Shown here: positions 1 through 64,000 of the stretch, one piece after another | How positions within the stretch are numbered: position 1 is the first letter of the stretch | How the letters are laid out: the number at the start of each line of letters is the position of its first letter | Origin: a virus | Taxonomy: Duplodnaviria > Caudoviricetes | IMG/VR virus record: IMGVR_UViG_3300008267_000012 | Length of the DNA: 64,000 nucleotides | Reading direction: 5' to 3' (one strand) | Made by a program: the position numbers and the translations under genes | The notes under the pieces: generated by a model | What the model saw: only the letters and a program-made list of their open reading frames with translations | Database searches by the model: none | What the model was told of the DNA's origin: nothing

Positions 1-207
1 AAATGTTACATGACCTGCAACTTTTTGTTCATAGTTTAAGTATTTAATTGGTACTGAGTTAACTTTCATTTTAGGTCTATCAACAGCGTTGACAATCCAA
101 GTATAATTACTTAAACCTAATGTATTATCAACGAAGAACAACTCAAATCTATTAGGTCTTAGTGGTTCATAATAATTGGGTACATTTCTAAATCCTGATT
201 GTGGCAT
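1..207 (-). CDS. Tail tube protein (T4 gp19-like), 5' part; runs off window start
   Basis: Manual translation from ATG at 207: MPQSGFRNVPNYYEPLRPNRFELFF...RPKMKVNSVPIKYLNYEQKVAGHVTF. The YEPxRxNRF and RP..AG pattern fits tube proteins, and it lies directly downstream of the sheath gene. Confidence 0.8.
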   Translation of the reverse strand, partial: MPQSGFRNVPNYYEPLRPNRFELFFVDNTLGLSNYTWIVNAVDRPKMKVNSVPIKYLNYEQKVAGHVTF

Positions 208-245
208 ATGTTTATCTTTTATTTAATTAGTCTTTTTTTAATTGT

Positions 246-3011
246 TTAAGCATTAAAATCAATTGCATTTGTTGATTTATTTACTACAAATGTTAAGCCA
301 ATAAACTCAACTGCACCTATTGGTAAGAGTTCAATTACAAAGTAGATTTCATTTCTATCCCTACTTTCAGCAGTATTTAAACTATTATCTAATCTAACTC
401 TGAATGTTTGTAAACCTCTATTATCTTGAATAACTTTAAGTTTAGCATTAGTTTGTGCAATAAAGCTAGTAGCCAATACATCATCATTAGGTTCAAACAA
501 ATATGTTCTAGCTTGAGAAGAAATGATTTGTTTTGCATAAAGAAGAAGTCTTCTTACATCAATTCTATCAAGTTTAGAATCGGCAATTTGTAAAGTCTTT
601 TGACCATATACGAATACTCCAGGAGTGTTGTTAGAGAATTTAACAATTGGATTTAATCTTGCAAGATATAAAACATCTCTATCAGTTTCTTTAAATGTTT
701 TTCTTACATCTCTAGCATTTGGAAGACCACCTCTATTCAAACCTGCTGTTGCAAACCAAATAAATGATGTTCTATCAGCAAGAGCCATTGCTCTTAAAAT
801 TTCACCTGTTGGTGGAATGTAAATGTTTGTATTTGAATCAGGGTCTTTTCTTCTAATGTATGGTACATAAGTAGCAGCATAAGAAGAATCAATTCCTGTT
901 GACTCTAAACTATTAGCATAATCACCTGCTACAACTGTTGGTGTAAAATTAATATTTGCATCGGGAGCATCAATAATATAAAGAGCATCTTGACGAATTT
1001 CTTCAATAATTTGAATGGTATCTTCAACAAGACTTAAATTATCTTGCCAATTTATACCAGGAGTTGAAAATAAATTAATTGCTGTTCTTTCGGTATCCTC
1101 ATAAATTTGATATGCTTCAAGATATGCATTATAATCTGATTCATCAAACTCATAAGCACCACCAGGAGCAAAATCAACACCTATTGACCTACCAACTGTA
1201 CTAGTTGCTTCATAATAAATATCCCAACCATCAAAACCACCGTAAGGAACTACAACGAATTTTCTTCTAGTAATATCATTATAATATGTACCTGTTCCAA
1301 CACTAGCAGAATTTGTTATTGAACCTGCACCTACCTCAAATTCACCAATCACTAAACCTTCAGAAACATAATTTCCTGTTGCATCTTGGTCTAAATGGAA
1401 ACCTTTTGATTTAACTGCTGCTTCTCCACCAAATGTGATTGCACCACCATAATATTTAAATAAATCATCATTAATTGATAATCCTTTTGTTGCTGGTGTA
1501 TCAAACGCTTTTTCAGAAATACCTAAGTATGTTTTTAGTGGTTTATCTGTTCCAGAATAACTAGTTTTATAAACCATTAATGGTGTTACTGCTGTATAAG
1601 CATTAGCCATTGTACTATTATCAAATAATGGTAACTCATAACCTTCAAATCCACAAGGAATTGAACTACTAGGTGCTGTTACATTAACATTTACATAAAT
1701 ATACATTGATTTAGCATCCTCTAAGAATGTATCTGTATTATCACTATAAACACCACCAATTCTTCTCATAACAAAGTTATTACTATTTGGATTCATATTA
1801 CATCTTCCAAATCTTTCAAGAGTTGAAGGGTTAGAATCGGTATCATTATAATCTCTTACAACAACATCAAATTCTTTAGTTGTTGGATTAATATTTTCAA
1901 TTGCAATTTTTACTTCTTTATTTGCTGAATCACCATCCGAATAAGAGATAACTTTAAATAATCTAGATATTTTATTACCATTTATTTCAGAAACAATCCA
2001 AGGTGTTTCAGGATTTGTATATGTATTGTCATATGTATCAAAACCACTATTTTGATTAATATGAATAATATCTTTAACATGGTAAATTAAATTATCTCCA
2101 TCTAATTTTCTAATCAAATCAGGATATGCAGCCTCACAATATAGTGATGCTTTAGTATCAGTAACTTTTCTACCCATTGCTTTAGTAATAAAGCTTGAGG
2201 AAGTCACATCTAAGTTAAAGTTTAATACTTCTAAACCACCAACATCAGTACCTGCACTTAAAGTAAAATTACCCAAAGGGTTACCAATTGTATTTGAAAA
2301 ATCTCCTGTTATACCTGTAATTCTAAAATCACCACCACCTGTAGTAAGTGAACCACCATTTTGTCCTGGTCTACTTCTCAATAAAGCAACAACCATGTTT
2401 TCATATTTAGGGTCAGTATCTGCTGTATATGTAAATGCAGTATATAATGTAAATCCTGTGGTTGCTGAAGCAGTATAAACAGTTACATCTAAATAAAGTA
2501 ATGTTCCTAAAAACATATTACCTGTTTTTGTAAGTGTAAAAGCTGTTGAATTATCAAAAGGACCTGTAGCATCAACAGCAATACTAATACCTGATAATGT
2601 AAATGTGCTACTACTAAAAAATGTAGAAGCAGTTTCAATATATGTACTAGAAAGTCCACTTGATATAGGACCACTACCAACAGTAATTGCCCAAGCAGGA
2701 CCTGCATCATAACCTGATTTTCCAAGGATTCTAGTATAATAAAGTTGATTACCTTCTTCTAAAAATGCATTTGCATATGTTGGTCCTAAATATTTAAGTT
2801 TTGAACTTCCTGGATATTTTTCAGTAGAAGTACCACCAAAATATTTTCTAAATGCAGATTTATCTGTAATTAAAATTGGTGAAAAGGCAGGACCTTTTAA
2901 TGCCTCACCAGCCATACCAACTGAGGTGATGCCTAATGATGGGGTTGAAGCGAAACTTCTGTCAACTTCTTGGAATTTAACGCTAGGTGATTTAAAATTA
3001 AAATTTGCCAT
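246..3011 (-). CDS. Contractile tail sheath protein (gp18-like)
   Basis: N-terminal SPSVKFQEVDRS, G.A.KGPAF.PILI; C-terminal GQKTLQ...LDRIDVRRLL...FEPND sheath motifs; 921 aa. Confidence 0.93.
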   Translation of the reverse strand: MANFNFKSPSVKFQEVDRSFASTPSLGITSVGMAGEALKGPAFSPILITDKSAFRKYFGGTSTEKYPGSSKLKYLGPTYANAFLEEGNQLYYTRILGKSGYDAGPAWAITVGSGPISSGLSSTYIETASTFFSSSTFTLSGISIAVDATGPFDNSTAFTLTKTGNMFLGTLLYLDVTVYTASATTGFTLYTAFTYTADTDPKYENMVVALLRSRPGQNGGSLTTGGGDFRITGITGDFSNTIGNPLGNFTLSAGTDVGGLEVLNFNLDVTSSSFITKAMGRKVTDTKASLYCEAAYPDLIRKLDGDNLIYHVKDIIHINQNSGFDTYDNTYTNPETPWIVSEINGNKISRLFKVISYSDGDSANKEVKIAIENINPTTKEFDVVVRDYNDTDSNPSTLERFGRCNMNPNSNNFVMRRIGGVYSDNTDTFLEDAKSMYIYVNVNVTAPSSSIPCGFEGYELPLFDNSTMANAYTAVTPLMVYKTSYSGTDKPLKTYLGISEKAFDTPATKGLSINDDLFKYYGGAITFGGEAAVKSKGFHLDQDATGNYVSEGLVIGEFEVGAGSITNSASVGTGTYYNDITRRKFVVVPYGGFDGWDIYYEATSTVGRSIGVDFAPGGAYEFDESDYNAYLEAYQIYEDTERTAINLFSTPGINWQDNLSLVEDTIQIIEEIRQDALYIIDAPDANINFTPTVVAGDYANSLESTGIDSSYAATYVPYIRRKDPDSNTNIYIPPTGEILRAMALADRTSFIWFATAGLNRGGLPNARDVRKTFKETDRDVLYLARLNPIVKFSNNTPGVFVYGQKTLQIADSKLDRIDVRRLLLYAKQIISSQARTYLFEPNDDVLATSFIAQTNAKLKVIQDNRGLQTFRVRLDNSLNTAESRDRNEIYFVIELLPIGAVEFIGLTFVVNKSTNAIDFNA

Positions 3012-3051
3012 TTTATAATAGTTTATTATAAATAGTTTTTAATTTCAAACT

Positions 3052-4005
3052 TTAGTTAATTTTAATGTTTTTAGCTAATAAATTTTGAATATCTCTTAAT
3101 TGTGCTTCAAGTGCAACTACACTTTCTACTTTAACAGGTGTAGCACCTGGATGTTGATGAATATGGTTAAGAAATGCATTTGTTAATATTTGAAGATACT
3201 TAACGGTTAATTCACCATATAACATTGATTGAGAATTTTCTCTTAAATCTTTAATATCTTCATTTGTTAATATTTTTTTGAATCTATATCTACCTTTATG
3301 AGATATTAAAAATATTTCATTACTTGCTGTTAACCCATAAGATGTATTTTCATCAATCAATTCTAAAATAGAATATGATGGATTTAAAAAATTTTGTTGT
3401 GTGGGTATATTTTTTTTATGTTTACCTGCTCTTATAATTACTTTATCTTTGGATTGAATAATATCTGTATTATTTCTACCAACAATAGTTACATTATCTA
3501 AATCACTTTCAGGTTTTGTTGCAAGTGATGAATCTACAGGAAATATATCTTTTTCACTTTCTTTTTTTGGTTGAGATTTTTTTTGTAATGGGTCATATGT
3601 TAAATTTTTTGTTATTGGAACATCAAAATCAACTGTTGAACCACCTGGTATATCATGATTATCATTTTTTACATATTCATAATTTGAAATTATTGGACCA
3701 ATCCAAAACCTATTTGCATAAAAACTATTTGCATATTTTTTATCACTATCAGCCAATACAACCAATACCGCTTCACCAACTTTTGGCATAATATGTACTA
3801 TTCTTGACATTAAAGGATAGGCAAATGGAATATCAGGGTCATCCGTACTTGGACTATCAATACCATCTATAAAAACTTTAATTCTACCAACATTTAAAGT
3901 GTCATCAACATTAATGACTTTAGCCATATAAATATTTTTATTAAACCCAATAGGCACATTAGTGCCTCTTGATTCACTTTGATGGTCTTTTAAAAAATTT
4001 ATCAT
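3052..4005 (-). CDS. Baseplate hub/spike protein (gp5/Vgr OB-fold-like)
   Basis: YMAKVINVDDTLNVGRIKVFIDGID OB-fold signature; C-terminal HIH motif typical of spike tips. Confidence 0.75.
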   Translation of the reverse strand: MINFLKDHQSESRGTNVPIGFNKNIYMAKVINVDDTLNVGRIKVFIDGIDSPSTDDPDIPFAYPLMSRIVHIMPKVGEAVLVVLADSDKKYANSFYANRFWIGPIISNYEYVKNDNHDIPGGSTVDFDVPITKNLTYDPLQKKSQPKKESEKDIFPVDSSLATKPESDLDNVTIVGRNNTDIIQSKDKVIIRAGKHKKNIPTQQNFLNPSYSILELIDENTSYGLTASNEIFLISHKGRYRFKKILTNEDIKDLRENSQSMLYGELTVKYLQILTNAFLNHIHQHPGATPVKVESVVALEAQLRDIQNLLAKNIKIN

Positions 4006-7000
4006 ACAGGTAATCTAACTTTAATTGTATCACTATAGGTTGTTGATGTAAACCCTATATTATTTATTGTTGTAAAATATTTTTCAGATTTTATTCTGTA
4101 AAAATAAGTTCCTCCAGGTGTTAATGGTGTAAGTGACCATGTTAAATCTTGACTAAAATCATAAGTATTATATAAATAACTAGTATTAATTGAATATAAA
4201 CTATTGCCTGTCAATCCTGTATTTGGTAAATCATAAAATTGATGCGTAAAATTACCTGTTACATTTGATGGTATTAATGAATTAATTCTCCAAAACATTG
4301 CATATGACGAACCACCTGTTAGATTTATAACATCAGTACCTAGACTAGGTGTAAAATAAACAACTGAAATTACATCACCATCTAAAAGAACAACATCACT
4401 ATCTAAAACTATATTTTGAGAATTAAAAACTGAAATTGTATAATCAGGGCCATTTGTCAACATAACACCATTTATATATACAACAACATCAGAATTATTT
4501 ATTGCTCTACCATAATTTAAATTAACCGTGTAATTCAAACCATTAGATGTAATATTTGGTGAACCACTATATTGAAAATTTTCTTTTATTAATTTTTGAT
4601 TATTTGCTGTATTTTTATAATATGCAACTGTAAGTACGTCACCATAGTCTGATGTCAATGGTTCACTTAATACAAAACTTCTTACTCGTATTGAAGGTAT
4701 ATTTATTGAAGTATCAGCACTATACTCAAGTCCTTCTAATAAAGTTACACCATTAGCTGCAACAACAATATCACCAACAGGTTCATTTATTAAATTAAAT
4801 TTAGTAAATCCTGTATCATTAACAGGAATTGTTTCAACTACTAAACCATCAGTTTCAATAGAAACAGGGAATGTAAATAAAGGTTTTTCCGCATCACAAG
4901 TGGAAACAAAATAATAATCACTTAATGTATTATAATTTCTGAATAATGGTGTATATTCTGTATTTGATAAAAGTGTTGAAACGCTTGAACCTGTAGATAA
5001 ACTAAATTTAGTAGGGTCAAAAAATCTTTCAGTTTGTGGATTATTATAAAGAATAGAGTAATCATTATAAACAAAATTTTCATACATTGTATATGGTGTT
5101 TTTGCAGTAAATATTAACCCTTCTTGAGGGCAAACATCATATTTAAAGTATGGTTTTATTATATATTCAGTATCACATGTTAATAAAGAATCTGATATTA
5201 GTGTTGTTATTTCTGTTGTTGACGTAAACGAAGAAGATAAAGCACTAAATGTATATACAGGTGTGTCAGAAAAACCATCAAAACTTGGTGTATAATCATA
5301 ATTATGTAAATTAAAATAAAATACTGTTGATGATGCTGATAAAGTTTCTGTTCCTGATGTAAAATTAAAAGAGACAGTATGACCTGTTCCTATTTCTTTA
5401 TTATATAAGGAATTATTTGTTAAACTTGATAATTCTATTTTGGTTGCACCTGTTATATTAAATGAAGGGTTTTCATTATCACATACAAGACCATCCCAAG
5501 TAGGTTCAATATTTTTAGCCCTATAAACATATGCAAATGGGTCGGTATCAATATTACCTGAATTACTACTTTTAACTTCTGTAGTAATTGTTGCAACACT
5601 TAAACTATCTTCATATGTATCAAATAATTCTGTTTGAATTATAATAACATTTTGTTGTTTTAGTTGTTCACTATCTTTAACACTACCTTCAAACTCAGAA
5701 CCATCATCAATACCTTGTTTATAAACATATTTTTGAGGTGTGAATTCAGTATTTCTAATTTTAATTAAACCATCGTAAATTGTAGTTGCAGGTATAAACT
5801 GTTCCACAAAAACAGTAAATATAGCATCAATATTACTTACAAAATCATATAATGGTCTATATGTTTTTTTATTAGTTGATAGTGGACTTTCTAAATAATC
5901 ATAATAGAGTTTTGTTAACGATGGATAATATGAACCAATTGCAGAATCACTAACTTTTCTATTTTGTGCATTAATAAATGAAGAATAAACTCTATCTATA
6001 TATTCAGCAAATGTTAGACCTGATACTAAAAAATTATTTGATTCTCTTTGAGGGTATGGTATTGTACTTCCTGTATCAATTACAGGATAATTAAATTGAA
6101 CATTAAATTGATATACATCATATTCAATTGCTCTAGCTATATCAATACCAATATCAATTTCTTTTGTATTTATAATTAATCTAGAATCATTAGACTTATA
6201 TCTCGTATTTCTATTAACAGATGAATATGTTGTTGCTGTTTCAACATAAACCCAAGATTTTTTATTATCAATAGTTTTAGTAACAGCAAAACCTTCTTTT
6301 CTAAAAATATCAATATATTTTTGACCAAAATCTTCATTTCCATCAACTTGGAAAAACTCTAAATCATATGGAGATGGTGCAGCAGGATATCCATTTTCAT
6401 CATATGGTGGTCTAGCAATTAATCCTGTTGAATTATCGGATTCCGTAATTGAAAATGTTTTACCAATAGGTGCATCAACAACATAAACATGTTCAGTAAG
6501 GTCAACTAAAGATTCAGGTGCGCCAATAAAAGCAAATATAGTTTCAATAGCGGTTCTTGTTCCTTTTGATTTTAAGAAAAATGCTGTGTTATTAACAATT
6601 CTTCTCCATAACTCAATATCAATTTCAGCAAGTGATGCTGATACATCTGTATCATTGGTTTTATCTGTTTTAAAAATACTTTTTACTAAATCTTTATCAT
6701 TAATAATATTTTGTGCTTTCCAAGATAATGTTCTTGCTAAATTCTTAATTAATGTATCAGGTATATTATTAATCTTATCATATGATACTGTATTAATGTG
6801 CATTAAGGAATCAAAAAACATTTTGATTTCATCAATTTTATTACCATAAATTTTTAATATGGATTCCGTTTTAAAAGAATCAGTACCATCAAAATCAATT
6901 AAAGAATTTGGTGTAAATTTTCTAATGATAAGATTTGATTTATAATCATCATATAAATTAGCAATTTCAAATACTTTATCTAAAAAAGTAATATATCTTA

Positions 7001-7907
7001 TTGATATAGTATCTAAATTATAACCATCAAAAGCTAATGGAAAATTTAATGTATAATCAATAAATTCTAATTCATCATCCTCATTAACTTGAGGAATTTT
7101 AAATTGAAATGTATATTTAGGTGTCGTATCTCTATTTAAAAAATATCTCTCAAGTTCATTTAGACTACCATAAAATTTATTAAACTCAATATCATTTGGT
7201 GTAATTAAAAATCTGTCACTAATATTTTGCGGTGTAGAATTACCAGAAAATGGATTACCATCTATTATTAAATATAAATAAGATGAGTTTGTATTACTTA
7301 TACCTGTAAATCCTTCTATTCCATATATTATACCATTATATGTTAAAACGTAATCATTAAATCTTACAGGAATATTATATAAATCCCTTGATTCCAATAA
7401 TTTATTTGCGGATAAGTTTAAAAAGAACGGATTCTCAATAACATTTATTGGAATTCTAAAAGATGAAATATTTGTACTATCATCATATGTATAATCCAAT
7501 ACATTGTAATATGTTACACCACTTACAAAATCATTTATATGTAAACCACCAGGAAATTTATTAATAATATTATTAATAGTTATTCTAAATTTTTCCTTTA
7601 GTGAACCATAAACAGCATGTGCGGATAAATTAGTTTTATCAATATTTAATTTTAATTTATCAGCAATTTTAATGTAACTGTTAAGTTCATTAATATTGTA
7701 AATTTTTAAATCGCTAAGTGTGACATTTCTTCTCGTTATTAATAATTTCTTATCTCTTTTTATTGTGTTAGAGATAGAAAAACTTGTTGACAAATCAATT
7801 CCACCATTAAAAATGGTAGTTGAATAACTATCATTAAATGTTGAAAATGATGGTAATGAATATTTGTTTACAGGCTCATTCCCAATATATTTTATCTTTT
7901 TTGCCAC
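4002..7907 (-). CDS. Large baseplate wedge/tail structural protein (GTG start)
   Basis: 1301 aa; LKSKGTRTAIETIF motif resembles wedge/tail-I family; beta-rich Ig-like C-terminus; tail gene context. Confidence 0.6.
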   Translation of the reverse strand: MAKKIKYIGNEPVNKYSLPSFSTFNDSYSTTIFNGGIDLSTSFSISNTIKRDKKLLITRRNVTLSDLKIYNINELNSYIKIADKLKLNIDKTNLSAHAVYGSLKEKFRITINNIINKFPGGLHINDFVSGVTYYNVLDYTYDDSTNISSFRIPINVIENPFFLNLSANKLLESRDLYNIPVRFNDYVLTYNGIIYGIEGFTGISNTNSSYLYLIIDGNPFSGNSTPQNISDRFLITPNDIEFNKFYGSLNELERYFLNRDTTPKYTFQFKIPQVNEDDELEFIDYTLNFPLAFDGYNLDTISIRYITFLDKVFEIANLYDDYKSNLIIRKFTPNSLIDFDGTDSFKTESILKIYGNKIDEIKMFFDSLMHINTVSYDKINNIPDTLIKNLARTLSWKAQNIINDKDLVKSIFKTDKTNDTDVSASLAEIDIELWRRIVNNTAFFLKSKGTRTAIETIFAFIGAPESLVDLTEHVYVVDAPIGKTFSITESDNSTGLIARPPYDENGYPAAPSPYDLEFFQVDGNEDFGQKYIDIFRKEGFAVTKTIDNKKSWVYVETATTYSSVNRNTRYKSNDSRLIINTKEIDIGIDIARAIEYDVYQFNVQFNYPVIDTGSTIPYPQRESNNFLVSGLTFAEYIDRVYSSFINAQNRKVSDSAIGSYYPSLTKLYYDYLESPLSTNKKTYRPLYDFVSNIDAIFTVFVEQFIPATTIYDGLIKIRNTEFTPQKYVYKQGIDDGSEFEGSVKDSEQLKQQNVIIIQTELFDTYEDSLSVATITTEVKSSNSGNIDTDPFAYVYRAKNIEPTWDGLVCDNENPSFNITGATKIELSSLTNNSLYNKEIGTGHTVSFNFTSGTETLSASSTVFYFNLHNYDYTPSFDGFSDTPVYTFSALSSSFTSTTEITTLISDSLLTCDTEYIIKPYFKYDVCPQEGLIFTAKTPYTMYENFVYNDYSILYNNPQTERFFDPTKFSLSTGSSVSTLLSNTEYTPLFRNYNTLSDYYFVSTCDAEKPLFTFPVSIETDGLVVETIPVNDTGFTKFNLINEPVGDIVVAANGVTLLEGLEYSADTSINIPSIRVRSFVLSEPLTSDYGDVLTVAYYKNTANNQKLIKENFQYSGSPNITSNGLNYTVNLNYGRAINNSDVVVYINGVMLTNGPDYTISVFNSQNIVLDSDVVLLDGDVISVVYFTPSLGTDVINLTGGSSYAMFWRINSLIPSNVTGNFTHQFYDLPNTGLTGNSLYSINTSYLYNTYDFSQDLTWSLTPLTPGGTYFYRIKSEKYFTTINNIGFTSTTYSDTIKVRLPV

Positions 7908-7932
7908 TTAAATGTATTTTATATAAATAGTT

Positions 7933-10116
7933 ATGAACTATTTATTAAAAACTATCATGAGAAATTTAAATTTCTTAAATTCAAATAACAGTAACCACAA
8001 ATCTTTAAGAGTAAGAACAAATATGGGTGACACTTTTCTTAGTGTTAATCTTGACCAAACTTATGAATCTTTAGATATTTTATCTTTAAAAATATATCAA
8101 AAAGATGTTTATAGATTATTTGATGCTGATTATTCTGTTATTGTTGGTAGAGTTACAGGACAAGATGTTGGTATACCAAATGCTAGAATATCAGTTTTTA
8201 TTGAGACAGATGAAGATACTATTATTGGACCGACAAATATTGATGATATTAAAAAAATAGAAGCAGCAGCAATCTATCCTTACAAGACAGTTTTTGATAA
8301 AGATGGTAATGGTAAAATTTATAATCTATTACCCAAATATTCAAGAAACAGAGGTTTTAATGGTTATCCTGCAAATGAAAATGGTATTGGCGCAACACCA
8401 AAAACACCTGTTGGAACACTTCCTGAAAAAGAAGAAATTTTATCAAATGAAACGCTTGCATATGTTTATGAAAAATATTATAAGTTTTCAACATTTACAA
8501 ATGAAAGTGGTGATTATATATTAGTTGTTCCTTCTAATAGGACATATACTGTTAATATGTCTTGTGATATTACAGATATTGGTAAATTTTCAACAACTGC
8601 TGCTTTGTTAAAAGCTGAAGGAGGATTACCAGATTTTTATTTCATGGATGATAATGGTGTTCCAAGTATTAATCCTGAAATACCTTTAGAAAGATTACCA
8701 AATATTGATATACAAAATCAAACCATTTATACTAAACCATTATGGTCACAAAATCCCGATAACAATAATGTTGGTATTAATAGATTAGATTTTAAACTTC
8801 AAAAAAAGATACAACCATTTACTACTGTAATTGGTAATTTTTTTACACAAGCTAAAAATCGTTGGTGGACAAGACCTACCCTTTCAAATACTAATGAAGG
8901 TCAAACAAGAAATGGAGGTGATGATATTAAAATAAATACACATGCCAAAGGGTCATTAAGTATTAGAATTTTCACACTCAAAAATACTGTATTAGAATCA
9001 CATGCAAGTGCTGGGTCTTATGGACCTTATGATGTTAATCAAGATATTGAATTATTACAACAAAGCAAATATCAATTTTTTCAAAATAATGGAAACGCAT
9101 TAATTACAATTACTTGTAATAGAAATAAAGTTGTGACAAATGAATTTGGTGAAATAGTTTCTGTGGCAGATGATAATGAAACAGGTGCATTTACTTCTTT
9201 TAGAGGTTATTTTTTTGTTAATAATAACGAACCTATTGATAATCCACCTGGTGGTGAACAAGCAAATAAAATAGTTCTTAGGATACCACATCTCAGATAT
9301 TATGGCGCATATGATGTATCTAATAGTTATAAACATTTAATATTTTCACATTATAAATTTGATTACGGTGAAATATATAGTTGGGCGCAAAAAAATACAG
9401 TAAAAGCAGTAACACGACCACCAGAAGATGAATATGATGGTGAGCAAACAAATATATTATATTTTGGTGAAAATGGTTTTGGAAATATATCTAGAAGTTC
9501 TTATTTAAATAAATATCCAAATGCTAACTATAGTAATAGTTATGGGCAAGGTCAATCATATTTAAATTTTTATAACCATTTAAAAGAAGGAACTTCAGCC
9601 GATGCATCAACAGGTAATGGCAATAATAACGCAAGATTAATTTTTGCAATTAAAAATCAATGGATGAATTTTTCTATATATTTTATAAATTTTGAATATA
9701 GACAGGATGCATCACTTATTTATCCAATTCGTGTAGATTCAGATATTGTTCCTGAAACTGATGCTGATGTAAATTTTTTAGACCACAATACTATGCCATT
9801 AGGTGGGGGTCAATATGATAGTAGATTTTTAGCAAATGGAGTGACAATAAATACAACTTTTTTTAAAGTTGATAAAGAAGACTTATTTAAATTTGCAGAT
9901 TATAGAATTAATAATGTAACTCAGCTTGGATTTAGAATACCCAAATCTCAACTAAAAGGTAGTTACCCTAGATATAATAATAGTAATTATGGTCTTAGTG
10001 GTACACAAACACCATCTTGGTTAAATCAAGATAATGGTGATGATGTAAGTGAAAGATATTTTTTAATAGGACAAATGAATAACAATTGCATTCAGTATTT
10101 ATTCAGTTATTTATAA
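7933..10116 (+). CDS. Putative virion structural protein (baseplate/tail region)
   Basis: 727-aa ORF; Ig/carboxypeptidase-regulatory-like segment (VIVGRVTG..VGIPNARISVFI, TNESGDYIL); structural neighbourhood. Confidence 0.5.
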   Translation: MNYLLKTIMRNLNFLNSNNSNHKSLRVRTNMGDTFLSVNLDQTYESLDILSLKIYQKDVYRLFDADYSVIVGRVTGQDVGIPNARISVFIETDEDTIIGPTNIDDIKKIEAAAIYPYKTVFDKDGNGKIYNLLPKYSRNRGFNGYPANENGIGATPKTPVGTLPEKEEILSNETLAYVYEKYYKFSTFTNESGDYILVVPSNRTYTVNMSCDITDIGKFSTTAALLKAEGGLPDFYFMDDNGVPSINPEIPLERLPNIDIQNQTIYTKPLWSQNPDNNNVGINRLDFKLQKKIQPFTTVIGNFFTQAKNRWWTRPTLSNTNEGQTRNGGDDIKINTHAKGSLSIRIFTLKNTVLESHASAGSYGPYDVNQDIELLQQSKYQFFQNNGNALITITCNRNKVVTNEFGEIVSVADDNETGAFTSFRGYFFVNNNEPIDNPPGGEQANKIVLRIPHLRYYGAYDVSNSYKHLIFSHYKFDYGEIYSWAQKNTVKAVTRPPEDEYDGEQTNILYFGENGFGNISRSSYLNKYPNANYSNSYGQGQSYLNFYNHLKEGTSADASTGNGNNNARLIFAIKNQWMNFSIYFINFEYRQDASLIYPIRVDSDIVPETDADVNFLDHNTMPLGGGQYDSRFLANGVTINTTFFKVDKEDLFKFADYRINNVTQLGFRIPKSQLKGSYPRYNNSNYGLSGTQTPSWLNQDNGDDVSERYFLIGQMNNNCIQYLFSYL

Positions 10117-11630
10117 TGGAAAATATAAAACCAAATAAACGACACTTACTTGCAACTGATGCTAATTTAAATATAAATTTAGCATTAAAGAACACACATA
10201 AAGAAATAGATGAATTCAATAATAGTAAAGTTGTATCTTTATCTGAATTATCCGTAGAAGAAAGGAATAATTCTTCAAATTTTAGAATATATGGTAACAT
10301 AAATTATTTATCTTTTTTAAGAAATAAAAAAATTGGATATACTATATCAAATCAACTTGGTAGTGTATATTATCCAAATGATATATTAGGTGGGATTGAA
10401 AATTTATTTACAGAAAGTTTTTCAAATATTAGTTTTAATTTAGAAGAATTTTTTGATATCAGAATTTTTAGACTAAAAGAAGTACAAGATATTACAGGAG
10501 ATACATATATAGAAAAATTAGAAGTTGTATCAAACCCATCAGATTATGTTTTAACATATTTTTCATATTCAAAAAATATTTATAATGAAAGAAATTATCA
10601 TTTTAAAATTAACACTTTAGAATTAGACCCATACAAATTAATATCACTTTCATCCCAAACAGGTAATGATGTGGTATATGATAATAAAGTTTATTTAGGT
10701 TTTATACCTAAAGTTGATTTAAATATGGGAACATATGAAAAATTATTTTATAATAGTGAGTATATTAATGAAATAGATTTAAATAGTGAATTTAATTATT
10801 CAGCAGTTTCATTTACAGATGCACAAATTGATTTAATTAATCAAGGAAGTTATTTTTTTACAAGGGATGATATTAAAAAATATTTATTACCAAAATTAAA
10901 TAATTTATTTAGAATTTATAATTTACAAGTTAATGATTATAATATAAATTTAAATTTAAGATTTATTAAAAACTATCTTAATATCGGAAATGGTGATTAT
11001 AATAAAAAGGGAGCAAATGTTCATATAAAGTCATTTAATTCATCAACAAGAGATTTAACAAATATACAAGGAAATCTAATAAAATTTGATAGAGAAAATT
11101 ATACATTTAATGAAATACTAAAAAAAGAATATACAATACAAATTACAATATTTGATTATCCACCAACAAATAATCAAAGTAGTTTTGATGCATATTTAAA
11201 TGAAAATTATAGTGCATATTCATACAGTACTGATGGTGGTTCATATATAAGAGTTGGGTTTTGGTTTATATTTAAACCATTCCATGAAATTGAATTAAAG
11301 AAATTTAGTCAATTTTTAAATGAGGTTGATGTTACAAACACAAATACAATAATTGGGGAAAATGCTATTATTAATAATGGAAAATATGTATGGAGAGACA
11401 TATTAACATATGGTGACCCTGATAATTATGATAGACCGTTTATAAACAATAATCACTATGTTTTTGAAGATATTTTATTTTATCTTAAACCTGATTTATC
11501 AGATAAAAATACAACAGTTTTAGTTAATGAATTCTTATCTAATACTAGAGATAGAGGATTTCTTTTTGATAAAGATAGTTTGAAACCAAGACAAATAAAA
11601 AGAGAAGGATGTACAATTACAATATTTTAA
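10116..11630 (+). CDS. Putative virion structural protein
   Basis: Long ORF; the likely start is ATG 10116, overlapping the upstream TAA (TAATG), rather than 10086. Confidence 0.5.
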   Translation: MENIKPNKRHLLATDANLNINLALKNTHKEIDEFNNSKVVSLSELSVEERNNSSNFRIYGNINYLSFLRNKKIGYTISNQLGSVYYPNDILGGIENLFTESFSNISFNLEEFFDIRIFRLKEVQDITGDTYIEKLEVVSNPSDYVLTYFSYSKNIYNERNYHFKINTLELDPYKLISLSSQTGNDVVYDNKVYLGFIPKVDLNMGTYEKLFYNSEYINEIDLNSEFNYSAVSFTDAQIDLINQGSYFFTRDDIKKYLLPKLNNLFRIYNLQVNDYNINLNLRFIKNYLNIGNGDYNKKGANVHIKSFNSSTRDLTNIQGNLIKFDRENYTFNEILKKEYTIQITIFDYPPTNNQSSFDAYLNENYSAYSYSTDGGSYIRVGFWFIFKPFHEIELKKFSQFLNEVDVTNTNTIIGENAIINNGKYVWRDILTYGDPDNYDRPFINNNHYVFEDILFYLKPDLSDKNTTVLVNEFLSNTRDRGFLFDKDSLKPRQIKREGCTITIF

Positions 11631-12367
11631 GTCAAAATACAAGTGGAAATGGTTATAGTGTCAATATTGATATTAATCAATCTTTTAATTTATTACCTAA
11701 AAGTGAATCAATTAAAAAATATATTGATTCTGAAACAAAAAAAGCATTTGCTCAAACATTAATAGATGATAAAGATGAAGAATATGTAACCTTTATACCA
11801 AGAGATAATTTTAATTTAGTACCATATTTTAATAATGTGGCAGATTATGGTGCTGCTGGGATAACAAATTTTGCATTTACTAAAGAATCATATTATATTT
11901 TTGATTTATATGATAATTATTCGGAAGGAAATCAAAAATTACTATCTAGAAATTATGTAAAATTATTTAGAGTTTTTTCGGCATTTACTGCTACAACTAT
12001 AAGTTTTAAAAATTCTAAATTATCAAAAGAGTTTAGTAATATTTATATACCATCAGATATTATTGTAAATACAAATAAAACAACATTCTTTTTAAAAATT
12101 TCTTTTTTTAACTCTGCGAATGGTAAATTAAGATTTTTTGAATGTAGTCCAGGTAGTATAGACAGTTCAAAAAATTATTTCAAAATTTTTATTGATAAAG
12201 TCAATAAATTATATTATATTTATAATGGTTTTCCTTCATACGACATATATGAAGTTATACAAGAAAAACTAGAAAAATCACAAGTAAATCAAGATGCAAT
12301 AGGTAGGGTTGCACCACCTGAAATAAAAACTAAAAAAACAATTACATCAAGAGGCAAATTTATATGA
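11609..12367 (+). CDS. Hypothetical protein (structural region)
   Basis: 252-aa ORF overlapping both neighbours in operon fashion. Confidence 0.55.
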   Translation: MYNYNILSQNTSGNGYSVNIDINQSFNLLPKSESIKKYIDSETKKAFAQTLIDDKDEEYVTFIPRDNFNLVPYFNNVADYGAAGITNFAFTKESYYIFDLYDNYSEGNQKLLSRNYVKLFRVFSAFTATTISFKNSKLSKEFSNIYIPSDIIVNTNKTTFFLKISFFNSANGKLRFFECSPGSIDSSKNYFKIFIDKVNKLYYIYNGFPSYDIYEVIQEKLEKSQVNQDAIGRVAPPEIKTKKTITSRGKFI

Positions 12368-12567
12368 TAGAATTATTAATAAAATTTTTTGGTACATTTA
12401 TACCGAAATTTATGTTTTGTGGGTCAGTATTTTATTTTATCTACATTATGTATATTTTTTTTAGATGCATGAGAAGACAAGAAAAATTATCTGAATCTTT
12501 AACACAAAGAGAAAAACAATATTTTTATTTAGCAATAACTTATATATTTACATTTATTATTATATGA
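12364..12567 (+). CDS. Small membrane protein (two hydrophobic segments; possible holin-like)
   Basis: 67 aa with two hydrophobic stretches; ATGA-type overlaps with neighbours. Confidence 0.45.
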   Translation: MIELLIKFFGTFIPKFMFCGSVFYFIYIMYIFFRCMRRQEKLSESLTQREKQYFYLAITYIFTFIII

Positions 12568-13031
12568 AATTTAAAAAAATAATTGAAGAACTTAAAAACT
12601 ATATCGTTCAAATTAACTTTGACGATTTTGTTGATGTTTATATGTCATTTCCATCTGATTGGGATATGACCCCATTCTTTGAAGAGAATGAAGTTTACAT
12701 ATTAGAAAATCCTAAAAAAACTTTTGAGGATAATGGAAGACAATACAATATCTATCAGTTTCTTTTAAAATCTGTTGATTATACAGATGAGTTATTTAAT
12801 ATTCTAGTTCAAATAAAAAATACTTTTCTAGAAAGAGAAAAAATGATTTTTGAATTAAATCAAAAACTTGAACAAGAAAAGAAAGAACTTGAAGAAAGTA
12901 TTAATAAAAAAATTAATTCAATTCGTACTACTCCATCACCTAAAAAACCTAAGAATGAAATTGTGGAAAAGATTGAAGAAGTGAATGAATTAAAGAATAT
13001 AGATGATATTATGACTACTTATAGTAAATAA
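12564..13031 (+). CDS. Hypothetical protein with C-terminal coiled coil
   Basis: 155-aa ORF in operon. Confidence 0.55.
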   Translation: MKFKKIIEELKNYIVQINFDDFVDVYMSFPSDWDMTPFFEENEVYILENPKKTFEDNGRQYNIYQFLLKSVDYTDELFNILVQIKNTFLEREKMIFELNQKLEQEKKELEESINKKINSIRTTPSPKKPKNEIVEKIEEVNELKNIDDIMTTYSK

Positions 13032-13037
13032 GTCATA

Positions 13038-14162
13038 ATGATTTTTAAAGATTCACAAGAGCAATTAAAACTTTATAAACAAATTAGAGTATCAATAGGT
13101 GAACCTGTTCGTGATTATAATGATTGGGTTACTGATGATGTTATTGATACCTATGTTGAAATGGCTTTAGAAGATTATATCTCTTATTTGGATAATTGGT
13201 TAATTGAACAACAATGGTCAACCTTAGAAGGTCTTAGTATTAGTTCAGCTAACTTTGTTGAAGCATTTACAACTAAAACACTTGATTTTGAAAAATCCTT
13301 TGCTGTTGCTTATGGCAAACAAACAGGTATTTCTACATTAGGAGAATGGGAACTAAAAAGTGATTATGTAGTCATCTCTGCTGATACACAAGTTTATACA
13401 ATACCATCAGGAAGAGAAATAAATGAAATTCTTTGGTATACACCTCCACAAATTGCAACTAATATTCTTGACCCTATTGGTATGGGTGGTGGTTGGTTTG
13501 GCGCACCAACAGGTTGGTATTATGGTAATGTACCTGCACAATCAATGTTACCATCATTTTCATTGATTCTATCTACTATGGATAGATTACAAAAGAAAAA
13601 GATTATACAAAGTGAATTAACATATAGAATAGCACCAGGACCAAATAAAACAAAGAAACTTTTCTTATATCCAATACCAGGGAGTAGGGAAGAAATTGTT
13701 GGTAAATTTGGTAAATCATATGAAGGTTCTAAAGTATGGTATTTTTATTATGATACATTTGATAATGAACAAAGAGATAAATGTTTAGAAGAAAATGAAG
13801 ATATTGTAAAACTTCCTTCTGATGTTCCAATTAGAATGAAAAAATGGGAAAACTTAAATGCACCTTCTAAAAACAAAGTAAGAAGATTAGCGGTAGCATA
13901 TGTTAAAAAATTCCTTGCAACTATTTGGGCAAAAACATCAGGTAAAATTAAATTACCTCAAAGAGATGAAGTTCTTGAAATAGATTATAAATATTTTGCT
14001 GAAGATTATGATAAAGAAAAAGAAGCTATATTTAAAGAATTACAAGAACAATTAGCAGATTTTACATATCAAAAGATTATGGAAAAGAAAGCATCAATTG
14101 GTGAAAATCTAAATAAAGTTTTATCATATGCTCCTGCACAAACTCAAATAATTTGGAAATAA
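13038..14162 (+). CDS. Neck/head-tail adaptor protein (gp13-like)
   Basis: N-terminal IRVSIGEP..D..TDDVIDTYVEMALEDY pattern of gp13-like proteins; followed by a gp14-like gene. Confidence 0.7.
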   Translation: MIFKDSQEQLKLYKQIRVSIGEPVRDYNDWVTDDVIDTYVEMALEDYISYLDNWLIEQQWSTLEGLSISSANFVEAFTTKTLDFEKSFAVAYGKQTGISTLGEWELKSDYVVISADTQVYTIPSGREINEILWYTPPQIATNILDPIGMGGGWFGAPTGWYYGNVPAQSMLPSFSLILSTMDRLQKKKIIQSELTYRIAPGPNKTKKLFLYPIPGSREEIVGKFGKSYEGSKVWYFYYDTFDNEQRDKCLEENEDIVKLPSDVPIRMKKWENLNAPSKNKVRRLAVAYVKKFLATIWAKTSGKIKLPQRDEVLEIDYKYFAEDYDKEKEAIFKELQEQLADFTYQKIMEKKASIGENLNKVLSYAPAQTQIIWK

Positions 14163-14657
14163 ATGGCAAAAACACCGTATTATAATCAAAAAGATTACTT
14201 AATTGACCTTAGAATGTCAAAAGACTATATTGATGAAGATATGGGTTTATTTATATATTTATTCTCAATAAATATTACAGCATCTAAAAAAGATATCTAT
14301 GGTGAAAGCTTACCAACAGAAAAAGAATTTGCTGACCCTGTTAAATTAAGTGCATTCGTTTCATTAAGTAAATCAGAAACATCTAAGTTAGGAAATAATA
14401 TGCTTATTAATGAAACAATGGAATCAGTTAAATTTGGTATATTTTTAGATGAATTGGAAAAAACACAAGCAGACCCTAAAAAGGGGGATTTTCTTTTGTA
14501 TGATGATAATCAAACAAAAAGATTTTATGAAATAAATACAATAACTAATATACTCAGCAATAATCAAATGTATAATTATAATCCATTTTTTAAAGAGATT
14601 AGTGCAAGTTATGTTAGAGATTACAGATTACCTCAAAACCTTAAAAATTATGTATAG
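14163..14657 (+). CDS. Neck/head-closure protein (gp14-like)
   Basis: DIYGESL..K.F..PVKL pattern; directly after the gp13-like gene. Confidence 0.65.
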   Translation: MAKTPYYNQKDYLIDLRMSKDYIDEDMGLFIYLFSINITASKKDIYGESLPTEKEFADPVKLSAFVSLSKSETSKLGNNMLINETMESVKFGIFLDELEKTQADPKKGDFLLYDDNQTKRFYEINTITNILSNNQMYNYNPFFKEISASYVRDYRLPQNLKNYV

Positions 14658-14715
14658 ATGTGGATGTCAAGGTACTAAAAAACCATCAGTAACCGTTAGA
14701 AGACCTAGAAGATAA
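14650..14715 (+). CDS. 21-aa Cys/basic micro-ORF MYRCGCQGTKKPSVTVRRPRR
   Basis: Not in the ORF track. Fills the gap exactly: overlaps the upstream stop, and its TAA overlaps the next ATG (TAATG). Confidence 0.5.
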   Translation: MYRCGCQGTKKPSVTVRRPRR

Positions 14716-15008
14716 TGTACGAATTATTTTTATCAATAGCAATTGGCTTTTGTTCAGCTCAATTGACTAGAGTATTAGATTTTTCTTTTAATGAAGGAAA
14801 TATATTAGATTGGTATTATATACTTTTATTAAAGTATGTTGAACCTATATCAAAAAAAGTAGCAAAACCTCTTGGTACTTGCATTAAATGCTTTTCCGTA
14901 TGGGTTTGTTTTTTTATCTTTGGAGTATTTTGTTTATTTACAACACTCCCTTGGTTCTTTATATTTCTATCTCAAGGCATTAGTGCTTTTATAATCTATA
15001 GAGAGTAA
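14715..15008 (+). CDS. Membrane protein, DUF1360-like
   Basis: Hydrophobic helices with KPLGTCIKCFSVW (CxxC..W) motif. Confidence 0.5.
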   Translation: MYELFLSIAIGFCSAQLTRVLDFSFNEGNILDWYYILLLKYVEPISKKVAKPLGTCIKCFSVWVCFFIFGVFCLFTTLPWFFIFLSQGISAFIIYRE

Positions 15009-15394
15009 ATATCTCTAGCCTCATATTTCTTTACATACATCTTAACCAATCTACCTGCAATAGCATTGGCTGTATCTTCTATTACACCACCTATATCAGG
15101 TATATTACCTGTAATTTTTCCTTGTAAATCTTGTTTCTGATGAACAAGTTCATGCGCCAATGTTCTAAGTACATCAGCAATTTGTCTTCCTTCAGCAATT
15201 GTATAAACACATTTATCCGATGGATTATAACCTCCTGTTGTTATATCTAATTTATTTTTTCTTGTCAGTAAAAATACTCTTATATCATTAGTAATATCTA
15301 ATTCATCCCTACAAAATTTTAAAAACATTGTTAAATGTTTAAACTTAGCAGGATTTAAATTGTCTATTTTTTTTGAAAAAGAAACTTTAATCAT
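14996..15394 (-). CDS. Zincin-like (HExxH) metalloprotease-family protein
   Basis: LRTLAHELVHQKQ and downstream E..ANA.AG motif. Confidence 0.6.
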   Translation of the reverse strand: MIKVSFSKKIDNLNPAKFKHLTMFLKFCRDELDITNDIRVFLLTRKNKLDITTGGYNPSDKCVYTIAEGRQIADVLRTLAHELVHQKQDLQGKITGNIPDIGGVIEDTANAIAGRLVKMYVKKYEARDIYSL

Positions 15395-15417
15395 TTTATT
15401 ATAAATAGTAAATAAAA

Positions 15418-15441
15418 AAGGGGTAGAAAAATCTACCCCTT
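15418..15441 (-). terminator. Intrinsic terminator after major capsid gene
   Basis: AAGGGGTAG-6nt-CTACCCCTT hairpin followed by a T-run on the minus strand. Confidence 0.75.
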
Positions 15442-15462
15442 AATTTTTTATTCTAATCTATA

Positions 15463-17220
15463 TTAGATAGTGTCTAACATAAATTCAGCAGGTGAAGCAG
15501 ATGGAAGACCATTTACTAACACTTTACCATAGAACCTGTTGTTAACGACTTTCTTCGCATAACGAGTCATGATACCCATTACAGGTTTGAAGTCAGCAGG
15601 GTTAATGGTTTTTGGCATAAGCATCAACGGAACGTATGGAGCGTAGATGTAACCTGCGTGGAAGATTGAATCTCCTTTGTGTCCAATAAGAACAACACCA
15701 GCAGGAGCATAAGCATCAACATATACTGTGTATCTGTTAGCAACTGAACCAACTTTCTCAATACCTAAAGAGAACTTAGTTTCTTCAGCAGAAGCATCAG
15801 AAGCATGGAAGTACTCAAGGTCATTAAGAACAGCAGCAACTTCAGGAGAACATACAACCCAGTTTGCACCACCACGAAGAGTGAATTTCATGATACGAGC
15901 AGAGATTTGATTAATCTTGGTAATCAACTCTTGGTTGTAATCCTTACGAGTGATTGCAATGTTGTTAGCAGCACTTTGGAATCTTCTATCATAGGCTGAG
16001 TAATCCCAATATTCAACATGTGAAGCAGACTTACGAAGGTCACGAAGGATTTCACGGTCAATTTCACCTGATACAACTTCAGAAAGAAGTGCAGTTAATT
16101 CAGCCTCAACATCAATTGAGTGGAATGCGTTAACATCTTGCTGAAGTTCAGGAGTGAAGGTAGCACCTAACATTCTCTTTTCAACAGAAACGTCAATAAA
16201 GTCAAATGTGAAAGTTACTTGTGGAATTTCAGCATCTTCTTCTAAAGAAGAGTATTCTTTCCATGAAGCAGTAAGGTTAGCAGCAGTAAATGAAACAGTA
16301 GACTTTAAACCTGTACCATTTGCAGCATAAGGATTATTTCCATATACAGTACCACCACTTAAAGGTGAATTAAGAATTAAGTCAACAAGAATGTAATCAG
16401 TTCCTTTAGCAACGATTTCTTTTGCATAAGCTTGCATTGGAAGTCTAAAAGGAATTGGGTCACCAGCTGCAATGATAGTAGAACCATCAGCCTGAGAAGT
16501 AAGTGCAGAAGATGCAGTAACTTTTAAGCTCATTAAAAATGATTCAGTATCAATGATTTGACCTGAAGGACCAGTTAATTTACCTTCGTTAGTAGTGCTA
16601 AATCCTGAGATTCTAATTAAACATCTCTGAGAACCACTTGCACTACCAGGAACACCTGAAATAATTGCAGCAGCAGCAATAGACCTGTTGGTAATTCTAC
16701 CTTTAGTTCTATCAAAAAGACCACCAACATCTTCAAAATCACTTCCTTGATTGTAGAAAGAATCATACAATGAAGTTTGCTGATATTGAGTACCAGCAAC
16801 TTTTACACCGTTAACATAGTTAGCAGCAGCATTGCTATACACACCATCAAATGCTGTGTGAGCAGTAGTACCAACTCTTGTAGAAATTTTAGGGTTAATG
16901 AAATACAAACGACCAATCGGCATGTTCATAGCCTGAACTGATACGATTTCGTTTGCAAGTAATTTTTGGAAAACACGTCTGATGATTGGAAACGCAACTG
17001 TTTCAAATGAACCTGAAGATGTAGCATCAGTTGATTCATTGATTAAGTAAGACGCTTGGTTCTCATACAATTGAGCAATGTTTTCTGCCATGTGACCTTC
17101 AAGGCCATCAAGCAAGCCGAACTGATTCCACTTTTCGGTAATCAATTCACGCTGTTCTCTAAGTTGTCTGTATTCTTGACCAACTTTTCCAGAGTTAAGG
17201 ATTTCGGTAATTCCGTACAT
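15463..17220 (-). CDS. Major capsid protein (T4 gp23-like)
   Basis: KWNQFGLL, FPIIRR, VSVQAMNMPIG, R.LGA.FT.EL.QD..AFH.IDVEAEL, EIDREI, YAPYVPL, GIMTRYA motifs. Confidence 0.95.
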   Translation of the reverse strand: MYGITEILNSGKVGQEYRQLREQRELITEKWNQFGLLDGLEGHMAENIAQLYENQASYLINESTDATSSGSFETVAFPIIRRVFQKLLANEIVSVQAMNMPIGRLYFINPKISTRVGTTAHTAFDGVYSNAAANYVNGVKVAGTQYQQTSLYDSFYNQGSDFEDVGGLFDRTKGRITNRSIAAAAIISGVPGSASGSQRCLIRISGFSTTNEGKLTGPSGQIIDTESFLMSLKVTASSALTSQADGSTIIAAGDPIPFRLPMQAYAKEIVAKGTDYILVDLILNSPLSGGTVYGNNPYAANGTGLKSTVSFTAANLTASWKEYSSLEEDAEIPQVTFTFDFIDVSVEKRMLGATFTPELQQDVNAFHSIDVEAELTALLSEVVSGEIDREILRDLRKSASHVEYWDYSAYDRRFQSAANNIAITRKDYNQELITKINQISARIMKFTLRGGANWVVCSPEVAAVLNDLEYFHASDASAEETKFSLGIEKVGSVANRYTVYVDAYAPAGVVLIGHKGDSIFHAGYIYAPYVPLMLMPKTINPADFKPVMGIMTRYAKKVVNNRFYGKVLVNGLPSASPAEFMLDTI

Positions 17221-17272
17221 AATTTTTTAATGTTTTTTAATTTAATTTAAATAGTAAGATTTTTTCTGTTTT

Positions 17273-19285
17273 TTATTTTTTCTTACCAAAATTATAGTTA
17301 AGTAATTGTTTAAACCTATTAGATTCATCACTTTCATTGATTAAATCCTTTTCTTTGACAAGTGCATTGTCAGTTCTATGAATTTTACCAACTTTATTTT
17401 GTACTGATTCATTCAACATTGAACCATCTTTAACTGTTTGCCCTTTTGCAAACTCATTTGTTAGTGAAATATAGGTCTCTTTAATTTGTTCTTTTGTTTG
17501 TGCATTTGTAAAGCGATGAATAATTTGTAATTTTTCATTCTCTCTAAGAGGATGTTCAAGTAAAAACTTGTTTACAAATCCTGCTTTCAATGCACTAATT
17601 GTTACATCATAGACTTTATTCTCTAATGATTTAACTTTATTTGTAAAACCTTCATTTAAGGCTTTATTTTCTGCTTTAAGTTTTTTAACTTGCTCTTGTA
17701 AAGATTCAAATTCTTCATTTTCCATATCTTCTTCTGAAACAAGAGTAGGTTTTGAGCGTCTGTCAGGTCTTCCTTGAGCAGATTCATCAGCACCCATGTT
17801 TCTTGCTGATTTTTGGGTGCGACTATTAATAGCACTACTTTCTTCTAATTCATCTTCTTCTTTCATTGAATGTAACATTTCTTCAATTTCAGCTTCAGTT
17901 AAATTAGAATAATCTTCTTCCATTGGATAATCTTCTCTAGGGTCAACATCAATTTTCATTCCATCTTTATTTTTATTCATAAAAGTCATTGATTCACCAT
18001 CACCTTCTTCTTGAAGCATTTCATTCATTTCTTCAAGTTCTTCCATTGTCATTTCTTCAAACATTTCTTCAAGTTCAGATACAGATTTTTTTGGTTGCAT
18101 TCTATCCATACCACTTACTTCTTCAACATCGTGCATTGTTTCTTCAGCACCCATTTCAGCAAGCATTTCATTGATTTGCTCATCGGTTAATTCCATTTCA
18201 TTCATGTTCCAATTTTCATCATGCATTTCAACTTCATACATAATATCTTCATCTTGTGAGCCAAACATTTCTTCTTCTGAAGATGGATAATTTTTGATTA
18301 CAGTATCACGACCCATTTTTTCATAAGAATAACGACTACCATCAGGAGCATTTCTTACAGAAGGTTTTTCAGAATCCATAGAAGGATTACCTCCACGTCT
18401 ATATGAAATTTCATGACTCATTGGAGTTTCTTCATATTCTTCATCATATAAATCTTCATCCATCATTGAATGAAAACCTTCTTCATATGTATCATCTTCT
18501 TCCATATATTCATTTTCTTTAATGATGAAAGAATCATTATCACCCATATTATAATATGCTTCAACTAATTTATTAAAGCTTACATCTCTTAAATCTTTTA
18601 AAACTTGTTTTTTTGTATTTCTCATTTTAGTATTATTTCTTTTAAAATTTTCATTTATTTTTTGAAAGCTTTCTTCTTCTTCCCCTTCTTCCTCATCACT
18701 TGGTTCAGCTAAGACTTTATCATCAACATTGACATCAGAAAATTCATCATCATTTGATTCTTCATCACCAAATTCAATATCTTCTTCATCATCTGAATCA
18801 TCCATTTCTTCTTCATCAGAATCCATTTCTTCATCATCTGAATCATCCATTTCTTCTTCATCATCTGAATCTGCTTGAACTAATTTAAAACCATGTTCTT
18901 CTGCTGCTTTTCTTAAATCATCTAAAGACATTTCTTCTTCAGAATCTTCCATATTTTCTTCATCATCTGATTCTTCATCAGAGTCAACACCTTCTAAATC
19001 ATTAAGTTCACTTAAAATTTCATTAAGTGAAACTGATTCCTCAATAGATTCTTCCTTTTTTTCTTCTCCCTCTTTTTCTTTGGATTCTTCTTCTTTTTCT
19101 TTAGACTCTTCTACTTCTTCAACATCTTCACCTGCAATTATCTTTTCAAATAATGCAGCAGATTTTTTTTCAAGTAAATCAGCACTTTCATTAATCAGTT
19201 GTTCTTTGGCAAGTTCCAAAGATTCATTCTTGATATTTTCTAGTTCTTGCAAACTATCTTGTAATAAAGACTTTTTATTATTCAT
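17273..19285 (-). CDS. Prohead scaffolding/core protein (very acidic, low complexity)
   Basis: Lies between protease and capsid genes; D/E-rich repeats; C-terminal coiled coil and LRENEKLQIIHRF..A.T..Q.KE.Y pattern. Confidence 0.7.
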   Translation of the reverse strand: MNNKKSLLQDSLQELENIKNESLELAKEQLINESADLLEKKSAALFEKIIAGEDVEEVEESKEKEEESKEKEGEEKKEESIEESVSLNEILSELNDLEGVDSDEESDDEENMEDSEEEMSLDDLRKAAEEHGFKLVQADSDDEEEMDDSDDEEMDSDEEEMDDSDDEEDIEFGDEESNDDEFSDVNVDDKVLAEPSDEEEGEEEESFQKINENFKRNNTKMRNTKKQVLKDLRDVSFNKLVEAYYNMGDNDSFIIKENEYMEEDDTYEEGFHSMMDEDLYDEEYEETPMSHEISYRRGGNPSMDSEKPSVRNAPDGSRYSYEKMGRDTVIKNYPSSEEEMFGSQDEDIMYEVEMHDENWNMNEMELTDEQINEMLAEMGAEETMHDVEEVSGMDRMQPKKSVSELEEMFEEMTMEELEEMNEMLQEEGDGESMTFMNKNKDGMKIDVDPREDYPMEEDYSNLTEAEIEEMLHSMKEEDELEESSAINSRTQKSARNMGADESAQGRPDRRSKPTLVSEEDMENEEFESLQEQVKKLKAENKALNEGFTNKVKSLENKVYDVTISALKAGFVNKFLLEHPLRENEKLQIIHRFTNAQTKEQIKETYISLTNEFAKGQTVKDGSMLNESVQNKVGKIHRTDNALVKEKDLINESDESNRFKQLLNYNFGKKK

Positions 19286-19320
19286 TTTATTTTATTATCT
19301 ATATTTAATTAGTAAAAAAA

Positions 19321-20022
19321 TTAATTCCCAATTATTTTTCTTATAGAATCATCATATTTTTTTACATTATTGTTTTGTATTACTACTGATTCTTGCAATG
19401 ATTGGTCTTTTGTTTCCAAAAATAGATAAGCGTTAGGTGTAGATGGTGTAGCAACTAAGTCAAAACAAATAAGTTCAAAATCATCTTGAACAATATTTTT
19501 TCCACCTACTTTTTTAACACTACCTAATCCTCTTGAAGAGATACCAAGTTTAAGATTTCTTTGTAAGTATAATGCAATTTTATCGCCAATACACCAACCA
19601 TGACCATCTCTCATGAATGAATCGCTAACGATAATATCAAGAGTTCCATATACTGCGTTACCTGACCACCATGTTTTGGCAATTCTGTGTGAAATGTTTT
19701 GTAAAGAAATTGTAACTGATTCAGGATGGTCTGCTTCATTAAGTGCTGCATAATCATTAATAAGTTTTTGATATTCGTCTATTTGCTTTGCTAATATTTC
19801 TCTTGGATAAACTCTTCCGTTACGATTTAAAACATCAGCTTCCTGAAGTTTACAATCAATATAGAAATGACCATCAAAATCATTTCTTCTAAATTTTGAA
19901 TTTAAATCTTCAAATATTTTTTTATTATTTGTGGTTAAATCATTTGAAATAAGACCTGCATCAGTTTCTACTAATAAACCATATCCTTCTTGTCCTTCTT
20001 TTAGTAGTTGTACTTCTTTCAT
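19321..20022 (-). CDS. Prohead protease (T4 gp21-like)
   Basis: NRNGRVYP, ALNEADHPES, LGISSRGLGS, DFELICFDLVATPSTPNA motifs. Confidence 0.92.
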   Translation of the reverse strand: MKEVQLLKEGQEGYGLLVETDAGLISNDLTTNNKKIFEDLNSKFRRNDFDGHFYIDCKLQEADVLNRNGRVYPREILAKQIDEYQKLINDYAALNEADHPESVTISLQNISHRIAKTWWSGNAVYGTLDIIVSDSFMRDGHGWCIGDKIALYLQRNLKLGISSRGLGSVKKVGGKNIVQDDFELICFDLVATPSTPNAYLFLETKDQSLQESVVIQNNNVKKYDDSIRKIIGN

Positions 20023-20786
20023 TATTTGTTTGAGTTTAGATTTTTAATCTCAAAAAGTTTGGACAAATTATCAATTGCACTTTCAGATTCATATTCTAGT
20101 GTATCAATAAAATCAAATGTTTCTGTTAATACTTCTGAACTGATATTATCTTTTTCATTCAAAAGAAAATTCTTTGTTGATTTCTTATAACTTTCAAATA
20201 CAGTTTTTTTCTTTTTTTCATCACCTTTAATAAAGGTTGAGATAACTTCCACTTCATCAGGCTGAAGATTTGAAAATCTTTCTTCTAATTTCTTTTTAGC
20301 TAGATGAAAAATATGACTAACTTTAAACCCTTTATCAGTTTTTTCTAATTTTGCATCTTCTTTTTTAGTTAATGATTCAATTAAGAAATTTACTGATTCG
20401 TGTAATTTATTAACATTAGTTATTTTTTTATAAACGCTTTCATTAATAACATTTTCAATGTTCTGATTAAGTGTAATTTTATCTTCAGATAATTCTATTT
20501 CTTTTAAATCAAACTTTTGAAGTTTTTTATTTTCTTTTAGTAATTCGGTTTTGTCAATTTTTGATAAAGCTGAGATATTAGCCTCAATGAATCTTAATGA
20601 TTCATTATATTCAAGATTATGTTTTTTTAGATTCTCATAAATCGTATATTCTAACATTAGAATTGGAGATGATTTAATTGTTTTTAAAAACTCTTCATAT
20701 AGTTTTTTATACTTGCTAGTATTTTCAATTAAATCTTGAGAATATGCTTTATTTAATTTTGACTTGACATTACCAAAATTTACCAT
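20022..20786 (-). CDS. Hypothetical head-region protein
   Basis: 254-aa ORF between portal and protease; late-type motif upstream. Confidence 0.6.
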   Translation of the reverse strand: MVNFGNVKSKLNKAYSQDLIENTSKYKKLYEEFLKTIKSSPILMLEYTIYENLKKHNLEYNESLRFIEANISALSKIDKTELLKENKKLQKFDLKEIELSEDKITLNQNIENVINESVYKKITNVNKLHESVNFLIESLTKKEDAKLEKTDKGFKVSHIFHLAKKKLEERFSNLQPDEVEVISTFIKGDEKKKKTVFESYKKSTKNFLLNEKDNISSEVLTETFDFIDTLEYESESAIDNLSKLFEIKNLNSNK

Positions 20787-20820
20787 TTTTTTTAGTGTTT
20801 AATATAAATAGTATAAATTA

Positions 20821-22635
20821 TTATTCTTTTATTAATCTATCTAATTCCGCAGTCTTTTTAAATATTTCTTCACTTAAAAAACCAGCACCACCTGTAGCAC
20901 CACCACCACCTGCTTCAGCACCACCCATTGGAGGTGTACCACCGCCCATATCAGCACCGCCACCCATAGGAGGTGCGCCACCTCCCATATCAGCACCACC
21001 TAATCCACCACCAAGACTATTATCTAATTGTTGTTGTTCTGTATTAGCTTGTTGCCCTTGTGCATCGGCAACACTAAATCCTGCATTTTTATACTTAATC
21101 ATTTTATCCATTAATCCTGATGATTTAAGTAACATACCAGAACTCTTAACTTCTTCACCAATCTTAGATTCAAGCATTTGTTCTTGAAGGTCATTAATAA
21201 TATCTTCTTCAGACATATGGAAAAATTTCTTTTTACCCATAAGTTCTGACATTGGTTTTAATCCTGTATTTTGATTTGGTGTTGTAGCAGCTTGATATAC
21301 TTCTAATTTTGTTTTCCAAATTTCAAGTTGTAATAAGTCAGATGCTGTTGATGGGTTATTAAGAGATAATTTAAAATCATCAATATATGATTCATAATCA
21401 CCACCAAGCAATCCCAAATGTATAATAGCAATCTTATTAAGTTCACCAAGTAATGCTTGTTGAATACGATTTACTTTTCTTGCAAAACGAATATCAAGCA
21501 TTGATAAATTTTTACCTCCACCTTCACCTGTTGAATCAGATGAAAAACCAAGCAATGTTTTATGAATACCTAAACCTGTAAATAAATTATCACGAAGATA
21601 ATTAATATCAGATATTGCCTCAAGATTAGATGCACCTGGAAGTGTATCAACAAAATTACCCGATGTATTACCTCTGTCAGCAATGAAGATATCTTCATCC
21701 ATTGAAGCAATATTATATTTAAAGTTAATATCACCTGTCTTAGGGTCAACTAATTTCTTTTTCTTTACATTGTTAGCGAATGCTTCAAGAATTTGTGGAA
21801 CATCTTCAGGTGGAACATTACCAACAGGAACTTTATAAATTCTTCTTTCTGCTGCTCTTGTGATACGATACACCATCATAGCATCTTCCATCATAAAAAG
21901 TTGCTTATATGTTCTTCTTACTTTTTCATATACACTACAACCATATGGAAGTCTATCACCTGTACCCAATAATCTAAAGTGTGCAACTTGATAATCTAAA
22001 TATTCTTCTTCACCACCAGAATTTGGGTCTTTGTATTTAAAGAATGCTCTAAATCTATTTTTAGCATCATACTTTTCATTTCTTTCAACAAATTGTGATG
22101 CAAGTTGTCTAAAATCCACAATACCATTTTCTTTTGATAATTCTAAAAAAATAAAATTATCCCCATATTGGCACATATTTCTACACCAATAAAATATATT
22201 TGTATTGATATCCATAACTTTATAAAAGAATCTTTCAAGTTCTTTTTTAACTTTATCAGATGAACAATAAATATTTAAAATTTGTCCTGTATCACTTTTA
22301 GTTGTTGTTGCTTCTTCAGATAATAAATCTAATGCTGCACCTAAAATTGGATACCCATCCATTGATAAATAATCATAGTAGAGCATCATTCTACTAGATT
22401 CATACATCAATTTACGTTGGTCGTTACCCTTATCAATTTTGGTGCTTTGAGTTCTATAAAACTTTATCGCACCATCTTCCACAGCTTTTTTTGTAGCTTC
22501 TTCTTGAGAAGCAGCAGTAATAAATTCTTTTTGAACAGGTGCTTCATATCTACCTTGTGTGCTATCCAAAGCATCAGTTGCTCTTCTAAAGAAAGTATTA
22601 ATGTTTGAAAATAAGCCTTTATTATCTTCTGCCAT
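20821..22635 (-). CDS. Portal protein (T4 gp20-like)
   Basis: LPYGCSV.E..RR.YKQL.MMEDAMMVYRITRAAERRIY.V.VGN, EDIFIA.RG, TLPGA motifs; Gly-rich tail. Confidence 0.93.
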   Translation of the reverse strand: MAEDNKGLFSNINTFFRRATDALDSTQGRYEAPVQKEFITAASQEEATKKAVEDGAIKFYRTQSTKIDKGNDQRKLMYESSRMMLYYDYLSMDGYPILGAALDLLSEEATTTKSDTGQILNIYCSSDKVKKELERFFYKVMDINTNIFYWCRNMCQYGDNFIFLELSKENGIVDFRQLASQFVERNEKYDAKNRFRAFFKYKDPNSGGEEEYLDYQVAHFRLLGTGDRLPYGCSVYEKVRRTYKQLFMMEDAMMVYRITRAAERRIYKVPVGNVPPEDVPQILEAFANNVKKKKLVDPKTGDINFKYNIASMDEDIFIADRGNTSGNFVDTLPGASNLEAISDINYLRDNLFTGLGIHKTLLGFSSDSTGEGGGKNLSMLDIRFARKVNRIQQALLGELNKIAIIHLGLLGGDYESYIDDFKLSLNNPSTASDLLQLEIWKTKLEVYQAATTPNQNTGLKPMSELMGKKKFFHMSEEDIINDLQEQMLESKIGEEVKSSGMLLKSSGLMDKMIKYKNAGFSVADAQGQQANTEQQQLDNSLGGGLGGADMGGGAPPMGGGADMGGGTPPMGGAEAGGGGATGGAGFLSEEIFKKTAELDRLIKE

Positions 22636-22675
22636 AATTAATAAAATACGTTTTTCTTAAATAGATATAAATATT

Positions 22676-24454
22676 TTATCTGACAAATATGTAAGGATTA
22701 TTATTAATCTTTGGTGTTTGACGTTCAGGTACATCTATACTATTACCATTTGTATACCAATCCTTTCCTTTAAGCATGTCATTCTTTCTTTCATAGTTTG
22801 CATCTTGACCATCTTGACTTAACATTTTCTTTTGGAATTCAGTACTTGCATCAGTAAATTCATCACCTTTTCTTACTATTGCTGATTTAGCATAATTCAA
22901 ATAAATATTGAATTCATTCCCAATTGTTTTAGAAAACATATATACAGCAAATAACATACCTGTTGCAATCAACAAGTCATCGTGTGCTGAACGCATGTGG
23001 TCATATCTATTTGTATTATCATTAAATACAAATGTCTTGATTTCACTAAGTAATCTAATTGAGTGAATTAATGCTTCACCCTCTCTTAATCTTCTTTCAA
23101 ATTCTCTAATAACATAATCACGAATAGCACCACTCTTCATTGTGAAACCTGGCTGTAACTCACCTCTTTGTAAATTCTTTAATTGAATTTTTACATCGTT
23201 TTGTCTTGGTCTATCGTAATGTATTTTTTTATATTTATTATTTACCAAATATCTAATAACTGATATACCCCAACCCCCTGTAACATCTATAATTACATAT
23301 GCATTATTATACTTTTGACCATATTGTAAACATAACTCACCCATTACTTCAAGTGGAACTCTTGATTGATATTCCGCTACTTGAACAAGTAACATGTTTA
23401 CAGCATCATTTTTAAATATTTGAATTGTAGAATAGTCACCATCACCACTACCTTTTGCAACGTCACAAGATAAATAATAATCATATCCAAATATTGGGTC
23501 TTCCCATATCCAAAAATTATTATCATATTCAGTTCTAATTGGTTCTTTACAAGTTTTTTCAATTCTCATAATGGTTTCCTCATCAACAAGGTTACCACCT
23601 GAACCCAAGAATTTATTTTCTAATTCTTGTGCAATTTTTCTTGGGTCATTGTTAAAGGTTTGACACATATCCCTAAACCAAGAAGATGATGGTCTATAAC
23701 CACCAACTCTTAATTGCATATATTTTTCAGGGTCTTTTTCTTCAACAAATTCATCACCTCTAATCCAAATCAAATCTTCATTGTAACGAGGGTCTTCAAA
23801 CCAATTGATTTCAACAACTTTAAAGTTATTCTTACCTGTTCTTGCCCCTTCATAACGAGCATAATATGTTGGGTCAAGACCTCTTGGTGTAGAGTTTAAT
23901 ATAATCTGACCACCTGCTGACATTGTACCTGATGCAGATGACATAAATTCTTCACCTTCTTCAAGGAACGCTGCTTCATCTATAAATAATATATCAGGTG
24001 TAAATCCCCTTAGACCATCGGCAGATGCTGCGAAAGCCTGTAGTGTTGCGCCATTGTTATAAATCTTAATCTCTTTTGTATCTGAATCAGTTGGTATTCT
24101 ACCAAATATTTCTCTTGGTAGATTATTAATAATGGATGCAATCTGATAGAAGATACTTTCCTTTGCAAGTTTTAATTTGTTAGCTGCAACACCAACTTTA
24201 ATATCCTTTCTAAAAACAATTGAATGTGCTAAATAAAGACAAGTCACAGTAGTAATGCCACCCTGACGATATTTTGCAACTAAAACTCTGTTACTTTCTT
24301 TGTATGTTTCTAATACTTGACTTTGTTGTGGCAATAATTGAAAAGAAACATACTGTTGTTTTTTCTTATCCCAAACTTTACAATATTTTCTTGCAAAGTA
24401 CTCTATATCAATAGCGCACTTGGCATACTCCATCATTAACTCATTTTTAGTCAT
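22676..24454 (-). CDS. terL: Terminase large subunit (gp17-like)
   Basis: Walker A-like KYRQGGITT, Walker B ILFIDEAAF, STPRG coupling motif; nuclease DVAKG.G.GDYS and HDDL. Confidence 0.93.
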   Translation of the reverse strand: MTKNELMMEYAKCAIDIEYFARKYCKVWDKKKQQYVSFQLLPQQSQVLETYKESNRVLVAKYRQGGITTVTCLYLAHSIVFRKDIKVGVAANKLKLAKESIFYQIASIINNLPREIFGRIPTDSDTKEIKIYNNGATLQAFAASADGLRGFTPDILFIDEAAFLEEGEEFMSSASGTMSAGGQIILNSTPRGLDPTYYARYEGARTGKNNFKVVEINWFEDPRYNEDLIWIRGDEFVEEKDPEKYMQLRVGGYRPSSSWFRDMCQTFNNDPRKIAQELENKFLGSGGNLVDEETIMRIEKTCKEPIRTEYDNNFWIWEDPIFGYDYYLSCDVAKGSGDGDYSTIQIFKNDAVNMLLVQVAEYQSRVPLEVMGELCLQYGQKYNNAYVIIDVTGGWGISVIRYLVNNKYKKIHYDRPRQNDVKIQLKNLQRGELQPGFTMKSGAIRDYVIREFERRLREGEALIHSIRLLSEIKTFVFNDNTNRYDHMRSAHDDLLIATGMLFAVYMFSKTIGNEFNIYLNYAKSAIVRKGDEFTDASTEFQKKMLSQDGQDANYERKNDMLKGKDWYTNGNSIDVPERQTPKINNNPYIFVR

Positions 24455-24469
24455 GGGATTTTATCTTAA

Positions 24470-24907
24470 TTAGTCCTCAAACTTGATATCATTGTTTCTT
24501 AATACCTCACGAACATCATAATATGAATCGCCATATCTAAAAACAACAAGACTTTTGTTTAATGAAGACATCTTTCTATAATCCTCAACATATTCCCAAG
24601 CAAGAGCAACAACACCAAATACTGCATCAAGCATTCTAAATTCTGAAGAATCCACAATACAATCAAATTCAATTGAATCTGATGTAACTTCCATTACCTT
24701 TTTAATGAATCCCTTTCTTGGTGGATATACACCTAAGTCACATACATCTTCCCATTGAGGACCAATACAATCATCAGGATTATTTGAAAAAATAAATTCT
24801 AATTTTTGTGAACCATTATGAGTTTCACCGACAGGATTTACATAAACTAATTTTAAATCACTTTCTTGAACCTTAATAGGTTCAATATTAATATATTCTT
24901 TTTCCAT
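24470..24907 (-). CDS. Hypothetical protein upstream of terminase
   Basis: 145-aa ORF in operon with terL; no motif proving it is the small terminase. Confidence 0.55.
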   Translation of the reverse strand: MEKEYINIEPIKVQESDLKLVYVNPVGETHNGSQKLEFIFSNNPDDCIGPQWEDVCDLGVYPPRKGFIKKVMEVTSDSIEFDCIVDSSEFRMLDAVFGVVALAWEYVEDYRKMSSLNKSLVVFRYGDSYYDVREVLRNNDIKFED

Positions 24908-24919
24908 AAATAATAATAA

Positions 24920-25330
24920 TTAAGATTTCTTTTCTAAGAATCTAGTAAAGAAATCATCTAATTTCTTAGTGTGTTCATTTAAGTTTTGAAGCGTTGCTTC
25001 TAATTTAGTAATAGCTTCTGTATTTTTTTGAATCATTAACTGAAACTTATCATTATTTTCTTTTTCAGAATCAAACAATTCATCAATTAAATTAGTCATC
25101 TTAGTATCAGAATTTTCTAATATTGCAATCCTTGTTTTAATTTCACTAATATCTTCGGCTATCTTATCAAAACTTGTTTTTTGATTTTTTTTATCTTCTT
25201 CTAAACTATTAATTTTATTTTGTAATACAGGTATTACAAAAACATAAGTTAAAATAGTACCAACTATTGCTGACAATGCAGCAAAAATTATTTGTGTACT
25301 TGGTACTATTTGTAAAAGAATTAAAAACAT
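24920..25330 (-). CDS. Membrane-anchored coiled-coil protein (holin-like candidate)
   Basis: N-terminal TM segment (IIFAALSAIVGTILTYVFVIPVL) followed by heptad-rich helix. Confidence 0.45.
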   Translation of the reverse strand: MFLILLQIVPSTQIIFAALSAIVGTILTYVFVIPVLQNKINSLEEDKKNQKTSFDKIAEDISEIKTRIAILENSDTKMTNLIDELFDSEKENNDKFQLMIQKNTEAITKLEATLQNLNEHTKKLDDFFTRFLEKKS

Positions 25331-25331
25331 A

Positions 25332-26480
25332 TTAAACTAATTTTCTTTTAATATTTTCAATTAAAATAGTTCTCTTTCTTTTTTGAATTTCTTGTTGCAA
25401 CTGTTCTTTTAATAATTTTTTAGATTCGGCTTTTAATTGCTTCAAGAAACTTTCATCCAATTTTTCCGTTGATTCTTCTTCAGCAGCAGGTTCTTCAGCA
25501 GGTAATTCTTCAATAGGTGCTTCCTCTTCAGCATCATTAGTACTAATTTCCGAACCTTGCATTTTTTTGTAGAATGATTCAACAACTTTATCACCAACTA
25601 ATTTAAATCCTTCAGGACCAATAGCAGTAATAAGACTATTCATTGCATTTTTAATATCTTTTTCATCAAATTGCTCTTTATCTTGAAGGTCATTAATAGT
25701 TTGACCAAGTTTACCAACAGCTTCTTGGAATTCTTTTTTAGGGTCAGCCTCTTCAGCAGGTGCTTCAGGAGTTGCAGTAGTATCAGCAGCAGGTTCTTCA
25801 ACAGCAGTAGCATCACCTTCAGGAGCAGCAGTAGCATCACCTTCAGGAGCAGCAGTAGCATCGGCAGTAGGAGTAGCACCACCTTCAGGAGCAGCAGTAG
25901 TTTCTGCATCAGGTTCATTCATACCACCTAAAATATCATCTGCTATTTTTGTTGTTGATTCAGCACCTGTTTGAGTTGTATTAACAGGAGCAGCAGGTTC
26001 AGCAGCAGCATCAGCGGTTGCATCAGCAGCAGGTTCAGCAGCAGGTGTTTCTTTTTGTTTATCTAAATCACTTAAAAGTTTAGATTCAGGGTCTTCTTTT
26101 TCTGTATCTTCATCTTTTTCAAGAAGTAGTCTTAATTTGTGTGCATTATTTTGCGCTTCACAAATGAAAGACATTTTATTAGTTGCCTTTTCAAAAGAAT
26201 TAAATTTCTCAATACCAAAAGTAGTATTCAATCCATCCAAGTGTTTAAAATCAGTAGGATTAGTACTTCCCTTTTTAGAAGTATACTTTAAATAATAAGT
26301 TTTATTTTCATGAATAATACCAAAAGTATTACCATCCAAAGTTTTTTGAATCTTTAATAGAGAAGGTTTTAATTCTACCTTTTTATCAGTATCAATAGCT
26401 AACCTTTTAAAGTTTTCAGCAATCTGTTCTTTAGTTGCTTTCTCTCTACTAATTCTACTTGCGTCTGCTCTTTTAATCAT
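25332..26480 (-). CDS. Hypothetical acidic Ala/Pro/Glu-rich protein (probable internal head protein)
   Basis: 382 aa with low-complexity middle and tandem AAPEGDAT repeats. Confidence 0.6.
   Translation of the reverse strand: MIKRADASRISREKATKEQIAENFKRLAIDTDKKVELKPSLLKIQKTLDGNTFGIIHENKTYYLKYTSKKGSTNPTDFKHLDGLNTTFGIEKFNSFEKATNKMSFICEAQNNAHKLRLLLEKDEDTEKEDPESKLLSDLDKQKETPAAEPAADATADAAAEPAAPVNTTQTGAESTTKIADDILGGMNEPDAETTAAPEGGATPTADATAAPEGDATAAPEGDATAVEEPAADTTATPEAPAEEADPKKEFQEAVGKLGQTINDLQDKEQFDEKDIKNAMNSLITAIGPEGFKLVGDKVVESFYKKMQGSEISTNDAEEEAPIEELPAEEPAAEEESTEKLDESFLKQLKAESKKLLKEQLQQEIQKRKRTILIENIKRKLV
25802..25862. repeat. 24-bp tandem repeat (2.5 copies) in coding sequence
   Basis: CAGCAGTAGCATCACCTTCAGGAG at 25802 and 25826 plus a partial third copy. 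Confidence 0.85.
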
Positions 26481-26510
26481 TTTATTATAAATTTTTATTT
26501 ATTTTATTTA

Positions 26511-27035
26511 TTAATACCTTCTTCTTTTTTTACTTTCATTTAAAGTTTCACCTCTAACACCAGTTTCTCTTAAAGCTTCTAATACAGCTTTTGTTAGTGA
26601 CATTCTACCTAATTTAGGGGCTAAATTTCTAGTAAACACACTAGCTTCTAATCCATCACTTAATTTACCTGATTTAATTAAACCCTTTTCAATTACACTA
26701 AGTAAAGAATCTCTATTACCTCCTGCTGCAAGACCTTTATCAATTAAATCAAATAACCAATCCATTAGTTTACTATTACCACTACCTAAACCACCTTGTG
26801 TATCAACAATTCCTTCTTTTAAACTTTTTATTTTAGAAAGTTTTCCTTTCAACATTTCATTTTCTCTTTGAAGAGACTTCACTTTTTCTTCAAGCATTTT
26901 CTTCTTTGTTTGTTCAAAAATTTGATTAAAATCAACTTCATCTAAATGTTTTTTTGTGTAACCTTCTTTAAAGAGTTCTCTCTTAGCTTGAACGAAATTT
27001 TCAAAAACTAAATTATATAGCTGTTTGTTAGTCAT
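26511..27035 (-). CDS. Hypothetical protein
   Basis: 174-aa ORF with late-type motif variant upstream. Confidence 0.6.
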   Translation of the reverse strand: MTNKQLYNLVFENFVQAKRELFKEGYTKKHLDEVDFNQIFEQTKKKMLEEKVKSLQRENEMLKGKLSKIKSLKEGIVDTQGGLGSGNSKLMDWLFDLIDKGLAAGGNRDSLLSVIEKGLIKSGKLSDGLEASVFTRNLAPKLGRMSLTKAVLEALRETGVRGETLNESKKRRRY

Positions 27036-27053
27036 AACAATATTTTATTATAA

Positions 27054-28022
27054 TTAGTTAGAATTTATAGAAAATACGTTATTTACTATTTCTTTTTTAT
27101 TATCCTTGATAATATCAAATAGTTTATTATTTCTCAATACTTTAAAAACTAAGTTATTTACTGAAAACTCACCTTCTGTCTGTGTTGCTTCACCACGTTC
27201 TTTCTTAATCTTTTTAAGTACTTTATTATAACTCTCCATCTTCTTTAATGAATCTTCCATCATTGATATCTTATTAAAGATATCTAAATACTTGTTAACT
27301 TTTTGGGTAACTAAATGCCTATCAACTTCAGGTAATTTATACTTTGGTTTCTTAATCCATTTGTTATCAATTATTGAATACATTGCGCTTTTACCCACAG
27401 TCTGTTCATTTATATCTTGAACATATATTTCAACAGGATATGAACCAATCTTTACATCATTTGATACTTCCCATGCTGCTCTCTTTTGTAAAAAATAATT
27501 CATTACAAAATCAACATCATCTGAAACATCTTTATAATCAATAACAATATGTAAATCAATATCAGATGAATCTGTATAATTATAATTTGCTAAACTACCT
27601 GTAAAGATTATATCTTTTAATTTTACCTTTGAATCTAATTCTAAACTATTAAAATAGTATTTACCAAGATTTAAAAGATTTTTTCTGATATTACTTTTTA
27701 AATGATTATTCAACCAAAATTGAGGATTTAAACTTTTATGATATTCAATCTCAACATCTGATTTTAATTTAGATGGGATATTTTCTTCTTCTAATTGTTT
27801 ATAAATTGTTTCTTCCAACTTTGCTTTTTTAAGTTTAGTATAGTATTTTGGATTCTCAGATAAATGGTCCATAGCAATTTCTTTTGCTTGTTTTTTATTA
27901 TCAGTATGTTCCATTTCAGTTTTAATACCCAACTTTAGTTGTGATGTTAAATCCACAATAGAAACTTTATGTTTTTTAGCAATTTTTGGCAATGTTAATT
28001 TGTCTGCTTTACCTCCTTTCAT
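27054..28022 (-). CDS. DUF5661-like domain fused to Pol-beta-superfamily nucleotidyltransferase
   Basis: N-terminal GIKTEMEH...IAMDHLSENPKYYTKL; then GSLANYNY..SSDIDLHIVID (GS..DxD) and VEIYVQD. Confidence 0.7.
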   Translation of the reverse strand: MKGGKADKLTLPKIAKKHKVSIVDLTSQLKLGIKTEMEHTDNKKQAKEIAMDHLSENPKYYTKLKKAKLEETIYKQLEEENIPSKLKSDVEIEYHKSLNPQFWLNNHLKSNIRKNLLNLGKYYFNSLELDSKVKLKDIIFTGSLANYNYTDSSDIDLHIVIDYKDVSDDVDFVMNYFLQKRAAWEVSNDVKIGSYPVEIYVQDINEQTVGKSAMYSIIDNKWIKKPKYKLPEVDRHLVTQKVNKYLDIFNKISMMEDSLKKMESYNKVLKKIKKERGEATQTEGEFSVNNLVFKVLRNNKLFDIIKDNKKEIVNNVFSINSN

Positions 28023-28080
28023 TTGAAAAATCGTATTTTATACATATAACTAGAAAAAAACTATTTATAATAAAAATAAT

Positions 28081-28548
28081 ATGTTTAGATATAATCAAAA
28101 AAATGCAAATAGAGAGGTTGATGAACTTAAAAAATTGTTAGCAATAACAAAAGGTATGAGAACACCTACTAAATCAATCTCTTCATCCTTTTTAAGAGAA
28201 GCTGTTGATATGTTAGGTCAACCAACTGACCCTGCTGCTACACAAGGTACTCAAGATGCACCTGCTGTTGATATGACAACACCAGAAGAAATGGCTGATA
28301 CTGATGCACAAAGTAAATTTGAAAAAGCAACAAATGATTCAAAAGTAACTGAATTATCCGATAAACTTGTTAAAGCTGAAAAATATGAAGGTAAGTTAAA
28401 ATTTACATATGATATTGAAAAAGATAAACCTACAGTTACAATTCCCGATGAACTTGAATTAGATGATGATGCATTTACAACATTACAAAAGGTTAAAGAA
28501 TATTTTAAAATTTGGAAAGACGAGAGCGAAAAAACACCATCTGCATAA
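28081..28548 (+). CDS. Hypothetical protein (late-type motif upstream)
   Basis: 155-aa ORF; ACTATTTATA at 28060. Confidence 0.6.
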   Translation: MFRYNQKNANREVDELKKLLAITKGMRTPTKSISSSFLREAVDMLGQPTDPAATQGTQDAPAVDMTTPEEMADTDAQSKFEKATNDSKVTELSDKLVKAEKYEGKLKFTYDIEKDKPTVTIPDELELDDDAFTTLQKVKEYFKIWKDESEKTPSA

Positions 28549-28899
28549 ATGAATAATAATATTTTACAAATAGTTTTATTAATTATTGTTACAATAATAC
28601 TATCTGTATTACTTTATTTTGTAAATGATAAAACTGATAAAAATACTGATGATGTTGTAAAGACTTCTCAAGAAGTTGAAAACATTAAAAAAGAAACAAG
28701 TGATTTTAAAATCAGATATCAAATTTTAAAGAAAGTAAATGATTCAATATTTTTACTTATTGATAAACAAAATATTAAAATAATTACATACAATAAAAGA
28801 ATAGCACAATTAGAAAAAAATGAAGAAGATATTAAAAAGATTGTTGGTAGTATTGATGATAGTACCCTTTATAAGTTACTCTCAGAAGTTCCCTACTAA
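28549..28899 (+). CDS. N-terminally anchored coiled-coil membrane protein (i-spanin-like candidate)
   Basis: Single N-terminal TM followed by helical periplasm-like domain; overlaps the next gene. Confidence 0.45.
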   Translation: MNNNILQIVLLIIVTIILSVLLYFVNDKTDKNTDDVVKTSQEVENIKKETSDFKIRYQILKKVNDSIFLLIDKQNIKIITYNKRIAQLEKNEEDIKKIVGSIDDSTLYKLLSEVPY

Positions 28900-29263
28900 A
28901 ACATTAAAACCTATAACTTTTACAAAAGAAAAGGATAATTATTTATATACTTTTAATACTGACCAAACTAAATTTTTTTATGAAACTAAAATGTTATACG
29001 ACATTTGTAATAAAAAAACTTTATATAAAGATTCCATAATTAATGCTAAAGATAAAGTAATTGAACAAATAACTACCTTAAATAAAGATAATAAAATAGA
29101 ATTAGATACTTGTAATTCATTAGTGATTAGACAATATAATTTAATAAATAAACAAGATAGTCTAATTACTGCTCAACATGACATTATTGATAAAAAGAAT
29201 ATTAAACTATCCTTTCTTGGTGGCACAACTTTAGCAATTATAATAGCTATGTTGCTTCTTTAA
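28820..29263 (+). CDS. Exported protein with signal peptide and C-terminal TM (spanin-partner candidate)
   Basis: MKKILKRLLVVLMIVPFISYS|Q signal peptide; C-terminal hydrophobic LSFLGGTTLAIIIAMLLL. Confidence 0.45.
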   Translation: MKKILKRLLVVLMIVPFISYSQKFPTKTLKPITFTKEKDNYLYTFNTDQTKFFYETKMLYDICNKKTLYKDSIINAKDKVIEQITTLNKDNKIELDTCNSLVIRQYNLINKQDSLITAQHDIIDKKNIKLSFLGGTTLAIIIAMLLL

Positions 29264-29454
29264 ACAGCATCACCCCAAGTACCTTTCCTATTCCAAAGTA
29301 CTCTAAATAAATTAGATAAAGTTTTTACTGTAACCTTTTTGATTTCATTTTCAGTAAATTTACCTTTAACGACTTTCTCAATTTCTTTTTCAAGAAATGG
29401 TTTAAGTTCTTTTACAATCTCTCTTTTTAAAGATTCTTCCTCTTTTTTAGTCAT
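29260..29454 (-). CDS. Small hypothetical protein
   Basis: 64-aa ORF with plausible helical sequence. Confidence 0.5.
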   Translation of the reverse strand: MTKKEEESLKREIVKELKPFLEKEIEKVVKGKFTENEIKKVTVKTLSNLFRVLWNRKGTWGDAV

Positions 29455-29512
29455 TTAAACTTTATTATTTTAATATAATTAGTTGTTTGTAACTATTTAA
29501 TAAAAACCTTAT

Positions 29513-31957
29513 ATGGAAAATCAGCAAGTACAACCAACAACTGTTGATACTAGAGTTCAAGGTGGTGCAACAAAGAAAACAAAGAAACGAGAATTTAAAA
29601 ATCGTAAAACTTTTTCTTTGAAGGCAATGGAAGCTTTAGTTGACAAAGTTGGTTTTCTTAAAAATAAATATGAAGCATTAGCTATCAATGCTCAAGAAAA
29701 ATTGGGATATCATTATAATGAAATCTTGAATATCTTACTTTTCCATAAATATGTTAAAGGAAATAAAAAATTATTTAACATGTACAAAAAAGTAAAAGAT
29801 GCAATAAATAAAGGTTATGAATTTGAAAAGAAAAAATTAAAAGAAAATACCATGAAAAATAAAAGTAATAAAACTCATTTTGCAATTAATAAAAATACTA
29901 ACAAAATTCTAGAATCTTGGAATTATGAAGGTTATGAACATGATGAGTTAAAAAAATATAAAGATGAATATTTTACAAAAGATGTGAAAAGAAATTATCC
30001 ATTCTTGAATGAAAATGACATTGTAGTTGTTTCAGCTAAAAATTTAGAAAAAAGAGAACTTAATGAAAGTAATAAAAAAGATTGGCAGAAATATAACTAT
30101 TCTCATTTTGCTTTATTAAAAGAAACTAACCATATTCTATATGGTTTTGATTATTCTAATGTAGATTCAGAAGAATTAAAAGAAAATAAAAATCATTATT
30201 TCTTAAATGTTATATCTGAAGAATATGGTAATGAAATATCTCCAAAAGATGTTGTAGTTGTTAAATCTAGTAAACTTGATAAATTAGGTATTAAAGATTA
30301 TTTAAATGAATCTAATTGGGTTGGATTAATCAATGAAGCATATTGTGGAGACAATAAAGAAGAAATGATTGATGAAGTTAGTAGAGATAGAAATTTGATT
30401 AACAGTCTTGTAAATGGAGATATTTATGAATATGAAGTTCCAAGTTGGGCTTTAGGTGCTTTAATTAATGGTGATTATAGTGGATTAAGTGATGAAGATG
30501 AACAAAAAATAAATAACTTTGTTCAAAGCGTTGTATCTGAAGTTGGTAATGCTAATTTCTATGGAGGTGAAGAAGAAGATAGAATAGGTTTTAGTGGATT
30601 TAATGACATTGATAAATTAGGTAGTGAAGTATATAAAGTTTATGTTAGAAAGTCTAATATTGAAGAATCAACTGCAATGAGTAATGCATTCCCTGTTGGT
30701 AATCAACCTACAGGTGGATATCCTGTTGCTAATCCAAAAAAGAAAGGTAAGAAAAGAGGATTTGATTTAAAGAGTGGACAGAATATGTTTGACCCACCTA
30801 GTAATGATTTAGGTGGTTTAGATGATTTTTATAGTAGATGGTCAAACCCTGCATTTAAGAGTAATAAAGGACCTGTAAAAGTTGATAAAGCAGGTCGTGT
30901 TAAAGTTAATACTAAAACACATTATTCAGGTACAAATAAAAGTGTAAAAGGTGTAAATGAAAATTATAATTTAGTTGATTTAGATGCTTTAATGAATGAT
31001 GAGATTGTAGAATACAAAAAGATATCAGCACCTAGTAATGTATTTAAAAGTCCTAAGATTGAATTAATCAGAGAAAATAATAGAGATAGCATTACTGATT
31101 TTATTTTAAAACACCAAGGTCGTGAATTACCTGAAGTATATAATAAAAGACAGTTAGATACATTAGCATTAAAAACTTTAAATGAATATTATAATAGATT
31201 AGTTCAAAGACTTGGTTTACTAGCAGAAGAAAAAAGACCTGATGCATTAGTTAGAATTGATGCTCTTAAAAAACAATCTCAAAAAGATACTAATAACTAC
31301 TATAAAAAAGATGCAAGTAACAAAACCACTACTATGCTTGTTCAAAAAGGTGAAGGAGATGGTTTAGAATATGATAAAGATTCAAGAGAAAGAAAAGATA
31401 TTCCAATGTATAAGTTTCAATCTGACCATCAAAAACAATATCTTGAAAAAGGTCATAGAGGATTAGAAGATTTTGTTCCCGATAATAATCCAAATGGTGA
31501 AGTTGACCCTGTATGGGAAGCAAGAAAGAAAGCATTAATGAGTACACAAGAAGTTGGTGCAAAAGCATATGATTCAGCTAAGAAAAGAATTCAATACAAA
31601 AAAGATAATAAACTTGGTACAGGTAGAAATAGAGCAGTCCTTAATCAGGAGACCTTACCTAAAGTTGATAAAGCAGATGAATTATTAAAAGAAAATACAT
31701 TTACCGTTATAAATGAAGAAAATATCTTAAATCAGATACAATCTTATTACATTGATGACGAAAATAGAAAAAAACCTGTTATATTTGATTCAAACAATAT
31801 CGTTGAAATGCAAAAAATCAATGAAAATAAACTTTCGGGTTGTAAAGAATTAATATATAAAGGTTTAGGTCAAACTTTATCTGAAGACTTTAAAAATAGA
31901 GTTTTAAACAAGAAACTTCTTTACTCACCTGATAGTAAAAAAGTTTTCTTAGTTTAA
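29513..31957 (+). CDS. Large hypothetical protein (probable virion/internal head protein)
   Basis: 814 aa, many (L/I)xE sites, late-type motif upstream. Confidence 0.55.
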   Translation: MENQQVQPTTVDTRVQGGATKKTKKREFKNRKTFSLKAMEALVDKVGFLKNKYEALAINAQEKLGYHYNEILNILLFHKYVKGNKKLFNMYKKVKDAINKGYEFEKKKLKENTMKNKSNKTHFAINKNTNKILESWNYEGYEHDELKKYKDEYFTKDVKRNYPFLNENDIVVVSAKNLEKRELNESNKKDWQKYNYSHFALLKETNHILYGFDYSNVDSEELKENKNHYFLNVISEEYGNEISPKDVVVVKSSKLDKLGIKDYLNESNWVGLINEAYCGDNKEEMIDEVSRDRNLINSLVNGDIYEYEVPSWALGALINGDYSGLSDEDEQKINNFVQSVVSEVGNANFYGGEEEDRIGFSGFNDIDKLGSEVYKVYVRKSNIEESTAMSNAFPVGNQPTGGYPVANPKKKGKKRGFDLKSGQNMFDPPSNDLGGLDDFYSRWSNPAFKSNKGPVKVDKAGRVKVNTKTHYSGTNKSVKGVNENYNLVDLDALMNDEIVEYKKISAPSNVFKSPKIELIRENNRDSITDFILKHQGRELPEVYNKRQLDTLALKTLNEYYNRLVQRLGLLAEEKRPDALVRIDALKKQSQKDTNNYYKKDASNKTTTMLVQKGEGDGLEYDKDSRERKDIPMYKFQSDHQKQYLEKGHRGLEDFVPDNNPNGEVDPVWEARKKALMSTQEVGAKAYDSAKKRIQYKKDNKLGTGRNRAVLNQETLPKVDKADELLKENTFTVINEENILNQIQSYYIDDENRKKPVIFDSNNIVEMQKINENKLSGCKELIYKGLGQTLSEDFKNRVLNKKLLYSPDSKKVFLV

Positions 31958-31958
31958 A

Positions 31959-32393
31959 ATGATGGATTTAAAAGATAAGGATAAAATATCAAAAGATAAT
32001 TATTATCATTTATTTAGTGAGAATGTAGATTATCAAAAGGTAGAGGTATGCAAAGAGTTTATGATTGATTATACTAAGTTATTCATAAACTCTTTTTTAG
32101 GTTTTGATGCTTTTGATAATCAAGAACAGATTGATGAATATATTAAATGGTGTTTCAATAAAACATCAGAAGAATATAAAAAGATATATAATTTTGATTT
32201 TACAAATAGAGAAAAACTATTGTTGTATTTTACAACATACTCAAATGAAATCATAACAAAAGATGTAGACTTAAATATATTTGTAGATAAACTTATTAAA
32301 GTTATCAAAGAAAGATTTTATATTTACAAAAATAAAAATGAAAAAGATTTAAGAGATTTTATAAATTTGTATTTCCTTTTTTTTAAAAAATAA
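31959..32393 (+). CDS. Hypothetical protein
   Basis: 144-aa ORF in operon. Confidence 0.55.
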   Translation: MMDLKDKDKISKDNYYHLFSENVDYQKVEVCKEFMIDYTKLFINSFLGFDAFDNQEQIDEYIKWCFNKTSEEYKKIYNFDFTNREKLLLYFTTYSNEIITKDVDLNIFVDKLIKVIKERFYIYKNKNEKDLRDFINLYFLFFKK

Positions 32394-32398
32394 ATATT

Positions 32399-32674
32399 AT
32401 GAAAGCAAGATATTTTACTTACGCAGAAAAACCAAAACCTGTTTATTACCTAACTGATATCAGGGGAGAAATGTATCCAAATCATTCAATTGAAAATTTT
32501 AACAAAGAATTAGAAAAATGGTTAGCTAATCCTGATGTTGTTATAGTTGATGATAGAGAAATGACATATTCAAATGGACAAGTTGAAATGTCACAAATTG
32601 AAAAGTATTTAGATAAATTGGAACAACTAAAAAGACAAATTGAAGAAATAGAAAAAAAAGATAACGATGAATAA
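32399..32674 (+). CDS. Hypothetical protein
   Basis: 91-aa ORF in operon. Confidence 0.55.
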   Translation: MKARYFTYAEKPKPVYYLTDIRGEMYPNHSIENFNKELEKWLANPDVVIVDDREMTYSNGQVEMSQIEKYLDKLEQLKRQIEEIEKKDNDE

Positions 32675-32870
32675 AGAAGAACAAAATGAAATTAATTTCC
32701 TTAAAGAAGAAGAAATAAGGGAAGAGAAATTTTGGAAAGGTTATTCAAATAAATTAAAAGAACAAGTTCTTTCTGAAAATATTTTTCAAGAAGTTGAAAA
32801 ATTTAAATCATTGAAAACCAAAGAGAATAAAAACTTTTTTAAAAAATTCCTCAAAACTTTAGGATTTTAA
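32667..32870 (+). CDS. Hypothetical protein
   Basis: 67-aa ORF overlapping the previous gene. Confidence 0.5.
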   Translation: MNKEEQNEINFLKEEEIREEKFWKGYSNKLKEQVLSENIFQEVEKFKSLKTKENKNFFKKFLKTLGF

Positions 32871-32900
32871 TCTTATATTTAAGGCATAAATTTTAATGTT

Positions 32901-33062
32901 ATGCCAGTATCAAAACAAAGAAAAAATCAAAAGAAAAAAAGTACCGCTAGAACAAATAGATTAAAGACTGAGGCCAAAGTAATTACTAAAAAATTCTTAG
33001 AGAATTATAATAAGGTTATGGAAGCTAGAAATAAATCTGTTGAATCTAAAACTGAAGAATAA
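32901..33062 (+). CDS. 53-aa basic hypothetical protein (not in ORF track)
   Basis: MPVSKQRKNQKKKSTARTNRLK...; its stop overlaps the next ATG (TAATG). Confidence 0.55.
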   Translation: MPVSKQRKNQKKKSTARTNRLKTEAKVITKKFLENYNKVMEARNKSVESKTEE

Positions 33063-34150
33063 TGCATTTTATTAACAATTTGGAATCACCTAAGTTTGAT
33101 TTCCATGATATTGCTTTAGTTCCATCCATACTATCAAAAATAGAATCAAGGACTGAAGTTAAAATACCATACCCACTTCCGTTGATGGCATCTCCAATGA
33201 ACTCTGTTTTATCAATTAAAAAAGAAAACAGATTTCATGAAGAGTTTTTAAACTACTTGTTAAAAGAAATGATGGTCTGTGTTCCAAGAAATTACGAATA
33301 CAGTACATATACTGAATTATTTAAATATAGTAGTTTAAATAAAATGATGTTTAAGTCAATATCATTACAAGAATTTAGATTAATTGAAACACATTTTGAT
33401 ACATTTCAAAATCTTATACTTGATTCTGAGTGTATTCTTGTTGATATTGCTAACGGTCATATGCGTAAACTTTTAGATTTGTCTAAAATCTTTATTAAAA
33501 AGTTTAAAGATAAAAAATTAATGATTGGTAATATTGCTAATCCTCACACATATGATGAATTTTCTAAAATTGGTGTCCATTATTGTCGTATCGGTATTGG
33601 TGGTGGTAGTGTTTGTACAACAAGTGCTAATGCTTCAATTCATTATCCAATGGCATCATTGATTTATGAGTGTGCTAGAATAAAACAAGCAAATGCACAT
33701 AAATCTCTAATTGTAGCTGATGGTGGATTCAAAAACTTTGCTGACATTATTAAAGGTCTTGCTCTTGGTGCTGACTATATTATGCTTGGTGGAATTCTAA
33801 ATAAATGCTTAGATTCCGATTCTCATCCATATCTTTGGAAAAAATTTAAGATTACCAATATGTCTTTAGCCAAATGGCTTTATAAAAATAAATTTTCATT
33901 ATACAAAAGGCATGTTGGTATGTCCACAAAAGAAGTACAAAAGATTTGGGGTAATTATAAACTCAAAACATCTGAAGGTATTGCCAAATGGAATAAAGTT
34001 GAATATACCTTTGATGGATGGATTGAAAACTTTAATGATTACTTGAAAAGTACAATGAGTTATTTGAATTGTACAAATTTGGAAGAATTAAAAGAAAGGG
34101 CTACCTTTGCATTCATTACCGAAAATTCATTTAGGAGATTTCATAAATAA
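33062..34150 (+). CDS. IMP dehydrogenase / GMP reductase family protein (no CBS domains)
   Basis: VDIANGH, IGNIA, catalytic GIGGGSVCTT, IVADGG.K...DIIKGLALGADYIMLGG. Confidence 0.88.
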   Translation: MHFINNLESPKFDFHDIALVPSILSKIESRTEVKIPYPLPLMASPMNSVLSIKKENRFHEEFLNYLLKEMMVCVPRNYEYSTYTELFKYSSLNKMMFKSISLQEFRLIETHFDTFQNLILDSECILVDIANGHMRKLLDLSKIFIKKFKDKKLMIGNIANPHTYDEFSKIGVHYCRIGIGGGSVCTTSANASIHYPMASLIYECARIKQANAHKSLIVADGGFKNFADIIKGLALGADYIMLGGILNKCLDSDSHPYLWKKFKITNMSLAKWLYKNKFSLYKRHVGMSTKEVQKIWGNYKLKTSEGIAKWNKVEYTFDGWIENFNDYLKSTMSYLNCTNLEELKERATFAFITENSFRRFHK

Positions 34151-34155
34151 CAATA

Positions 34156-37100
34156 ATGACAATAAAAGAAAAGATTACCTACAAAACATTTAAAGATGAA
34201 GAGGTAGAAAGGTTTTTAAATGGTAGAAACATAAACCAAAAACATATTGTATGTATTGAAGGTAGTTCTTATTCTAATGTTGTCCAATTAGTTATTGATG
34301 ACCCTGAGAACAATAAAAAGTATATTAAGTCTGAAGAATATAAACCATTCATTTATGTCAAGGACTTAAAAAAACTTGGTATTCCTTTCTATAAAGATAG
34401 AAAAGATGAATATCGGGAGAATATGACAAAATATGGTATAACATTTAAAAAGTTAAAAATTACAGATAACAATGGTGCTGTAGTTGAAAGACTTGAAAAT
34501 GGGTATACACATATTGTTTATACGGATTCTATTTATGGAATGAGAGATTTACTTGCTTTCTTTAGGCATGGCGGTCTTGACATATATTGGAAATCAACTG
34601 AAACATTCACCACAAATTTGTTTACTCCCGATACCAAAGGGGGTAAACCTTTTGTATTTGATTCTAATAATGATAGTATATTATACAATACTGTTTCAGA
34701 GAATTATGAAATCATTATTAGAAATGTTAATAAAGTTGTTTATAATTCAATTCAAATAAAATATAGTGGCGAATTTACAGAAGAAAAATCTGATGATGAA
34801 GATAATGATAATCTAGATGATTTAATTAATGAGCAACCTAAAATAACCGTTCAATCAAATACATTAAAGAAATTAGCATTATTTCATAATTATGAAATCT
34901 TTCATGATGAAAGTGAAAATGTATATAGAATTATCTTTAAAGATAAATTAATTGAAGGTGAAAAGATAAATATATTTTATGAAATAGGTAATAGAAATTT
35001 ATTTTATACATTAAAACCTGAAGAACAATATTTAATTCAAAGAGGTGTTCGTATGTTTAATGGTTATAAAACATACGATGAAATACATAAACTTGTATTT
35101 GATATTGAAACTACAGGTCTCTATCCTAATAAGGATAGAATCTTTGCTATTGGTTGTAAAGATAATCGTAAATTTGTTTCAATTAACTTTGTTAATGAAA
35201 TGGATAATGATGAACAAGAAAAACAATTAATAATAAAATTTTTTAATATAATTAAAAAACTAAAACCTGCAATTATTTTTGGTTATAATAGTGAGGACTT
35301 TGATTTTAACTTCATATTAAGAAGAGCTGAAATATTAGGGTTAGATATATTAACATTAACAACAACTTATACTAATGATAAAACAATTAAAAGAATTGAA
35401 AACTCATCATTAAAAGTTGGTAATGAATCAAAATACTATACCAAAACATCCATGTTTGGTTATAATGTTTTAGATATAATTCATGCGGTATGGAAAACAC
35501 AAGCAATCAACTCAAATATGAAAGAAGCAGGTTTGAAATATGTTTGTAAATTTGCAGGTATTGCCAAACCTAATCGTATGTATGTTAAGAATGGTGCTAA
35601 GATTTTCCAAATGTGGAAAGAAGATAAATTCTATATCAATAAATCTGAAACTAATGAGTATGAATTAATACCCGATGAACATCAAAATGATGTTATATCA
35701 TATCTTAATACAAAACCTGATTATGATAAAGTAATAACAGGTAGTGAAATTATTGAGCAATATCTTGAAGATGACTTATGGGAAACATTGCAAGTTGATA
35801 AAATCTATAATGAATCAACATTCATGCTTGCAAAACTTCTTCCTACATCATTAGAAAGAACCGCTACAATTGGTGGTGCAGGTTCATGGAATCTTATTAT
35901 GACCGCTTGGAGTTATGAGAATGAACTTGCTATTCCTGTAACACCTAATAAAAGAGATTTCACAGGTGGTCTATCAAGAACATTCAAAGTTGGTTACTTT
36001 GAAAATATTTATAAGGAAGACTATGCAGGTCTATATCCATCTATTCAACTTGAACATTATGTATTTCCAAAACATGATGTAACCAATATCTTATTTAGAT
36101 TATTAAGTTATTTTAAGTTTACAAGGGATAAATATAAAAAGTGGGCAAAGGATGAAACACTACCTGAATCAGATAGGAAGTTTTATGATGCTCTACAACT
36201 TCCAATTAAAATTCTTAACAACTCAAACTTTGGTGCGTTTGGTTCTGAATATTTTAATTGGGCAGATTTTGATTGTGCTGAACGCATTACTTGTACAGGT
36301 AGACAATACCTCAGAAGAATGATTCATTATTTTATGAAATTCGGTGCAATCCCAATTACAGAGGATACTGATGGTTGTAACTTCTCTGTACCTGAATATA
36401 CAAATGTTGATTTAGATTTTAATACACTAGCAATACCAATTAAAATTGATGATTTAAGATATGAATATGAAGGTATAACATATAAGGGTGTTGATGCAAT
36501 GGTTGAAAAGTTTAATAATGAAATCATTGCAGGACAATATATGAAACTTGATAATGATGGTATGTGGATATCTGCTGCTAACTTTTCAAGAAAGAATTAT
36601 GCAAACCTTGAATATTCAACACTTGAAGATAAGAATAAGAAAAAGATATTTAATATTCCAAAAGAATATTTAAGTAAAGAAGATGAATACCTTAAAGAAT
36701 ACGCAGAGAAGAATTCTTACTTGGCAGAAGATACCAAGAATCTTAAAATTAAAAAGTCCAAGCCAAAGGTCACAGGAAACACAATCAAATCAAAAACCAT
36801 GTCGGAATACATTGAGGATTTTGTCAATCAAGGAATTAAACTTATCCTCACCAATAAACCTAAAGAGTTTATAGAATTCTATTATGAGTATTTGACAAAG
36901 ATTTATTGTAAACAAATTCCTATTAAAAAGATAGCATCCAAATCAAGGTTAAAACAAACTGTTGAAGAATATCAAAACAGAGGTACAGATATTAATGGTA
37001 AGGCAAAAGCTAAACAAGCACACATGGAACTTGTCATTGCTAATAATATCAATACAAGTGGTATGGACTTTATTTATTATGTAAATAATGGTACTGCAAA

Positions 37101-37797
37101 ATCTCATGGTGATGTATCTATCAATAAAAAAACAGGAATGTATAATTCATATGTAATTACTGAAAGTGAATTAAAAAACAATCCTGATATGCTTGGTGAA
37201 TATAATGTTGCTCGTTATGTTAATAACTTTAATAAACGTGTAACTGCTTTATTAACTGTATTTCCTGAGAAAATAAGAGATACTTTAATAAAAGAAAAAC
37301 CAATGGATAGAGAGTATTATTCAGACAGCGAAATCCAATTAGCAAATTTTGATAGAGATTCTATTGAAGATTTCTTTTACTTAGAAGAAAAGGAAGTTAA
37401 GTTTTGGAACAGAACAGGACTTAGACCTGATGATATATTCAAAGATTTTAAATGTGATTATGAAATCAAATCAAATGAATATTATCAGAAATACTTTGAA
37501 ATAAAAGAAAAGATTAAAGGTTTAGGTATAACATCTAAACTAAAAATGCAACATCAAAGATATAAGAAAGAAGATATTATTCTTTTACTTAAAAAGGGTT
37601 ATACTATTGATAATTTAACCATTGATTTAGAATATAGTAAATATCTCTCTACTGAAAATGTTTACTTACCATTAAAAGGTTATAAAGATTTATATGCAAT
37701 ATATAAACAAACCAAATCAAAGAAAATTGTTGAATATAATAGATTCTTTATTGCTAAAATTATTGATAATAAATTAAATGTGCTTAATGAAGTTTAA
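34156..37797 (+). CDS. polB: Family B DNA polymerase with 3'-5' exonuclease
   Basis: ExoI FDIETTG, ExoII GYNSEDFDF, ExoIII YLEDD; polymerase motifs A DYAGLYPS, B KILNNSNFG, C EDTDG. Confidence 0.9.
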   Translation: MTIKEKITYKTFKDEEVERFLNGRNINQKHIVCIEGSSYSNVVQLVIDDPENNKKYIKSEEYKPFIYVKDLKKLGIPFYKDRKDEYRENMTKYGITFKKLKITDNNGAVVERLENGYTHIVYTDSIYGMRDLLAFFRHGGLDIYWKSTETFTTNLFTPDTKGGKPFVFDSNNDSILYNTVSENYEIIIRNVNKVVYNSIQIKYSGEFTEEKSDDEDNDNLDDLINEQPKITVQSNTLKKLALFHNYEIFHDESENVYRIIFKDKLIEGEKINIFYEIGNRNLFYTLKPEEQYLIQRGVRMFNGYKTYDEIHKLVFDIETTGLYPNKDRIFAIGCKDNRKFVSINFVNEMDNDEQEKQLIIKFFNIIKKLKPAIIFGYNSEDFDFNFILRRAEILGLDILTLTTTYTNDKTIKRIENSSLKVGNESKYYTKTSMFGYNVLDIIHAVWKTQAINSNMKEAGLKYVCKFAGIAKPNRMYVKNGAKIFQMWKEDKFYINKSETNEYELIPDEHQNDVISYLNTKPDYDKVITGSEIIEQYLEDDLWETLQVDKIYNESTFMLAKLLPTSLERTATIGGAGSWNLIMTAWSYENELAIPVTPNKRDFTGGLSRTFKVGYFENIYKEDYAGLYPSIQLEHYVFPKHDVTNILFRLLSYFKFTRDKYKKWAKDETLPESDRKFYDALQLPIKILNNSNFGAFGSEYFNWADFDCAERITCTGRQYLRRMIHYFMKFGAIPITEDTDGCNFSVPEYTNVDLDFNTLAIPIKIDDLRYEYEGITYKGVDAMVEKFNNEIIAGQYMKLDNDGMWISAANFSRKNYANLEYSTLEDKNKKKIFNIPKEYLSKEDEYLKEYAEKNSYLAEDTKNLKIKKSKPKVTGNTIKSKTMSEYIEDFVNQGIKLILTNKPKEFIEFYYEYLTKIYCKQIPIKKIASKSRLKQTVEEYQNRGTDINGKAKAKQAHMELVIANNINTSGMDFIYYVNNGTAKSHGDVSINKKTGMYNSYVITESELKNNPDMLGEYNVARYVNNFNKRVTALLTVFPEKIRDTLIKEKPMDREYYSDSEIQLANFDRDSIEDFFYLEEKEVKFWNRTGLRPDDIFKDFKCDYEIKSNEYYQKYFEIKEKIKGLGITSKLKMQHQRYKKEDIILLLKKGYTIDNLTIDLEYSKYLSTENVYLPLKGYKDLYAIYKQTKSKKIVEYNRFFIAKIIDNKLNVLNEV

Positions 37798-40700
37798 CCA
37801 CCAGGAAATTCAGCAAATGGATTATTATTAAAGAAATTTAAATTTTCTTCTATAATTTGTTTTTGTTCTTCTAGTTGTTGTTTCTCTAATTCTTCTTGTG
37901 TTATAAAATCAAGAGTATTAACATCACCTCTAAATGTAGATGGACCTATATTAGTTGTAGCATTTGTTGTTGCAATACCTGCAAATGTAGGAGGTTGAAA
38001 TGCTGGTAATGGTAATTTCGGTGTATTAATAGGTGGTGGTGTTGATTGTGGAGAATCAGCAGGTTTAGTTTTAACATTAGTTTTCTCTTCTCCACTACCC
38101 TTACCTTTATATTGATAACCTTCTTCTTTTCTAGAAGAAGTAAATCTAACATTCTTATTATATCTACCACTATTAAATGATGTATTAGCAATGAAGCTAG
38201 AATCACTAGCAGTTTGAATTCTATCAATTGGACCTGCAAGAGATTGACCACCAAGAAGAGTTAAATCCATTGTTACTGTACAGTATAATGGAATAACACC
38301 CATACCTTCAGGATTTAAATCCCAAGTTGATTCACTTATATCAAAGTTAATTGACCTTGCAATTGCTTTTGTATGTAAGAAATCACCATAGCGTAAAATA
38401 AACACAGGCATCCTACCAAACACAGTATTTTCAACATTATTGCTATTTCTTAATCTAGAAGGTCTTGTTAATTGATGTAAGAATACATAACGCTTTGTAA
38501 AATCAAATGGTGTTTGACTATTAAACACAGGGGTAAATGTGTTTAATCTTTCAAATCCCATTGGGAATTTATGTGTTTCTTCTATCTTTTCAAAATTTAA
38601 ATTTAATATTGGGTCATTGTTTTGACCTATTACTTTGCTAAAATCACCTTGTCTTATTTTATCTTGAGCGTCATCATTTAATTGTGGGTCAATTGCGGAT
38701 TCAGTATTTGGTGCATTTGCATTTTCACTAAATGTAACTTTAAAGCCTTTCATTTTTGCAAATCTATCGCTTATTTCGTTAGGGTCATTTCTTTTTTCAA
38801 ATGTAGAACCATTAGATAAACTATCACCTTTAGGTTTCAAATTAAAAACTAAAAGAATTTCATTTTGTGCATATATACCTAATTCATATTTTAATTGACC
38901 AGGAATAGGAAGTTCTTTACTATCAGTTGGTACAATATTATCTGGACTTATACTATCTATTGTATATGTTGCAACTGAATTATAAAAAGTTATAAATTCA
39001 GTCATAAATCCATAAGCCCTTGAAAAACTTAAATTTCTATTATAATTTCTTGCTTGAGTTGAACCTCTACTTTTTGAAGCAATTAAATCTGTTGAACTAC
39101 CTTCTATATCTATTTCTATTTTTTCTACACTACCTGAAGCAATTAATTCAATTAATTGGTCAGTAGCTGCCGATATAGTACTTAAAAATGATGCATTAAA
39201 TGCTAATGTTGTTGATGATAATAATGGATTTGGTATTGTACCGTTAGCATCTTTATTAAGTTCTGTACAACTATCTAAAACACTATAATCAACCGAAACA
39301 GTATCAGTATCATAATAACCATTCTTAAAAAAATATTGAACAGGTGCATTAATAAATTTAGTTTCTGCTTTCTGTTTTGTTACTTTATCATTTTGTGTCT
39401 TATCTGTTTCTTGTTTATTATTAATAAATGAATCAACATCAAATAAATAATTTCCACAATTATGTAAATATGCACGGTAATTTTCAAGCGTTGGTTTTAA
39501 ATCCTGCATTTCTTTAACTGTATCAATTAATAAACGAAATGTTAAACTTAAATTTCTTGTAGTATTTTGATATGAGAATATTGGTTCAGGTCTACCAAGA
39601 AAATTCATATCTGTCCAGTTCACAGTATTATTATCCGATATTTTTACATCATATGGTGGAAACCACATCCATCTTCCTCCATTTGGTCCTTGGTCACCAT
39701 CATCATCATTTGTAACTCTTACAGCTAAATTTTCCATAGTAAAGAAATGTCTGCGTCTATCATCTATTGTATCACCATCATATGGTGCTATTTTAGGTAA
39801 AACACTTTCCTTTAATACAGAATTCTTTTCATTATTACCATTAAATCTAATTAACTTACTAAAATTATCGTACTGTTGATAAACCGTAAATGTTCTACAT
39901 TCACCATTACCTTTATAATAAACTATATTTGTATCAACATCAGTATATAATTTTTTTGTATTTTGTGCAATAACTTTATTTTCTTCAGCAAGTTTTGAAG
40001 TAAAATAGATTAATCCTCTTTTAACTTTATGGTCATTTAATATTATTTCTTGCACAGCAGGGTCTGAATCATAAATAAAACTACCATCAGAATCAGCATA
40101 ATATTTTTGTCTTTCAGTAAATTGTCCTGAAGCATCATCTTTATTTTCAAAAATTACAGCCTTTTTTAAACCAATATTTTTTGTTTCATCAACTGGTTTA
40201 TTTGATAAAGTACCAAAACCTTGTCTCCCTTCTAAATTTTTTCTTTCTTGAATATAATCTTTTGTTAAACTTCCTGAAGGTTTTTCATATAATGTAAAAT
40301 AAGATTGCGTATAATATTCAATATCTTTAAATGTATAAAACTCAGTTAATCCTCTATTACCAGCATTTTCAAGATTTAACCACTCACTATCATATGTATT
40401 TTGAAATACTATTGATAATGAAGTCCTATCAGTTATCCAAGGATTTTGAGAATATGTAGAAAAAGTATTTAAATAACCTGTTCTTCTTATTTTATCTTGA
40501 ATTAATTTTCCTGAATAATAAAAATATATATCTGATGAATATTTATATTCAGATACATTTGAATCAGCAGCAAAATTTAATAAATAATTTTCATTACTTC
40601 TATATCCAATTGTTCCTTCTAAAGCCCTATCAGAAAATGTTCTATTTGGGTTTTTATTTGCGTCAGTTATATTTGCATCATGTTTTTTAAAACTACCCTC

Positions 40701-41015
40701 AAAATCAACTGAAAAATCATTTGGTTTTGGAATAAACCCATCAAACATATTATATACGGACCTTCTACCAAATTCTTCCAATAATCTAGTAGCACCAATT
40801 TGTAATAATTGACTATTTTTTGCATCAACCAATCTTTCTACAACATTTAATATTGTATTATTTCTATAGTCAAATCCTGTTATCCTATTTAATAAATCAA
40901 TACTCCTAGTAACAATATCACTACTCAAATCATATGGAGAATCAATTTTATATAAATTACCTTTTAATTGGTTATCTCTCTGTCCTTCTCCTGTTATAGT
41001 AATTGGTGTTGGCAT
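37794..41015 (-). CDS. Baseplate/tube-initiator-like protein with internal OmpA-like domain
   Basis: Two gp48/gp54-type segments (FLGRPEPIFSYQNTTRNLSLTF; FGRMPVFILRYGDFLHTK...TVTMDLTLLGG) flank IEGSSTD...YNRNLSFSRA. Confidence 0.55.
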   Translation of the reverse strand: MPTPITITGEGQRDNQLKGNLYKIDSPYDLSSDIVTRSIDLLNRITGFDYRNNTILNVVERLVDAKNSQLLQIGATRLLEEFGRRSVYNMFDGFIPKPNDFSVDFEGSFKKHDANITDANKNPNRTFSDRALEGTIGYRSNENYLLNFAADSNVSEYKYSSDIYFYYSGKLIQDKIRRTGYLNTFSTYSQNPWITDRTSLSIVFQNTYDSEWLNLENAGNRGLTEFYTFKDIEYYTQSYFTLYEKPSGSLTKDYIQERKNLEGRQGFGTLSNKPVDETKNIGLKKAVIFENKDDASGQFTERQKYYADSDGSFIYDSDPAVQEIILNDHKVKRGLIYFTSKLAEENKVIAQNTKKLYTDVDTNIVYYKGNGECRTFTVYQQYDNFSKLIRFNGNNEKNSVLKESVLPKIAPYDGDTIDDRRRHFFTMENLAVRVTNDDDGDQGPNGGRWMWFPPYDVKISDNNTVNWTDMNFLGRPEPIFSYQNTTRNLSLTFRLLIDTVKEMQDLKPTLENYRAYLHNCGNYLFDVDSFINNKQETDKTQNDKVTKQKAETKFINAPVQYFFKNGYYDTDTVSVDYSVLDSCTELNKDANGTIPNPLLSSTTLAFNASFLSTISAATDQLIELIASGSVEKIEIDIEGSSTDLIASKSRGSTQARNYNRNLSFSRAYGFMTEFITFYNSVATYTIDSISPDNIVPTDSKELPIPGQLKYELGIYAQNEILLVFNLKPKGDSLSNGSTFEKRNDPNEISDRFAKMKGFKVTFSENANAPNTESAIDPQLNDDAQDKIRQGDFSKVIGQNNDPILNLNFEKIEETHKFPMGFERLNTFTPVFNSQTPFDFTKRYVFLHQLTRPSRLRNSNNVENTVFGRMPVFILRYGDFLHTKAIARSINFDISESTWDLNPEGMGVIPLYCTVTMDLTLLGGQSLAGPIDRIQTASDSSFIANTSFNSGRYNKNVRFTSSRKEEGYQYKGKGSGEEKTNVKTKPADSPQSTPPPINTPKLPLPAFQPPTFAGIATTNATTNIGPSTFRGDVNTLDFITQEELEKQQLEEQKQIIEENLNFFNNNPFAEFPGG

Positions 41016-41079
41016 TAATCTTTTTTCATAAATAGCGTATTTTATTTGTTATATCTATAAAAAGATATATATTTATATT

Positions 41080-41829
41080 ATGGAAAAATTTGAAATATAT
41101 CCTGACACTCTTCCATTTAGTGTAAATTTTGAAGATGCATTGAAATCTTGCAAAATATTAGGGGATAGTTGGAGATTACCAACTAAAGATGAATTAAACG
41201 AAATGTTCAAAAACCATAAAGATAAATTGGGTGATTATGGTGTTTGGTCTTCAACTGAATATAATAATGACTATGCCTGGTCACAAGGATTTACAACAGG
41301 TAATATTTATATAAACCCTAAAACTAATGTTAATAGAGTTAGACCTGTTAGAACTCTAACCTCAGAACTATACGGTCCTGATAGAGGTAGAGATTGGTGG
41401 GCAAATTTAACACCACCTTTAGCACCTTCTGATAATGATGCTTCAATATTTAAAGATTATCTATTAAATGGTACTACACTCTTACTAGGTTGTACTAAAA
41501 ACTTAATACCTTTAAGCGATGCACAAATGGATATAGACCCTTGGTATGTTGCTGATACTGTAATCACACAAGATTGGACAACTAATACTAAATTCTACGA
41601 TAATATTATTGGTGATGGTGTATTAAACTTAGATAAAGAACTTGCTGAAAAAGTATTGGATATGTGTTATAAACATTGTGATAATTTTGTTGTAAGATGT
41701 TTTAATAGGAAACTACCAAATATGACAGTTGCTTCACATTTTCCAAATAAAAAAGACTTTCTTATTCCTCCAACAATAATTGAACAATTTGATGAATACA
41801 CATTTTATATTTGGAATTTTTATAAATGA
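41080..41829 (+). CDS. DUF1566/Lcl-like (CLec-type) domain fused to SAM-methyltransferase-like domain
   Basis: WRLPTKDEL, WSSTEYNNDYAW..F, NRVRPVR; C-terminal LLLGCT, (M)DIDP, QDW, IIGDGVLNL Rossmann-like pattern. Confidence 0.6.
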   Translation: MEKFEIYPDTLPFSVNFEDALKSCKILGDSWRLPTKDELNEMFKNHKDKLGDYGVWSSTEYNNDYAWSQGFTTGNIYINPKTNVNRVRPVRTLTSELYGPDRGRDWWANLTPPLAPSDNDASIFKDYLLNGTTLLLGCTKNLIPLSDAQMDIDPWYVADTVITQDWTTNTKFYDNIIGDGVLNLDKELAEKVLDMCYKHCDNFVVRCFNRKLPNMTVASHFPNKKDFLIPPTIIEQFDEYTFYIWNFYK

Positions 41830-42860
41830 GTATAAATGAAAAAATAGCATCCGATGTTCAAAGATTATTAACATACTTTGAGCAATCTCAATGGATTCAT
41901 AATGTTGATTATAGTATCTTAAAAGATTTAAAAATAATCACAAGAGAAGACTTGAGAAATATTAAAATGGAAAAGCAGTTTTATAAATGCAAAACATCAG
42001 GTTCAACAGGAGAACCTGTAAGTCTTGAAAAAACTTATGCTGACCTTGTTTGGTATATGGCAACCAATATTAGAGAATTAAGATGGAGAAAATGGGATGT
42101 ATCAAAGAATATTGCAATTATAAAATTTGATTCAAAACCAATAGTAAAAGATTCTTGGGGTATTCCAAAGTCAATTGAACCAATACAAGGTAAAACATTT
42201 ATAAATCATTATCTATCAATATCAGAATTACAATCCTGGCTTGAAGAAGTTAATCCACATTATATTCAAGCAATACCATCCATTATATCTCAATTAGATT
42301 TATCAAAAATAACAAACTTAATTGATTATAAAGGAACAGGTGAAGTAGGTGGTTCAATGTATTCTAGTGAAGAATGTGGAACAATAGCAATACAATGTCC
42401 TGATAATCCATCATTTATGCATGTGATGGAAAATATTATTATAGAAGTTGAAGATGATGGTGCTTTAATTATAACCTGTACAACAAATCCATATATTAAA
42501 AGATATAAACATGGTGACCATATTGAATTAGGAGAGTGTACTTGTAAAAGACAATTACAAACTATTAAAAAAATTAATGGAAGAGTAAGAAATATGTTTG
42601 TTCTACCAAATGGTGATAAGAAATGGCCTCTAATTGGTGCTAAAGATTTTTATGAATTGTTTAAAATTAAAAGATATAAAGCAATTCAAACAACCATAAA
42701 TGACTTAGAACTTCATATAATTGCTGAACCATTAGGTGAAAAAGAAAATGAATTAATTAATCTTGTTCAAAAATATTTAGTTTCACCAATCAATGTTCAA
42801 ATTAAATATGTTGAGAAATTTACAGATTATAAATTTGAAGAATTTGTTTCATTGGTTTAA
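41826..42860 (+). CDS. Phenylacetate-CoA ligase (PaaK/CapK)-like adenylate-forming enzyme
   Basis: P-loop KTSGSTGEP, YSSEECG.IA.QCP, RYKHGD, GRVRN motifs. Confidence 0.8.
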   Translation: MSINEKIASDVQRLLTYFEQSQWIHNVDYSILKDLKIITREDLRNIKMEKQFYKCKTSGSTGEPVSLEKTYADLVWYMATNIRELRWRKWDVSKNIAIIKFDSKPIVKDSWGIPKSIEPIQGKTFINHYLSISELQSWLEEVNPHYIQAIPSIISQLDLSKITNLIDYKGTGEVGGSMYSSEECGTIAIQCPDNPSFMHVMENIIIEVEDDGALIITCTTNPYIKRYKHGDHIELGECTCKRQLQTIKKINGRVRNMFVLPNGDKKWPLIGAKDFYELFKIKRYKAIQTTINDLELHIIAEPLGEKENELINLVQKYLVSPINVQIKYVEKFTDYKFEEFVSLV

Positions 42861-42887
42861 AAAAACTATTTATAATAAAATTATATT

Positions 42888-43235
42888 ATGAAAACTAAAA
42901 GACTTACTTTGGAATCATTTAAATCTCTTGTAAAAAAAATAATTAAAGAAGAAATTGAAAATCAAGATTACTATGAAACATTATCTCAAGCATTAGATGT
43001 TGTTAGAGATAAAGCAGCTAGTATGGGATTTGAAGTTGATGAAGATGATATTTTTAGACATTTTGGTACAGGAGGTATTCGTTATGAAGAAACTAAATCT
43101 GCTAATATTAGATTATTTAAAGATGCTGAACCTATTATGGATAGAAGAGGAAAAGAAATGAATCGCTCACTACATGTTTCAATTTATAGAATGCCATCAG
43201 GTAGATACGAATTAACAATGTATCCAACATTTTAA
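42888..43235 (+). CDS. Hypothetical protein with N-terminal LTLESFKSLVKKIIKEE leader
   Basis: 115 aa; late-type motif at 42865; followed by terminator. Confidence 0.6.
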   Translation: MKTKRLTLESFKSLVKKIIKEEIENQDYYETLSQALDVVRDKAASMGFEVDEDDIFRHFGTGGIRYEETKSANIRLFKDAEPIMDRRGKEMNRSLHVSIYRMPSGRYELTMYPTF

Positions 43236-43247
43236 GAAAAAAAATTT

Positions 43248-43274
43248 AAAACCCTTGAGAAATCAGGGGTTTTT
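43248..43274 (+). terminator. Intrinsic terminator
   Basis: AAAACCCTTGA-GAAA-TCAGGGGTTTT hairpin followed by Ts. Confidence 0.7.
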
Positions 43275-43290
43275 CTTTTATATTTGTCTT

Positions 43291-43929
43291 ATGAAAGCAG
43301 AACTCCTATCCCATTTTGGAAGCGATTTGACCATAACTAACACAGCAAGAGTGAGTTATGGAAAACAGGTTGATGAATTCACCGATAAAGATATTAAATT
43401 AATTAACTATCTTGTTAAACACGGTCATACTTCACCGTTTAGACATTGTAGTTTACAATTTAGAATTAATTGTCCAATCTATGTTGAAAGACAATTATTT
43501 AAACATCAGGTTGGTTGGGCTGCTAATTCTATCTCAGGTAGATATGTAGACTTCTCAGATACATATACAACTGTAACAGAATGGAGAAAACAATCCACAT
43601 CTTCTAAACAAGGTAGTGAAGGTGTTATTGATAATCAAGAAATGGCTTCTATCATTGAAGCAGATATTATTGACCGTTGTAAAGGTGCTTATGAAAAACT
43701 TATTGAACTTGGTGTATCAAAAGAACAAGCAAGAACAATCTTACCTTTGAATTTGAATACAACATTTATTTGGACAGGTTCTTTCCAAGCATTTATTCAC
43801 CTTTGCAATCTTAGATTAAAACCTGATGCCCAACAGGAGACAAGAGAAGTAGTGGCTGAGATGCTTGAATGTGTTAAAAACATTGAAGGTAATCCATTTC
43901 AACATAGTCTTACCGCATTTGGATTTTAA
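43291..43929 (+). CDS. thyX: FAD-dependent thymidylate synthase ThyX
   Basis: ARVSY, GHTSPFRH, RQLFKHQ...SISGRY, EQARTILP, HLCNLR..AQQE.R; start assigned to ATG 43291 after TATATTTG. Confidence 0.92.
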   Translation: MKAELLSHFGSDLTITNTARVSYGKQVDEFTDKDIKLINYLVKHGHTSPFRHCSLQFRINCPIYVERQLFKHQVGWAANSISGRYVDFSDTYTTVTEWRKQSTSSKQGSEGVIDNQEMASIIEADIIDRCKGAYEKLIELGVSKEQARTILPLNLNTTFIWTGSFQAFIHLCNLRLKPDAQQETREVVAEMLECVKNIEGNPFQHSLTAFGF

Positions 43930-43949
43930 AAAAATTATATATTTGAATT

Positions 43950-44352
43950 ATGAATAAACTAGAAAACAAAATTTCTTCATTAAAAGAATACCAAGAACTT
44001 GCTGCAAGAACTTGCACAGATTTAGGAAGTAAAAAACTAAATAATCTTCACATGAAAATGGGTTTAATTACAGAACTTGCTGAAGCAATTGATGTGTATA
44101 AGAAGAAGATTGCTTATAAAAAAGATATTGACTATGTAAATCTTCAAGAAGAGTTAATCGGAGACACGCTTTTTTATGCAGTTAACTATTGCAGAATCAA
44201 TAAGATAATCAACATATCTTAATTTTGATTTTTATCAATCATTGACAAATAATATCAATAAACTTATGGTTCGCTACCCTGAAAAGTTTGATACTGACAA
44301 AGCAATCAACAGGGATTTAGAAACCGAAAGAAAAAGACTTGAAGATAAGTGA
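43950..44352 (+). pseudogene. MazG-like NTP pyrophosphohydrolase split by a +1 frameshift
   Basis: Frame 1 (43950-44222) has GLITELAEAIDVYKK...EELIGD. The expected C-terminus NINKLMVRYPEKF..AINRDL continues in the +1 frame (44209-44352). Confidence 0.7.
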
Positions 44353-44555
44353 AATTTATATCATTATCAAGAATATTAGGTAGACAAGGAATGATAAAAA
44401 ATAATCTTATCTCAAAAGCAAAAAATAAAATGAGAGAAGATGATGATTTTAGTAGTTCTTGTGTTACCACAAATGATGATAGATATTATGGTCTTGATGA
44501 AAGGTCAATTTTAGCTATATCAAATAAAAGAAGATACAGAGGAATAAAATATTAA
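44349..44555 (+). CDS. Small basic hypothetical protein (GTG start)
   Basis: 68-aa ORF; GTGA overlap with the MazG-like C-terminal fragment. Confidence 0.4.
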   Translation: MKFISLSRILGRQGMIKNNLISKAKNKMREDDDFSSSCVTTNDDRYYGLDERSILAISNKRRYRGIKY

Positions 44556-44561
44556 ATCACT

Positions 44562-45944
44562 ATGAACAATAACTTTCGCTTTCCAATTTCAGATATTGCT
44601 TATGAACTCTTTGGTCGCATGTATAACTTTGCTAAAGAAGCAAATATTAATGCTCTTAATGAGGATGTGACCATCATTGATGAAAATAATAAGTATGAGT
44701 TAAGATTAAATAACTATAAAAAGTATTTAAAGTTTGGTGAAAGTAATATTCAAAATATTTTTTATGGTGCATTTTTCAATGTAACAGAAAAAGGACATTC
44801 TCTTATTTTAACTTCCACTCAATTTAAACTAAAAAGACTTTCTTTTGCAGGTGAACATCTTGAAATGAGAAAACAAGGCTATGAATACCTATGCTATCCT
44901 AGCAAAAAGAATATCTCATTTGTTTTTATTTCACCAAGTGGTGCAGTAAAATTTAACCCACTTTCATCAAATAAAGCAGTTTGGCTTTCATTATCAAATA
45001 TTAAAAAGTTTCCTTTTAATTATTTTGGTTTAAATAGAGATGCTGATACTATTCAATTAAGTAAAAAACTTCTTTTTAATAATAAAAAGAATGAATGGTG
45101 TGAAAACCATTTGGAAAGAAAAAGAGCAAGAAATAATACAGCATTAACTTCGCAAAATAATTTTGCTAAATCATCATATGGTTCTTGTTCAAGTCTTCAA
45201 CAGTTTATTAATAAGATTAAAACAATTGATGAACCATTATCACATAAACAATTTACAGGTTTATCATTTGATGATATCTATGAGATAATGTCAGTTGTAC
45301 CTATATTTAAAAACCCAATTAAATATATTGATAATTATTTAGAATTTAAGGATTCCTCAAAAAAAGTTCCTGAATATCAAACATACTTTGATGATTTAAT
45401 CAAGATGGCAAATGATGTTGGTCAAAAGATTAATTTCTCTTTGAATAAAGATAATATCAAAGAACAACATGATAGAATCTTATTGGATAATCTTGACAAG
45501 ATGAAAGCAAAACAAATTCATGTTGATGATAAATATCTTATCTTGGAAAAGTATTTACCAAAACAATTTAAAATGATTAAAGATGGTAAAGACCTTTTGT
45601 TTGAAGGACTTACTCAAAAGCATTGTGTTAACTCTTATTCAGATAATATCAATAGAGGTCAATGTTGTATTCTAACAACTGAGTATGATGAAAAAAGATA
45701 TACAGCAGAAATAACCTTTGGTAGAAGTTGGTTGAGCGATGATAATCAAGAAGTTTATAGAATAAACCAATTCAAAGGTTATGCTAACTCAAGTGTACCA
45801 AATGAACTTATGAGTAAGTTGCAAGATGTTATCAATGAAGTAAATAAAAAAGAAAAAAAATATATAAACAAAATAAAAGGGCCTATTAATGACCCTTTCA
45901 TTGACAACCTTGAAGTTGTTGAATATGTTGGTAATCCGTTTTAG
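44562..45944 (+). CDS. PcfJ-like domain protein
   Basis: C-terminal EG..QKHCV.SY...I..G.C.I, TAEI, NQFKGYAN pattern. Confidence 0.7.
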   Translation: MNNNFRFPISDIAYELFGRMYNFAKEANINALNEDVTIIDENNKYELRLNNYKKYLKFGESNIQNIFYGAFFNVTEKGHSLILTSTQFKLKRLSFAGEHLEMRKQGYEYLCYPSKKNISFVFISPSGAVKFNPLSSNKAVWLSLSNIKKFPFNYFGLNRDADTIQLSKKLLFNNKKNEWCENHLERKRARNNTALTSQNNFAKSSYGSCSSLQQFINKIKTIDEPLSHKQFTGLSFDDIYEIMSVVPIFKNPIKYIDNYLEFKDSSKKVPEYQTYFDDLIKMANDVGQKINFSLNKDNIKEQHDRILLDNLDKMKAKQIHVDDKYLILEKYLPKQFKMIKDGKDLLFEGLTQKHCVNSYSDNINRGQCCILTTEYDEKRYTAEITFGRSWLSDDNQEVYRINQFKGYANSSVPNELMSKLQDVINEVNKKEKKYINKIKGPINDPFIDNLEVVEYVGNPF

Positions 45945-45946
45945 AA

Positions 45947-46234
45947 TTAACTATTGTCAAATTCATAACCAATACTATCGGCATATTTTTTACTCATTTT
46001 GCCATATTTATGAGGCATAAAATATCCATGCGAAGGTTTAATTCTTTTTTGTTGAGGAAATATACTTGCAACTTGTACATCTTTTTCAAAATACGGTTCA
46101 TAAGCCATAATTTTATTACCTTGTATTTTTAGACTCATAAATTCTTCAGGGTTTTGAGACATTTCCATTTCTTCTTTAATCATTCTTCTAACCAATCCTT
46201 TCAATTGGGATTCTGTAATTCTTACTTTTCTCAT
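45947..46234 (-). CDS. Hypothetical protein with RITESQLKGLVRRMIKEE leader
   Basis: 95 aa; late-type motif upstream at 46250. Confidence 0.6.
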   Translation of the reverse strand: MRKVRITESQLKGLVRRMIKEEMEMSQNPEEFMSLKIQGNKIMAYEPYFEKDVQVASIFPQQKRIKPSHGYFMPHKYGKMSKKYADSIGYEFDNS

Positions 46235-46276
46235 ATAAATATTTTTTTTTATAAATAGTTATTTTATATTTGTTTT

Positions 46277-46951
46277 ATGAAAATCTTTGCAATTTCAGAT
46301 ACTCATGGAAGACATGACCAAGTTCAAATACCTGAAGGAACAGATATGCTTATTCATGCAGGAGATTTTTCAAATGTAAAACTACCTGCAATGAACCATA
46401 ATGAAGTTAATTTATTTTTAATTTGGTTAGAACAACAACCTGTTAAATATAAAGTGATTATTGCAGGTAATCATGATACTTCTATTGAAAGTAGATTCAT
46501 TACCAAAGAAGATTTTAAAAATAGAGGTATTATCTATCTTGAACATGATTTAATTGAGATAGAAGGAATTAAAATATTTGGTTCTCCATATACTCCTGAG
46601 TATTGTAATTGGGCATTTAATCGCTCAAGAAATAAACTTGGTCAAATATGGGAATCAATACCTGATGATATTGACATCTTAATTACACACGGTCCACCTA
46701 AAAGTGTATTAGATTCAGCAGCAAGAGATAGACATGTAAGTGAACATGTGGGTTGTTCTGCTTTACTTAAAAGAGTATTAAAAGTACAACCAAAAATACA
46801 TATTATGGGCCATATTCACGATAATGAAGATAACAGAAACAATGGTACATTTAAATTCTTAGAATATAAAACAATCTTTGCAAATGTATCTTGCGTTAAA
46901 GATGGTGATAATCTACCATTTGTTCACAATGGTTATGAATTTGAACTTTAA
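46277..46951 (+). CDS. Calcineurin-like metallophosphoesterase
   Basis: ISDTHG, IHAGDF, IAGNHD, LITHGPP, GHIHD motifs. Confidence 0.9.
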   Translation: MKIFAISDTHGRHDQVQIPEGTDMLIHAGDFSNVKLPAMNHNEVNLFLIWLEQQPVKYKVIIAGNHDTSIESRFITKEDFKNRGIIYLEHDLIEIEGIKIFGSPYTPEYCNWAFNRSRNKLGQIWESIPDDIDILITHGPPKSVLDSAARDRHVSEHVGCSALLKRVLKVQPKIHIMGHIHDNEDNRNNGTFKFLEYKTIFANVSCVKDGDNLPFVHNGYEFEL

Positions 46952-47940
46952 AATCTTCTTTTCCTTCTGATTCTAGATTCTTCTAATTGAGGTGTATTAG
47001 CAAATGATTGTGGTGCATTTGATGCTAATTTTTCTTGTGCTAATTTATTATATGCACTTAACAATCCTGCTTTTATATTGGGTAAATTTTTAGTTTCAAT
47101 ATTCATTAATTTTAATATTCTTAAAATAATACCATCAATTTCACCACCAACAACACTTTTGTCTCTTCTTAATGTATCCTGTAATGGTCTATTTCTATCA
47201 AATACTCTACCAAACTCTTTTTCAGTTGATGTATTATCAAATTTTTGTTGCATAGGCATAGCACCATCCATTTCATTTAACATTTTACGAACCATTCCTC
47301 TTAATTGAGATTCTGTAATCCTTACCTTTTTCATATTAGTTTTATTGTAATTAGTAAATTTAGATTCAGCTATTTGATTTTTCTTTAGCATAATAAAACT
47401 ACCTACCATACTTAATATTTCATTCTTATATGGCTCTATTAAAATTTGATATACAAGAGCGATACTTCCAACTATTTTAATTAATATCTCAAAAAATTGA
47501 AATATACTATCAATAGTAATATTATTTATTAATTGAGAATTTAATATACTATTAAACCATGTCTCTAAATTAGGTATACTTTGGTATGATTTAATATAAT
47601 AAAATGTTGCACAAGCTAATGTTGATAAATATATTAAATTTTTTAAACTAGGTGTAGTGTTTAATGTAGTTAAAAGCTTATCTAAAAAATCATTATTAAT
47701 CTGATTAATATTTTTTACAATTGAATTCTTTAAATTAGTTAAATAATATTGTAATGCCTTATTATTAGTTAATAACTTTTTATAAAAATCACCTATCTCT
47801 TTTACAGTCCTAATATTGTCAAATAATTGATTAACATAATCAGTAACAATGTTCTCATTTAATTCTTTCTCCTCTAACCTCAAAACCAATTGATTACAAG
47901 ACTCTATAAATTTTTGCCTATGTGAAAATTCTTTTGACAT
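46948..47940 (-). CDS. Hypothetical protein with internal KVRITESQLRGMVRKMLNE module
   Basis: 330 aa; internal ATG at 47334 begins a module resembling the 45947 ORF N-terminus. Confidence 0.55.
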   Translation of the reverse strand: MSKEFSHRQKFIESCNQLVLRLEEKELNENIVTDYVNQLFDNIRTVKEIGDFYKKLLTNNKALQYYLTNLKNSIVKNINQINNDFLDKLLTTLNTTPSLKNLIYLSTLACATFYYIKSYQSIPNLETWFNSILNSQLINNITIDSIFQFFEILIKIVGSIALVYQILIEPYKNEILSMVGSFIMLKKNQIAESKFTNYNKTNMKKVRITESQLRGMVRKMLNEMDGAMPMQQKFDNTSTEKEFGRVFDRNRPLQDTLRRDKSVVGGEIDGIILRILKLMNIETKNLPNIKAGLLSAYNKLAQEKLASNAPQSFANTPQLEESRIRRKRRF

Positions 47941-47999
47941 TTTTTTTCATAAATAGTGAAATTCCAAAAAAAGTTGTATATTTGAACTGTGAAACACTT

Positions 48000-48083
48000 G
48001 TCAGAGTGATGAAATCGGTAGACATGCAGGACTTAAAATCCTGTGGCAGCAATGCCGTGAGGGTTCAAATCCCTCCTCTGATA
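48000..48083 (+). tRNA. trnL: tRNA-Leu (anticodon UAA)
   Basis: Acceptor GTCAGAG/CTCTGAT, anticodon arm CAGGA-CTTAAAA-TCCTG, long variable arm, T arm GAGGG-TTCAAAT-CCCTC; CCA not encoded. Confidence 0.93.
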
Positions 48084-48088
48084 CATAA

Positions 48089-48162
<74 letters not shown>

Positions 48163-48165
48163 CAA

Positions 48166-48390
48166 TGACTAAGAGATAGTCAGAGTCTTTAATCCAAGAC
48201 TTAAACAATGGATAGGTGTTTGGTAGTATCAGTCTTAATAATAAAATTGACTACTCATTGGGAATCAGGTCAGCCTATCCGCTTTCCCCCAAGTAAGGAT
48301 TGACTGTTTTCATGGGGTAAGACCCACAGGTTTTGGAACAGAAGAAAAAACCGAAGCATCTACTCACAAGTAATCTCATTGTGGGGCTTA
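48166..48390 (+). ncRNA. Candidate structured non-coding RNA in tRNA cluster
   Basis: Six complementary stems in about 225 nt without a credible + strand ORF (see findings). Confidence 0.45.
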
Positions 48391-48391
48391 T

Positions 48392-48474
48392 AGTCAGGTG
48401 GCACATAATGGGATGAATGGTTGTCCTAACCTGAGAAGGGTGGTGCGAAGCAGGTTCAACTCCTGTCCTGACTA
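48392..48474 (+). ncRNA. tRNA-like RNA lacking a recognisable anticodon arm
   Basis: Acceptor AGTCAGG/CCTGACT+A, canonical T arm GCAGG-TTCAACT-CCTGT, GCAC/GTGC stem closing an expanded loop. Confidence 0.6.
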
Positions 48475-48477
48475 CAA

Positions 48478-48627
48478 ATGAGAAGCGAAACATTTCAAAG
48501 AATACTTGATGAAATGGAAAAAGACCATTGTTGGGTTAAACTAAAAAGATGGTTTCGTATTGAACTCTATGTGATTAAATCTTTAGGAATTAAAAAATAT
48601 ATTAAAAGAAAATTATATGGAAGATAA
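48478..48627 (+). CDS. 49-aa hypothetical protein (not in ORF track)
   Basis: MRSETFQRILDEMEKDHCWVKLKRWFRIELYVIK...; overlaps the next gene start. Confidence 0.5.
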   Translation: MRSETFQRILDEMEKDHCWVKLKRWFRIELYVIKSLGIKKYIKRKLYGR

Positions 48628-48820
48628 TTTTTACAAGAGACTTCTTGATGAAAAAGTTTCATTAGAAGAAAAAGTTGAAAAACTTAAAATATTTTTATTT
48701 ACAGGAGCATTTAATCAACTTGATTTCCATCAGCAAGGTTTATTACAAATACAATTATCCGCTATGGAAACTTATTTAAAATGTTTAAATGAAAGATTGG
48801 TTTTAATAAAATCTAAATAA
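48617..48820 (+). CDS. crAss001_48-related small helical protein
   Basis: RLLDEKVSLEEKVEKLKIFL..F..L...QQGLLQIQLSAMETYLKCLNERL pattern. Confidence 0.65.
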   Translation: MEDNFYKRLLDEKVSLEEKVEKLKIFLFTGAFNQLDFHQQGLLQIQLSAMETYLKCLNERLVLIKSK

Positions 48821-48824
48821 ATAT

Positions 48825-49040
48825 ATGGCAAAATTAATGTGGGTAACAAACACAACAACTTGGTATGAGTATGAATTTACTCCTGAAGAATACAAACAAT
48901 ATCTTGAGGATGAAGATAAATTCATGGAAGAAAATGATGTGTTTGGGTCAGCTAAAATTGTTAGAGAAAAAGTATTAGGTCCTGATGATATTGAACTCAT
49001 TGATGATGAGGAAGATGATGAATTTCAGGATGAAGAATAA
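48825..49040 (+). CDS. Small acidic hypothetical protein
   Basis: 71 aa, strongly D/E-rich. Confidence 0.55.
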   Translation: MAKLMWVTNTTTWYEYEFTPEEYKQYLEDEDKFMEENDVFGSAKIVREKVLGPDDIELIDDEEDDEFQDEE

Positions 49041-49046
49041 AAAATT

Positions 49047-49070
49047 AAGGGTTAGTAAATGCTAACCCTT
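49047..49070 (+). terminator. Intrinsic terminator
   Basis: AAGGGTTAG-6nt-CTAACCCTT followed by a T-run. Confidence 0.75.
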
Positions 49071-49123
49071 TTTTTATTAAAAATTTTAACAAAAAATATA
49101 AAAAAACGTATTATATTTGAGAT

Positions 49124-49423
49124 ATGAAAATCATTAACGCAGAAGAATTTAAGAATGCAATTAATGAAGATTGCATTGTTGCATTTAGCACATCTTGGTG
49201 CGGTCCTTGTAAAATGTTAGCACCAACTCTTGAAACAATTACTGAAGTTCCTGTATATAAAGTGGATGCTGATACAGAAGCACAACTTTGTATTGAATAT
49301 GGTATTAGGTCAGTTCCAACAATTATTTCTTTTAAAGAAGGAAAAGAATATAAAAAATTATTGGGCAATCAAACCAAACCCAAACTTTTAGAAATGTTAG
49401 ATTATGAATTGCCAAATAATTAA
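49124..49423 (+). CDS. trxA: Thioredoxin
   Basis: WCGPC active site; YGIRSVPT cis-Pro loop. Confidence 0.93.
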   Translation: MKIINAEEFKNAINEDCIVAFSTSWCGPCKMLAPTLETITEVPVYKVDADTEAQLCIEYGIRSVPTIISFKEGKEYKKLLGNQTKPKLLEMLDYELPNN

Positions 49424-49535
49424 TTTAATTAAAGATAAAGGACAAATCATTGGTGTTCTCCTTCAACTTGAGAATGGAGATACACAATATCTACCAATAA
49501 AAGAATATAATAAATTTCAAAACAATGGCAAATAA
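49404..49535 (+). CDS. Possible 43-aa ORF
   Basis: MNCQIINLIKDKGQIIGVLLQLENGDTQYLPIKEY...; bridges thioredoxin and the next gene by overlaps. Confidence 0.35.
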   Translation: MNCQIINLIKDKGQIIGVLLQLENGDTQYLPIKEYNKFQNNGK

Positions 49536-50115
49536 CTGTTACAACATCATTACCTTTGAAGGTGATATTGAAAAACTTAATAAACTTAGAGACATAATTG
49601 CACCTTTTGTTAAAACAGGTTTGAATTATGAAAACTATAAAGAACTTTTTGCAGATGAACAAATCTTTATTGATTCATATGAAGATTATGATTTTAGAGA
49701 AGAGCATCCAAAATGGTTTACTCCTGAAGAACCACACATTCTAGATGGTCAATTAAACCTATATGGCGATTCAGCCTGGACTCCTGTTACTGAACTTGTA
49801 GGTATAATTAGTCATGTATATAAAGTAAGTTCAAGAATCACTTATGAAGAACAAGGAATGAACTTCGCAGGTGAGCAAGAATATAACGAAGAAGGTGTAT
49901 GTACTCTTGATGATGAATATACTTATTGGGAATGGCAATTTAAAGAAGGTAACTTCTATGATGAATTTGCTTTTAGCGCAGAATACATGGATGACCTTGA
50001 TGAATTCTTAGATAATAATAACCTTGCCGATAAAGTTGATATGGATAAGGTAAAACAAATTTGGAACGAATACCATAACGAAGAAGAGGAAGAAGATAGC
50101 GAAAATGAAGAATAG
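49525..50115 (+). CDS. YubB/Api92-like ferredoxin-fold protein
   Basis: MANNCYNIITFEG start; DSAWTP and YEEQGMNFAG motifs. Confidence 0.65.
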   Translation: MANNCYNIITFEGDIEKLNKLRDIIAPFVKTGLNYENYKELFADEQIFIDSYEDYDFREEHPKWFTPEEPHILDGQLNLYGDSAWTPVTELVGIISHVYKVSSRITYEEQGMNFAGEQEYNEEGVCTLDDEYTYWEWQFKEGNFYDEFAFSAEYMDDLDEFLDNNNLADKVDMDKVKQIWNEYHNEEEEEDSENEE

Positions 50116-50262
50116 TTTTTGGTTTAATTATCATTATGATTTCTATAAAGGTGAATACAAGACACTTAAAAAAGAAAATATATTATTGATTTTTTCCATA
50201 ACAAATTTTATAATAACTTTAATAAATCTCTATCTCCATATAACTAATTAATAAGAAATAAT

Positions 50263-51081
50263 ATGTATAATACCCTAGACTATCACCAATCGGTAAACAA
50301 ACTAAGAACTTTCTTCCAAAAGAAAAATTTCATTGAAGTACCAACACAATCAAGATTATCTATCTTAGCAGCTTGTGAAAACCCTCACTCAATAACACAA
50401 TTTGAATATACAAATCAAATTTGGCCTCTACCACAGACAGGTCAAATGTGGTTGGAGTTTGAACTTTTGAAAAATCCAACTTGGGATGGTGTATTCTGCG
50501 TATCAACTTCATATAGACAAGAAAAAAATCCAATCCAAGGTAGACATGAACTTATCTTCCCTATGTTTGAATTTGAATCTAAAGGTACTATGAAAGATAT
50601 GCTTCAACTTGAAGCTGAATTATTAGAACATCTTGGCTTTGATAAACCAATTGAAGTAAATTATGATGATGTATGTCAAGAATATGGTGGTGTTGAAATT
50701 CTTGAAAATGAACATGAAACAAGAATGTGGGAAGAAAAAGGTCCTGTAGTATCTTTACAAAACTTTCCCCTAAGAACAAATCCATTTTGGAATATGCAAC
50801 ATAACGATAATGGTATCTTTAATAAAGTTGATGTAATACTTTATGGTCAAGAAACCATTGGCTCTGCTGAAAGAAGTAGCGATGTTGAAAAAATGAGAGA
50901 AATGTTCTATACCATTGAGAATGGAAAGTATAGCGAAAAATTATTTGAACTCTTTGGTAAAGATAGAGTAGAAAAAGAATTAGAAGATTTCTTTAAACAT
51001 GATTTCTTTGAAAGATTTGGTGGTGGAATCGGTATGACAAGAATGGCAAGGGCATTGAAATTAAATGGTTCTATTGATTAA
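50263..51081 (+). CDS. Stand-alone class II aminoacyl-tRNA synthetase catalytic-core homolog (Asn/Asp/Lys subclass-like)
   Basis: Motif 1 FIEVPT, QTGQMWLE, motif 2 SYRQE...RH..FPMFEFE, ETIGSAERS, motif 3 GGGIGMTRM; no anticodon-binding domain. Confidence 0.78.
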   Translation: MYNTLDYHQSVNKLRTFFQKKNFIEVPTQSRLSILAACENPHSITQFEYTNQIWPLPQTGQMWLEFELLKNPTWDGVFCVSTSYRQEKNPIQGRHELIFPMFEFESKGTMKDMLQLEAELLEHLGFDKPIEVNYDDVCQEYGGVEILENEHETRMWEEKGPVVSLQNFPLRTNPFWNMQHNDNGIFNKVDVILYGQETIGSAERSSDVEKMREMFYTIENGKYSEKLFELFGKDRVEKELEDFFKHDFFERFGGGIGMTRMARALKLNGSID

Positions 51082-51174
51082 AAGTATTATACTTTACTAT
51101 AGTATTTTTATTGGAATATTAGTTTTATCAATGGTATCATATTTAATAATTTATGATTTAATTAAAAATAAAAA

Positions 51175-51405
51175 ATGATTAAATTAATATTAGCATACGG
51201 TCTATTTATTTATTGGTTCTTTTTTCTTTTACTAGCAATTGGAGGATTAATTTTTGTTATTGTCGCTTTAGGTCGTCTAACAAAAGCCGTTATCAAAGAA
51301 GAAAAAATGATAGAAATTGAACCCGATTATCCAAAGCATACTGATAAAACATTATATAAATCTTCTCATATACCAATTCCTCAAAATTTTAAAAGAAAAA
51401 AATGA
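51175..51405 (+). CDS. Small membrane protein
   Basis: Long N-terminal hydrophobic segment. Confidence 0.5.
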   Translation: MIKLILAYGLFIYWFFFLLLAIGGLIFVIVALGRLTKAVIKEEKMIEIEPDYPKHTDKTLYKSSHIPIPQNFKRKK

Positions 51406-51611
51406 CACTAACTACATTCTTTATTATCCTAATCTTATTAGCATCTATTGTAACTACTCTTGGTGTACTAGTAATAAGAGTCGCTGTTCAAATGGCTGAA
51501 CATATATATTTCCCACCTAAACCAAAATTAAGTTTTAAAGAAAGAGCTAAAAAAAGATACGAAAGAAAATATGCAACTAAAAGAATTCCAAAGCCTACTA
51601 GAAAAGTTTAA
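51402..51611 (+). CDS. Small membrane protein with basic tail
   Basis: N-terminal TM, K/R-rich C-terminus; ATGA overlap. Confidence 0.5.
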   Translation: MTLTTFFIILILLASIVTTLGVLVIRVAVQMAEHIYFPPKPKLSFKERAKKRYERKYATKRIPKPTRKV

Positions 51612-51879
51612 ATCATTCTCAGATAAATTATCTGAACTACATGATTTAGGTTTTGACTTCTATGAAGGTAAATATCAACTAATAAATGATGTAGATAAAA
51701 TTATTGATATTACCCTATCCTCTCATTATACAGAACAAGGTGTGGATTGGATTAATTGGTTTATCTATGAAACCGATTATGGAAAAAAAGATATGGAAGC
51801 TACGGATGAAAATAAAAACCCAATATGCTATGATGTAGAATCCCTACATGAATATATTACAAAGAATCATAAAATTTAA
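51571..51879 (+). CDS. Hypothetical protein
   Basis: 102-aa ORF (GVDWINWFIYETDYG). Confidence 0.55.
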   Translation: MQLKEFQSLLEKFKSFSDKLSELHDLGFDFYEGKYQLINDVDKIIDITLSSHYTEQGVDWINWFIYETDYGKKDMEATDENKNPICYDVESLHEYITKNHKI

Positions 51880-53054
51880 TATTTTTTCTTCATCATCATA
51901 CTAAGTGGTTTAGGATATTTCCTACTTACCATCCTATCAAATGATTTTGGATATTTCCTATCATTAATATCACCTGCAAGTGCATATAACTTGTATATCT
52001 TTCTTAATACTTTATTTGATACAACCTTAAATTCCTGCTCAGATGATTTAAAAAAATTATTATAGTCACCCTTATATTTCCTATCAATCTGACTCATATA
52101 ATCTTTTATAACCTCATTCCTTAATTTATCAGGAAACTGTTTGGTCTTCTTAAATTCTTCTAATTCTTTTGGGTCTGATATATGCTGTGCTAATACATTC
52201 ATCTTAAATAATTTACTTCTTTTGAATGCATACTCTAATAAATTTTCAATAACCTGCTCATCCGTACCCTCATATCCTAGTAGATTGGTATCTTTTGCTA
52301 ATTGTCTTATCCCATCTGCAAATGACATTAATTCCTGTTTTAATCCCTCATATGTAAAATTATTTATTTTCTTTAACTCAAGCACAGTTTCATTTGACAT
52401 CATAAACTTTAAAAAATCTCTCTTACTTATTCCCATAACATCCATTTCTGTTGCAACCTGACTTGTCCTAACCAAATTCTCAATGAAATCTATGAAATAT
52501 AAATAATAAAAAAACTCATTCAATGGTCCAACACCAAATGATATAAGTTTACTATTTGCAACATAATCTGCCCTGTCAGTTAATTTACCAACACTCATCT
52601 TATATCCATCATATCTGTGCTTTAACTCATGTGCAAATGATGCCACAACAAGCTTTTGACTGTTACTTTTTATATATTCTCTTATCTCTTTTCCTGTAAC
52701 ATCTCTTGGAGCTGTCATATCTATATTTAATATAAACCCAAACCCTTCGGTAACCCTTATATCACTCTTTCTTGTCTTTGTTAAATCACCTCCTACTCTT
52801 ATATACTCCCTGTTAGAAAAACTATTAAGACTTACTTTACTACCCTCATTTAAACTTATTGTAATTAATGCCTTGTTAAATAAATAATCCCCTATAATAA
52901 ATCTACCCGATACAATAAACTCCTGACCATTTAAACTATCAAATGTATCATCATCACTTATCTGACTAATAAATTTATTATATATCTCTTTAGCCACTAC
53001 AACTAAACCACTCGGTACTCCTAATACCTCATTTATTACTTTTAACTTTCCCAT
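51876..53054 (-). CDS. Hypothetical protein with HExxH motif
   Basis: 392 aa; FAHELKHRYD. Confidence 0.55.
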   Translation of the reverse strand: MGKLKVINEVLGVPSGLVVVAKEIYNKFISQISDDDTFDSLNGQEFIVSGRFIIGDYLFNKALITISLNEGSKVSLNSFSNREYIRVGGDLTKTRKSDIRVTEGFGFILNIDMTAPRDVTGKEIREYIKSNSQKLVVASFAHELKHRYDGYKMSVGKLTDRADYVANSKLISFGVGPLNEFFYYLYFIDFIENLVRTSQVATEMDVMGISKRDFLKFMMSNETVLELKKINNFTYEGLKQELMSFADGIRQLAKDTNLLGYEGTDEQVIENLLEYAFKRSKLFKMNVLAQHISDPKELEEFKKTKQFPDKLRNEVIKDYMSQIDRKYKGDYNNFFKSSEQEFKVVSNKVLRKIYKLYALAGDINDRKYPKSFDRMVSRKYPKPLSMMMKKKY

Positions 53055-53061
53055 TCTATTA

Positions 53062-53481
53062 CTATATAGTTTTTAACTGAAAATGCATTCCATCTTTCCT
53101 TCTCCATATACCACCCCAATCAAATCCTGCATCCACAAAACATTTTACAAATCCTGCACTAAACTTTGGCTCACAAGCTAAACAGTTTTCAAAGGCATTA
53201 AAATCAATGGCAACTCCCCAGGAATGTAAACTCATTGAACTTAATCCCCTCTTCTTTCTAATATTAAAACATCCATCAAAAGTTTTTAACTCTGATACAA
53301 ATCCTGTATCAATTAAATTCTTAAACGCTTTTGATAATGGAGCAACCATATCCTTATTGCAATAAATCTTCTTTGGAATTAATCCTATCTCCAACTCACT
53401 TGGTACATCCCATAATACCATACATGGATTGTTCTTTGATGGCTCACCATACTTTCTTAAACATTGATTTGATGTTAACAT
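53062..53481 (-). CDS. Endolysin, peptidase M15 family
   Basis: R....SxH motif (SMSLHSWGVAIDFN), DWGG.W and D.MHFQ Zn ligands. Confidence 0.85.
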   Translation of the reverse strand: MLTSNQCLRKYGEPSKNNPCMVLWDVPSELEIGLIPKKIYCNKDMVAPLSKAFKNLIDTGFVSELKTFDGCFNIRKKRGLSSMSLHSWGVAIDFNAFENCLACEPKFSAGFVKCFVDAGFDWGGIWRRKDGMHFQLKTI

Positions 53482-53612
53482 ATTTTAATATAAATAGAAA
53501 AAAACTATAAAAATTTTTCCTACCCCACCCTACTCTTTTTAAATAAAAAACCCCATAGGATTTTTTTTTATTTTACACTTTGTAAACACTTTACTTTACA
53601 TAAAAATAAATG

Positions 53613-53682
53613 TGTCGGGAATCCTCTAATTCTGTCGCAAATACTCTAAATTTGTCGGGAATACTAAAAAAGTGTCGGGAAT
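53613..53682. repeat. Four TGTCG(G/C)(G/A)AAT direct repeats with exact 20-bp period
   Basis: Copies at 53613, 53633 (TGTCGCAAAT), 53653 and 53673. Confidence 0.8.
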
Positions 53683-53727
53683 AAAATTTTGTAAAAAATT
53701 TATACTATTTATATAAAAGAATAGTAT

Positions 53728-54513
53728 ATGAAAATTTGTAAGAAATGTTTAAACCCAAAAAATGAATCAGAATTTGGTGTTGATAAATCCAAGAAAGATG
53801 GACTATCAATTTATTGTAAGGATTGTCAAAAAGAAATAAGAGAAAAATATAAAGGCAAATATGACCATAATGAATATTATGAAAAATATAAAGAAAGGAA
53901 GAAAGAATACTATCAGGAAAATAAAGAAAAAATAAAAGAATATTATGAAACAAATAAAGAAAAAATAAGCGAAAAAAGAAAAGAATATTGGGAAGAAAAT
54001 AAAGAAAGAATAAAAGAAAAATATAAAGGTAAATATAAATATCCTTACAAACCTAGAAATTATACAGAAGAACAAAAACTTAAAAGAAAATTATACGATA
54101 AAGAATATAAACAAATCCATAAAGATAGATATAATCAAAAAAGAAGACTGTATAAAAAATTAAAAAAAGAAAATGACCCCATTTTTAAACTAAAAGAAGC
54201 ATGTAGAAAATCAATCTATATGTCAATTAAAAGAAATGGTTATACAAAAGAAACTAAAACTTATGAAATATTAGGTTGTTCATATGAAGATTTTAAAAAT
54301 CACATTGAATCACAATTTGAAAATTGGATGAATTGGGATAACTATGGTTTATGTAATAATGAATTTAATTATGGTTGGGATATAGACCACATTGTTCCTT
54401 GCGCTTCTGCTAAAACAGAAGAAGAACTTTTAAAACTAAACCATTATACTAACCTTAGACCACTATGCTCTCACATTAATAGAAATATTAAAAGAGATAG
54501 GTTGGATTTTTAA
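53728..54513 (+). CDS. HNH endonuclease with N-terminal CxxC zinc finger (homing-endonuclease-like)
   Basis: CKKC...CKDC; WDIDHIVPC...LNHYTNLRPL. Confidence 0.8.
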   Translation: MKICKKCLNPKNESEFGVDKSKKDGLSIYCKDCQKEIREKYKGKYDHNEYYEKYKERKKEYYQENKEKIKEYYETNKEKISEKRKEYWEENKERIKEKYKGKYKYPYKPRNYTEEQKLKRKLYDKEYKQIHKDRYNQKRRLYKKLKKENDPIFKLKEACRKSIYMSIKRNGYTKETKTYEILGCSYEDFKNHIESQFENWMNWDNYGLCNNEFNYGWDIDHIVPCASAKTEEELLKLNHYTNLRPLCSHINRNIKRDRLDF

Positions 54514-54639
54514 AACGAAAAATTATATAAAAAATTTTTTAACACACAATCTATTTTGGAGTTGAAAAGTTGTGCAGGAATTTTTTACAAAATTTTTTTC
54601 TAATTGTAAACTAATTTTTGTAGCCGATACATCCATGCT

Positions 54640-54720
54640 GCCCCCACATCTATGGGAGGGGGGTGGGTGGGCTGTGTTATAGGGGGGTACAGAGGGGGGT
54701 ATGCCCAGGGGGGTCTCCCT
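54640..54720 (+). other. G-rich tract with G-quadruplex potential
   Basis: GGGAGGGGGGTGGGTGGG followed by three further runs of six G in an otherwise AT-rich genome. Confidence 0.6.
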
Positions 54721-55000
54721 GACATTTCCAAATCTTTTTTCAACTTTTTCTTACATCAATCTTACATTAGGACTTTTCCCATATCGGTTAGGACTAATCC
54801 AGTATTGTACTTTGCCCAGGCGACATAGGACAAAACAATGAATGCGATTTAAGGCATCTGCAAGGCTCTACAATGAACGCAAGGTTCAAATGGTATCTGA
54901 ACCTCACCCGAAACTTTGCGTTGATTGTAGGCTGTGTTGCGCTTGAATTAGGGCATAAAAAAAGGGAGGCTTTCACCTCCCTTGTTTTGCCGTTCCGTGC

Positions 55001-55795
55001 TTAGAAAATTTCACGGAGGGCTTTCACATTGCATAGGGCTTGCAAGCGGTCATCGGCAAGCATCCGCTTCTTTTGGACATAGTACGCATTGCGGTTCAGC
55101 CACCCCTGAAGAACGCAAGCATCTGCGGTAGGTAGTGGCGAAACCTCCACCTCAATCATCCGTTCAAAGGTCTGCCAAAACCTGCGGTCTGCATTGTTAT
55201 CGGCAAGGTTGAACAAGTGGCGCACCTCTTTTTGGAGGTCAATTTCCACCTTTGACTTTGAGGCAAGTGCCATTGCCCTCTCCACCTGCGGATTAACCAT
55301 TTCGTTGTTATCATCATCGGCAACGAAGAGGCTGATGATAGCCTTAGTCTTTGAATTGCCACCTTTCTTTGCGCCATTCTGAACGCATTGGATTGAGGCT
55401 TTCAGCCAAAGCCTCCAAAAGCGACCTTGCGTAAGTGGTTCACCATTGTAGGTGAAATCTGCGTGGCTGAACCGCAAGATACCCTTTTTCTTGGTCGGGG
55501 TAATGAGGCGAAGGTATGCCTCTTGTGCAAAGTCTTCAGCGGTCTTTGCGGTAAACCTCTGACCGATACCCAAAAATGGGTATTTTCGGATAAGCATAAA
55601 GGCAATGCCTTTTGCCATAAGTTGCGCCCTTTTATTGAACCCTTTCGGGGTCATCGGGCAAACATCCATTCTCTTTACGAACTTGCAAAGAGAGATAACA
55701 CGAACCTTTTTAGGGGTGTTATCAGATGAAACAGATACAGAAGGAGTAGTGGCAACCCCGTTGCTAACTACTGAAGAAGTGATTTGATTTTTCAT
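55001..55795 (-). CDS. Putative ECF-like sigma factor / transcription regulator (GC-rich gene)
   Basis: TAEDFAQEAYLRL...FWRLWL resembles sigma region 2; C-terminal helical HTH-like segment; start set at ATG 55795 (GATATTTG-N4-ATG). Confidence 0.5.
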   Translation of the reverse strand: MKNQITSSVVSNGVATTPSVSVSSDNTPKKVRVISLCKFVKRMDVCPMTPKGFNKRAQLMAKGIAFMLIRKYPFLGIGQRFTAKTAEDFAQEAYLRLITPTKKKGILRFSHADFTYNGEPLTQGRFWRLWLKASIQCVQNGAKKGGNSKTKAIISLFVADDDNNEMVNPQVERAMALASKSKVEIDLQKEVRHLFNLADNNADRRFWQTFERMIEVEVSPLPTADACVLQGWLNRNAYYVQKKRMLADDRLQALCNVKALREIF

Positions 55796-55799
55796 AATG

Positions 55800-55832
55800 C
55801 AAATATCGGCATAAGAAGTAATACACTCCAAA
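55800..55832 (-). promoter_or_regulatory. Bacteroidota sigma-A-type promoter candidate
   Basis: Minus strand TTTG-N21-GATATTTG-CATT-ATG; same N4 geometry as four TATATTTG-N4-ATG sites elsewhere in the window. Confidence 0.5.
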
Positions 55833-55863
55833 TCTGACACAAAAATAAATTTAAAATAAACCC

Positions 55864-56147
55864 TAACTCATTGATAATCAGCGAGAAAAAAGTTGAAAAT
55901 TTTTGTAAGAAATCATAACTCACTGAAAATCAGCGACTTGAACCAGGCAATGGTATATGAACTGCGTGAGGTGTGCGTATGCGTGTGTGCGTGTATGAAA
56001 CAAAATAAATGAAACAAAAAAATTTATTTGCTGTACTGAACTAATAGACCATAGGACAAAACCAAGATTTGAATCAGAACTCGTTGAAAACCAGGCACTT
56101 AGGTCTTAATTTAGGTAGTAACCATAACTGACTGATAATCAGCGACT
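55864..56147. repeat. Four imperfect palindromic AACT-N3-TGA-N-AA(T/C)CAG repeats (IHF-site-like)
   Basis: Copies at 55864, 55916, 56078 and 56125; the 55916 copy contains AATCAGCGACTTG, matching WATCARN4TTR. Confidence 0.6.
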
Positions 56148-56457
56148 TCCTTTGTATTCGCATAACTATTTTTTTTGGTATCAGAGTACCAAAAAGGCAC
56201 ATCGTGTCTTATACGCAATGTTATGAGGCTGAAAACGCATTCTAATAACGCTGGTAAGGTTACCAAAAAACTTGGTAGAAAATAAATTTGGAAATATGGA
56301 AAATGGTATTCTGAAAAATGGGAAAAATGCCTTAGTCAAAATAATTGAGAAAAGCAAGGAATTGAAAAAATAAAATTATTTTCAAATAATTTTGGTAATG
56401 TCAAAAATCCTCCACTGGCCTGGCCCTGGCGCAAGGTGAAAAAATTTTCAGATTTTT

Positions 56458-56487
56458 TGTAAGATTTGAGAGGTGAGTTCATATACT
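56458..56487 (+). promoter_or_regulatory. Cassette promoter motif (non-coding transcript)
   Basis: TGTAAGA-N17-TATACT, not followed by ATG. Confidence 0.7.
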
Positions 56488-56492
56488 ATACT

Positions 56493-56592
56493 AAGACAAA
56501 AGCATTACTGCTTTGCAGGTATGTTTCTTTCTTATCCATTTGGTTTTTACACTTTTATAGAAAATCCCTTTGAAATTCAGAGGGATTTTTTT
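56493..56592 (+). ncRNA. Candidate small RNA
   Basis: Flanked by a cassette promoter and the hairpin AATCCCT..AGGGATT plus T-run; 5' hairpin AAAGCA-TTAC-TGCTTT. Confidence 0.45.
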
Positions 56593-56617
56593 TTATTCTT
56601 TTTTTAATAAAAAAGAA

Positions 56618-56664
56618 GAAGCCCGAACCAAGGGAAGGTTAATCGCAGGTAGTTCGCCCAAACT
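56618..56664 (+). repeat. 47-bp conserved element, copy A
   Basis: GAAGCCCGAACCAAGGGAAGGTTAATCGCAGGTAGTTCGCCCAAACT. Confidence 0.9.
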
Positions 56665-56722
56665 TTTTTAAAATAAATTAAAAATAAAAAAAGGCAATCA
56701 CTCCCGATTGCCTTTCCCGAAC

Positions 56723-56956
56723 TTACTTGCACATTGCTTTCAGTTCCGCTTTTATCTCCTTGGCTTTCTCACCTCTCCAAGAGGAAGCATTGCCAAGGAA
56801 GTAAAGAACGATTGACTTTCCCGAATCCCAACCATAATCCTGGTTTACGGAATCCATTTGCGCCATTGCATCCAAATAAGGCTTGGCTGCAAAATTGATG
56901 TTTTTCCAATCCTTCCTAACCTCGGAAGCGATTTGGCTTAGTGTTCTTGTTGTCAT
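56723..56956 (-). CDS. Small early-type hypothetical protein
   Basis: MTTRTLSQIASEVRKDW...AKPYLDAM...YFLGNASSWRG; ATG abuts the promoter motif. Confidence 0.7.
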   Translation of the reverse strand: MTTRTLSQIASEVRKDWKNINFAAKPYLDAMAQMDSVNQDYGWDSGKSIVLYFLGNASSWRGEKAKEIKAELKAMCK

Positions 56957-56961
56957 AATAT

Positions 56962-56991
56962 AGTATATGAATTGAGGTGTCATATCTTACA
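56962..56991 (-). promoter_or_regulatory. Cassette promoter (leaderless geometry)
   Basis: TGTAAGA-N17-TATACT-ATATT-ATG. Confidence 0.75.
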
Positions 56992-57013
56992 TTTTATTTT
57001 AAAATAAATTTTA

Positions 57014-57183
57014 ACAATGTCAATGTATATACAATGTAGTGGTTCTGACAATGTTAATGTATATACAATGTATGACTTTCTGTATTGTGTGTTATTTTAC
57101 ATTGTTTGCCTTTTGACAATGTAGGAACAATGTCAGGACAATGTAGGCTTATACACAATGTTATGAGAATGTTTTGACATTGT
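57014..57183. repeat. ACAATGT heptamer array
   Basis: ACAATGT at 57014, 57031, 57048, 57065, 57116, 57127, 57138, 57155; inverted ACATTGT at 57099 and 57177. Confidence 0.8.
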
Positions 57184-57193
57184 TGAAAAAGAA

Positions 57194-57223
57194 TGTAAGA
57201 TATTGACATTGAGTTCATATATT
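57194..57223 (+). promoter_or_regulatory. Cassette promoter preceding 47-nt element copy B
   Basis: TGTAAGA-N17-TATATT. Confidence 0.7.
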
Positions 57224-57228
57224 ATAAT

Positions 57229-57293
57229 GTAAACAAGATTGTTACAGAAGCCCGAACCAAGGGAAGGTTAATCGCAGGTAGTTCGCCCAAACT
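57229..57293 (+). ncRNA. Candidate small RNA: 5' hairpin plus 47-nt element copy B (57247-57293)
   Basis: Copy B is identical to copy A; preceded by hairpin TGTAAAC-AAGATT-GTTACA. Confidence 0.55.
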
Positions 57294-57325
57294 GAACTAT
57301 AAAATATATGAATAAAAAAAGTCAA

Positions 57326-57682
57326 TCAGAAATGATTGACTTTAAGTGTCACACTCTTTGGTTTCCAATTCAAACCCCAAAAAAAGCCACCGAAACACCC
57401 TGTTTGATTGTATTTATATATATCATACATAAGTATGTCTACAATTCCTTTTGCATACTCTATACCTACATATTCCCCAATTACTTGTCTGATTTGGAAA
57501 AAAGTAGTTTCCTCTTCTAAGTATTCTTGAAAAATATAGGGCAAATACTTCTTCAGTTGTTCTAAATCAGTAGACATTCCTTCTTCAGTAAGCCAATTGT
57601 CTATATACTCCCATAACCCTGATATGGATTGGAAAGCAACGCTTGAAGTACAAGTTGTGTTTACATTAGGATAATTTTCCAT
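57326..57682 (-). CDS. Early-type hypothetical protein
   Basis: 118 aa; own promoter (57713-57742) and terminator hairpin (57318-57343). Confidence 0.65.
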   Translation of the reverse strand: MENYPNVNTTCTSSVAFQSISGLWEYIDNWLTEEGMSTDLEQLKKYLPYIFQEYLEEETTFFQIRQVIGEYVGIEYAKGIVDILMYDIYKYNQTGCFGGFFWGLNWKPKSVTLKVNHF

Positions 57683-57712
57683 TTTATTTTTTTTTAGTGT
57701 TTGTTGTAATAT

Positions 57713-57742
57713 AGTATATGAACTGACCTTACAAATCTTACA
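57713..57742 (-). promoter_or_regulatory. Cassette promoter (short A-rich leader)
   Basis: TGTAAGA-N17-TATACT. Confidence 0.75.
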
Positions 57743-57762
57743 TAAATTTTTATTTTATTTTT

Positions 57763-57792
57763 TGTAAGATATTTGATATGAGTTCATATATT
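57763..57792 (+). promoter_or_regulatory. Cassette promoter preceding 47-nt element copy C
   Basis: TGTAAGA-N17-TATATT, back-to-back with the 57713 promoter. Confidence 0.7.
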
Positions 57793-57797
57793 ATATG

Positions 57798-57864
57798 GCA
57801 AACCACCTGGGTTTGCGGAAGCCCGAACCAAGGGAAGGTTAATCGCCTGTAACTTGTCCAAACT
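57798..57864 (+). ncRNA. Candidate small RNA: 5' hairpin plus 47-nt element copy C (57818-57864)
   Basis: Hairpin GCAAACC-ACCTG-GGTTTGC, then GAAGCCCGAACCAAGGGAAGGTTAATCGCCTGTAACTTGTCCAAACT. Confidence 0.55.
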
Positions 57865-57918
57865 GAAATGATAAAAAAAATTAAATAAAAAAAGGGAAGA
57901 TTTCTCTTCCCTTAGTTA

Positions 57919-58296
57919 TCAGATGAAATCTGATTTCTCTTGATACTTCTTGAAGGCAAAATCAGCACTTGGTGTATCGCCATTGAGAACGATAAGACCT
58001 GTTACCTTGGTTCTGCCTTGACCAAACTTGGCTTCCCAAATGAAAGCAGTTGCTTCCAAGATTTGGGTGTTGGTTGAATCAGTACCCATCCAAACACGGC
58101 ATTCATAAATGCCATCTTTTTCAGGTGCATCTCCAAACCACTTGAACTTATCCCAACCTCCAAATGAAGAGGCTTTGGATTCAAGTTCTCCGTGCAAGTA
58201 CACCCAAGGTGTGTACGATAAAACCTCTTCTTTGAAAGGCAGAAGAGCATTTCCTGATTCCATCAATGTTGGAACGATAGTGTGTAAGTGTGTCAT
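57919..58296 (-). CDS. Early-type hypothetical protein
   Basis: 125 aa; leaderless geometry with promoter 58302-58331. Confidence 0.65.
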   Translation of the reverse strand: MTHLHTIVPTLMESGNALLPFKEEVLSYTPWVYLHGELESKASSFGGWDKFKWFGDAPEKDGIYECRVWMGTDSTNTQILEATAFIWEAKFGQGRTKVTGLIVLNGDTPSADFAFKKYQEKSDFI

Positions 58297-58301
58297 AATA
58301 T

Positions 58302-58331
58302 AGTATATGAATTGAGATACGAAATCTTACA
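58302..58331 (-). promoter_or_regulatory. Cassette promoter (leaderless geometry)
   Basis: TGTAAGA-N17-TATACT-ATATT-ATG. Confidence 0.75.
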
Positions 58332-58355
58332 TTTTATTTTAAAAAAAAACAATCT

Positions 58356-58410
58356 ACAATGTCTTGCACAATGTCTTGTACAATGTCAATAAAAAAGGGG
58401 AACACAATGT
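58356..58410. repeat. Second ACAATGT cluster
   Basis: Copies at 58356, 58368 and 58380 (12-bp period) and at 58404 in a terminator loop. Confidence 0.7.
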
Positions 58411-58427
58411 TTCCCCTTTGAAGATTG

Positions 58428-58847
58428 TTACTTTGCTCTGCAAACTGGTCCAAAGCCAATGCTGATTGAATCAGCATCAGTCAGAGGTCTTCCGCACCTT
58501 AGACATTTGCCTAAGTGCATTACCTCCACTTGGTCAGCAACTGCTTGATGATTACCAAGTTGAATATTGTGGAGAATCCACGCAATCCCTTTGGCTGAAG
58601 GTGTATCAACCTCTTGACCTTTACGGACAACCTTGCCATCTTTAAAGAAGCCAAGATACAACCATTCAAGATAGTTGGTTTCCACTTTGATGTGGGTGTA
58701 CCATTTATCATTGAACTGCTTGCGACTTACCTTGTAGGTGAAGTCTTTACCACTTCTCTTTGAGAGTGCGGTGAACTCACCACCATTGGATTGAGTATCA
58801 CCTTGAATAAGAGAAAGAAGTGCGGAGGTAGGAACTAAATTTTTCAT
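58428..58847 (-). CDS. DUF6011-like zinc-binding protein
   Basis: C-terminal GKCLRCGRPLTDADSISIGFGPVC. Confidence 0.7.
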   Translation of the reverse strand: MKNLVPTSALLSLIQGDTQSNGGEFTALSKRSGKDFTYKVSRKQFNDKWYTHIKVETNYLEWLYLGFFKDGKVVRKGQEVDTPSAKGIAWILHNIQLGNHQAVADQVEVMHLGKCLRCGRPLTDADSISIGFGPVCRAK

Positions 58848-58870
58848 AGTGTTATTGTTTATTGTAATAT

Positions 58871-58900
58871 ACTATATGAACTCAGTTGCGAAATCTTACA
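58871..58900 (-). promoter_or_regulatory. Cassette promoter (variant)
   Basis: TGTAAGA-N17-TATAGT. Confidence 0.7.
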
Positions 58901-58978
58901 TTTTATTTTAAAATAAAAAAACCCTACCGATATAACCGATAGGGTTTCCAAGAAAAACCAATAAACACCCAAATACAA

Positions 58979-59143
58979 TCAATCCCAATTTTTTCGCTTC
59001 TGTGCGTTTCTATTATACTTTTTGGAATCCTTACCTACCTTAGTGGTAAATCTTGAATCACCATTGGTATCACGCAGATACATATCTCTTTTTATCTTCC
59101 CATAGTTAATGGGAGAAGTTGTTGTTGTTGCTGAAGTTTTCAT
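58979..59143 (-). CDS. 54-aa basic protein (not in ORF track)
   Basis: MKTSATTTTSPINYGKIKRDMYLRDTNGDSRFTTKVGKDSKKYNRNAQKRKNWD; own promoter variant and downstream terminator. Confidence 0.6.
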   Translation of the reverse strand: MKTSATTTTSPINYGKIKRDMYLRDTNGDSRFTTKVGKDSKKYNRNAQKRKNWD

Positions 59144-59148
59144 ACTTA

Positions 59149-59178
59149 TATATATGAACTCAAGTGCTAAAACTTACA
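59149..59178 (-). promoter_or_regulatory. Cassette promoter (variant, leaderless geometry)
   Basis: TGTAAGT-N17-TATATA-TAAGT-ATG. Confidence 0.6.
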
Positions 59179-59517
59179 AATAAATTTAATTCTTTTCTCT
59201 TGTGCCTTTTCGTATTGAATATCACTAAGCCAAGAAGTAGCCAAAGCAGATACACCGATACCTAACGGAATAAAAATCATTGGATTACCATTATCTTCTT
59301 TTTTATAGATGTGGTAAGAAGCGACTGCTGAAACAAAAGCAGCGACTTGTAAAACCTTAGAAGTACCTTCCAATATCTTTGCCTTCTGCAAATGGAGATT
59401 AATTTCCTTACGGACTGAATCCCTCTTTTGGCGGTACATAATGGTTTTGTAGTTAGTTTGCCCCATAACCGATGAGGCAAACAAACAAAGTACCGAAACA
59501 ATGATTATCTTCTGCAT
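59167..59517 (-). CDS. Exported/membrane protein
   Basis: Signal peptide MQKIIIVSVLCLFASSVMG|Q plus two hydrophobic segments. Confidence 0.6.
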   Translation of the reverse strand: MQKIIIVSVLCLFASSVMGQTNYKTIMYRQKRDSVRKEINLHLQKAKILEGTSKVLQVAAFVSAVASYHIYKKEDNGNPMIFIPLGIGVSALATSWLSDIQYEKAQEKRIKFICKF

Positions 59518-59717
59518 TCCCTTACGATTTTAAATTTATTCGTACCATTGATAGGGAATACCACTTCACCAACCTTGAACTCTCTATCCACCTTAATCTT
59601 GTGTGTGGTGATAGTATCGCCATCTACACGATGAGCAATAACCATTTTGGTTGTGCTTTCTATGCAAGAGGTCATCATCCCGATAACAACTGCCAATGTC
59701 AATAATCTTGTTTTCAT
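59505..59717 (-). CDS. Putative lipoprotein
   Basis: MKTRLLTLAVVIGMMTSC lipobox-like; ATG abuts the promoter. Confidence 0.6.
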   Translation of the reverse strand: MKTRLLTLAVVIGMMTSCIESTTKMVIAHRVDGDTITTHKIKVDREFKVGEVVFPINGTNKFKIVRECRR

Positions 59718-59722
59718 AATAT

Positions 59723-59752
59723 AGTATATGAATTGAAGTGTCAAATCTTACA
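59723..59752 (-). promoter_or_regulatory. Cassette promoter (leaderless geometry)
   Basis: TGTAAGA-N17-TATACT-ATATT-ATG. Confidence 0.75.
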
Positions 59753-59759
59753 ATTTATT

Positions 59760-59984
59760 TTATTTCTTTTCTACAAGAACCCAATTATGTTGGGCAGTAT
59801 GAATCACAATGGCTTGATGCTTCTTTCCATCAAAGCCAACATATTCCAATGTTTTTTGTGATGCTTCATGAGGTTCAAGAGGTTTATCTTTTGAATTTGA
59901 ATGCTCAACAAAAGCACATATTACCGCAGTAAACATAATTGCAAACAATGCAACTATTGCTACTTTATAATAATTATCTTTCAT
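59760..59984 (-). CDS. Small membrane protein
   Basis: MKDNYYKVAIVALFAIMFTAVICAFV...; start overlaps the upstream stop (ATGA). Confidence 0.55.
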   Translation of the reverse strand: MKDNYYKVAIVALFAIMFTAVICAFVEHSNSKDKPLEPHEASQKTLEYVGFDGKKHQAIVIHTAQHNWVLVEKK

Positions 59985-60106
59985 AACCCAATTGTTAAAA
60001 TTAATAACCGACAAATGATAATGAAAAGTGAAAAGGAAATACCCAATACCACGATAACATCAAAGACCATATTTAGCCTTCTCTGTTGCTTATAAAAATC
60101 TTCCAT
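59981..60106 (-). CDS. 41-aa membrane protein (not in ORF track)
   Basis: MEDFYKQQRRLNMVFDVIVVLGISFSLFIIICRLLILTIGL; fits exactly between its neighbours. Confidence 0.5.
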   Translation of the reverse strand: MEDFYKQQRRLNMVFDVIVVLGISFSLFIIICRLLILTIGL

Positions 60107-60107
60107 A

Positions 60108-60347
60108 TTATTTCATTGTACTAAAACCATTTGAACAAACTATTCTATCTGAGGCATACAATTTTTCTTGAAAACCAGCCTTGCGGATTTCTTCAACTTC
60201 TTTGGTAGACATACCACCTTCTGAAATAGGCGCATCCAATAAGACCTTTGCAAATCCAACGAACAAGCCAAAACTTTTTCTATAAGCATCTGCAAGAATT
60301 TCCTTTTGCAAATTTTTCGGGAGAGATAATAACATTTCTTTAATCAT
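60108..60347 (-). CDS. Early-type hypothetical protein
   Basis: Start reassigned to ATG 60347 after the A-rich leader of promoter 60372-60401. Confidence 0.6.
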   Translation of the reverse strand: MIKEMLLSLPKNLQKEILADAYRKSFGLFVGFAKVLLDAPISEGGMSTKEVEEIRKAGFQEKLYASDRIVCSNGFSTMK

Positions 60348-60371
60348 TTTTTTATTGTTTTGATGTAATAT

Positions 60372-60401
60372 AGTATATGAACTCAATGCTGAAATCTTAC
60401 A
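60372..60401 (-). promoter_or_regulatory. Cassette promoter (short leader)
   Basis: TGTAAGA-N17-TATACT. Confidence 0.75.
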
Positions 60402-60465
60402 ATTTATTTTAAAATAAAAAAACCCTCTGCCATTTCTGACAAGAGGGTTCTATGAACAACAAACA

Positions 60466-60768
60466 CTAAACTTTCAATAACCTTTGAATCAAATCAGTTA
60501 TTTCATTTCTGTTTTGATAATACAGAATATCATCATTTTCACTAAGTTGAATCCATTCGTGTCCTTCTTTGTACCAAGCAGCAACCTCAAAGGTATGGAT
60601 ACCATCACCACCTAATCTTGGTTGATGTTCGGTTGGAAAGCCACCGATAACGGAAATGATTACCCCATTGGGTAATTCGTGCATTGAAGCAACCAAACCC
60701 TGACCTCCTGGATGAACCCCAAATACGAGGTCATCAAATGAACTTATTTCTTTCTTACAGATTTCCAT
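60466..60768 (-). CDS. Early-type hypothetical protein
   Basis: 100 aa; own promoter and terminator. Confidence 0.65.
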   Translation of the reverse strand: MEICKKEISSFDDLVFGVHPGGQGLVASMHELPNGVIISVIGGFPTEHQPRLGGDGIHTFEVAAWYKEGHEWIQLSENDDILYYQNRNEITDLIQRLLKV

Positions 60769-60791
60769 TTCTTAAATGTTTATTGTAATAT

Positions 60792-60821
60792 AGTATATGA
60801 ATTGAAGTGTCAAATCTTACA
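60792..60821 (-). promoter_or_regulatory. Cassette promoter (short leader)
   Basis: TGTAAGA-N17-TATACT; leader AATAAACATTTAAGAA identical to that of the 61199 promoter. Confidence 0.75.
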
Positions 60822-60866
60822 ATTTATTTTAAAATAAAAAAAGGGAGTATTTCTACTCCCTTAATT

Positions 60867-61175
60867 TTACTTTACAAGAAAGTCAAAACCACCAACCTTT
60901 CCCACATTCCGACCATTGATACCAAGTATTCGGCAAATCAATGCACCTAACTTTTTGGTTCTCATATTGGCGATGAGAGAACCTTGCCACTTCCCTTCAG
61001 TTTCAACTGAGGGTGAAAAGTTAAGTGACCCGACTTCACGAATAAGCCATTGGTCATCTAACCTATGCTTTTCTCTAAACTTAGAGATTTCCCCTAAGAT
61101 GAAAAGATGTGTACCTTTGGGAGTTTCAACGATTAAATCCCATTTGCCTTTTGACTCAAAGATGTATGCAACCAT
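60867..61175 (-). CDS. Early-type hypothetical protein
   Basis: 102 aa; own promoter and terminator. Confidence 0.65.
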   Translation of the reverse strand: MVAYIFESKGKWDLIVETPKGTHLFILGEISKFREKHRLDDQWLIREVGSLNFSPSVETEGKWQGSLIANMRTKKLGALICRILGINGRNVGKVGGFDFLVK

Positions 61176-61198
61176 TTCTTAAATGTTTATTGTAATAT

Positions 61199-61228
61199 AG
61201 TATATGAACTCACCTTACAAATCTTACA
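61199..61228 (-). promoter_or_regulatory. Cassette promoter (short leader)
   Basis: TGTAAGA-N17-TATACT. Confidence 0.75.
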
Positions 61229-61248
61229 TAAAATTTTATTTTATTTTT

Positions 61249-61278
61249 TGTAAGATATAAGACTTGAATTCATATATT
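61249..61278 (+). promoter_or_regulatory. Cassette promoter preceding 47-nt element copy D
   Basis: TGTAAGA-N17-TATATT, back-to-back with the 61199 promoter. Confidence 0.7.
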
Positions 61279-61283
61279 AAGGT

Positions 61284-61341
61284 GTAGCAATACAGAAGCC
61301 CGATTCAAGGGAAGGTTTATCGCCTGTAACTTGCCCATACT
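61284..61341 (+). ncRNA. Candidate small RNA: 5' GNRA hairpin plus 47-nt element copy D (61295-61341)
   Basis: TGTA-GCAA-TACA, then GAAGCCCGATTCAAGGGAAGGTTTATCGCCTGTAACTTGCCCATACT and a T-run. Confidence 0.55.
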
Positions 61342-61370
61342 TTTTTTAGATATGGGCAAAAAAAAGAGGG

Positions 61371-61643
61371 TTAATACCCTCTCTCTTTCTTGTACTTCTC
61401 TTGCACCTTTTCAAGTTGCGCCAACGCATCCTTGTTGCTCCTTGCAGTCAGACCATAGTAGTCTTTAATCTGCTTGGCAGTTATGCCCTTGAATAGCATT
61501 CCCTTTGAAAGGATTTTCATTTGGAAGATGTGGGTGTTCAACTGATAGCCAAAGTAATCAATTTCCTTATCACCCATACTTACTTTCGGTGTTTGCAGTT
61601 CTCCCGACCTTGCAGAAGCAACTGCTTGTTCAAATTGTGTCAT
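61371..61643 (-). CDS. Early-type hypothetical protein
   Basis: Start reassigned to ATG 61643 abutting the promoter. Confidence 0.65.
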   Translation of the reverse strand: MTQFEQAVASARSGELQTPKVSMGDKEIDYFGYQLNTHIFQMKILSKGMLFKGITAKQIKDYYGLTARSNKDALAQLEKVQEKYKKERGY

Positions 61644-61648
61644 AATAT

Positions 61649-61678
61649 AGTATATGAATTCACTTGCCAAATCTTACA
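61649..61678 (-). promoter_or_regulatory. Cassette promoter (leaderless geometry)
   Basis: TGTAAGA-N17-TATACT-ATATT-ATG. Confidence 0.75.
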
Positions 61679-61719
61679 TTTTATTTAAAAAAAAAGGGAG
61701 TATTTCTACTCCCTCTCTT

Positions 61720-62604
61720 TTAGACAAGTGCAACTCCCTTTCTTTCAGCGACTTCCGTAAGGAATGAAAGAGCATCGGTGTTGAACTTCATATTACCACC
61801 CAACAGATTGCCGTAGGTATCGGTAGAAGATTTGGTGTGTGTGGTGTAGTGTGTTACACCATTGAAAGCACCCCAAAGATTCATACCCAAATCCGCAGTT
61901 TCTCTGTTCAGAGAATCCATCAAAGCCACCTTAGTATTACCCTTTCTTACAGAAAGAATATCACCTTCAGCAATCTTTGTTTCATCAATGTTCAGAAGCC
62001 TATTGGCAAGGGCATCAAGAATAGACCTATCAATCTTGATTTCAGACATTTTCTGAAAGATGATTGCCTCTTGTTCCTTTTCAGCACGGAAGCCACGAAC
62101 AAGGTCAATAAACATATCCACCTTGTAGTTGTGGTTCTTCGTGTGCCGAACCTTCAACCCTTGCATCACCCGACCCCATTGGTTGAAACAACGAAGCAAG
62201 ATGTTTACACTACCAACGAAAAGTGGTGTAGTGCCATCGTGTGAATTACCAAATACAAGGTAGTTCTCACTTTTCAGACCAAGATACTGATGCACAAGGT
62301 CATCGGTTGCTTTCAGATAGGCAAGTACCTTAGTACCGCCACGAAATTCAGCGAACCCTTCAAGTTCGTAACCCGAAGCATCAGCAAGTTGCCTTGCGTG
62401 TTCTTCAAAGGTTCGGTTCTTTGTTTCCGTATATGAATCACGGAACAAACTCAATGTTTCCAAAGTATCACTCCTTTTCAGAGCAACATATCTTTCTTCG
62501 GGAACGAACAGACCACTTTTTGTTTGTGTGTAAGGTGTGTGTCTTTCCACCTCCCAACCAAGGCTTTCCTTGAAATCCTTGACTGCATTTGATTTGCTTG
62601 TCAT
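61720..62604 (-). CDS. DUF932-family protein
   Basis: GGTKVLAYLK, YLVFGNSHDGTT, LRCFNQ, VRHT, NLWGAFNGVTHYTTH motifs. Confidence 0.78.
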   Translation of the reverse strand: MTSKSNAVKDFKESLGWEVERHTPYTQTKSGLFVPEERYVALKRSDTLETLSLFRDSYTETKNRTFEEHARQLADASGYELEGFAEFRGGTKVLAYLKATDDLVHQYLGLKSENYLVFGNSHDGTTPLFVGSVNILLRCFNQWGRVMQGLKVRHTKNHNYKVDMFIDLVRGFRAEKEQEAIIFQKMSEIKIDRSILDALANRLLNIDETKIAEGDILSVRKGNTKVALMDSLNRETADLGMNLWGAFNGVTHYTTHTKSSTDTYGNLLGGNMKFNTDALSFLTEVAERKGVALV

Positions 62605-62609
62605 AATAT

Positions 62610-62639
62610 AGTATATGAATTGAGATACGAAATCTTACA
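62610..62639 (-). promoter_or_regulatory. Cassette promoter (leaderless geometry)
   Basis: TGTAAGA-N17-TATACT-ATATT-ATG. Confidence 0.75.
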
Positions 62640-62690
62640 ATTTATTTTAAAAAAAAGGGAGAAATTTCTTCTCCCTTGATTTTCAGTTAC

Positions 62691-63188
62691 TTACTCACCA
62701 ATCTTAATGATATTGCTTTCTTTGGGGCAAATCACCATAGACTGCTTAGTTAGTTTCTCTGCATCAGAGGCGGTCAGATACTTTTTGAATGTATCTTCCT
62801 GCACCTGAATACCATCTACCATAAAGGTATAGGTAATTTCGCAGTTATCCGTAGGGTATAGTCTGATATACCTTTGTTCCTCCGTTTCGTTTTTTGGAGT
62901 ATGCAAAATGGTATATGGGAAATGCTCCCAACGACCCCAAGGGAGTGAACCAACCTCACCTCTTGTTCCATCGGCAATGCCTTCAAGAACAGGTTTGAGG
63001 TTTGCGTAATTGATACCTGCCCTAAACACACCTTTGGTATGCTTGGTCAGTTTTTTTCCTTTGAAAGCCTTAGATGGCTTAACATCGGAAATGAACTCTG
63101 CTGAAAGGAATTGACCTTTGCAGGTAAAGAAACGGCTTGCCACTCCCGACAGACCGCTTGGCACTTGTAATTGAGAGGTATTACTCAT
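62691..63188 (-). CDS. Early-type hypothetical protein
   Basis: 165 aa; own promoter and terminator. Confidence 0.65.
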   Translation of the reverse strand: MSNTSQLQVPSGLSGVASRFFTCKGQFLSAEFISDVKPSKAFKGKKLTKHTKGVFRAGINYANLKPVLEGIADGTRGEVGSLPWGRWEHFPYTILHTPKNETEEQRYIRLYPTDNCEITYTFMVDGIQVQEDTFKKYLTASDAEKLTKQSMVICPKESNIIKIGE

Positions 63189-63193
63189 AATAT

Positions 63194-63223
63194 AGTATAT
63201 GATTTCACTTGCGAAATCTTACA
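63194..63223 (-). promoter_or_regulatory. Cassette promoter (leaderless geometry)
   Basis: TGTAAGA-N17-TATACT-ATATT-ATG. Confidence 0.75.
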
Positions 63224-63270
63224 AAAATAAATAAAAAAAGGGAGAAATTTCTTCCTCCCTTGATTTTCAG

Positions 63271-63660
63271 TTAGTTACTCTCAGAATGTTCTTGAACAAT
63301 CTCCATTCGGGTTTCGTGTTCCTCTTTAAGGTCTGTAATAGCATCCTTAATGAGGTCTAAAACATTCCTTTTCTGCTCATAAGCATTAACCTCAAAATCA
63401 TCAAGTTTAATGGTATTACCATAACTAATTTCAAATGATTCATTTGAGATTTCAAAGTTGCTTGCATCATCAAAGTCATAGCAATCAAGAACATCAATAA
63501 TCTTATCCCTAACTAAGTTAAGAATAGCAATGAAATCTTGCTTTGACTCTTCCACCTTCGGTTCTTCTGAAACCATATTTAAGGTGTTTACAACATCATC
63601 TTTGGTGAAGAGGCTTCCAAGCGAATCTTGCACCTTTGCGATTACTTCTTGTTTTTTCAT
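63271..63660 (-). CDS. Early-type acidic hypothetical protein
   Basis: Start reassigned to ATG 63660 after an A-rich leader. Confidence 0.65.
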   Translation of the reverse strand: MKKQEVIAKVQDSLGSLFTKDDVVNTLNMVSEEPKVEESKQDFIAILNLVRDKIIDVLDCYDFDDASNFEISNESFEISYGNTIKLDDFEVNAYEQKRNVLDLIKDAITDLKEEHETRMEIVQEHSESN

Positions 63661-63683
63661 TTTATTTATTTTGTTTGTGATAT

Positions 63684-63713
63684 AGTATATGAACTCGTTG
63701 TTCAAATCTTACA
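63684..63713 (-). promoter_or_regulatory. Cassette promoter (short leader)
   Basis: TGTAAGA-N17-TATACT. Confidence 0.75.
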
Positions 63714-63759
63714 TTTTATTTTAAAAAAAAAGGGGAAATTTCTTTCCCCTTAATTTAAA

Positions 63760-64000
63760 TTAGATAAGTGGCAGATGGTCAGATGGATTGAAATTATCAT
63801 TCTCCTTTTTGAATAGTTCCACCATCTGTTTGCAAGTGGTGTGAGAATATTGATTGCGACCATCATAACGATAGTCATCAGATGCAACATACTCAATCCA
63901 CCTCAAACAAAGTCTTGTAAAAGATTGTTGGAGAGTACGATGCTCACTACCCATTGCATTTAAAAATCCTTGCTTATCACAACCGAAGTTGTTTACGAAG
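63760..64000 (-). CDS. Early-type hypothetical protein, 5' end beyond window
   Basis: The frame stays open from 63954 to the window edge. Confidence 0.6.
   Translation of the reverse strand, partial: FVNNFGCDKQGFLNAMGSEHRTLQQSFTRLCLRWIEYVASDDYRYDGRNQYSHTTCKQMVELFKKENDNFNPSDHLPLI

Follow-up and report, generated by a model that had tools for sequence, protein, structure and literature searches.

In a 64,000-nt stretch of DNA from a tailed phage (Caudoviricetes; the whole stretch is called the window below), the gene adjoining an array of small genes probably encodes a divergent RNA polymerase factor of sigma type, which the host enzyme would make early; judging by gene, promoter and protein models together, we would put the chance of this at about two in three. 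In the mechanism that we propose, host holoenzyme would transcribe the sigma-like gene early, from a promoter of Bacteroidota type, into a leaderless mRNA ending at the gene's own terminator. The product would be a very divergent sigma-type subunit for host RNA polymerase, with an N-terminal sigma-2 fold docking on the beta-prime clamp helices, as is common to all sigma-70-family proteins, and with promoter contacts coming from a conserved aromatic loop plus helix (FTY...F.RLW..A..Q) and from a C-terminal helix-turn-helix-like domain. We infer that such a protein would direct initiation at a phage promoter class, for which the array promoters are one candidate among others, since two further genes of this phage code for ordinary sigma factors.

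Many phages are known to encode sigma factors, and the primary sigma of Bacteroidota reads an unusual −33/−7 promoter; to our knowledge, almost nothing is known about how Bacteroidota phages program transcription. The window carries genes for tail sheath, major head protein, head protease, portal, large terminase, DNA polymerase, ThyX and endolysin, together with three tRNAs. Terminase, portal, capsid and sheath mark the phage as T4-like, the terminase being nearest to those of Flavobacterium myophages (29% identity) and then to those of T4-like phages. A search of sequencing runs found near-identical DNA only in freshwater and lake metagenomes; all runs carrying the phage were DNA runs and none was an RNA run.

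The gene, its base composition and its promoter

The sigma-like gene is a minus-strand ORF encoding 264 aa (ATG at 55795-55793, stop at 55001-55003), and its translation contains both peptide strings quoted in the earlier note, TAEDFAQEAYLRL and FWRLWL. A GTG start at 55840, adding 15 residues, was considered and rejected; that stretch is the promoter. The gene has its own intrinsic terminator (Table 1) and is therefore a separate transcription unit.

The G+C content of the gene is 47.3% (GC3 52%) versus 29.1% elsewhere in the window, so that the richness in G+C remarked on earlier is real, and the 800-nt stretch with the highest G+C of the whole window (48.2%, ∼4 s.d. over the mean) falls on it. 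The array genes have 33-43% G+C, as against 23% and 20% in two further sigma genes of the phage, one RpoD-like and one ECF-like (described below). Homologues in four diverged, syntenic lineages are each richer in G+C than their own flanks, and for this reason recent horizontal transfer was rejected as the sole cause of the high G+C.

Upstream of the gene, the minus strand reads TTTG, 21 nt, GATATTTG, CATT and ATG, exactly the arrangement that had been claimed as a host-type promoter. The Bacteroidota primary sigma reads TTTG/TAnnTTTG; in the Flavobacterium johnsoniae −7 box the positions T−12, A−11, T−8, T−7, T−6 and G−5 are conserved, and transcripts begin 4-5 nt past the box (PMC6847099). 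A start at this distance would fall here on the A of the ATG, and the mRNA is therefore predicted to be leaderless. When the upstream regions of five diverged loci, including the window, were aligned, an exact TAnnTTTG was seen at the aligned place in L001, L004, L007 and L010, and a TTG ∼20 nt upstream of the −7 box was kept throughout. The string ATATTTG-N4-ATG occurs six times in the window, with 0.65 occurrences expected, and five of the six copies lie at ORF starts (thyX, a phosphoesterase gene, two small genes and the sigma-like gene); this excess and placement put the sigma-like gene in a real class of host-type leaderless promoters. The promoter motif of the array cassettes is absent before the gene, as the earlier note had said: GTCAGATTTG, found there, resembles the array's GTAAGATTTG but is not followed by TATAYT 17 nt on. 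Elsewhere in the window, a perfect host-type box with ATG (ATATTTGCATCATG, 40669-40682, plus strand) lies inside and antisense to the gene for a 1073-aa protein (37794-41015), and could belong to an antisense transcript or a small ORF.

Table 1. Positions in the window of the sigma-like gene, its domains and signals, and of the array and late-type boxes
Feature	Coordinates	Strand	Basis or remark
Sigma-like CDS, stop codon included	55001..55795	−	ORF; 14 close and ∼7 distant homologues
Sigma-2-like domain (predicted), residues ∼35-145	55361..55693	−	AF2 model; VIA matches to ECF sigma-2 domains
C-terminal helical, helix-turn-helix-like domain (predicted), residues ∼185-258	55022..55243	−	Domain model, pLDDT 82.7 (folded alone)
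−7 box GATATTTG	55800..55807	−	One mismatch to Bacteroidota consensus TAnnTTTG; 4 nt before ATG
−33 element TTTG	55829..55832	−	21 nt 5′ of −7 box
Intrinsic terminator of sigma-like gene	54962..54983	−	9-bp stem, then T run; just 3′ of stop
Array: small genes and small RNAs under GTAAGA-N17-TATAYT promoters	56458..63713	.	Candidate target of the sigma-like protein
CTATTTATA upstream of genes starting 3011(−), 15394(−), 20786(−), 28081(+), 42888(+)	within 246-53750
CTATTTATA upstream of genes starting 46234(−), 47940(−), 41015(−), 53481(−), 53728(+)	within 246-53750

Modelled fold, core interface and protein family

The AlphaFold (AF2) model built on the family alignment has a middling whole-protein pLDDT of 66, with values of 72-84 in the helices of the sigma-2-like domain. 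In an exhaustive structural comparison by VIA, the best match to residues 35-144 was SigC of Mycobacterium tuberculosis (2o7g_B; Z 6.1, rmsd 3.2, 83 of 89 residues aligned); Z-scores of 5-6 fall in the range that the tool calls common for helical domains. Sigma factors make up 12 of the 20 top matches, nearly all aligned through their sigma-2 domain; besides SigC they are SigH, BldN, CnrH, RpoE, ShbA, SigW, SigJ, SigL, E. coli sigma-E, SigK and AlgU. Made on a predicted model and with modest Z values, this comparison supports a sigma-2 fold at moderate strength. In a Foldseek search of the AlphaFold database about half of the top 30 matches were sigma-70-family proteins, most of them aligned over nearly the whole length (E 0.04-0.5), and the top match in the PDB was chain F of the phiEco32 gp79-dependent open complex (E 0.13). 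By language-model features, Sigma70_r2 was the sole named family among 100 Atlas neighbours; a search of the Atlas by shape was uninformative. Singly these fold and language-model results are not strong; they agree with one another in pointing to sigma-2 likeness. Within the modelled domain a beta-hairpin of ∼24 residues (99-122) is inserted after a DAEDxxQE-like helix and before the FWRLWLKASIQ helix, and the invariant residues F114, T115, Y116 and G118 lie on it.

In holoenzyme structures, sigma region 2.1-2.2 docks primarily on the clamp coiled coil of beta-prime. A complex model of the sigma-like protein with residues 1-420 of F. johnsoniae beta-prime was run three times and scored 0.78 each time, whereas none of three controls rose above 0.00; the score mark is reached by 58 of 80 solved complexes and by two of 110 mismatched pairs, counts that are rough here as a custom alignment was used. 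The modelled interface joins beta-prime residues 272-319 and 338-346 to residues 50-99 and 150-175 of the sigma-like protein, which places docking of region 2.1-2.2 on the clamp coiled coil in silico only. It may be that the model passes through likeness to solved sigma-core complexes, and we take it to support that likeness and not binding by this particular copy. Together, the sigma-2 fold and the modelled clamp-helix interface speak for the description of the protein as sigma-like.

For the C-terminal domain the best fold match was the DNA-binding domain of NtrC4 (Z 5.6, rmsd 4.0, 63 of 68 residues), sigma-4 domains gave weak matches (TM 0.37-0.50, E ≥ 4), and Foldseek with this domain returned nothing significant. 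The domain thus appears helix-turn-helix-like but not clearly sigma-4, and the fold check proposed earlier, for sigma-2 and sigma-4 with the protein alone and with core, came out as expected in the models for the first domain and for clamp docking, while for the second it gave the weak sigma-4 matches just named. Conservation falls on F126, W130 and Q136 in the region-2.3/2.4-like helix and on K242, R244, D248 and R250 in the C-terminal domain, where K242, R244 and R250 lie in the putative recognition helix.

By sequence the family looks like an orphan, new with respect to known phage sigmas. A search of 5.8 billion proteins gave 14 clusters at E < 1e-35, and an exhaustive profile-free search of 1.8 billion proteins gave 10 family representatives; in all the family has ∼20 clusters (14 close and ∼7 distant homologues), to which a profile search added no further members, and no member carries a Pfam domain. 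For 21 family members Pfam gave no match at E up to 10, including PF04542 (region 2) and PF04545/PF08281 (region 4), and neither PHROGs nor NCBIfam gave a match. A sequence search of the PDB returned chance matches only, tblastn against 50,697 phage records returned nothing, and no locus turned up when the family alignment was used to scan IMG/VR, JGI metagenome contigs and GTDB genomes. Comparisons by hhalign with RpoE, with an RpoE alignment (whose homologue search gave near-identical proteins only), with 28 diverse RpoD-like proteins and with the phage's own two sigmas were never significant (P 0.06-0.8). The short alignments that were returned always lay on topologically equivalent segments, residues 66-99 being paired with RpoE 23-59, i.e. 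region 2.1-2.2.

Promoter classes, relatives and the choice of sigma

The phage has three promoter classes: host-type, cassette-type and T4-late-like. Class 1 is the host-type TTTG/TAnnTTTG found before the sigma-like gene. Class 2, GTAAGA-N17-TATAYT, is present in 17 copies in 56.4-63.7 kb (13 on the minus and four on the plus strand, variants included), precedes nearly every small array gene as well as small plus-strand RNAs, and often has ATATT-ATG directly 3′ of it. Its stricter form, TGTAAGA with TATACT after 15-19 nt, occurs 12 times in the window versus 0.03 expected, all in 56.4-63.7 kb and all with a gap of 17 nt. Class 3, CTATTTATA, lies 10-25 nt upstream of the sheath gene and of head-related, lysis and other genes, and resembles the T4 late box as read on the opposite strand.

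Several conserved elements accompany the array and the sigma-like gene. The plus-strand cassette-type promoters at 56459, 57195, 57764 and 61250 head short non-coding units with a common core, CAGAAGCCCGA..., also found in L001, L004 and L007. Clusters of the heptamer ACAATGT stand before some cassettes (57009-57072 in the window, and upstream of the genes at 4996 and 7732 in L012) and so are kept even in the distant L012 lineage. Just past the terminator of the sigma-like gene, tandem GTAAGA boxes (54754-54770) are followed by a C-rich non-coding stretch (43% G+C; the whole at 54540-54770, minus strand); the arrangement is kept in L001, L004 and L007, and in L012 the boxes are upstream of the sigma-like gene. 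Rfam gave no match for this stretch, and over 53-64 kb only sub-threshold chance matches. Between the sigma-like gene and the array, a gap of 600 nt holds four copies (55865-56148) of a repeat of 23-25 nt, AAGTCGCTGATTTTCAGTGAGTTAT, inside which lies a CTGA...TCAG palindrome; an extra copy lies at the 3′ end of a DUF932-like gene (61732-61754), and the repeat is kept in related loci (L001:2000-2024). A CA/CG-rich low-complexity tract, CACGCACACACGCATACGC..., occupies 55960-56000 and is conserved at the corresponding position in L001 and L007. This tract and the surrounding repeats give the gap the look of an origin or of some other region bound by proteins.

In all five lineages the sigma-like gene adjoins the small-gene array. 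In L001, L004 and L007, where its homologues have 30-49% identity, the gene is again last, downstream of a co-directional array that includes DUF932 and DUF6011 proteins; in L012 (∼25% identity) it is convergent to a similar array. The cassette promoters persist in altered form: GTAAGA...GATATATTA in L001 and L004, GTTAGA...GATATATTA in L007 and GTAAGA...CATATACTA in the window. In the L012 cassettes (L012:4300-14224) a long conserved upstream element, TTTGTTATTATTTGAAAT, which is shared with the L012 sigma-like gene, is followed after ∼8 nt by the host-type TATATTTG or TACATTTG. Counted from the upstream TTG, the L012 promoters read TTG-N22-TAnnTTTG and those of class 2 T(T/A)G-N22-TATAYTAW; the geometry is equal, which suggests that class 2 derives from the host-type promoter by changes in the last four positions of the −7 box, T−7 alone surviving among them. 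Comparison of boxes and recognition helices in four lineages (GTAAGA versus GTTAGA, CATATACT versus GATATATT) gave no interpretable pattern of co-variation, the independent lineages being too few.

A contig that encodes exactly the same sheath protein, L015, equals window 246-13011 over its first 12,766 bases and extends 10 kb beyond. Its sigma block (L015:17959-20319) lies ∼5.2-7.6 kb before the first base of the window and holds the genes for an RpoD-like sigma (L015:19459-20301, minus strand) and an ECF-like sigma (L015:17959-18480, minus strand), with a primase gene between them. The first of these is an RpoD/RpoS-like protein of 280 aa with a canonical region 2.3-2.4 that reads GYKFSTYAIWWIKQSIL, melting residues YAIWWIKQ and a full region 4.2 departing from the canonical TRERIRQ; the ECF-like protein, of 173 aa, matches the SigM subfamily (1.6e-11). 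A TATATTTG box stands before the first gene of the block, and further TAnnTTTG boxes precede each sigma gene. The phage genome thus has at least three sigma-type genes, one of them invisible to sequence annotation.

The earlier note had tentatively assigned the array to the sigma-like protein, as the factor specific for the GTAAGA-N17-TATAYT promoters of the array and of the small RNAs; this is possible, though we find it somewhat unlikely. Constant adjacency to the array in five lineages, the raised G+C that gene and array have in common, a host-type promoter that would make the protein available first, the fit of a two-domain protein to a two-box promoter of fixed spacing, and array boxes that are of non-host type in four lineages all suggest it. 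However, the same genome encodes the RpoD-like sigma, with YAIWWIKQ and a full region 4.2, and the ECF-like one, both behind host-type −7 boxes; TATAYT at a spacing of 17 nt is sigma-70 geometry, such as is expected of a sigma-70-type factor; the L012 array, with its TAnnTTTG boxes, seemingly needs no special sigma and yet the sigma-like gene is kept; and boxes and recognition helices do not co-vary interpretably. It is possible, and by a small margin likelier, that the RpoD-like phage sigma (less likely the ECF-like one) reads the array, which would leave to the sigma-like protein a regulon that is different, smaller or unrecognised. Matches of the RpoD-like protein are to NCBIfam RpoD/SigA (9e-46) and phrog_351; as its region 4.2 is unlike TRERIRQ, a −35 box other than TTGACA, such as GTAAGA, is expected of it; and the equal geometry of class 2 (T-T/A-G, 22 nt, TATAYTAW) and of the L012 host-type promoters (TTG, 22 nt, TAnnTTTG) makes the array promoters look like modified primary-sigma promoters. 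The conserved non-coding elements flanking the sigma-like gene could then be that protein's own targets; it would still need a role, for which these elements are candidates. This division of labour has against it that the window contains no second promoter class assignable to the sigma-like protein and that the RpoD-like gene lies ∼60 kb from the array, with a G+C of 23% like that of the core genome. The two-step cascade of the earlier note is accordingly plausible for the phage, with more than one of its sigma-type proteins a candidate for running it.

Readings in which the protein is no initiation factor fare worse. As a sigma mimic, it would occupy the clamp helices and shut off or modulate host transcription while reading no promoters, which we consider distinctly improbable: the modelled interface is the sigma docking site, early expression is predicted from the host-type promoter, and the C-terminal domain is not clearly sigma-4, but the conservation of the aromatic and basic residues F126, W130, Q136, K242, R244 and R250 suggests nucleic-acid contacts under selection. 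It also seems improbable that the protein works apart from RNA polymerase, as a DNA-binding regulator of helix-turn-helix type or as a factor for replication or partition, with the flanking repeats as its site of action; sequence homology to sigma factors was not found, the C-terminal domain is best matched by an NtrC/Fis-type DNA-binding domain, and conserved repeats flank the gene on both sides (the GTAAGA boxes and the four 23-25-nt copies described above), but sigma-2 domains dominate the fold matches of the N-terminal part and the complex model passes where its controls score 0.00.

A divergent sigma-type factor remains the reading that we favour. A further suggestion, which we hold to be unlikely, is that in the G+C-rich module formed by the sigma-like gene and the array transcription has been handed from the host primary sigma to a phage factor, L012 keeping TAnnTTTG and the clade of the window having TATAYTAW read by the sigma-like protein. 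Were it true, a sigma lineage that is an orphan by sequence and has a beta-hairpin as its specificity loop would be taking over an early regulon, and the takeover would have been caught in a phage with three sigma-type genes.

Comparison with known sigma factors

With the ECF sigmas (group 4; M. tuberculosis SigC, SigH and SigL, E. coli RpoE) the sigma-like protein shares a two-domain layout, a similar size, the predicted N-terminal sigma-2 fold and the order of motifs, a DAEDxxQE-like helix and then an aromatic helix. It differs from them in having no significant profile match, in its 35-residue disordered N-terminal tail, in the ∼24-residue beta-hairpin at the position where ECF sigmas have a short specificity loop, and in a C-terminal domain that fold searches place nearer to Fis/NtrC-type helix-turn-helix domains than to sigma-4. 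The likeness to T4 lies in the structural genes of the phage and in the T4-late-like single box CTATTTATA before its late genes. Sigmas of the T4 gp55 type consist of a single sigma-2-like domain, whereas the sigma-like protein has a second domain, and it has no PHROG match to gp55 families; we therefore do not place it in this type.

The closest circuits are those of Salmonella phage 7-11, whose sigma SaPh711_gp47 reads the bipartite late promoters GTAAtg-(16)-aCTA, and of coliphage phiEco32 with the comparable gp36; these divergent sigma-70-family proteins bind the host core and read phage promoters after early promoters have been served by the host sigma (PMC8948821, PMC12276001). A phage-encoded sigma under a host promoter is thus a known kind of circuit (PMC8948821, PMC12276001), and the present phage resembles it in encoding a divergent sigma-type protein, for which the phiEco32 open-complex chain F was the top Foldseek match in the PDB. 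In contrast, the phiEco32 and 7-11 sigmas are recognisable by sequence and were tested in vitro, whereas sequence does not betray the present family as sigmas and its likeness to them is modelled; their hosts are enterobacteria, and the host promoters here are of the Bacteroidota −33/−7 type; and, unlike those phages as described, this one carries at least two further sigma genes. What appears to be new is an orphan family with a predicted hairpin insertion in sigma-2 and a C-terminal domain not clearly sigma-4; new also are the Bacteroidota host and the coexistence with at least two ordinary phage sigmas. If it is a working sigma, the protein extends the known sequence space of the sigma family, and the phage, with its short leaderless cassettes under identical promoters, offers a tractable system in which to ask how one host core is shared by several phage sigmas.

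Follow-up and report, generated by a model that had tools for sequence, protein, structure and literature searches.

Early-region genes for a probable new family of structured small RNAs in an uncultured freshwater phage

Described RNAs and cassettes close to the phage element

Comparative genomics of bacteria, phages and metagenomes has turned up orphan structured RNA motifs (Weinberg et al. 2010, PMC2864571; later Rfam motif sets). The 47-nt element analysed here resembles them in being short and non-coding, in combining covarying stems with conserved junctions, in recurring in metagenomic and phage DNA and in having come to light ahead of a known function. It differs from them in having no match in Rfam 15, in its high dosage with copies that carry their own promoters, and in occurring as two classes with a flipped stem, often convergent.

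Pseudo-ToxI of phage PhiTE is reportedly a phage mimic of a type III antitoxin RNA. Its units, small structured RNAs of 35-45 nt present in multiple copies, are said to neutralise a host defence protein that binds RNA. A mechanism of this kind is what we propose below; the likeness is one of mechanism, not of compared sequence or structure. ToxI units are tandem direct repeats processed from one transcript, whereas the members of the present family are dispersed, each with its own promoter and 5' hairpin. Instead of tandem repeats beside an endoribonuclease toxin gene, we found scattered copies, and no toxin gene was recognised among the neighbouring early genes. RNA anti-CRISPRs, or solitary repeat units, are likewise said to be promoter-driven phage small RNAs, which serve as mimics or decoys. 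The family shares with them its predicted promoter-driven expression from phage DNA and may also act as a decoy, but it has no conserved repeat-like unit, its core not being repeat-shaped.

Two further systems resemble the element in its placement. The HK022 put RNAs and the boxB hairpins of the lambda and P22 nut sites lie right behind phage early promoters and act in cis on downstream genes. Hairpins behind early promoters are common to both, but the present elements are insulated by terminators and face convergent genes. The array around the elements recalls the promoter-early stem-loop (PeSL) cassettes reported from T4-type phages: a repeated promoter and a terminator flank each of its numerous small early genes, and it is a hot spot for the shuffling of modules. 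A PeSL is a regulatory DNA module, not an RNA gene; the 47-nt core family is extra non-coding cargo in such an array.

Four copies in the early region

A first-pass annotation of the window (the whole 64,000-nt stretch analysed, from an uncultured freshwater phage) had listed four dispersed copies of a 47-nt core in the early region, and all four were recovered, on the + strand, by three kinds of search (Table 1). The pattern GAAGCCCGANNCAAGGGAAGGTTNATCGC, with up to 3 mismatches allowed, matches four times and always on the + strand, whereas 100 shuffles give an expectation of 0.00; the repeat search groups the same four copies as family D5; and a covariance model run over the whole window with filters off returns just these four at E-values of 4e-20 to 3e-11, the next best match standing at 0.23. 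Successive copies lie 629, 571 and 3477 nt apart. The annotation had also assigned a 5' hairpin to three copies. This hairpin (P1) is present at copies B, C and D, but copy A has one too, adjoining the core; the same hairpin is kept in the sister phage.

The promoter motif TGTAAGA-N17-TATA occurs 17 times between 56458 and 63713 (16 exact, one with a single mismatch), 13 times on the - strand and four times on the + strand. Over the whole window, with at most 1 mismatch, there are 21 matches against 4.6 expected. Three of the + strand motifs stand directly upstream of copies B, C and D, as the annotation had it. The fourth would drive a separate unit of about 100 nt, kept in the sister phage and ending at the hairpin and T-run that follow it. 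Since this strong + strand terminator parts copy A from the motif, copy A is left with no clear promoter.

All four elements occupy spacers between genes, where they stand downstream of the terminators of - strand genes. Their description as antisense to the early gene array holds for orientation, which opposes that of the array, but not for overlap, as none overlaps an ORF of the array as delimited. Copies A and D had been said to end in T-runs; these do follow both cores, but a simple terminator scan calls no terminator at either. In copy D, the sequence TATGGGC behind the T-run is complementary to the 3' side of P3. Copies B and C run towards bidirectional hairpins 25-45 nt further on. The surroundings form a mosaic array of promoter-gene-terminator cassettes, of which 4 in about 17 carry the element, and the neighbouring early genes gave matches to DUF932 and DUF6011 alone. 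Close to copy B, on its upstream side, are arrays of an ACAATGT repeat, candidate iterons or operators.

Table 1. Positions of the four copies and associated signals in the window.
Feature	Position	Strand	Details
Promoter motif TGTAAGA-N17-TATA	56458..56485	+	phage type; motif scan; kept in sister phage
Terminator-like hairpin and T-run	56559..56591	+	intrinsic type; between promoter 56458 and copy A
Copy A P1	56596..56617	+	AU-rich hairpin TTCTTTTTT / AAAAAAGAA, adjoins core
Copy A core	56618..56664	+	GAAG linker, P2 (CCC/GGG, loop GAACCAA), AAGGTTAATCG linker, P3; then T6; 74.8 bits
Copy B promoter motif	57194..57221	+	motif scan
Copy B P1 hairpin	57228..57246	+	TGTAAAC...TGTTACA
Copy B core	57247..57293	+	no T-run; tail AAACTGAAC; 80.8 bits
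Copy C promoter motif	57763..57790	+	back to back with - strand promoter 57715-57742; repeat-search entry I24
Copy C P1 hairpin	57798..57816	+	GCAAACC...GGTTTGC
Copy C core	57818..57864	+	no T-run; tail AAACTGAAAT; 51.9 bits
Copy D promoter motif	61249..61276	+	back to back with - strand promoter 61201-61228
Copy D P1	61283..61294	+	4-bp stem, GCAA tetraloop
Copy D core	61295..61341	+	then T7; 48.1 bits

Homologous members and their covarying helices

Pattern scans and the covariance model extended the family to 77 members, in the window and at 28 loci from two IMG/VR contigs and freshwater metagenomes. Class 1 accounts for 64 matches (E < 1e-9); about 13 more, at E 3e-7 to 3e-2, belong to class 2 or are variants. 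Class 2 has a flipped P2 and is often convergent with class 1. Four to at least eight copies are found within 5-18 kb, each with its own predicted promoter, and the spread of the family is confined to phage contigs. The sister phage (G001) is collinear with the window at 77-83% nucleotide identity and has all four copies at orthologous places; there the P1 hairpin of copy C has been swapped for another, TGTA-GCAA-TACA.

Three helices are backed by compensatory changes, P1, P2 and, more weakly, P3, the counts being those of an alignment fitted to the model. P1, the variable and G-U-rich 5' hairpin, has 92% of its cells paired and double changes in five of its seven pairs. P2, a stem of 3 bp with a GA(N3-4)AA loop as its cap, takes six Watson-Crick combinations among 76 distinct sequences (CCC/GGG 56, GGG/CCC 7, CCG/CGG 6, GGA/TCC 5, CCA/TGG 1, TCG/CGA 1) and is never unpaired. 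P3 is paired in 82% of cells, with few double changes. The structure as a whole has 91.2% of cells paired, against 39-51% when the partners are slid, and none of 500 shuffles reaches the observed covariation score. The claim that structure was kept without sequence is thus borne out: homologs in other phages retain the 5' hairpin through compensatory and G-U changes, and P2 covaries. Folding energies of the single window copies are no better than those of shuffles (z -0.3 to +0.4); the case for structure rests on covariation, not on stability. P2 and P3 are joined by a nearly invariant linker, AAGRUKNAUCG; across 45 sequences, 27 of the 47 core columns do not vary at all, and most of these are unpaired. 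Indels of one nucleotide in the P2 loop rule out a protein-coding reading of the core.

Many P1 cells hold U-G or G-U pairs (e.g., 39, 21 and 11) that would be C-A mismatches on the other strand. Such pairs are strand-specific and therefore fit RNA, not duplex DNA. They count against a DNA-level element, be it a recombination site, an origin component or a protein-binding site marking cassette boundaries, which the mosaic array and the ACAATGT arrays beside copy B could otherwise suggest. The changes in P2, moreover, are compensatory rather than sequence-preserving, most cassettes do without the element, and the precisely placed upstream promoter is kept across two promoter types. We regard a role as DNA as very improbable.

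Short covarying stems with at least 21 invariant unpaired positions in about 47 nt would also suit a small-molecule aptamer or a ribozyme, in which three short helices and conserved junctions make a compact tertiary fold for ligand binding or self-cleavage; a sponge for an immune signalling nucleotide would be one example. Mutual information, however, revealed neither an additional long-range pair nor a pseudoknot, the riboswitch and ribozyme models of Rfam gave no match even at E up to 10, and terminated free-standing aptamer genes lack precedent as sponges. This makes an aptamer or ribozyme doubtful.

Predicted expression, known sequences and possible partners

The phage-type promoter motif is found at 10 of the 77 members and a Bacteroidota host-type motif, TTTG...TAnnTTTG, at 59. 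Pattern matches thus cover 69 members, and in the other eight the promoter resembles, by eye, variants of the host type. The two promoter types are unrelated, and both put the predicted start at P1, in agreement with the +1 proposed earlier at the start of the hairpin. Judging from promoter placement, what is conserved seems to be expression rather than a DNA site. The RNAs would be about 65-80 nt long and would begin at, or 1-2 nt from, this 5'-terminal hairpin, whose sequence is free and whose pairing is kept. Related phages have the same kind of hairpin on their early mRNAs, so that P1 is probably a general 5'-end stabiliser.

A U-run lies within 15 nt of P3 in 37 of the 77 members, often with a second terminator behind it. 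In place of a U-run, 13 members have an A-run behind them and 18 a convergent partner, so the family has no one defined 3' end. Many members are closed off by a terminator or two, with a separately promoted gene beyond, which makes these members separate transcription units. This arrangement bears on a cis-acting antitermination RNA which, like HK022 put or lambda nut, would modify the transcribing polymerase. Two or three hairpins immediately downstream of early promoters are what such an RNA would look like, and P2 (GCCC-GAAACAA-GGG) bears, to the eye, a putative likeness to boxB hairpins. Yet terminators come next, followed by convergent or separately promoted genes, there is no same-strand downstream target to antiterminate into, and members occur in both orientations relative to neighbouring genes. 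Antitermination is thus hardly credible here.

The first-pass annotation had recognised no named RNA family. Consistent with this, a cmscan of positions 54000-64000 against Rfam 15 yielded 27 weak matches with the E-value cut-off at 10, and not one of them is centred on a core; those overlapping copy A are AT-rich chance matches only (Phe_leader, E about 1, on both strands). No match to the family was found in cultured phage genomes or in the literature searched. An exact 19-base core pattern, run against one genome per species for 185,579 species, matched four times, never in Bacteroidota. Three of these matches are in GC-rich DNA, most look like coding sequence, and all four were judged by eye to be due to chance. 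Taken with the covariation and the promoters, these results make it very probable, on sequence evidence, that the elements form a previously undescribed family of phage-encoded structured small RNA genes.

The searches also weigh on the suggestion, made in the annotation, that the element is an RNA anti-CRISPR. Such an RNA would imitate a CRISPR repeat of the host and occupy Cas proteins unproductively. The RNA is repeat-sized, promoter-driven and located in a phage early region, and some copies read GTT...ACTGAAAT across their 3' half. Against this, most members lack the ACTGAAA tail; GAAG, P2 and the linker, the best conserved parts, fall outside the repeat-like unit; the P2 flip of class 2 is incompatible with mimicry of a fixed repeat; and the 19-base core pattern found nothing in the cellular genomes beyond the matches judged to be chance. 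The suggestion is not supported by this comparison, and we give it scarcely any credence.

How the RNAs might work can be proposed from their build. Behind P1, the functional core would consist of a purine linker (GAAG), P2 with its GA(N3-4)AA loop, the near-invariant single-stranded AAGRUKNAUCG, and P3, a short hairpin followed by a U-run in about half of the members. The RNAs would be made early, from several strong promoters per genome, and would act in trans. One candidate role is regulation by base pairing, with the invariant single-stranded segment (CAAGGGAAGGUUAAUCG for class 1 and AAGGUGUAUCG for class 2) serving as a seed for a conserved host mRNA or stable RNA in the early shut-off or reprogramming of a host function. 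A long, invariant and mostly unpaired segment would suit this role, as would an sRNA-like build of 5' hairpin, seed and 3' hairpin, the last trailed by a U-run in 37 of the 77 members. The two classes, however, differ within the putative seed, so high a gene dosage is unusual for catalytic-type antisense, and within the 64-kb window no complementary target rose above shuffled controls, which tells against the base-pairing role that the annotation had listed. We consider such a regulator unlikely.

An abundant trans-acting RNA that binds a protein, or serves as its decoy, is our tentative choice, and the sponge or decoy role listed in the annotation is still plausible. In the most likely mechanism, the P2 loop would join with the invariant unpaired nucleotides to present a surface that a protein recognises; high gene dosage would then allow the RNA to titrate or redirect the putative partner early, most plausibly a host RNA-binding or defence factor. 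A more specific version, in which many early promoters would supply a large excess of compact folded RNA that sequesters a host immune component as RNA-based counter-defence, is unlikely on present evidence. Candidates for the component are an RNA-binding effector and an immune signalling nucleotide, the latter held in the manner of a riboswitch aptamer.

To our knowledge, far less has been charted of phage small RNAs than of phage proteins, and we know of almost nothing on those of Bacteroidota phages or of large, uncultured phages from fresh water. An RNA present in multiple copies, served by two precise promoter types, invariant at 27 of 47 core positions and divided into two classes points to a conserved molecular partner that would be important early in infection. 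The alignment of 77 sequences and the covariance model make the family searchable, and the RNA is short enough for direct biochemistry. Should the counter-defence reading be true, the family would represent a new class of anti-defence sponge, one not made of protein, in large phages of Bacteroidota; if the partner is a defence or host-takeover factor, it would be a new RNA tool of phage-host conflict.

Four copies of the core in the early gene array

Reading of the sequence from 56300 to 61600, combined with a repeat finder, confirmed the first-pass annotation in placing four copies of a 47-nt core on the + strand, at 56618, 57247, 57818 and 61295 (copies A to D). A 29-nt degenerate pattern matches the window exactly four times and has no match in 100 shuffles; an unfiltered covariance-model search of the whole window returned the same four copies and nothing else. 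The motif TGTAAGA-N17-TATA occurs 17 times within 56458-63713, 13 times on the - strand, where it precedes small leaderless genes, and four times on the + strand. As originally described, cores B, C and D have a + strand motif of their own directly ahead of them, and each is abutted by a 5′ hairpin (P1) of differing sequence. The hairpin had been thought restricted to these three copies; copy A also has one, AU-rich and shared with a sister phage. Copy A is placed behind a + strand terminator and thus has no clear promoter. The proposal that the copies are antisense to the early gene array held for orientation but not for overlap with the reading frames of the array: the four elements sit in spacers, downstream of the terminators that end - strand genes.

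The remaining + strand promoter serves a separate unit of approximately 100 nt (56458-56595) that immediately precedes copy A and combines a 5′ hairpin (CTGC-TTT-GCAG) with a strong terminator. In the sister phage (locus L001) the unit is kept, but not its small reading frames; it may represent a further small RNA. The heptamer ACAATGT forms dense arrays, which could be operator or iteron sites, just upstream of the copy B promoter (57014-57190, inside a segment aligning to the sister phage at 77% identity) and downstream of the DUF6011 gene (58350-58410).

Only two early-array genes have Pfam matches, to DUF6011 and DUF932. Metagenome contigs carrying the RNA family repeatedly encode homologs of both; as these contigs are homologous early regions with many small genes in common, the co-occurrence is uninformative with regard to a partner protein. 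A candidate sigma-like gene (55001-55840, - strand) has no Pfam match at E values up to 0.01. Its product might read TGTAAGA-type promoters. These promoters contain an embedded TTTG that could correspond to the host -33 element.

Coordinates of features in the window and in related loci (L numbers). Pairs consist of a class-1 element facing a class-2 element or variant; leader genes are early protein-coding genes with a P1-type hairpin.
Feature	Position	Strand	Remark
P1, copy A	56596-56617	+	AU-rich; same in sister phage
P1, copy B	57228-57246	+	
P1, copy C	57798-57816	+	
P1, copy D	61283-61294	+	
Terminator upstream of copy A	56559-56591	+	
DUF6011 gene	58428-58847	-	Pfam; match in C-terminal 29 residues
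DUF932 gene	61720-62604	-	Pfam
Convergent pair	L015:1713-1866		
Convergent pair	L020:1116-1268		
Convergent pair	L025:8021-8176		
Convergent pair	L011:2187-2340		
Convergent pair	L021:728-880		
Convergent pair	L021:1568-1721		
Convergent pair	L019:1528-1681		
Convergent pair	L034:1579-1733		
Leader gene	L015:3299-3373	-	
Leader gene	L035:495-546	-	
Leader gene	L003:4578-4640	-	
Leader gene	L012:5050-5113	+	
Leader gene	L033:2138-2191	+	
Leader gene	L021:413-467	+	

Promoters and conserved structure

From 19 copies a covariance model was built and run against the window plus 28 loci, yielding 77 members (64 strong and about 13 weaker matches). The Bacteroidota promoter consensus consists of TTTG followed, after about 19-20 nt, by TAnnTTTG. 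This host-type pattern precedes 59 members and the phage-type motif 10, the remaining eight having host-type variants as judged by eye. Phage-type motifs are confined to the window, the sister phage and locus L014; all other contigs use the host type. With either geometry, transcription is predicted to start at the opening bases of P1, a position that for the phage motif would follow from alignment to the leaderless cassettes of the - strand.

P1 comprises 4-9 bp of free sequence and is 92% paired, with double changes in five of seven pairs and frequent wobble pairs. Wobble pairs are strand-specific, and P1 therefore argues for an RNA made from this strand and not for a DNA palindrome; that the repeats act at the DNA level is for the same reason highly improbable. 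In related phages, early protein-coding genes (leader genes in the table) have a host-type promoter, a P1-type hairpin (TGTCATC...GATGGCA) and a C-rich leader (CTCTTAACCCC..CGCACT), followed by ATG. Early transcripts of these phages seem in general to begin with a hairpin. P1 looks like a generic 5′-end module, so that any specific function must reside in the remaining parts, namely P2, the linker and P3.

In the predicted transcript of about 75 nt, P1 is followed by a purine linker (GAAG in class 1; AGGU, AGAU or GGU in class 2, defined by a flipped P2), by P2 (3 bp, or 4 in class 2, with cap GA(N3-4)AA), by a single-stranded linker (AAGRUKNAUCG), by P3 (roughly N-G-G-U ... R-Y-C-N, the loop starting with A-R) and by a tail (AUAC, AAAC or UUAC). 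The 3′ half of the element reads GGTTNATCG...CC[AT]NAC(TGAAA). Among 45 sequences, 27 of the 47 core columns are invariant, most of them unpaired.

In 76 distinct sequences P2 shows six Watson-Crick combinations and is never unpaired (CCC/GGG 56, GGG/CCC 7, CCG/CGG 6, GGA/TCC 5, CCA/TGG 1, TCG/CGA 1). Over the whole structure 91.2% of cells are paired, a share that drops to 39-51% if partners are shifted by 1-3 columns, and none of 500 shuffles reached the covariation score, both figures coming from an alignment fitted to the model. An ungapped MAFFT alignment shows no variation in P2 within class 1 and 82% pairing in P3, which has few double changes; RNAalifold recovered P2 from this alignment and nothing else. 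Single-sequence folding energies did not differ significantly from those of shuffles, and mutual information across the family detected neighbour effects only. Further helices were considered on visual inspection, pairing GGGAAGGUU and the 3′ side of P3, CCCGA and UCGGG, AAGGU and the ACYUU tail, or the GAAG linker and the P3 loop; none is kept family-wide.

The pairing of P1 with its double changes, the compensatory changes in P2 and the use of two promoter types bear out the earlier view of a promoter-driven RNA whose structure is kept without sequence. We consider it very probable that the elements form a genuine family of structured small RNAs. At the level of sequence, the gene family, its promoters and the covariation are established, the steps of its mechanism being proposals.

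3′ ends and distribution

Thirty-seven of the 77 members carry a U-run no more than 15 nt from P3, often backed by a second terminator; in 13 an A-run leads into the next promoter; 18 face a convergent partner whose 3′ end is about 20 nt off, across an ACUGAAA-containing spacer. The rest comprise six other arrangements and three members cut by the locus end. In most cases the convergent partner belongs to class 2 (GGR / loop GAGCAAA / YCC), a class with no copy in the window. Convergent pairs in the table have no U-run, a spacer containing ACUGA[AG]A and 3′ ends about 20 nt apart. Read-through there would give long complementary 3′ extensions, with double-stranded RNA or RNase III processing as a possible outcome. 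TATGGGC follows the U-run 3′ of many copies (window 61334-61358, L015:5451-5560, L025:6700-6815, L006:1825-1930). It is the complement of the P3 3′ strand plus AUA and is followed by an A-run that, for the convergent gene, forms the T-run of the terminator; the arrangement allows an alternative hairpin whose loop would hold the U-run.

Cultured phages (INPHARED) gave no match to 10 kb by megablast or to two 71-nt copies by blastn. The window, whose genes include a tail sheath and a DNA polymerase, shares at most 23% identity in the latter with INPHARED entries, those of Salinibacter phages. An exact-pattern scan of IMG/VR found two contigs, and a 3′-shifted class-1 pattern found these two again; a class-2 pattern found none. 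On the sister phage contig (170 kb, 52% complete by CheckV) four copies lie within 5.5 kb, and on the second contig (73.6 kb, 22% complete) five lie within 9 kb; these completeness values suggest that the phages carrying the family are large. The sister phage aligns collinearly to the window, with 77-83% nucleotide identity, and has all four copies at orthologous positions, copy C having a different P1 hairpin in the two phages despite orthology. A pattern scan of JGI metagenomes gave 33 loci, 23 taken as true, mostly from lakes, and 10 set aside as chance matches. One 18-kb metagenome contig has at least eight copies and L025 has six in 11 kb. Sequencing runs that match the window DNA stem from many studies of lake and freshwater metagenomes, with no RNA run among them. 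Large aquatic Bacteroidota phages were described in 2025 as "moraphages" (PMC12619734), which may be the lineage of these phages; these contigs are not named in that paper, nor are small RNAs mentioned.

Possible function of the RNA

No Rfam model matched the cores in a cmscan search at E values up to 10, and a literature search with the core sequences yielded no relevant paper. ARAGORN finds three tRNAs only, at 48 kb, and a tRNA-like reading was rejected. Protein coding is excluded by 1-nt indels within the P2 loop and by compensatory stem changes. The nearby sigma-like gene led us to consider RNA-guided transcription by dCas12f/sigma-E (PMC13472631); we dropped this reading because the variable parts form hairpins with themselves and are not guides, and because no Pfam sigma domain matches the gene. 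Nor did the RNA anti-CRISPR initially suggested find support, given the distribution of conservation, the flipped P2 and the lack of a credible core match in cellular genomes: among 185,579 of these, one per species, an exact core pattern gave four matches, none in Bacteroidota, all judged to be chance.

Since the units are insulated by terminators from downstream genes or face convergent genes, the evidence argues against a role in cis such as antitermination. Base-pairing within the phage was addressed by searches of the 64-kb window for exact reverse complements, 9-mer seeds and duplex energy, which matched the elements only. The best other duplex sites (-25.4 and -22.3 kcal/mol) were counted as within the range of shuffled minima (-20.9 to -24.9), leaving no complementary site in the window above shuffled controls. 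A conserved host RNA as the partner ranks second among the readings and is rather unlikely; a ligand-binding or catalytic fold ranks third and appears quite unlikely.

Invariant unpaired bases, short helices and very high gene dosage fit best with a specific partner. Our preferred reading, held tentatively, is that the RNA would act in trans, titrating or redirecting a protein early in infection. Among the structured small RNAs encoded by phages, we class these elements as a new family and an unusual variant, not as a new kind of system.
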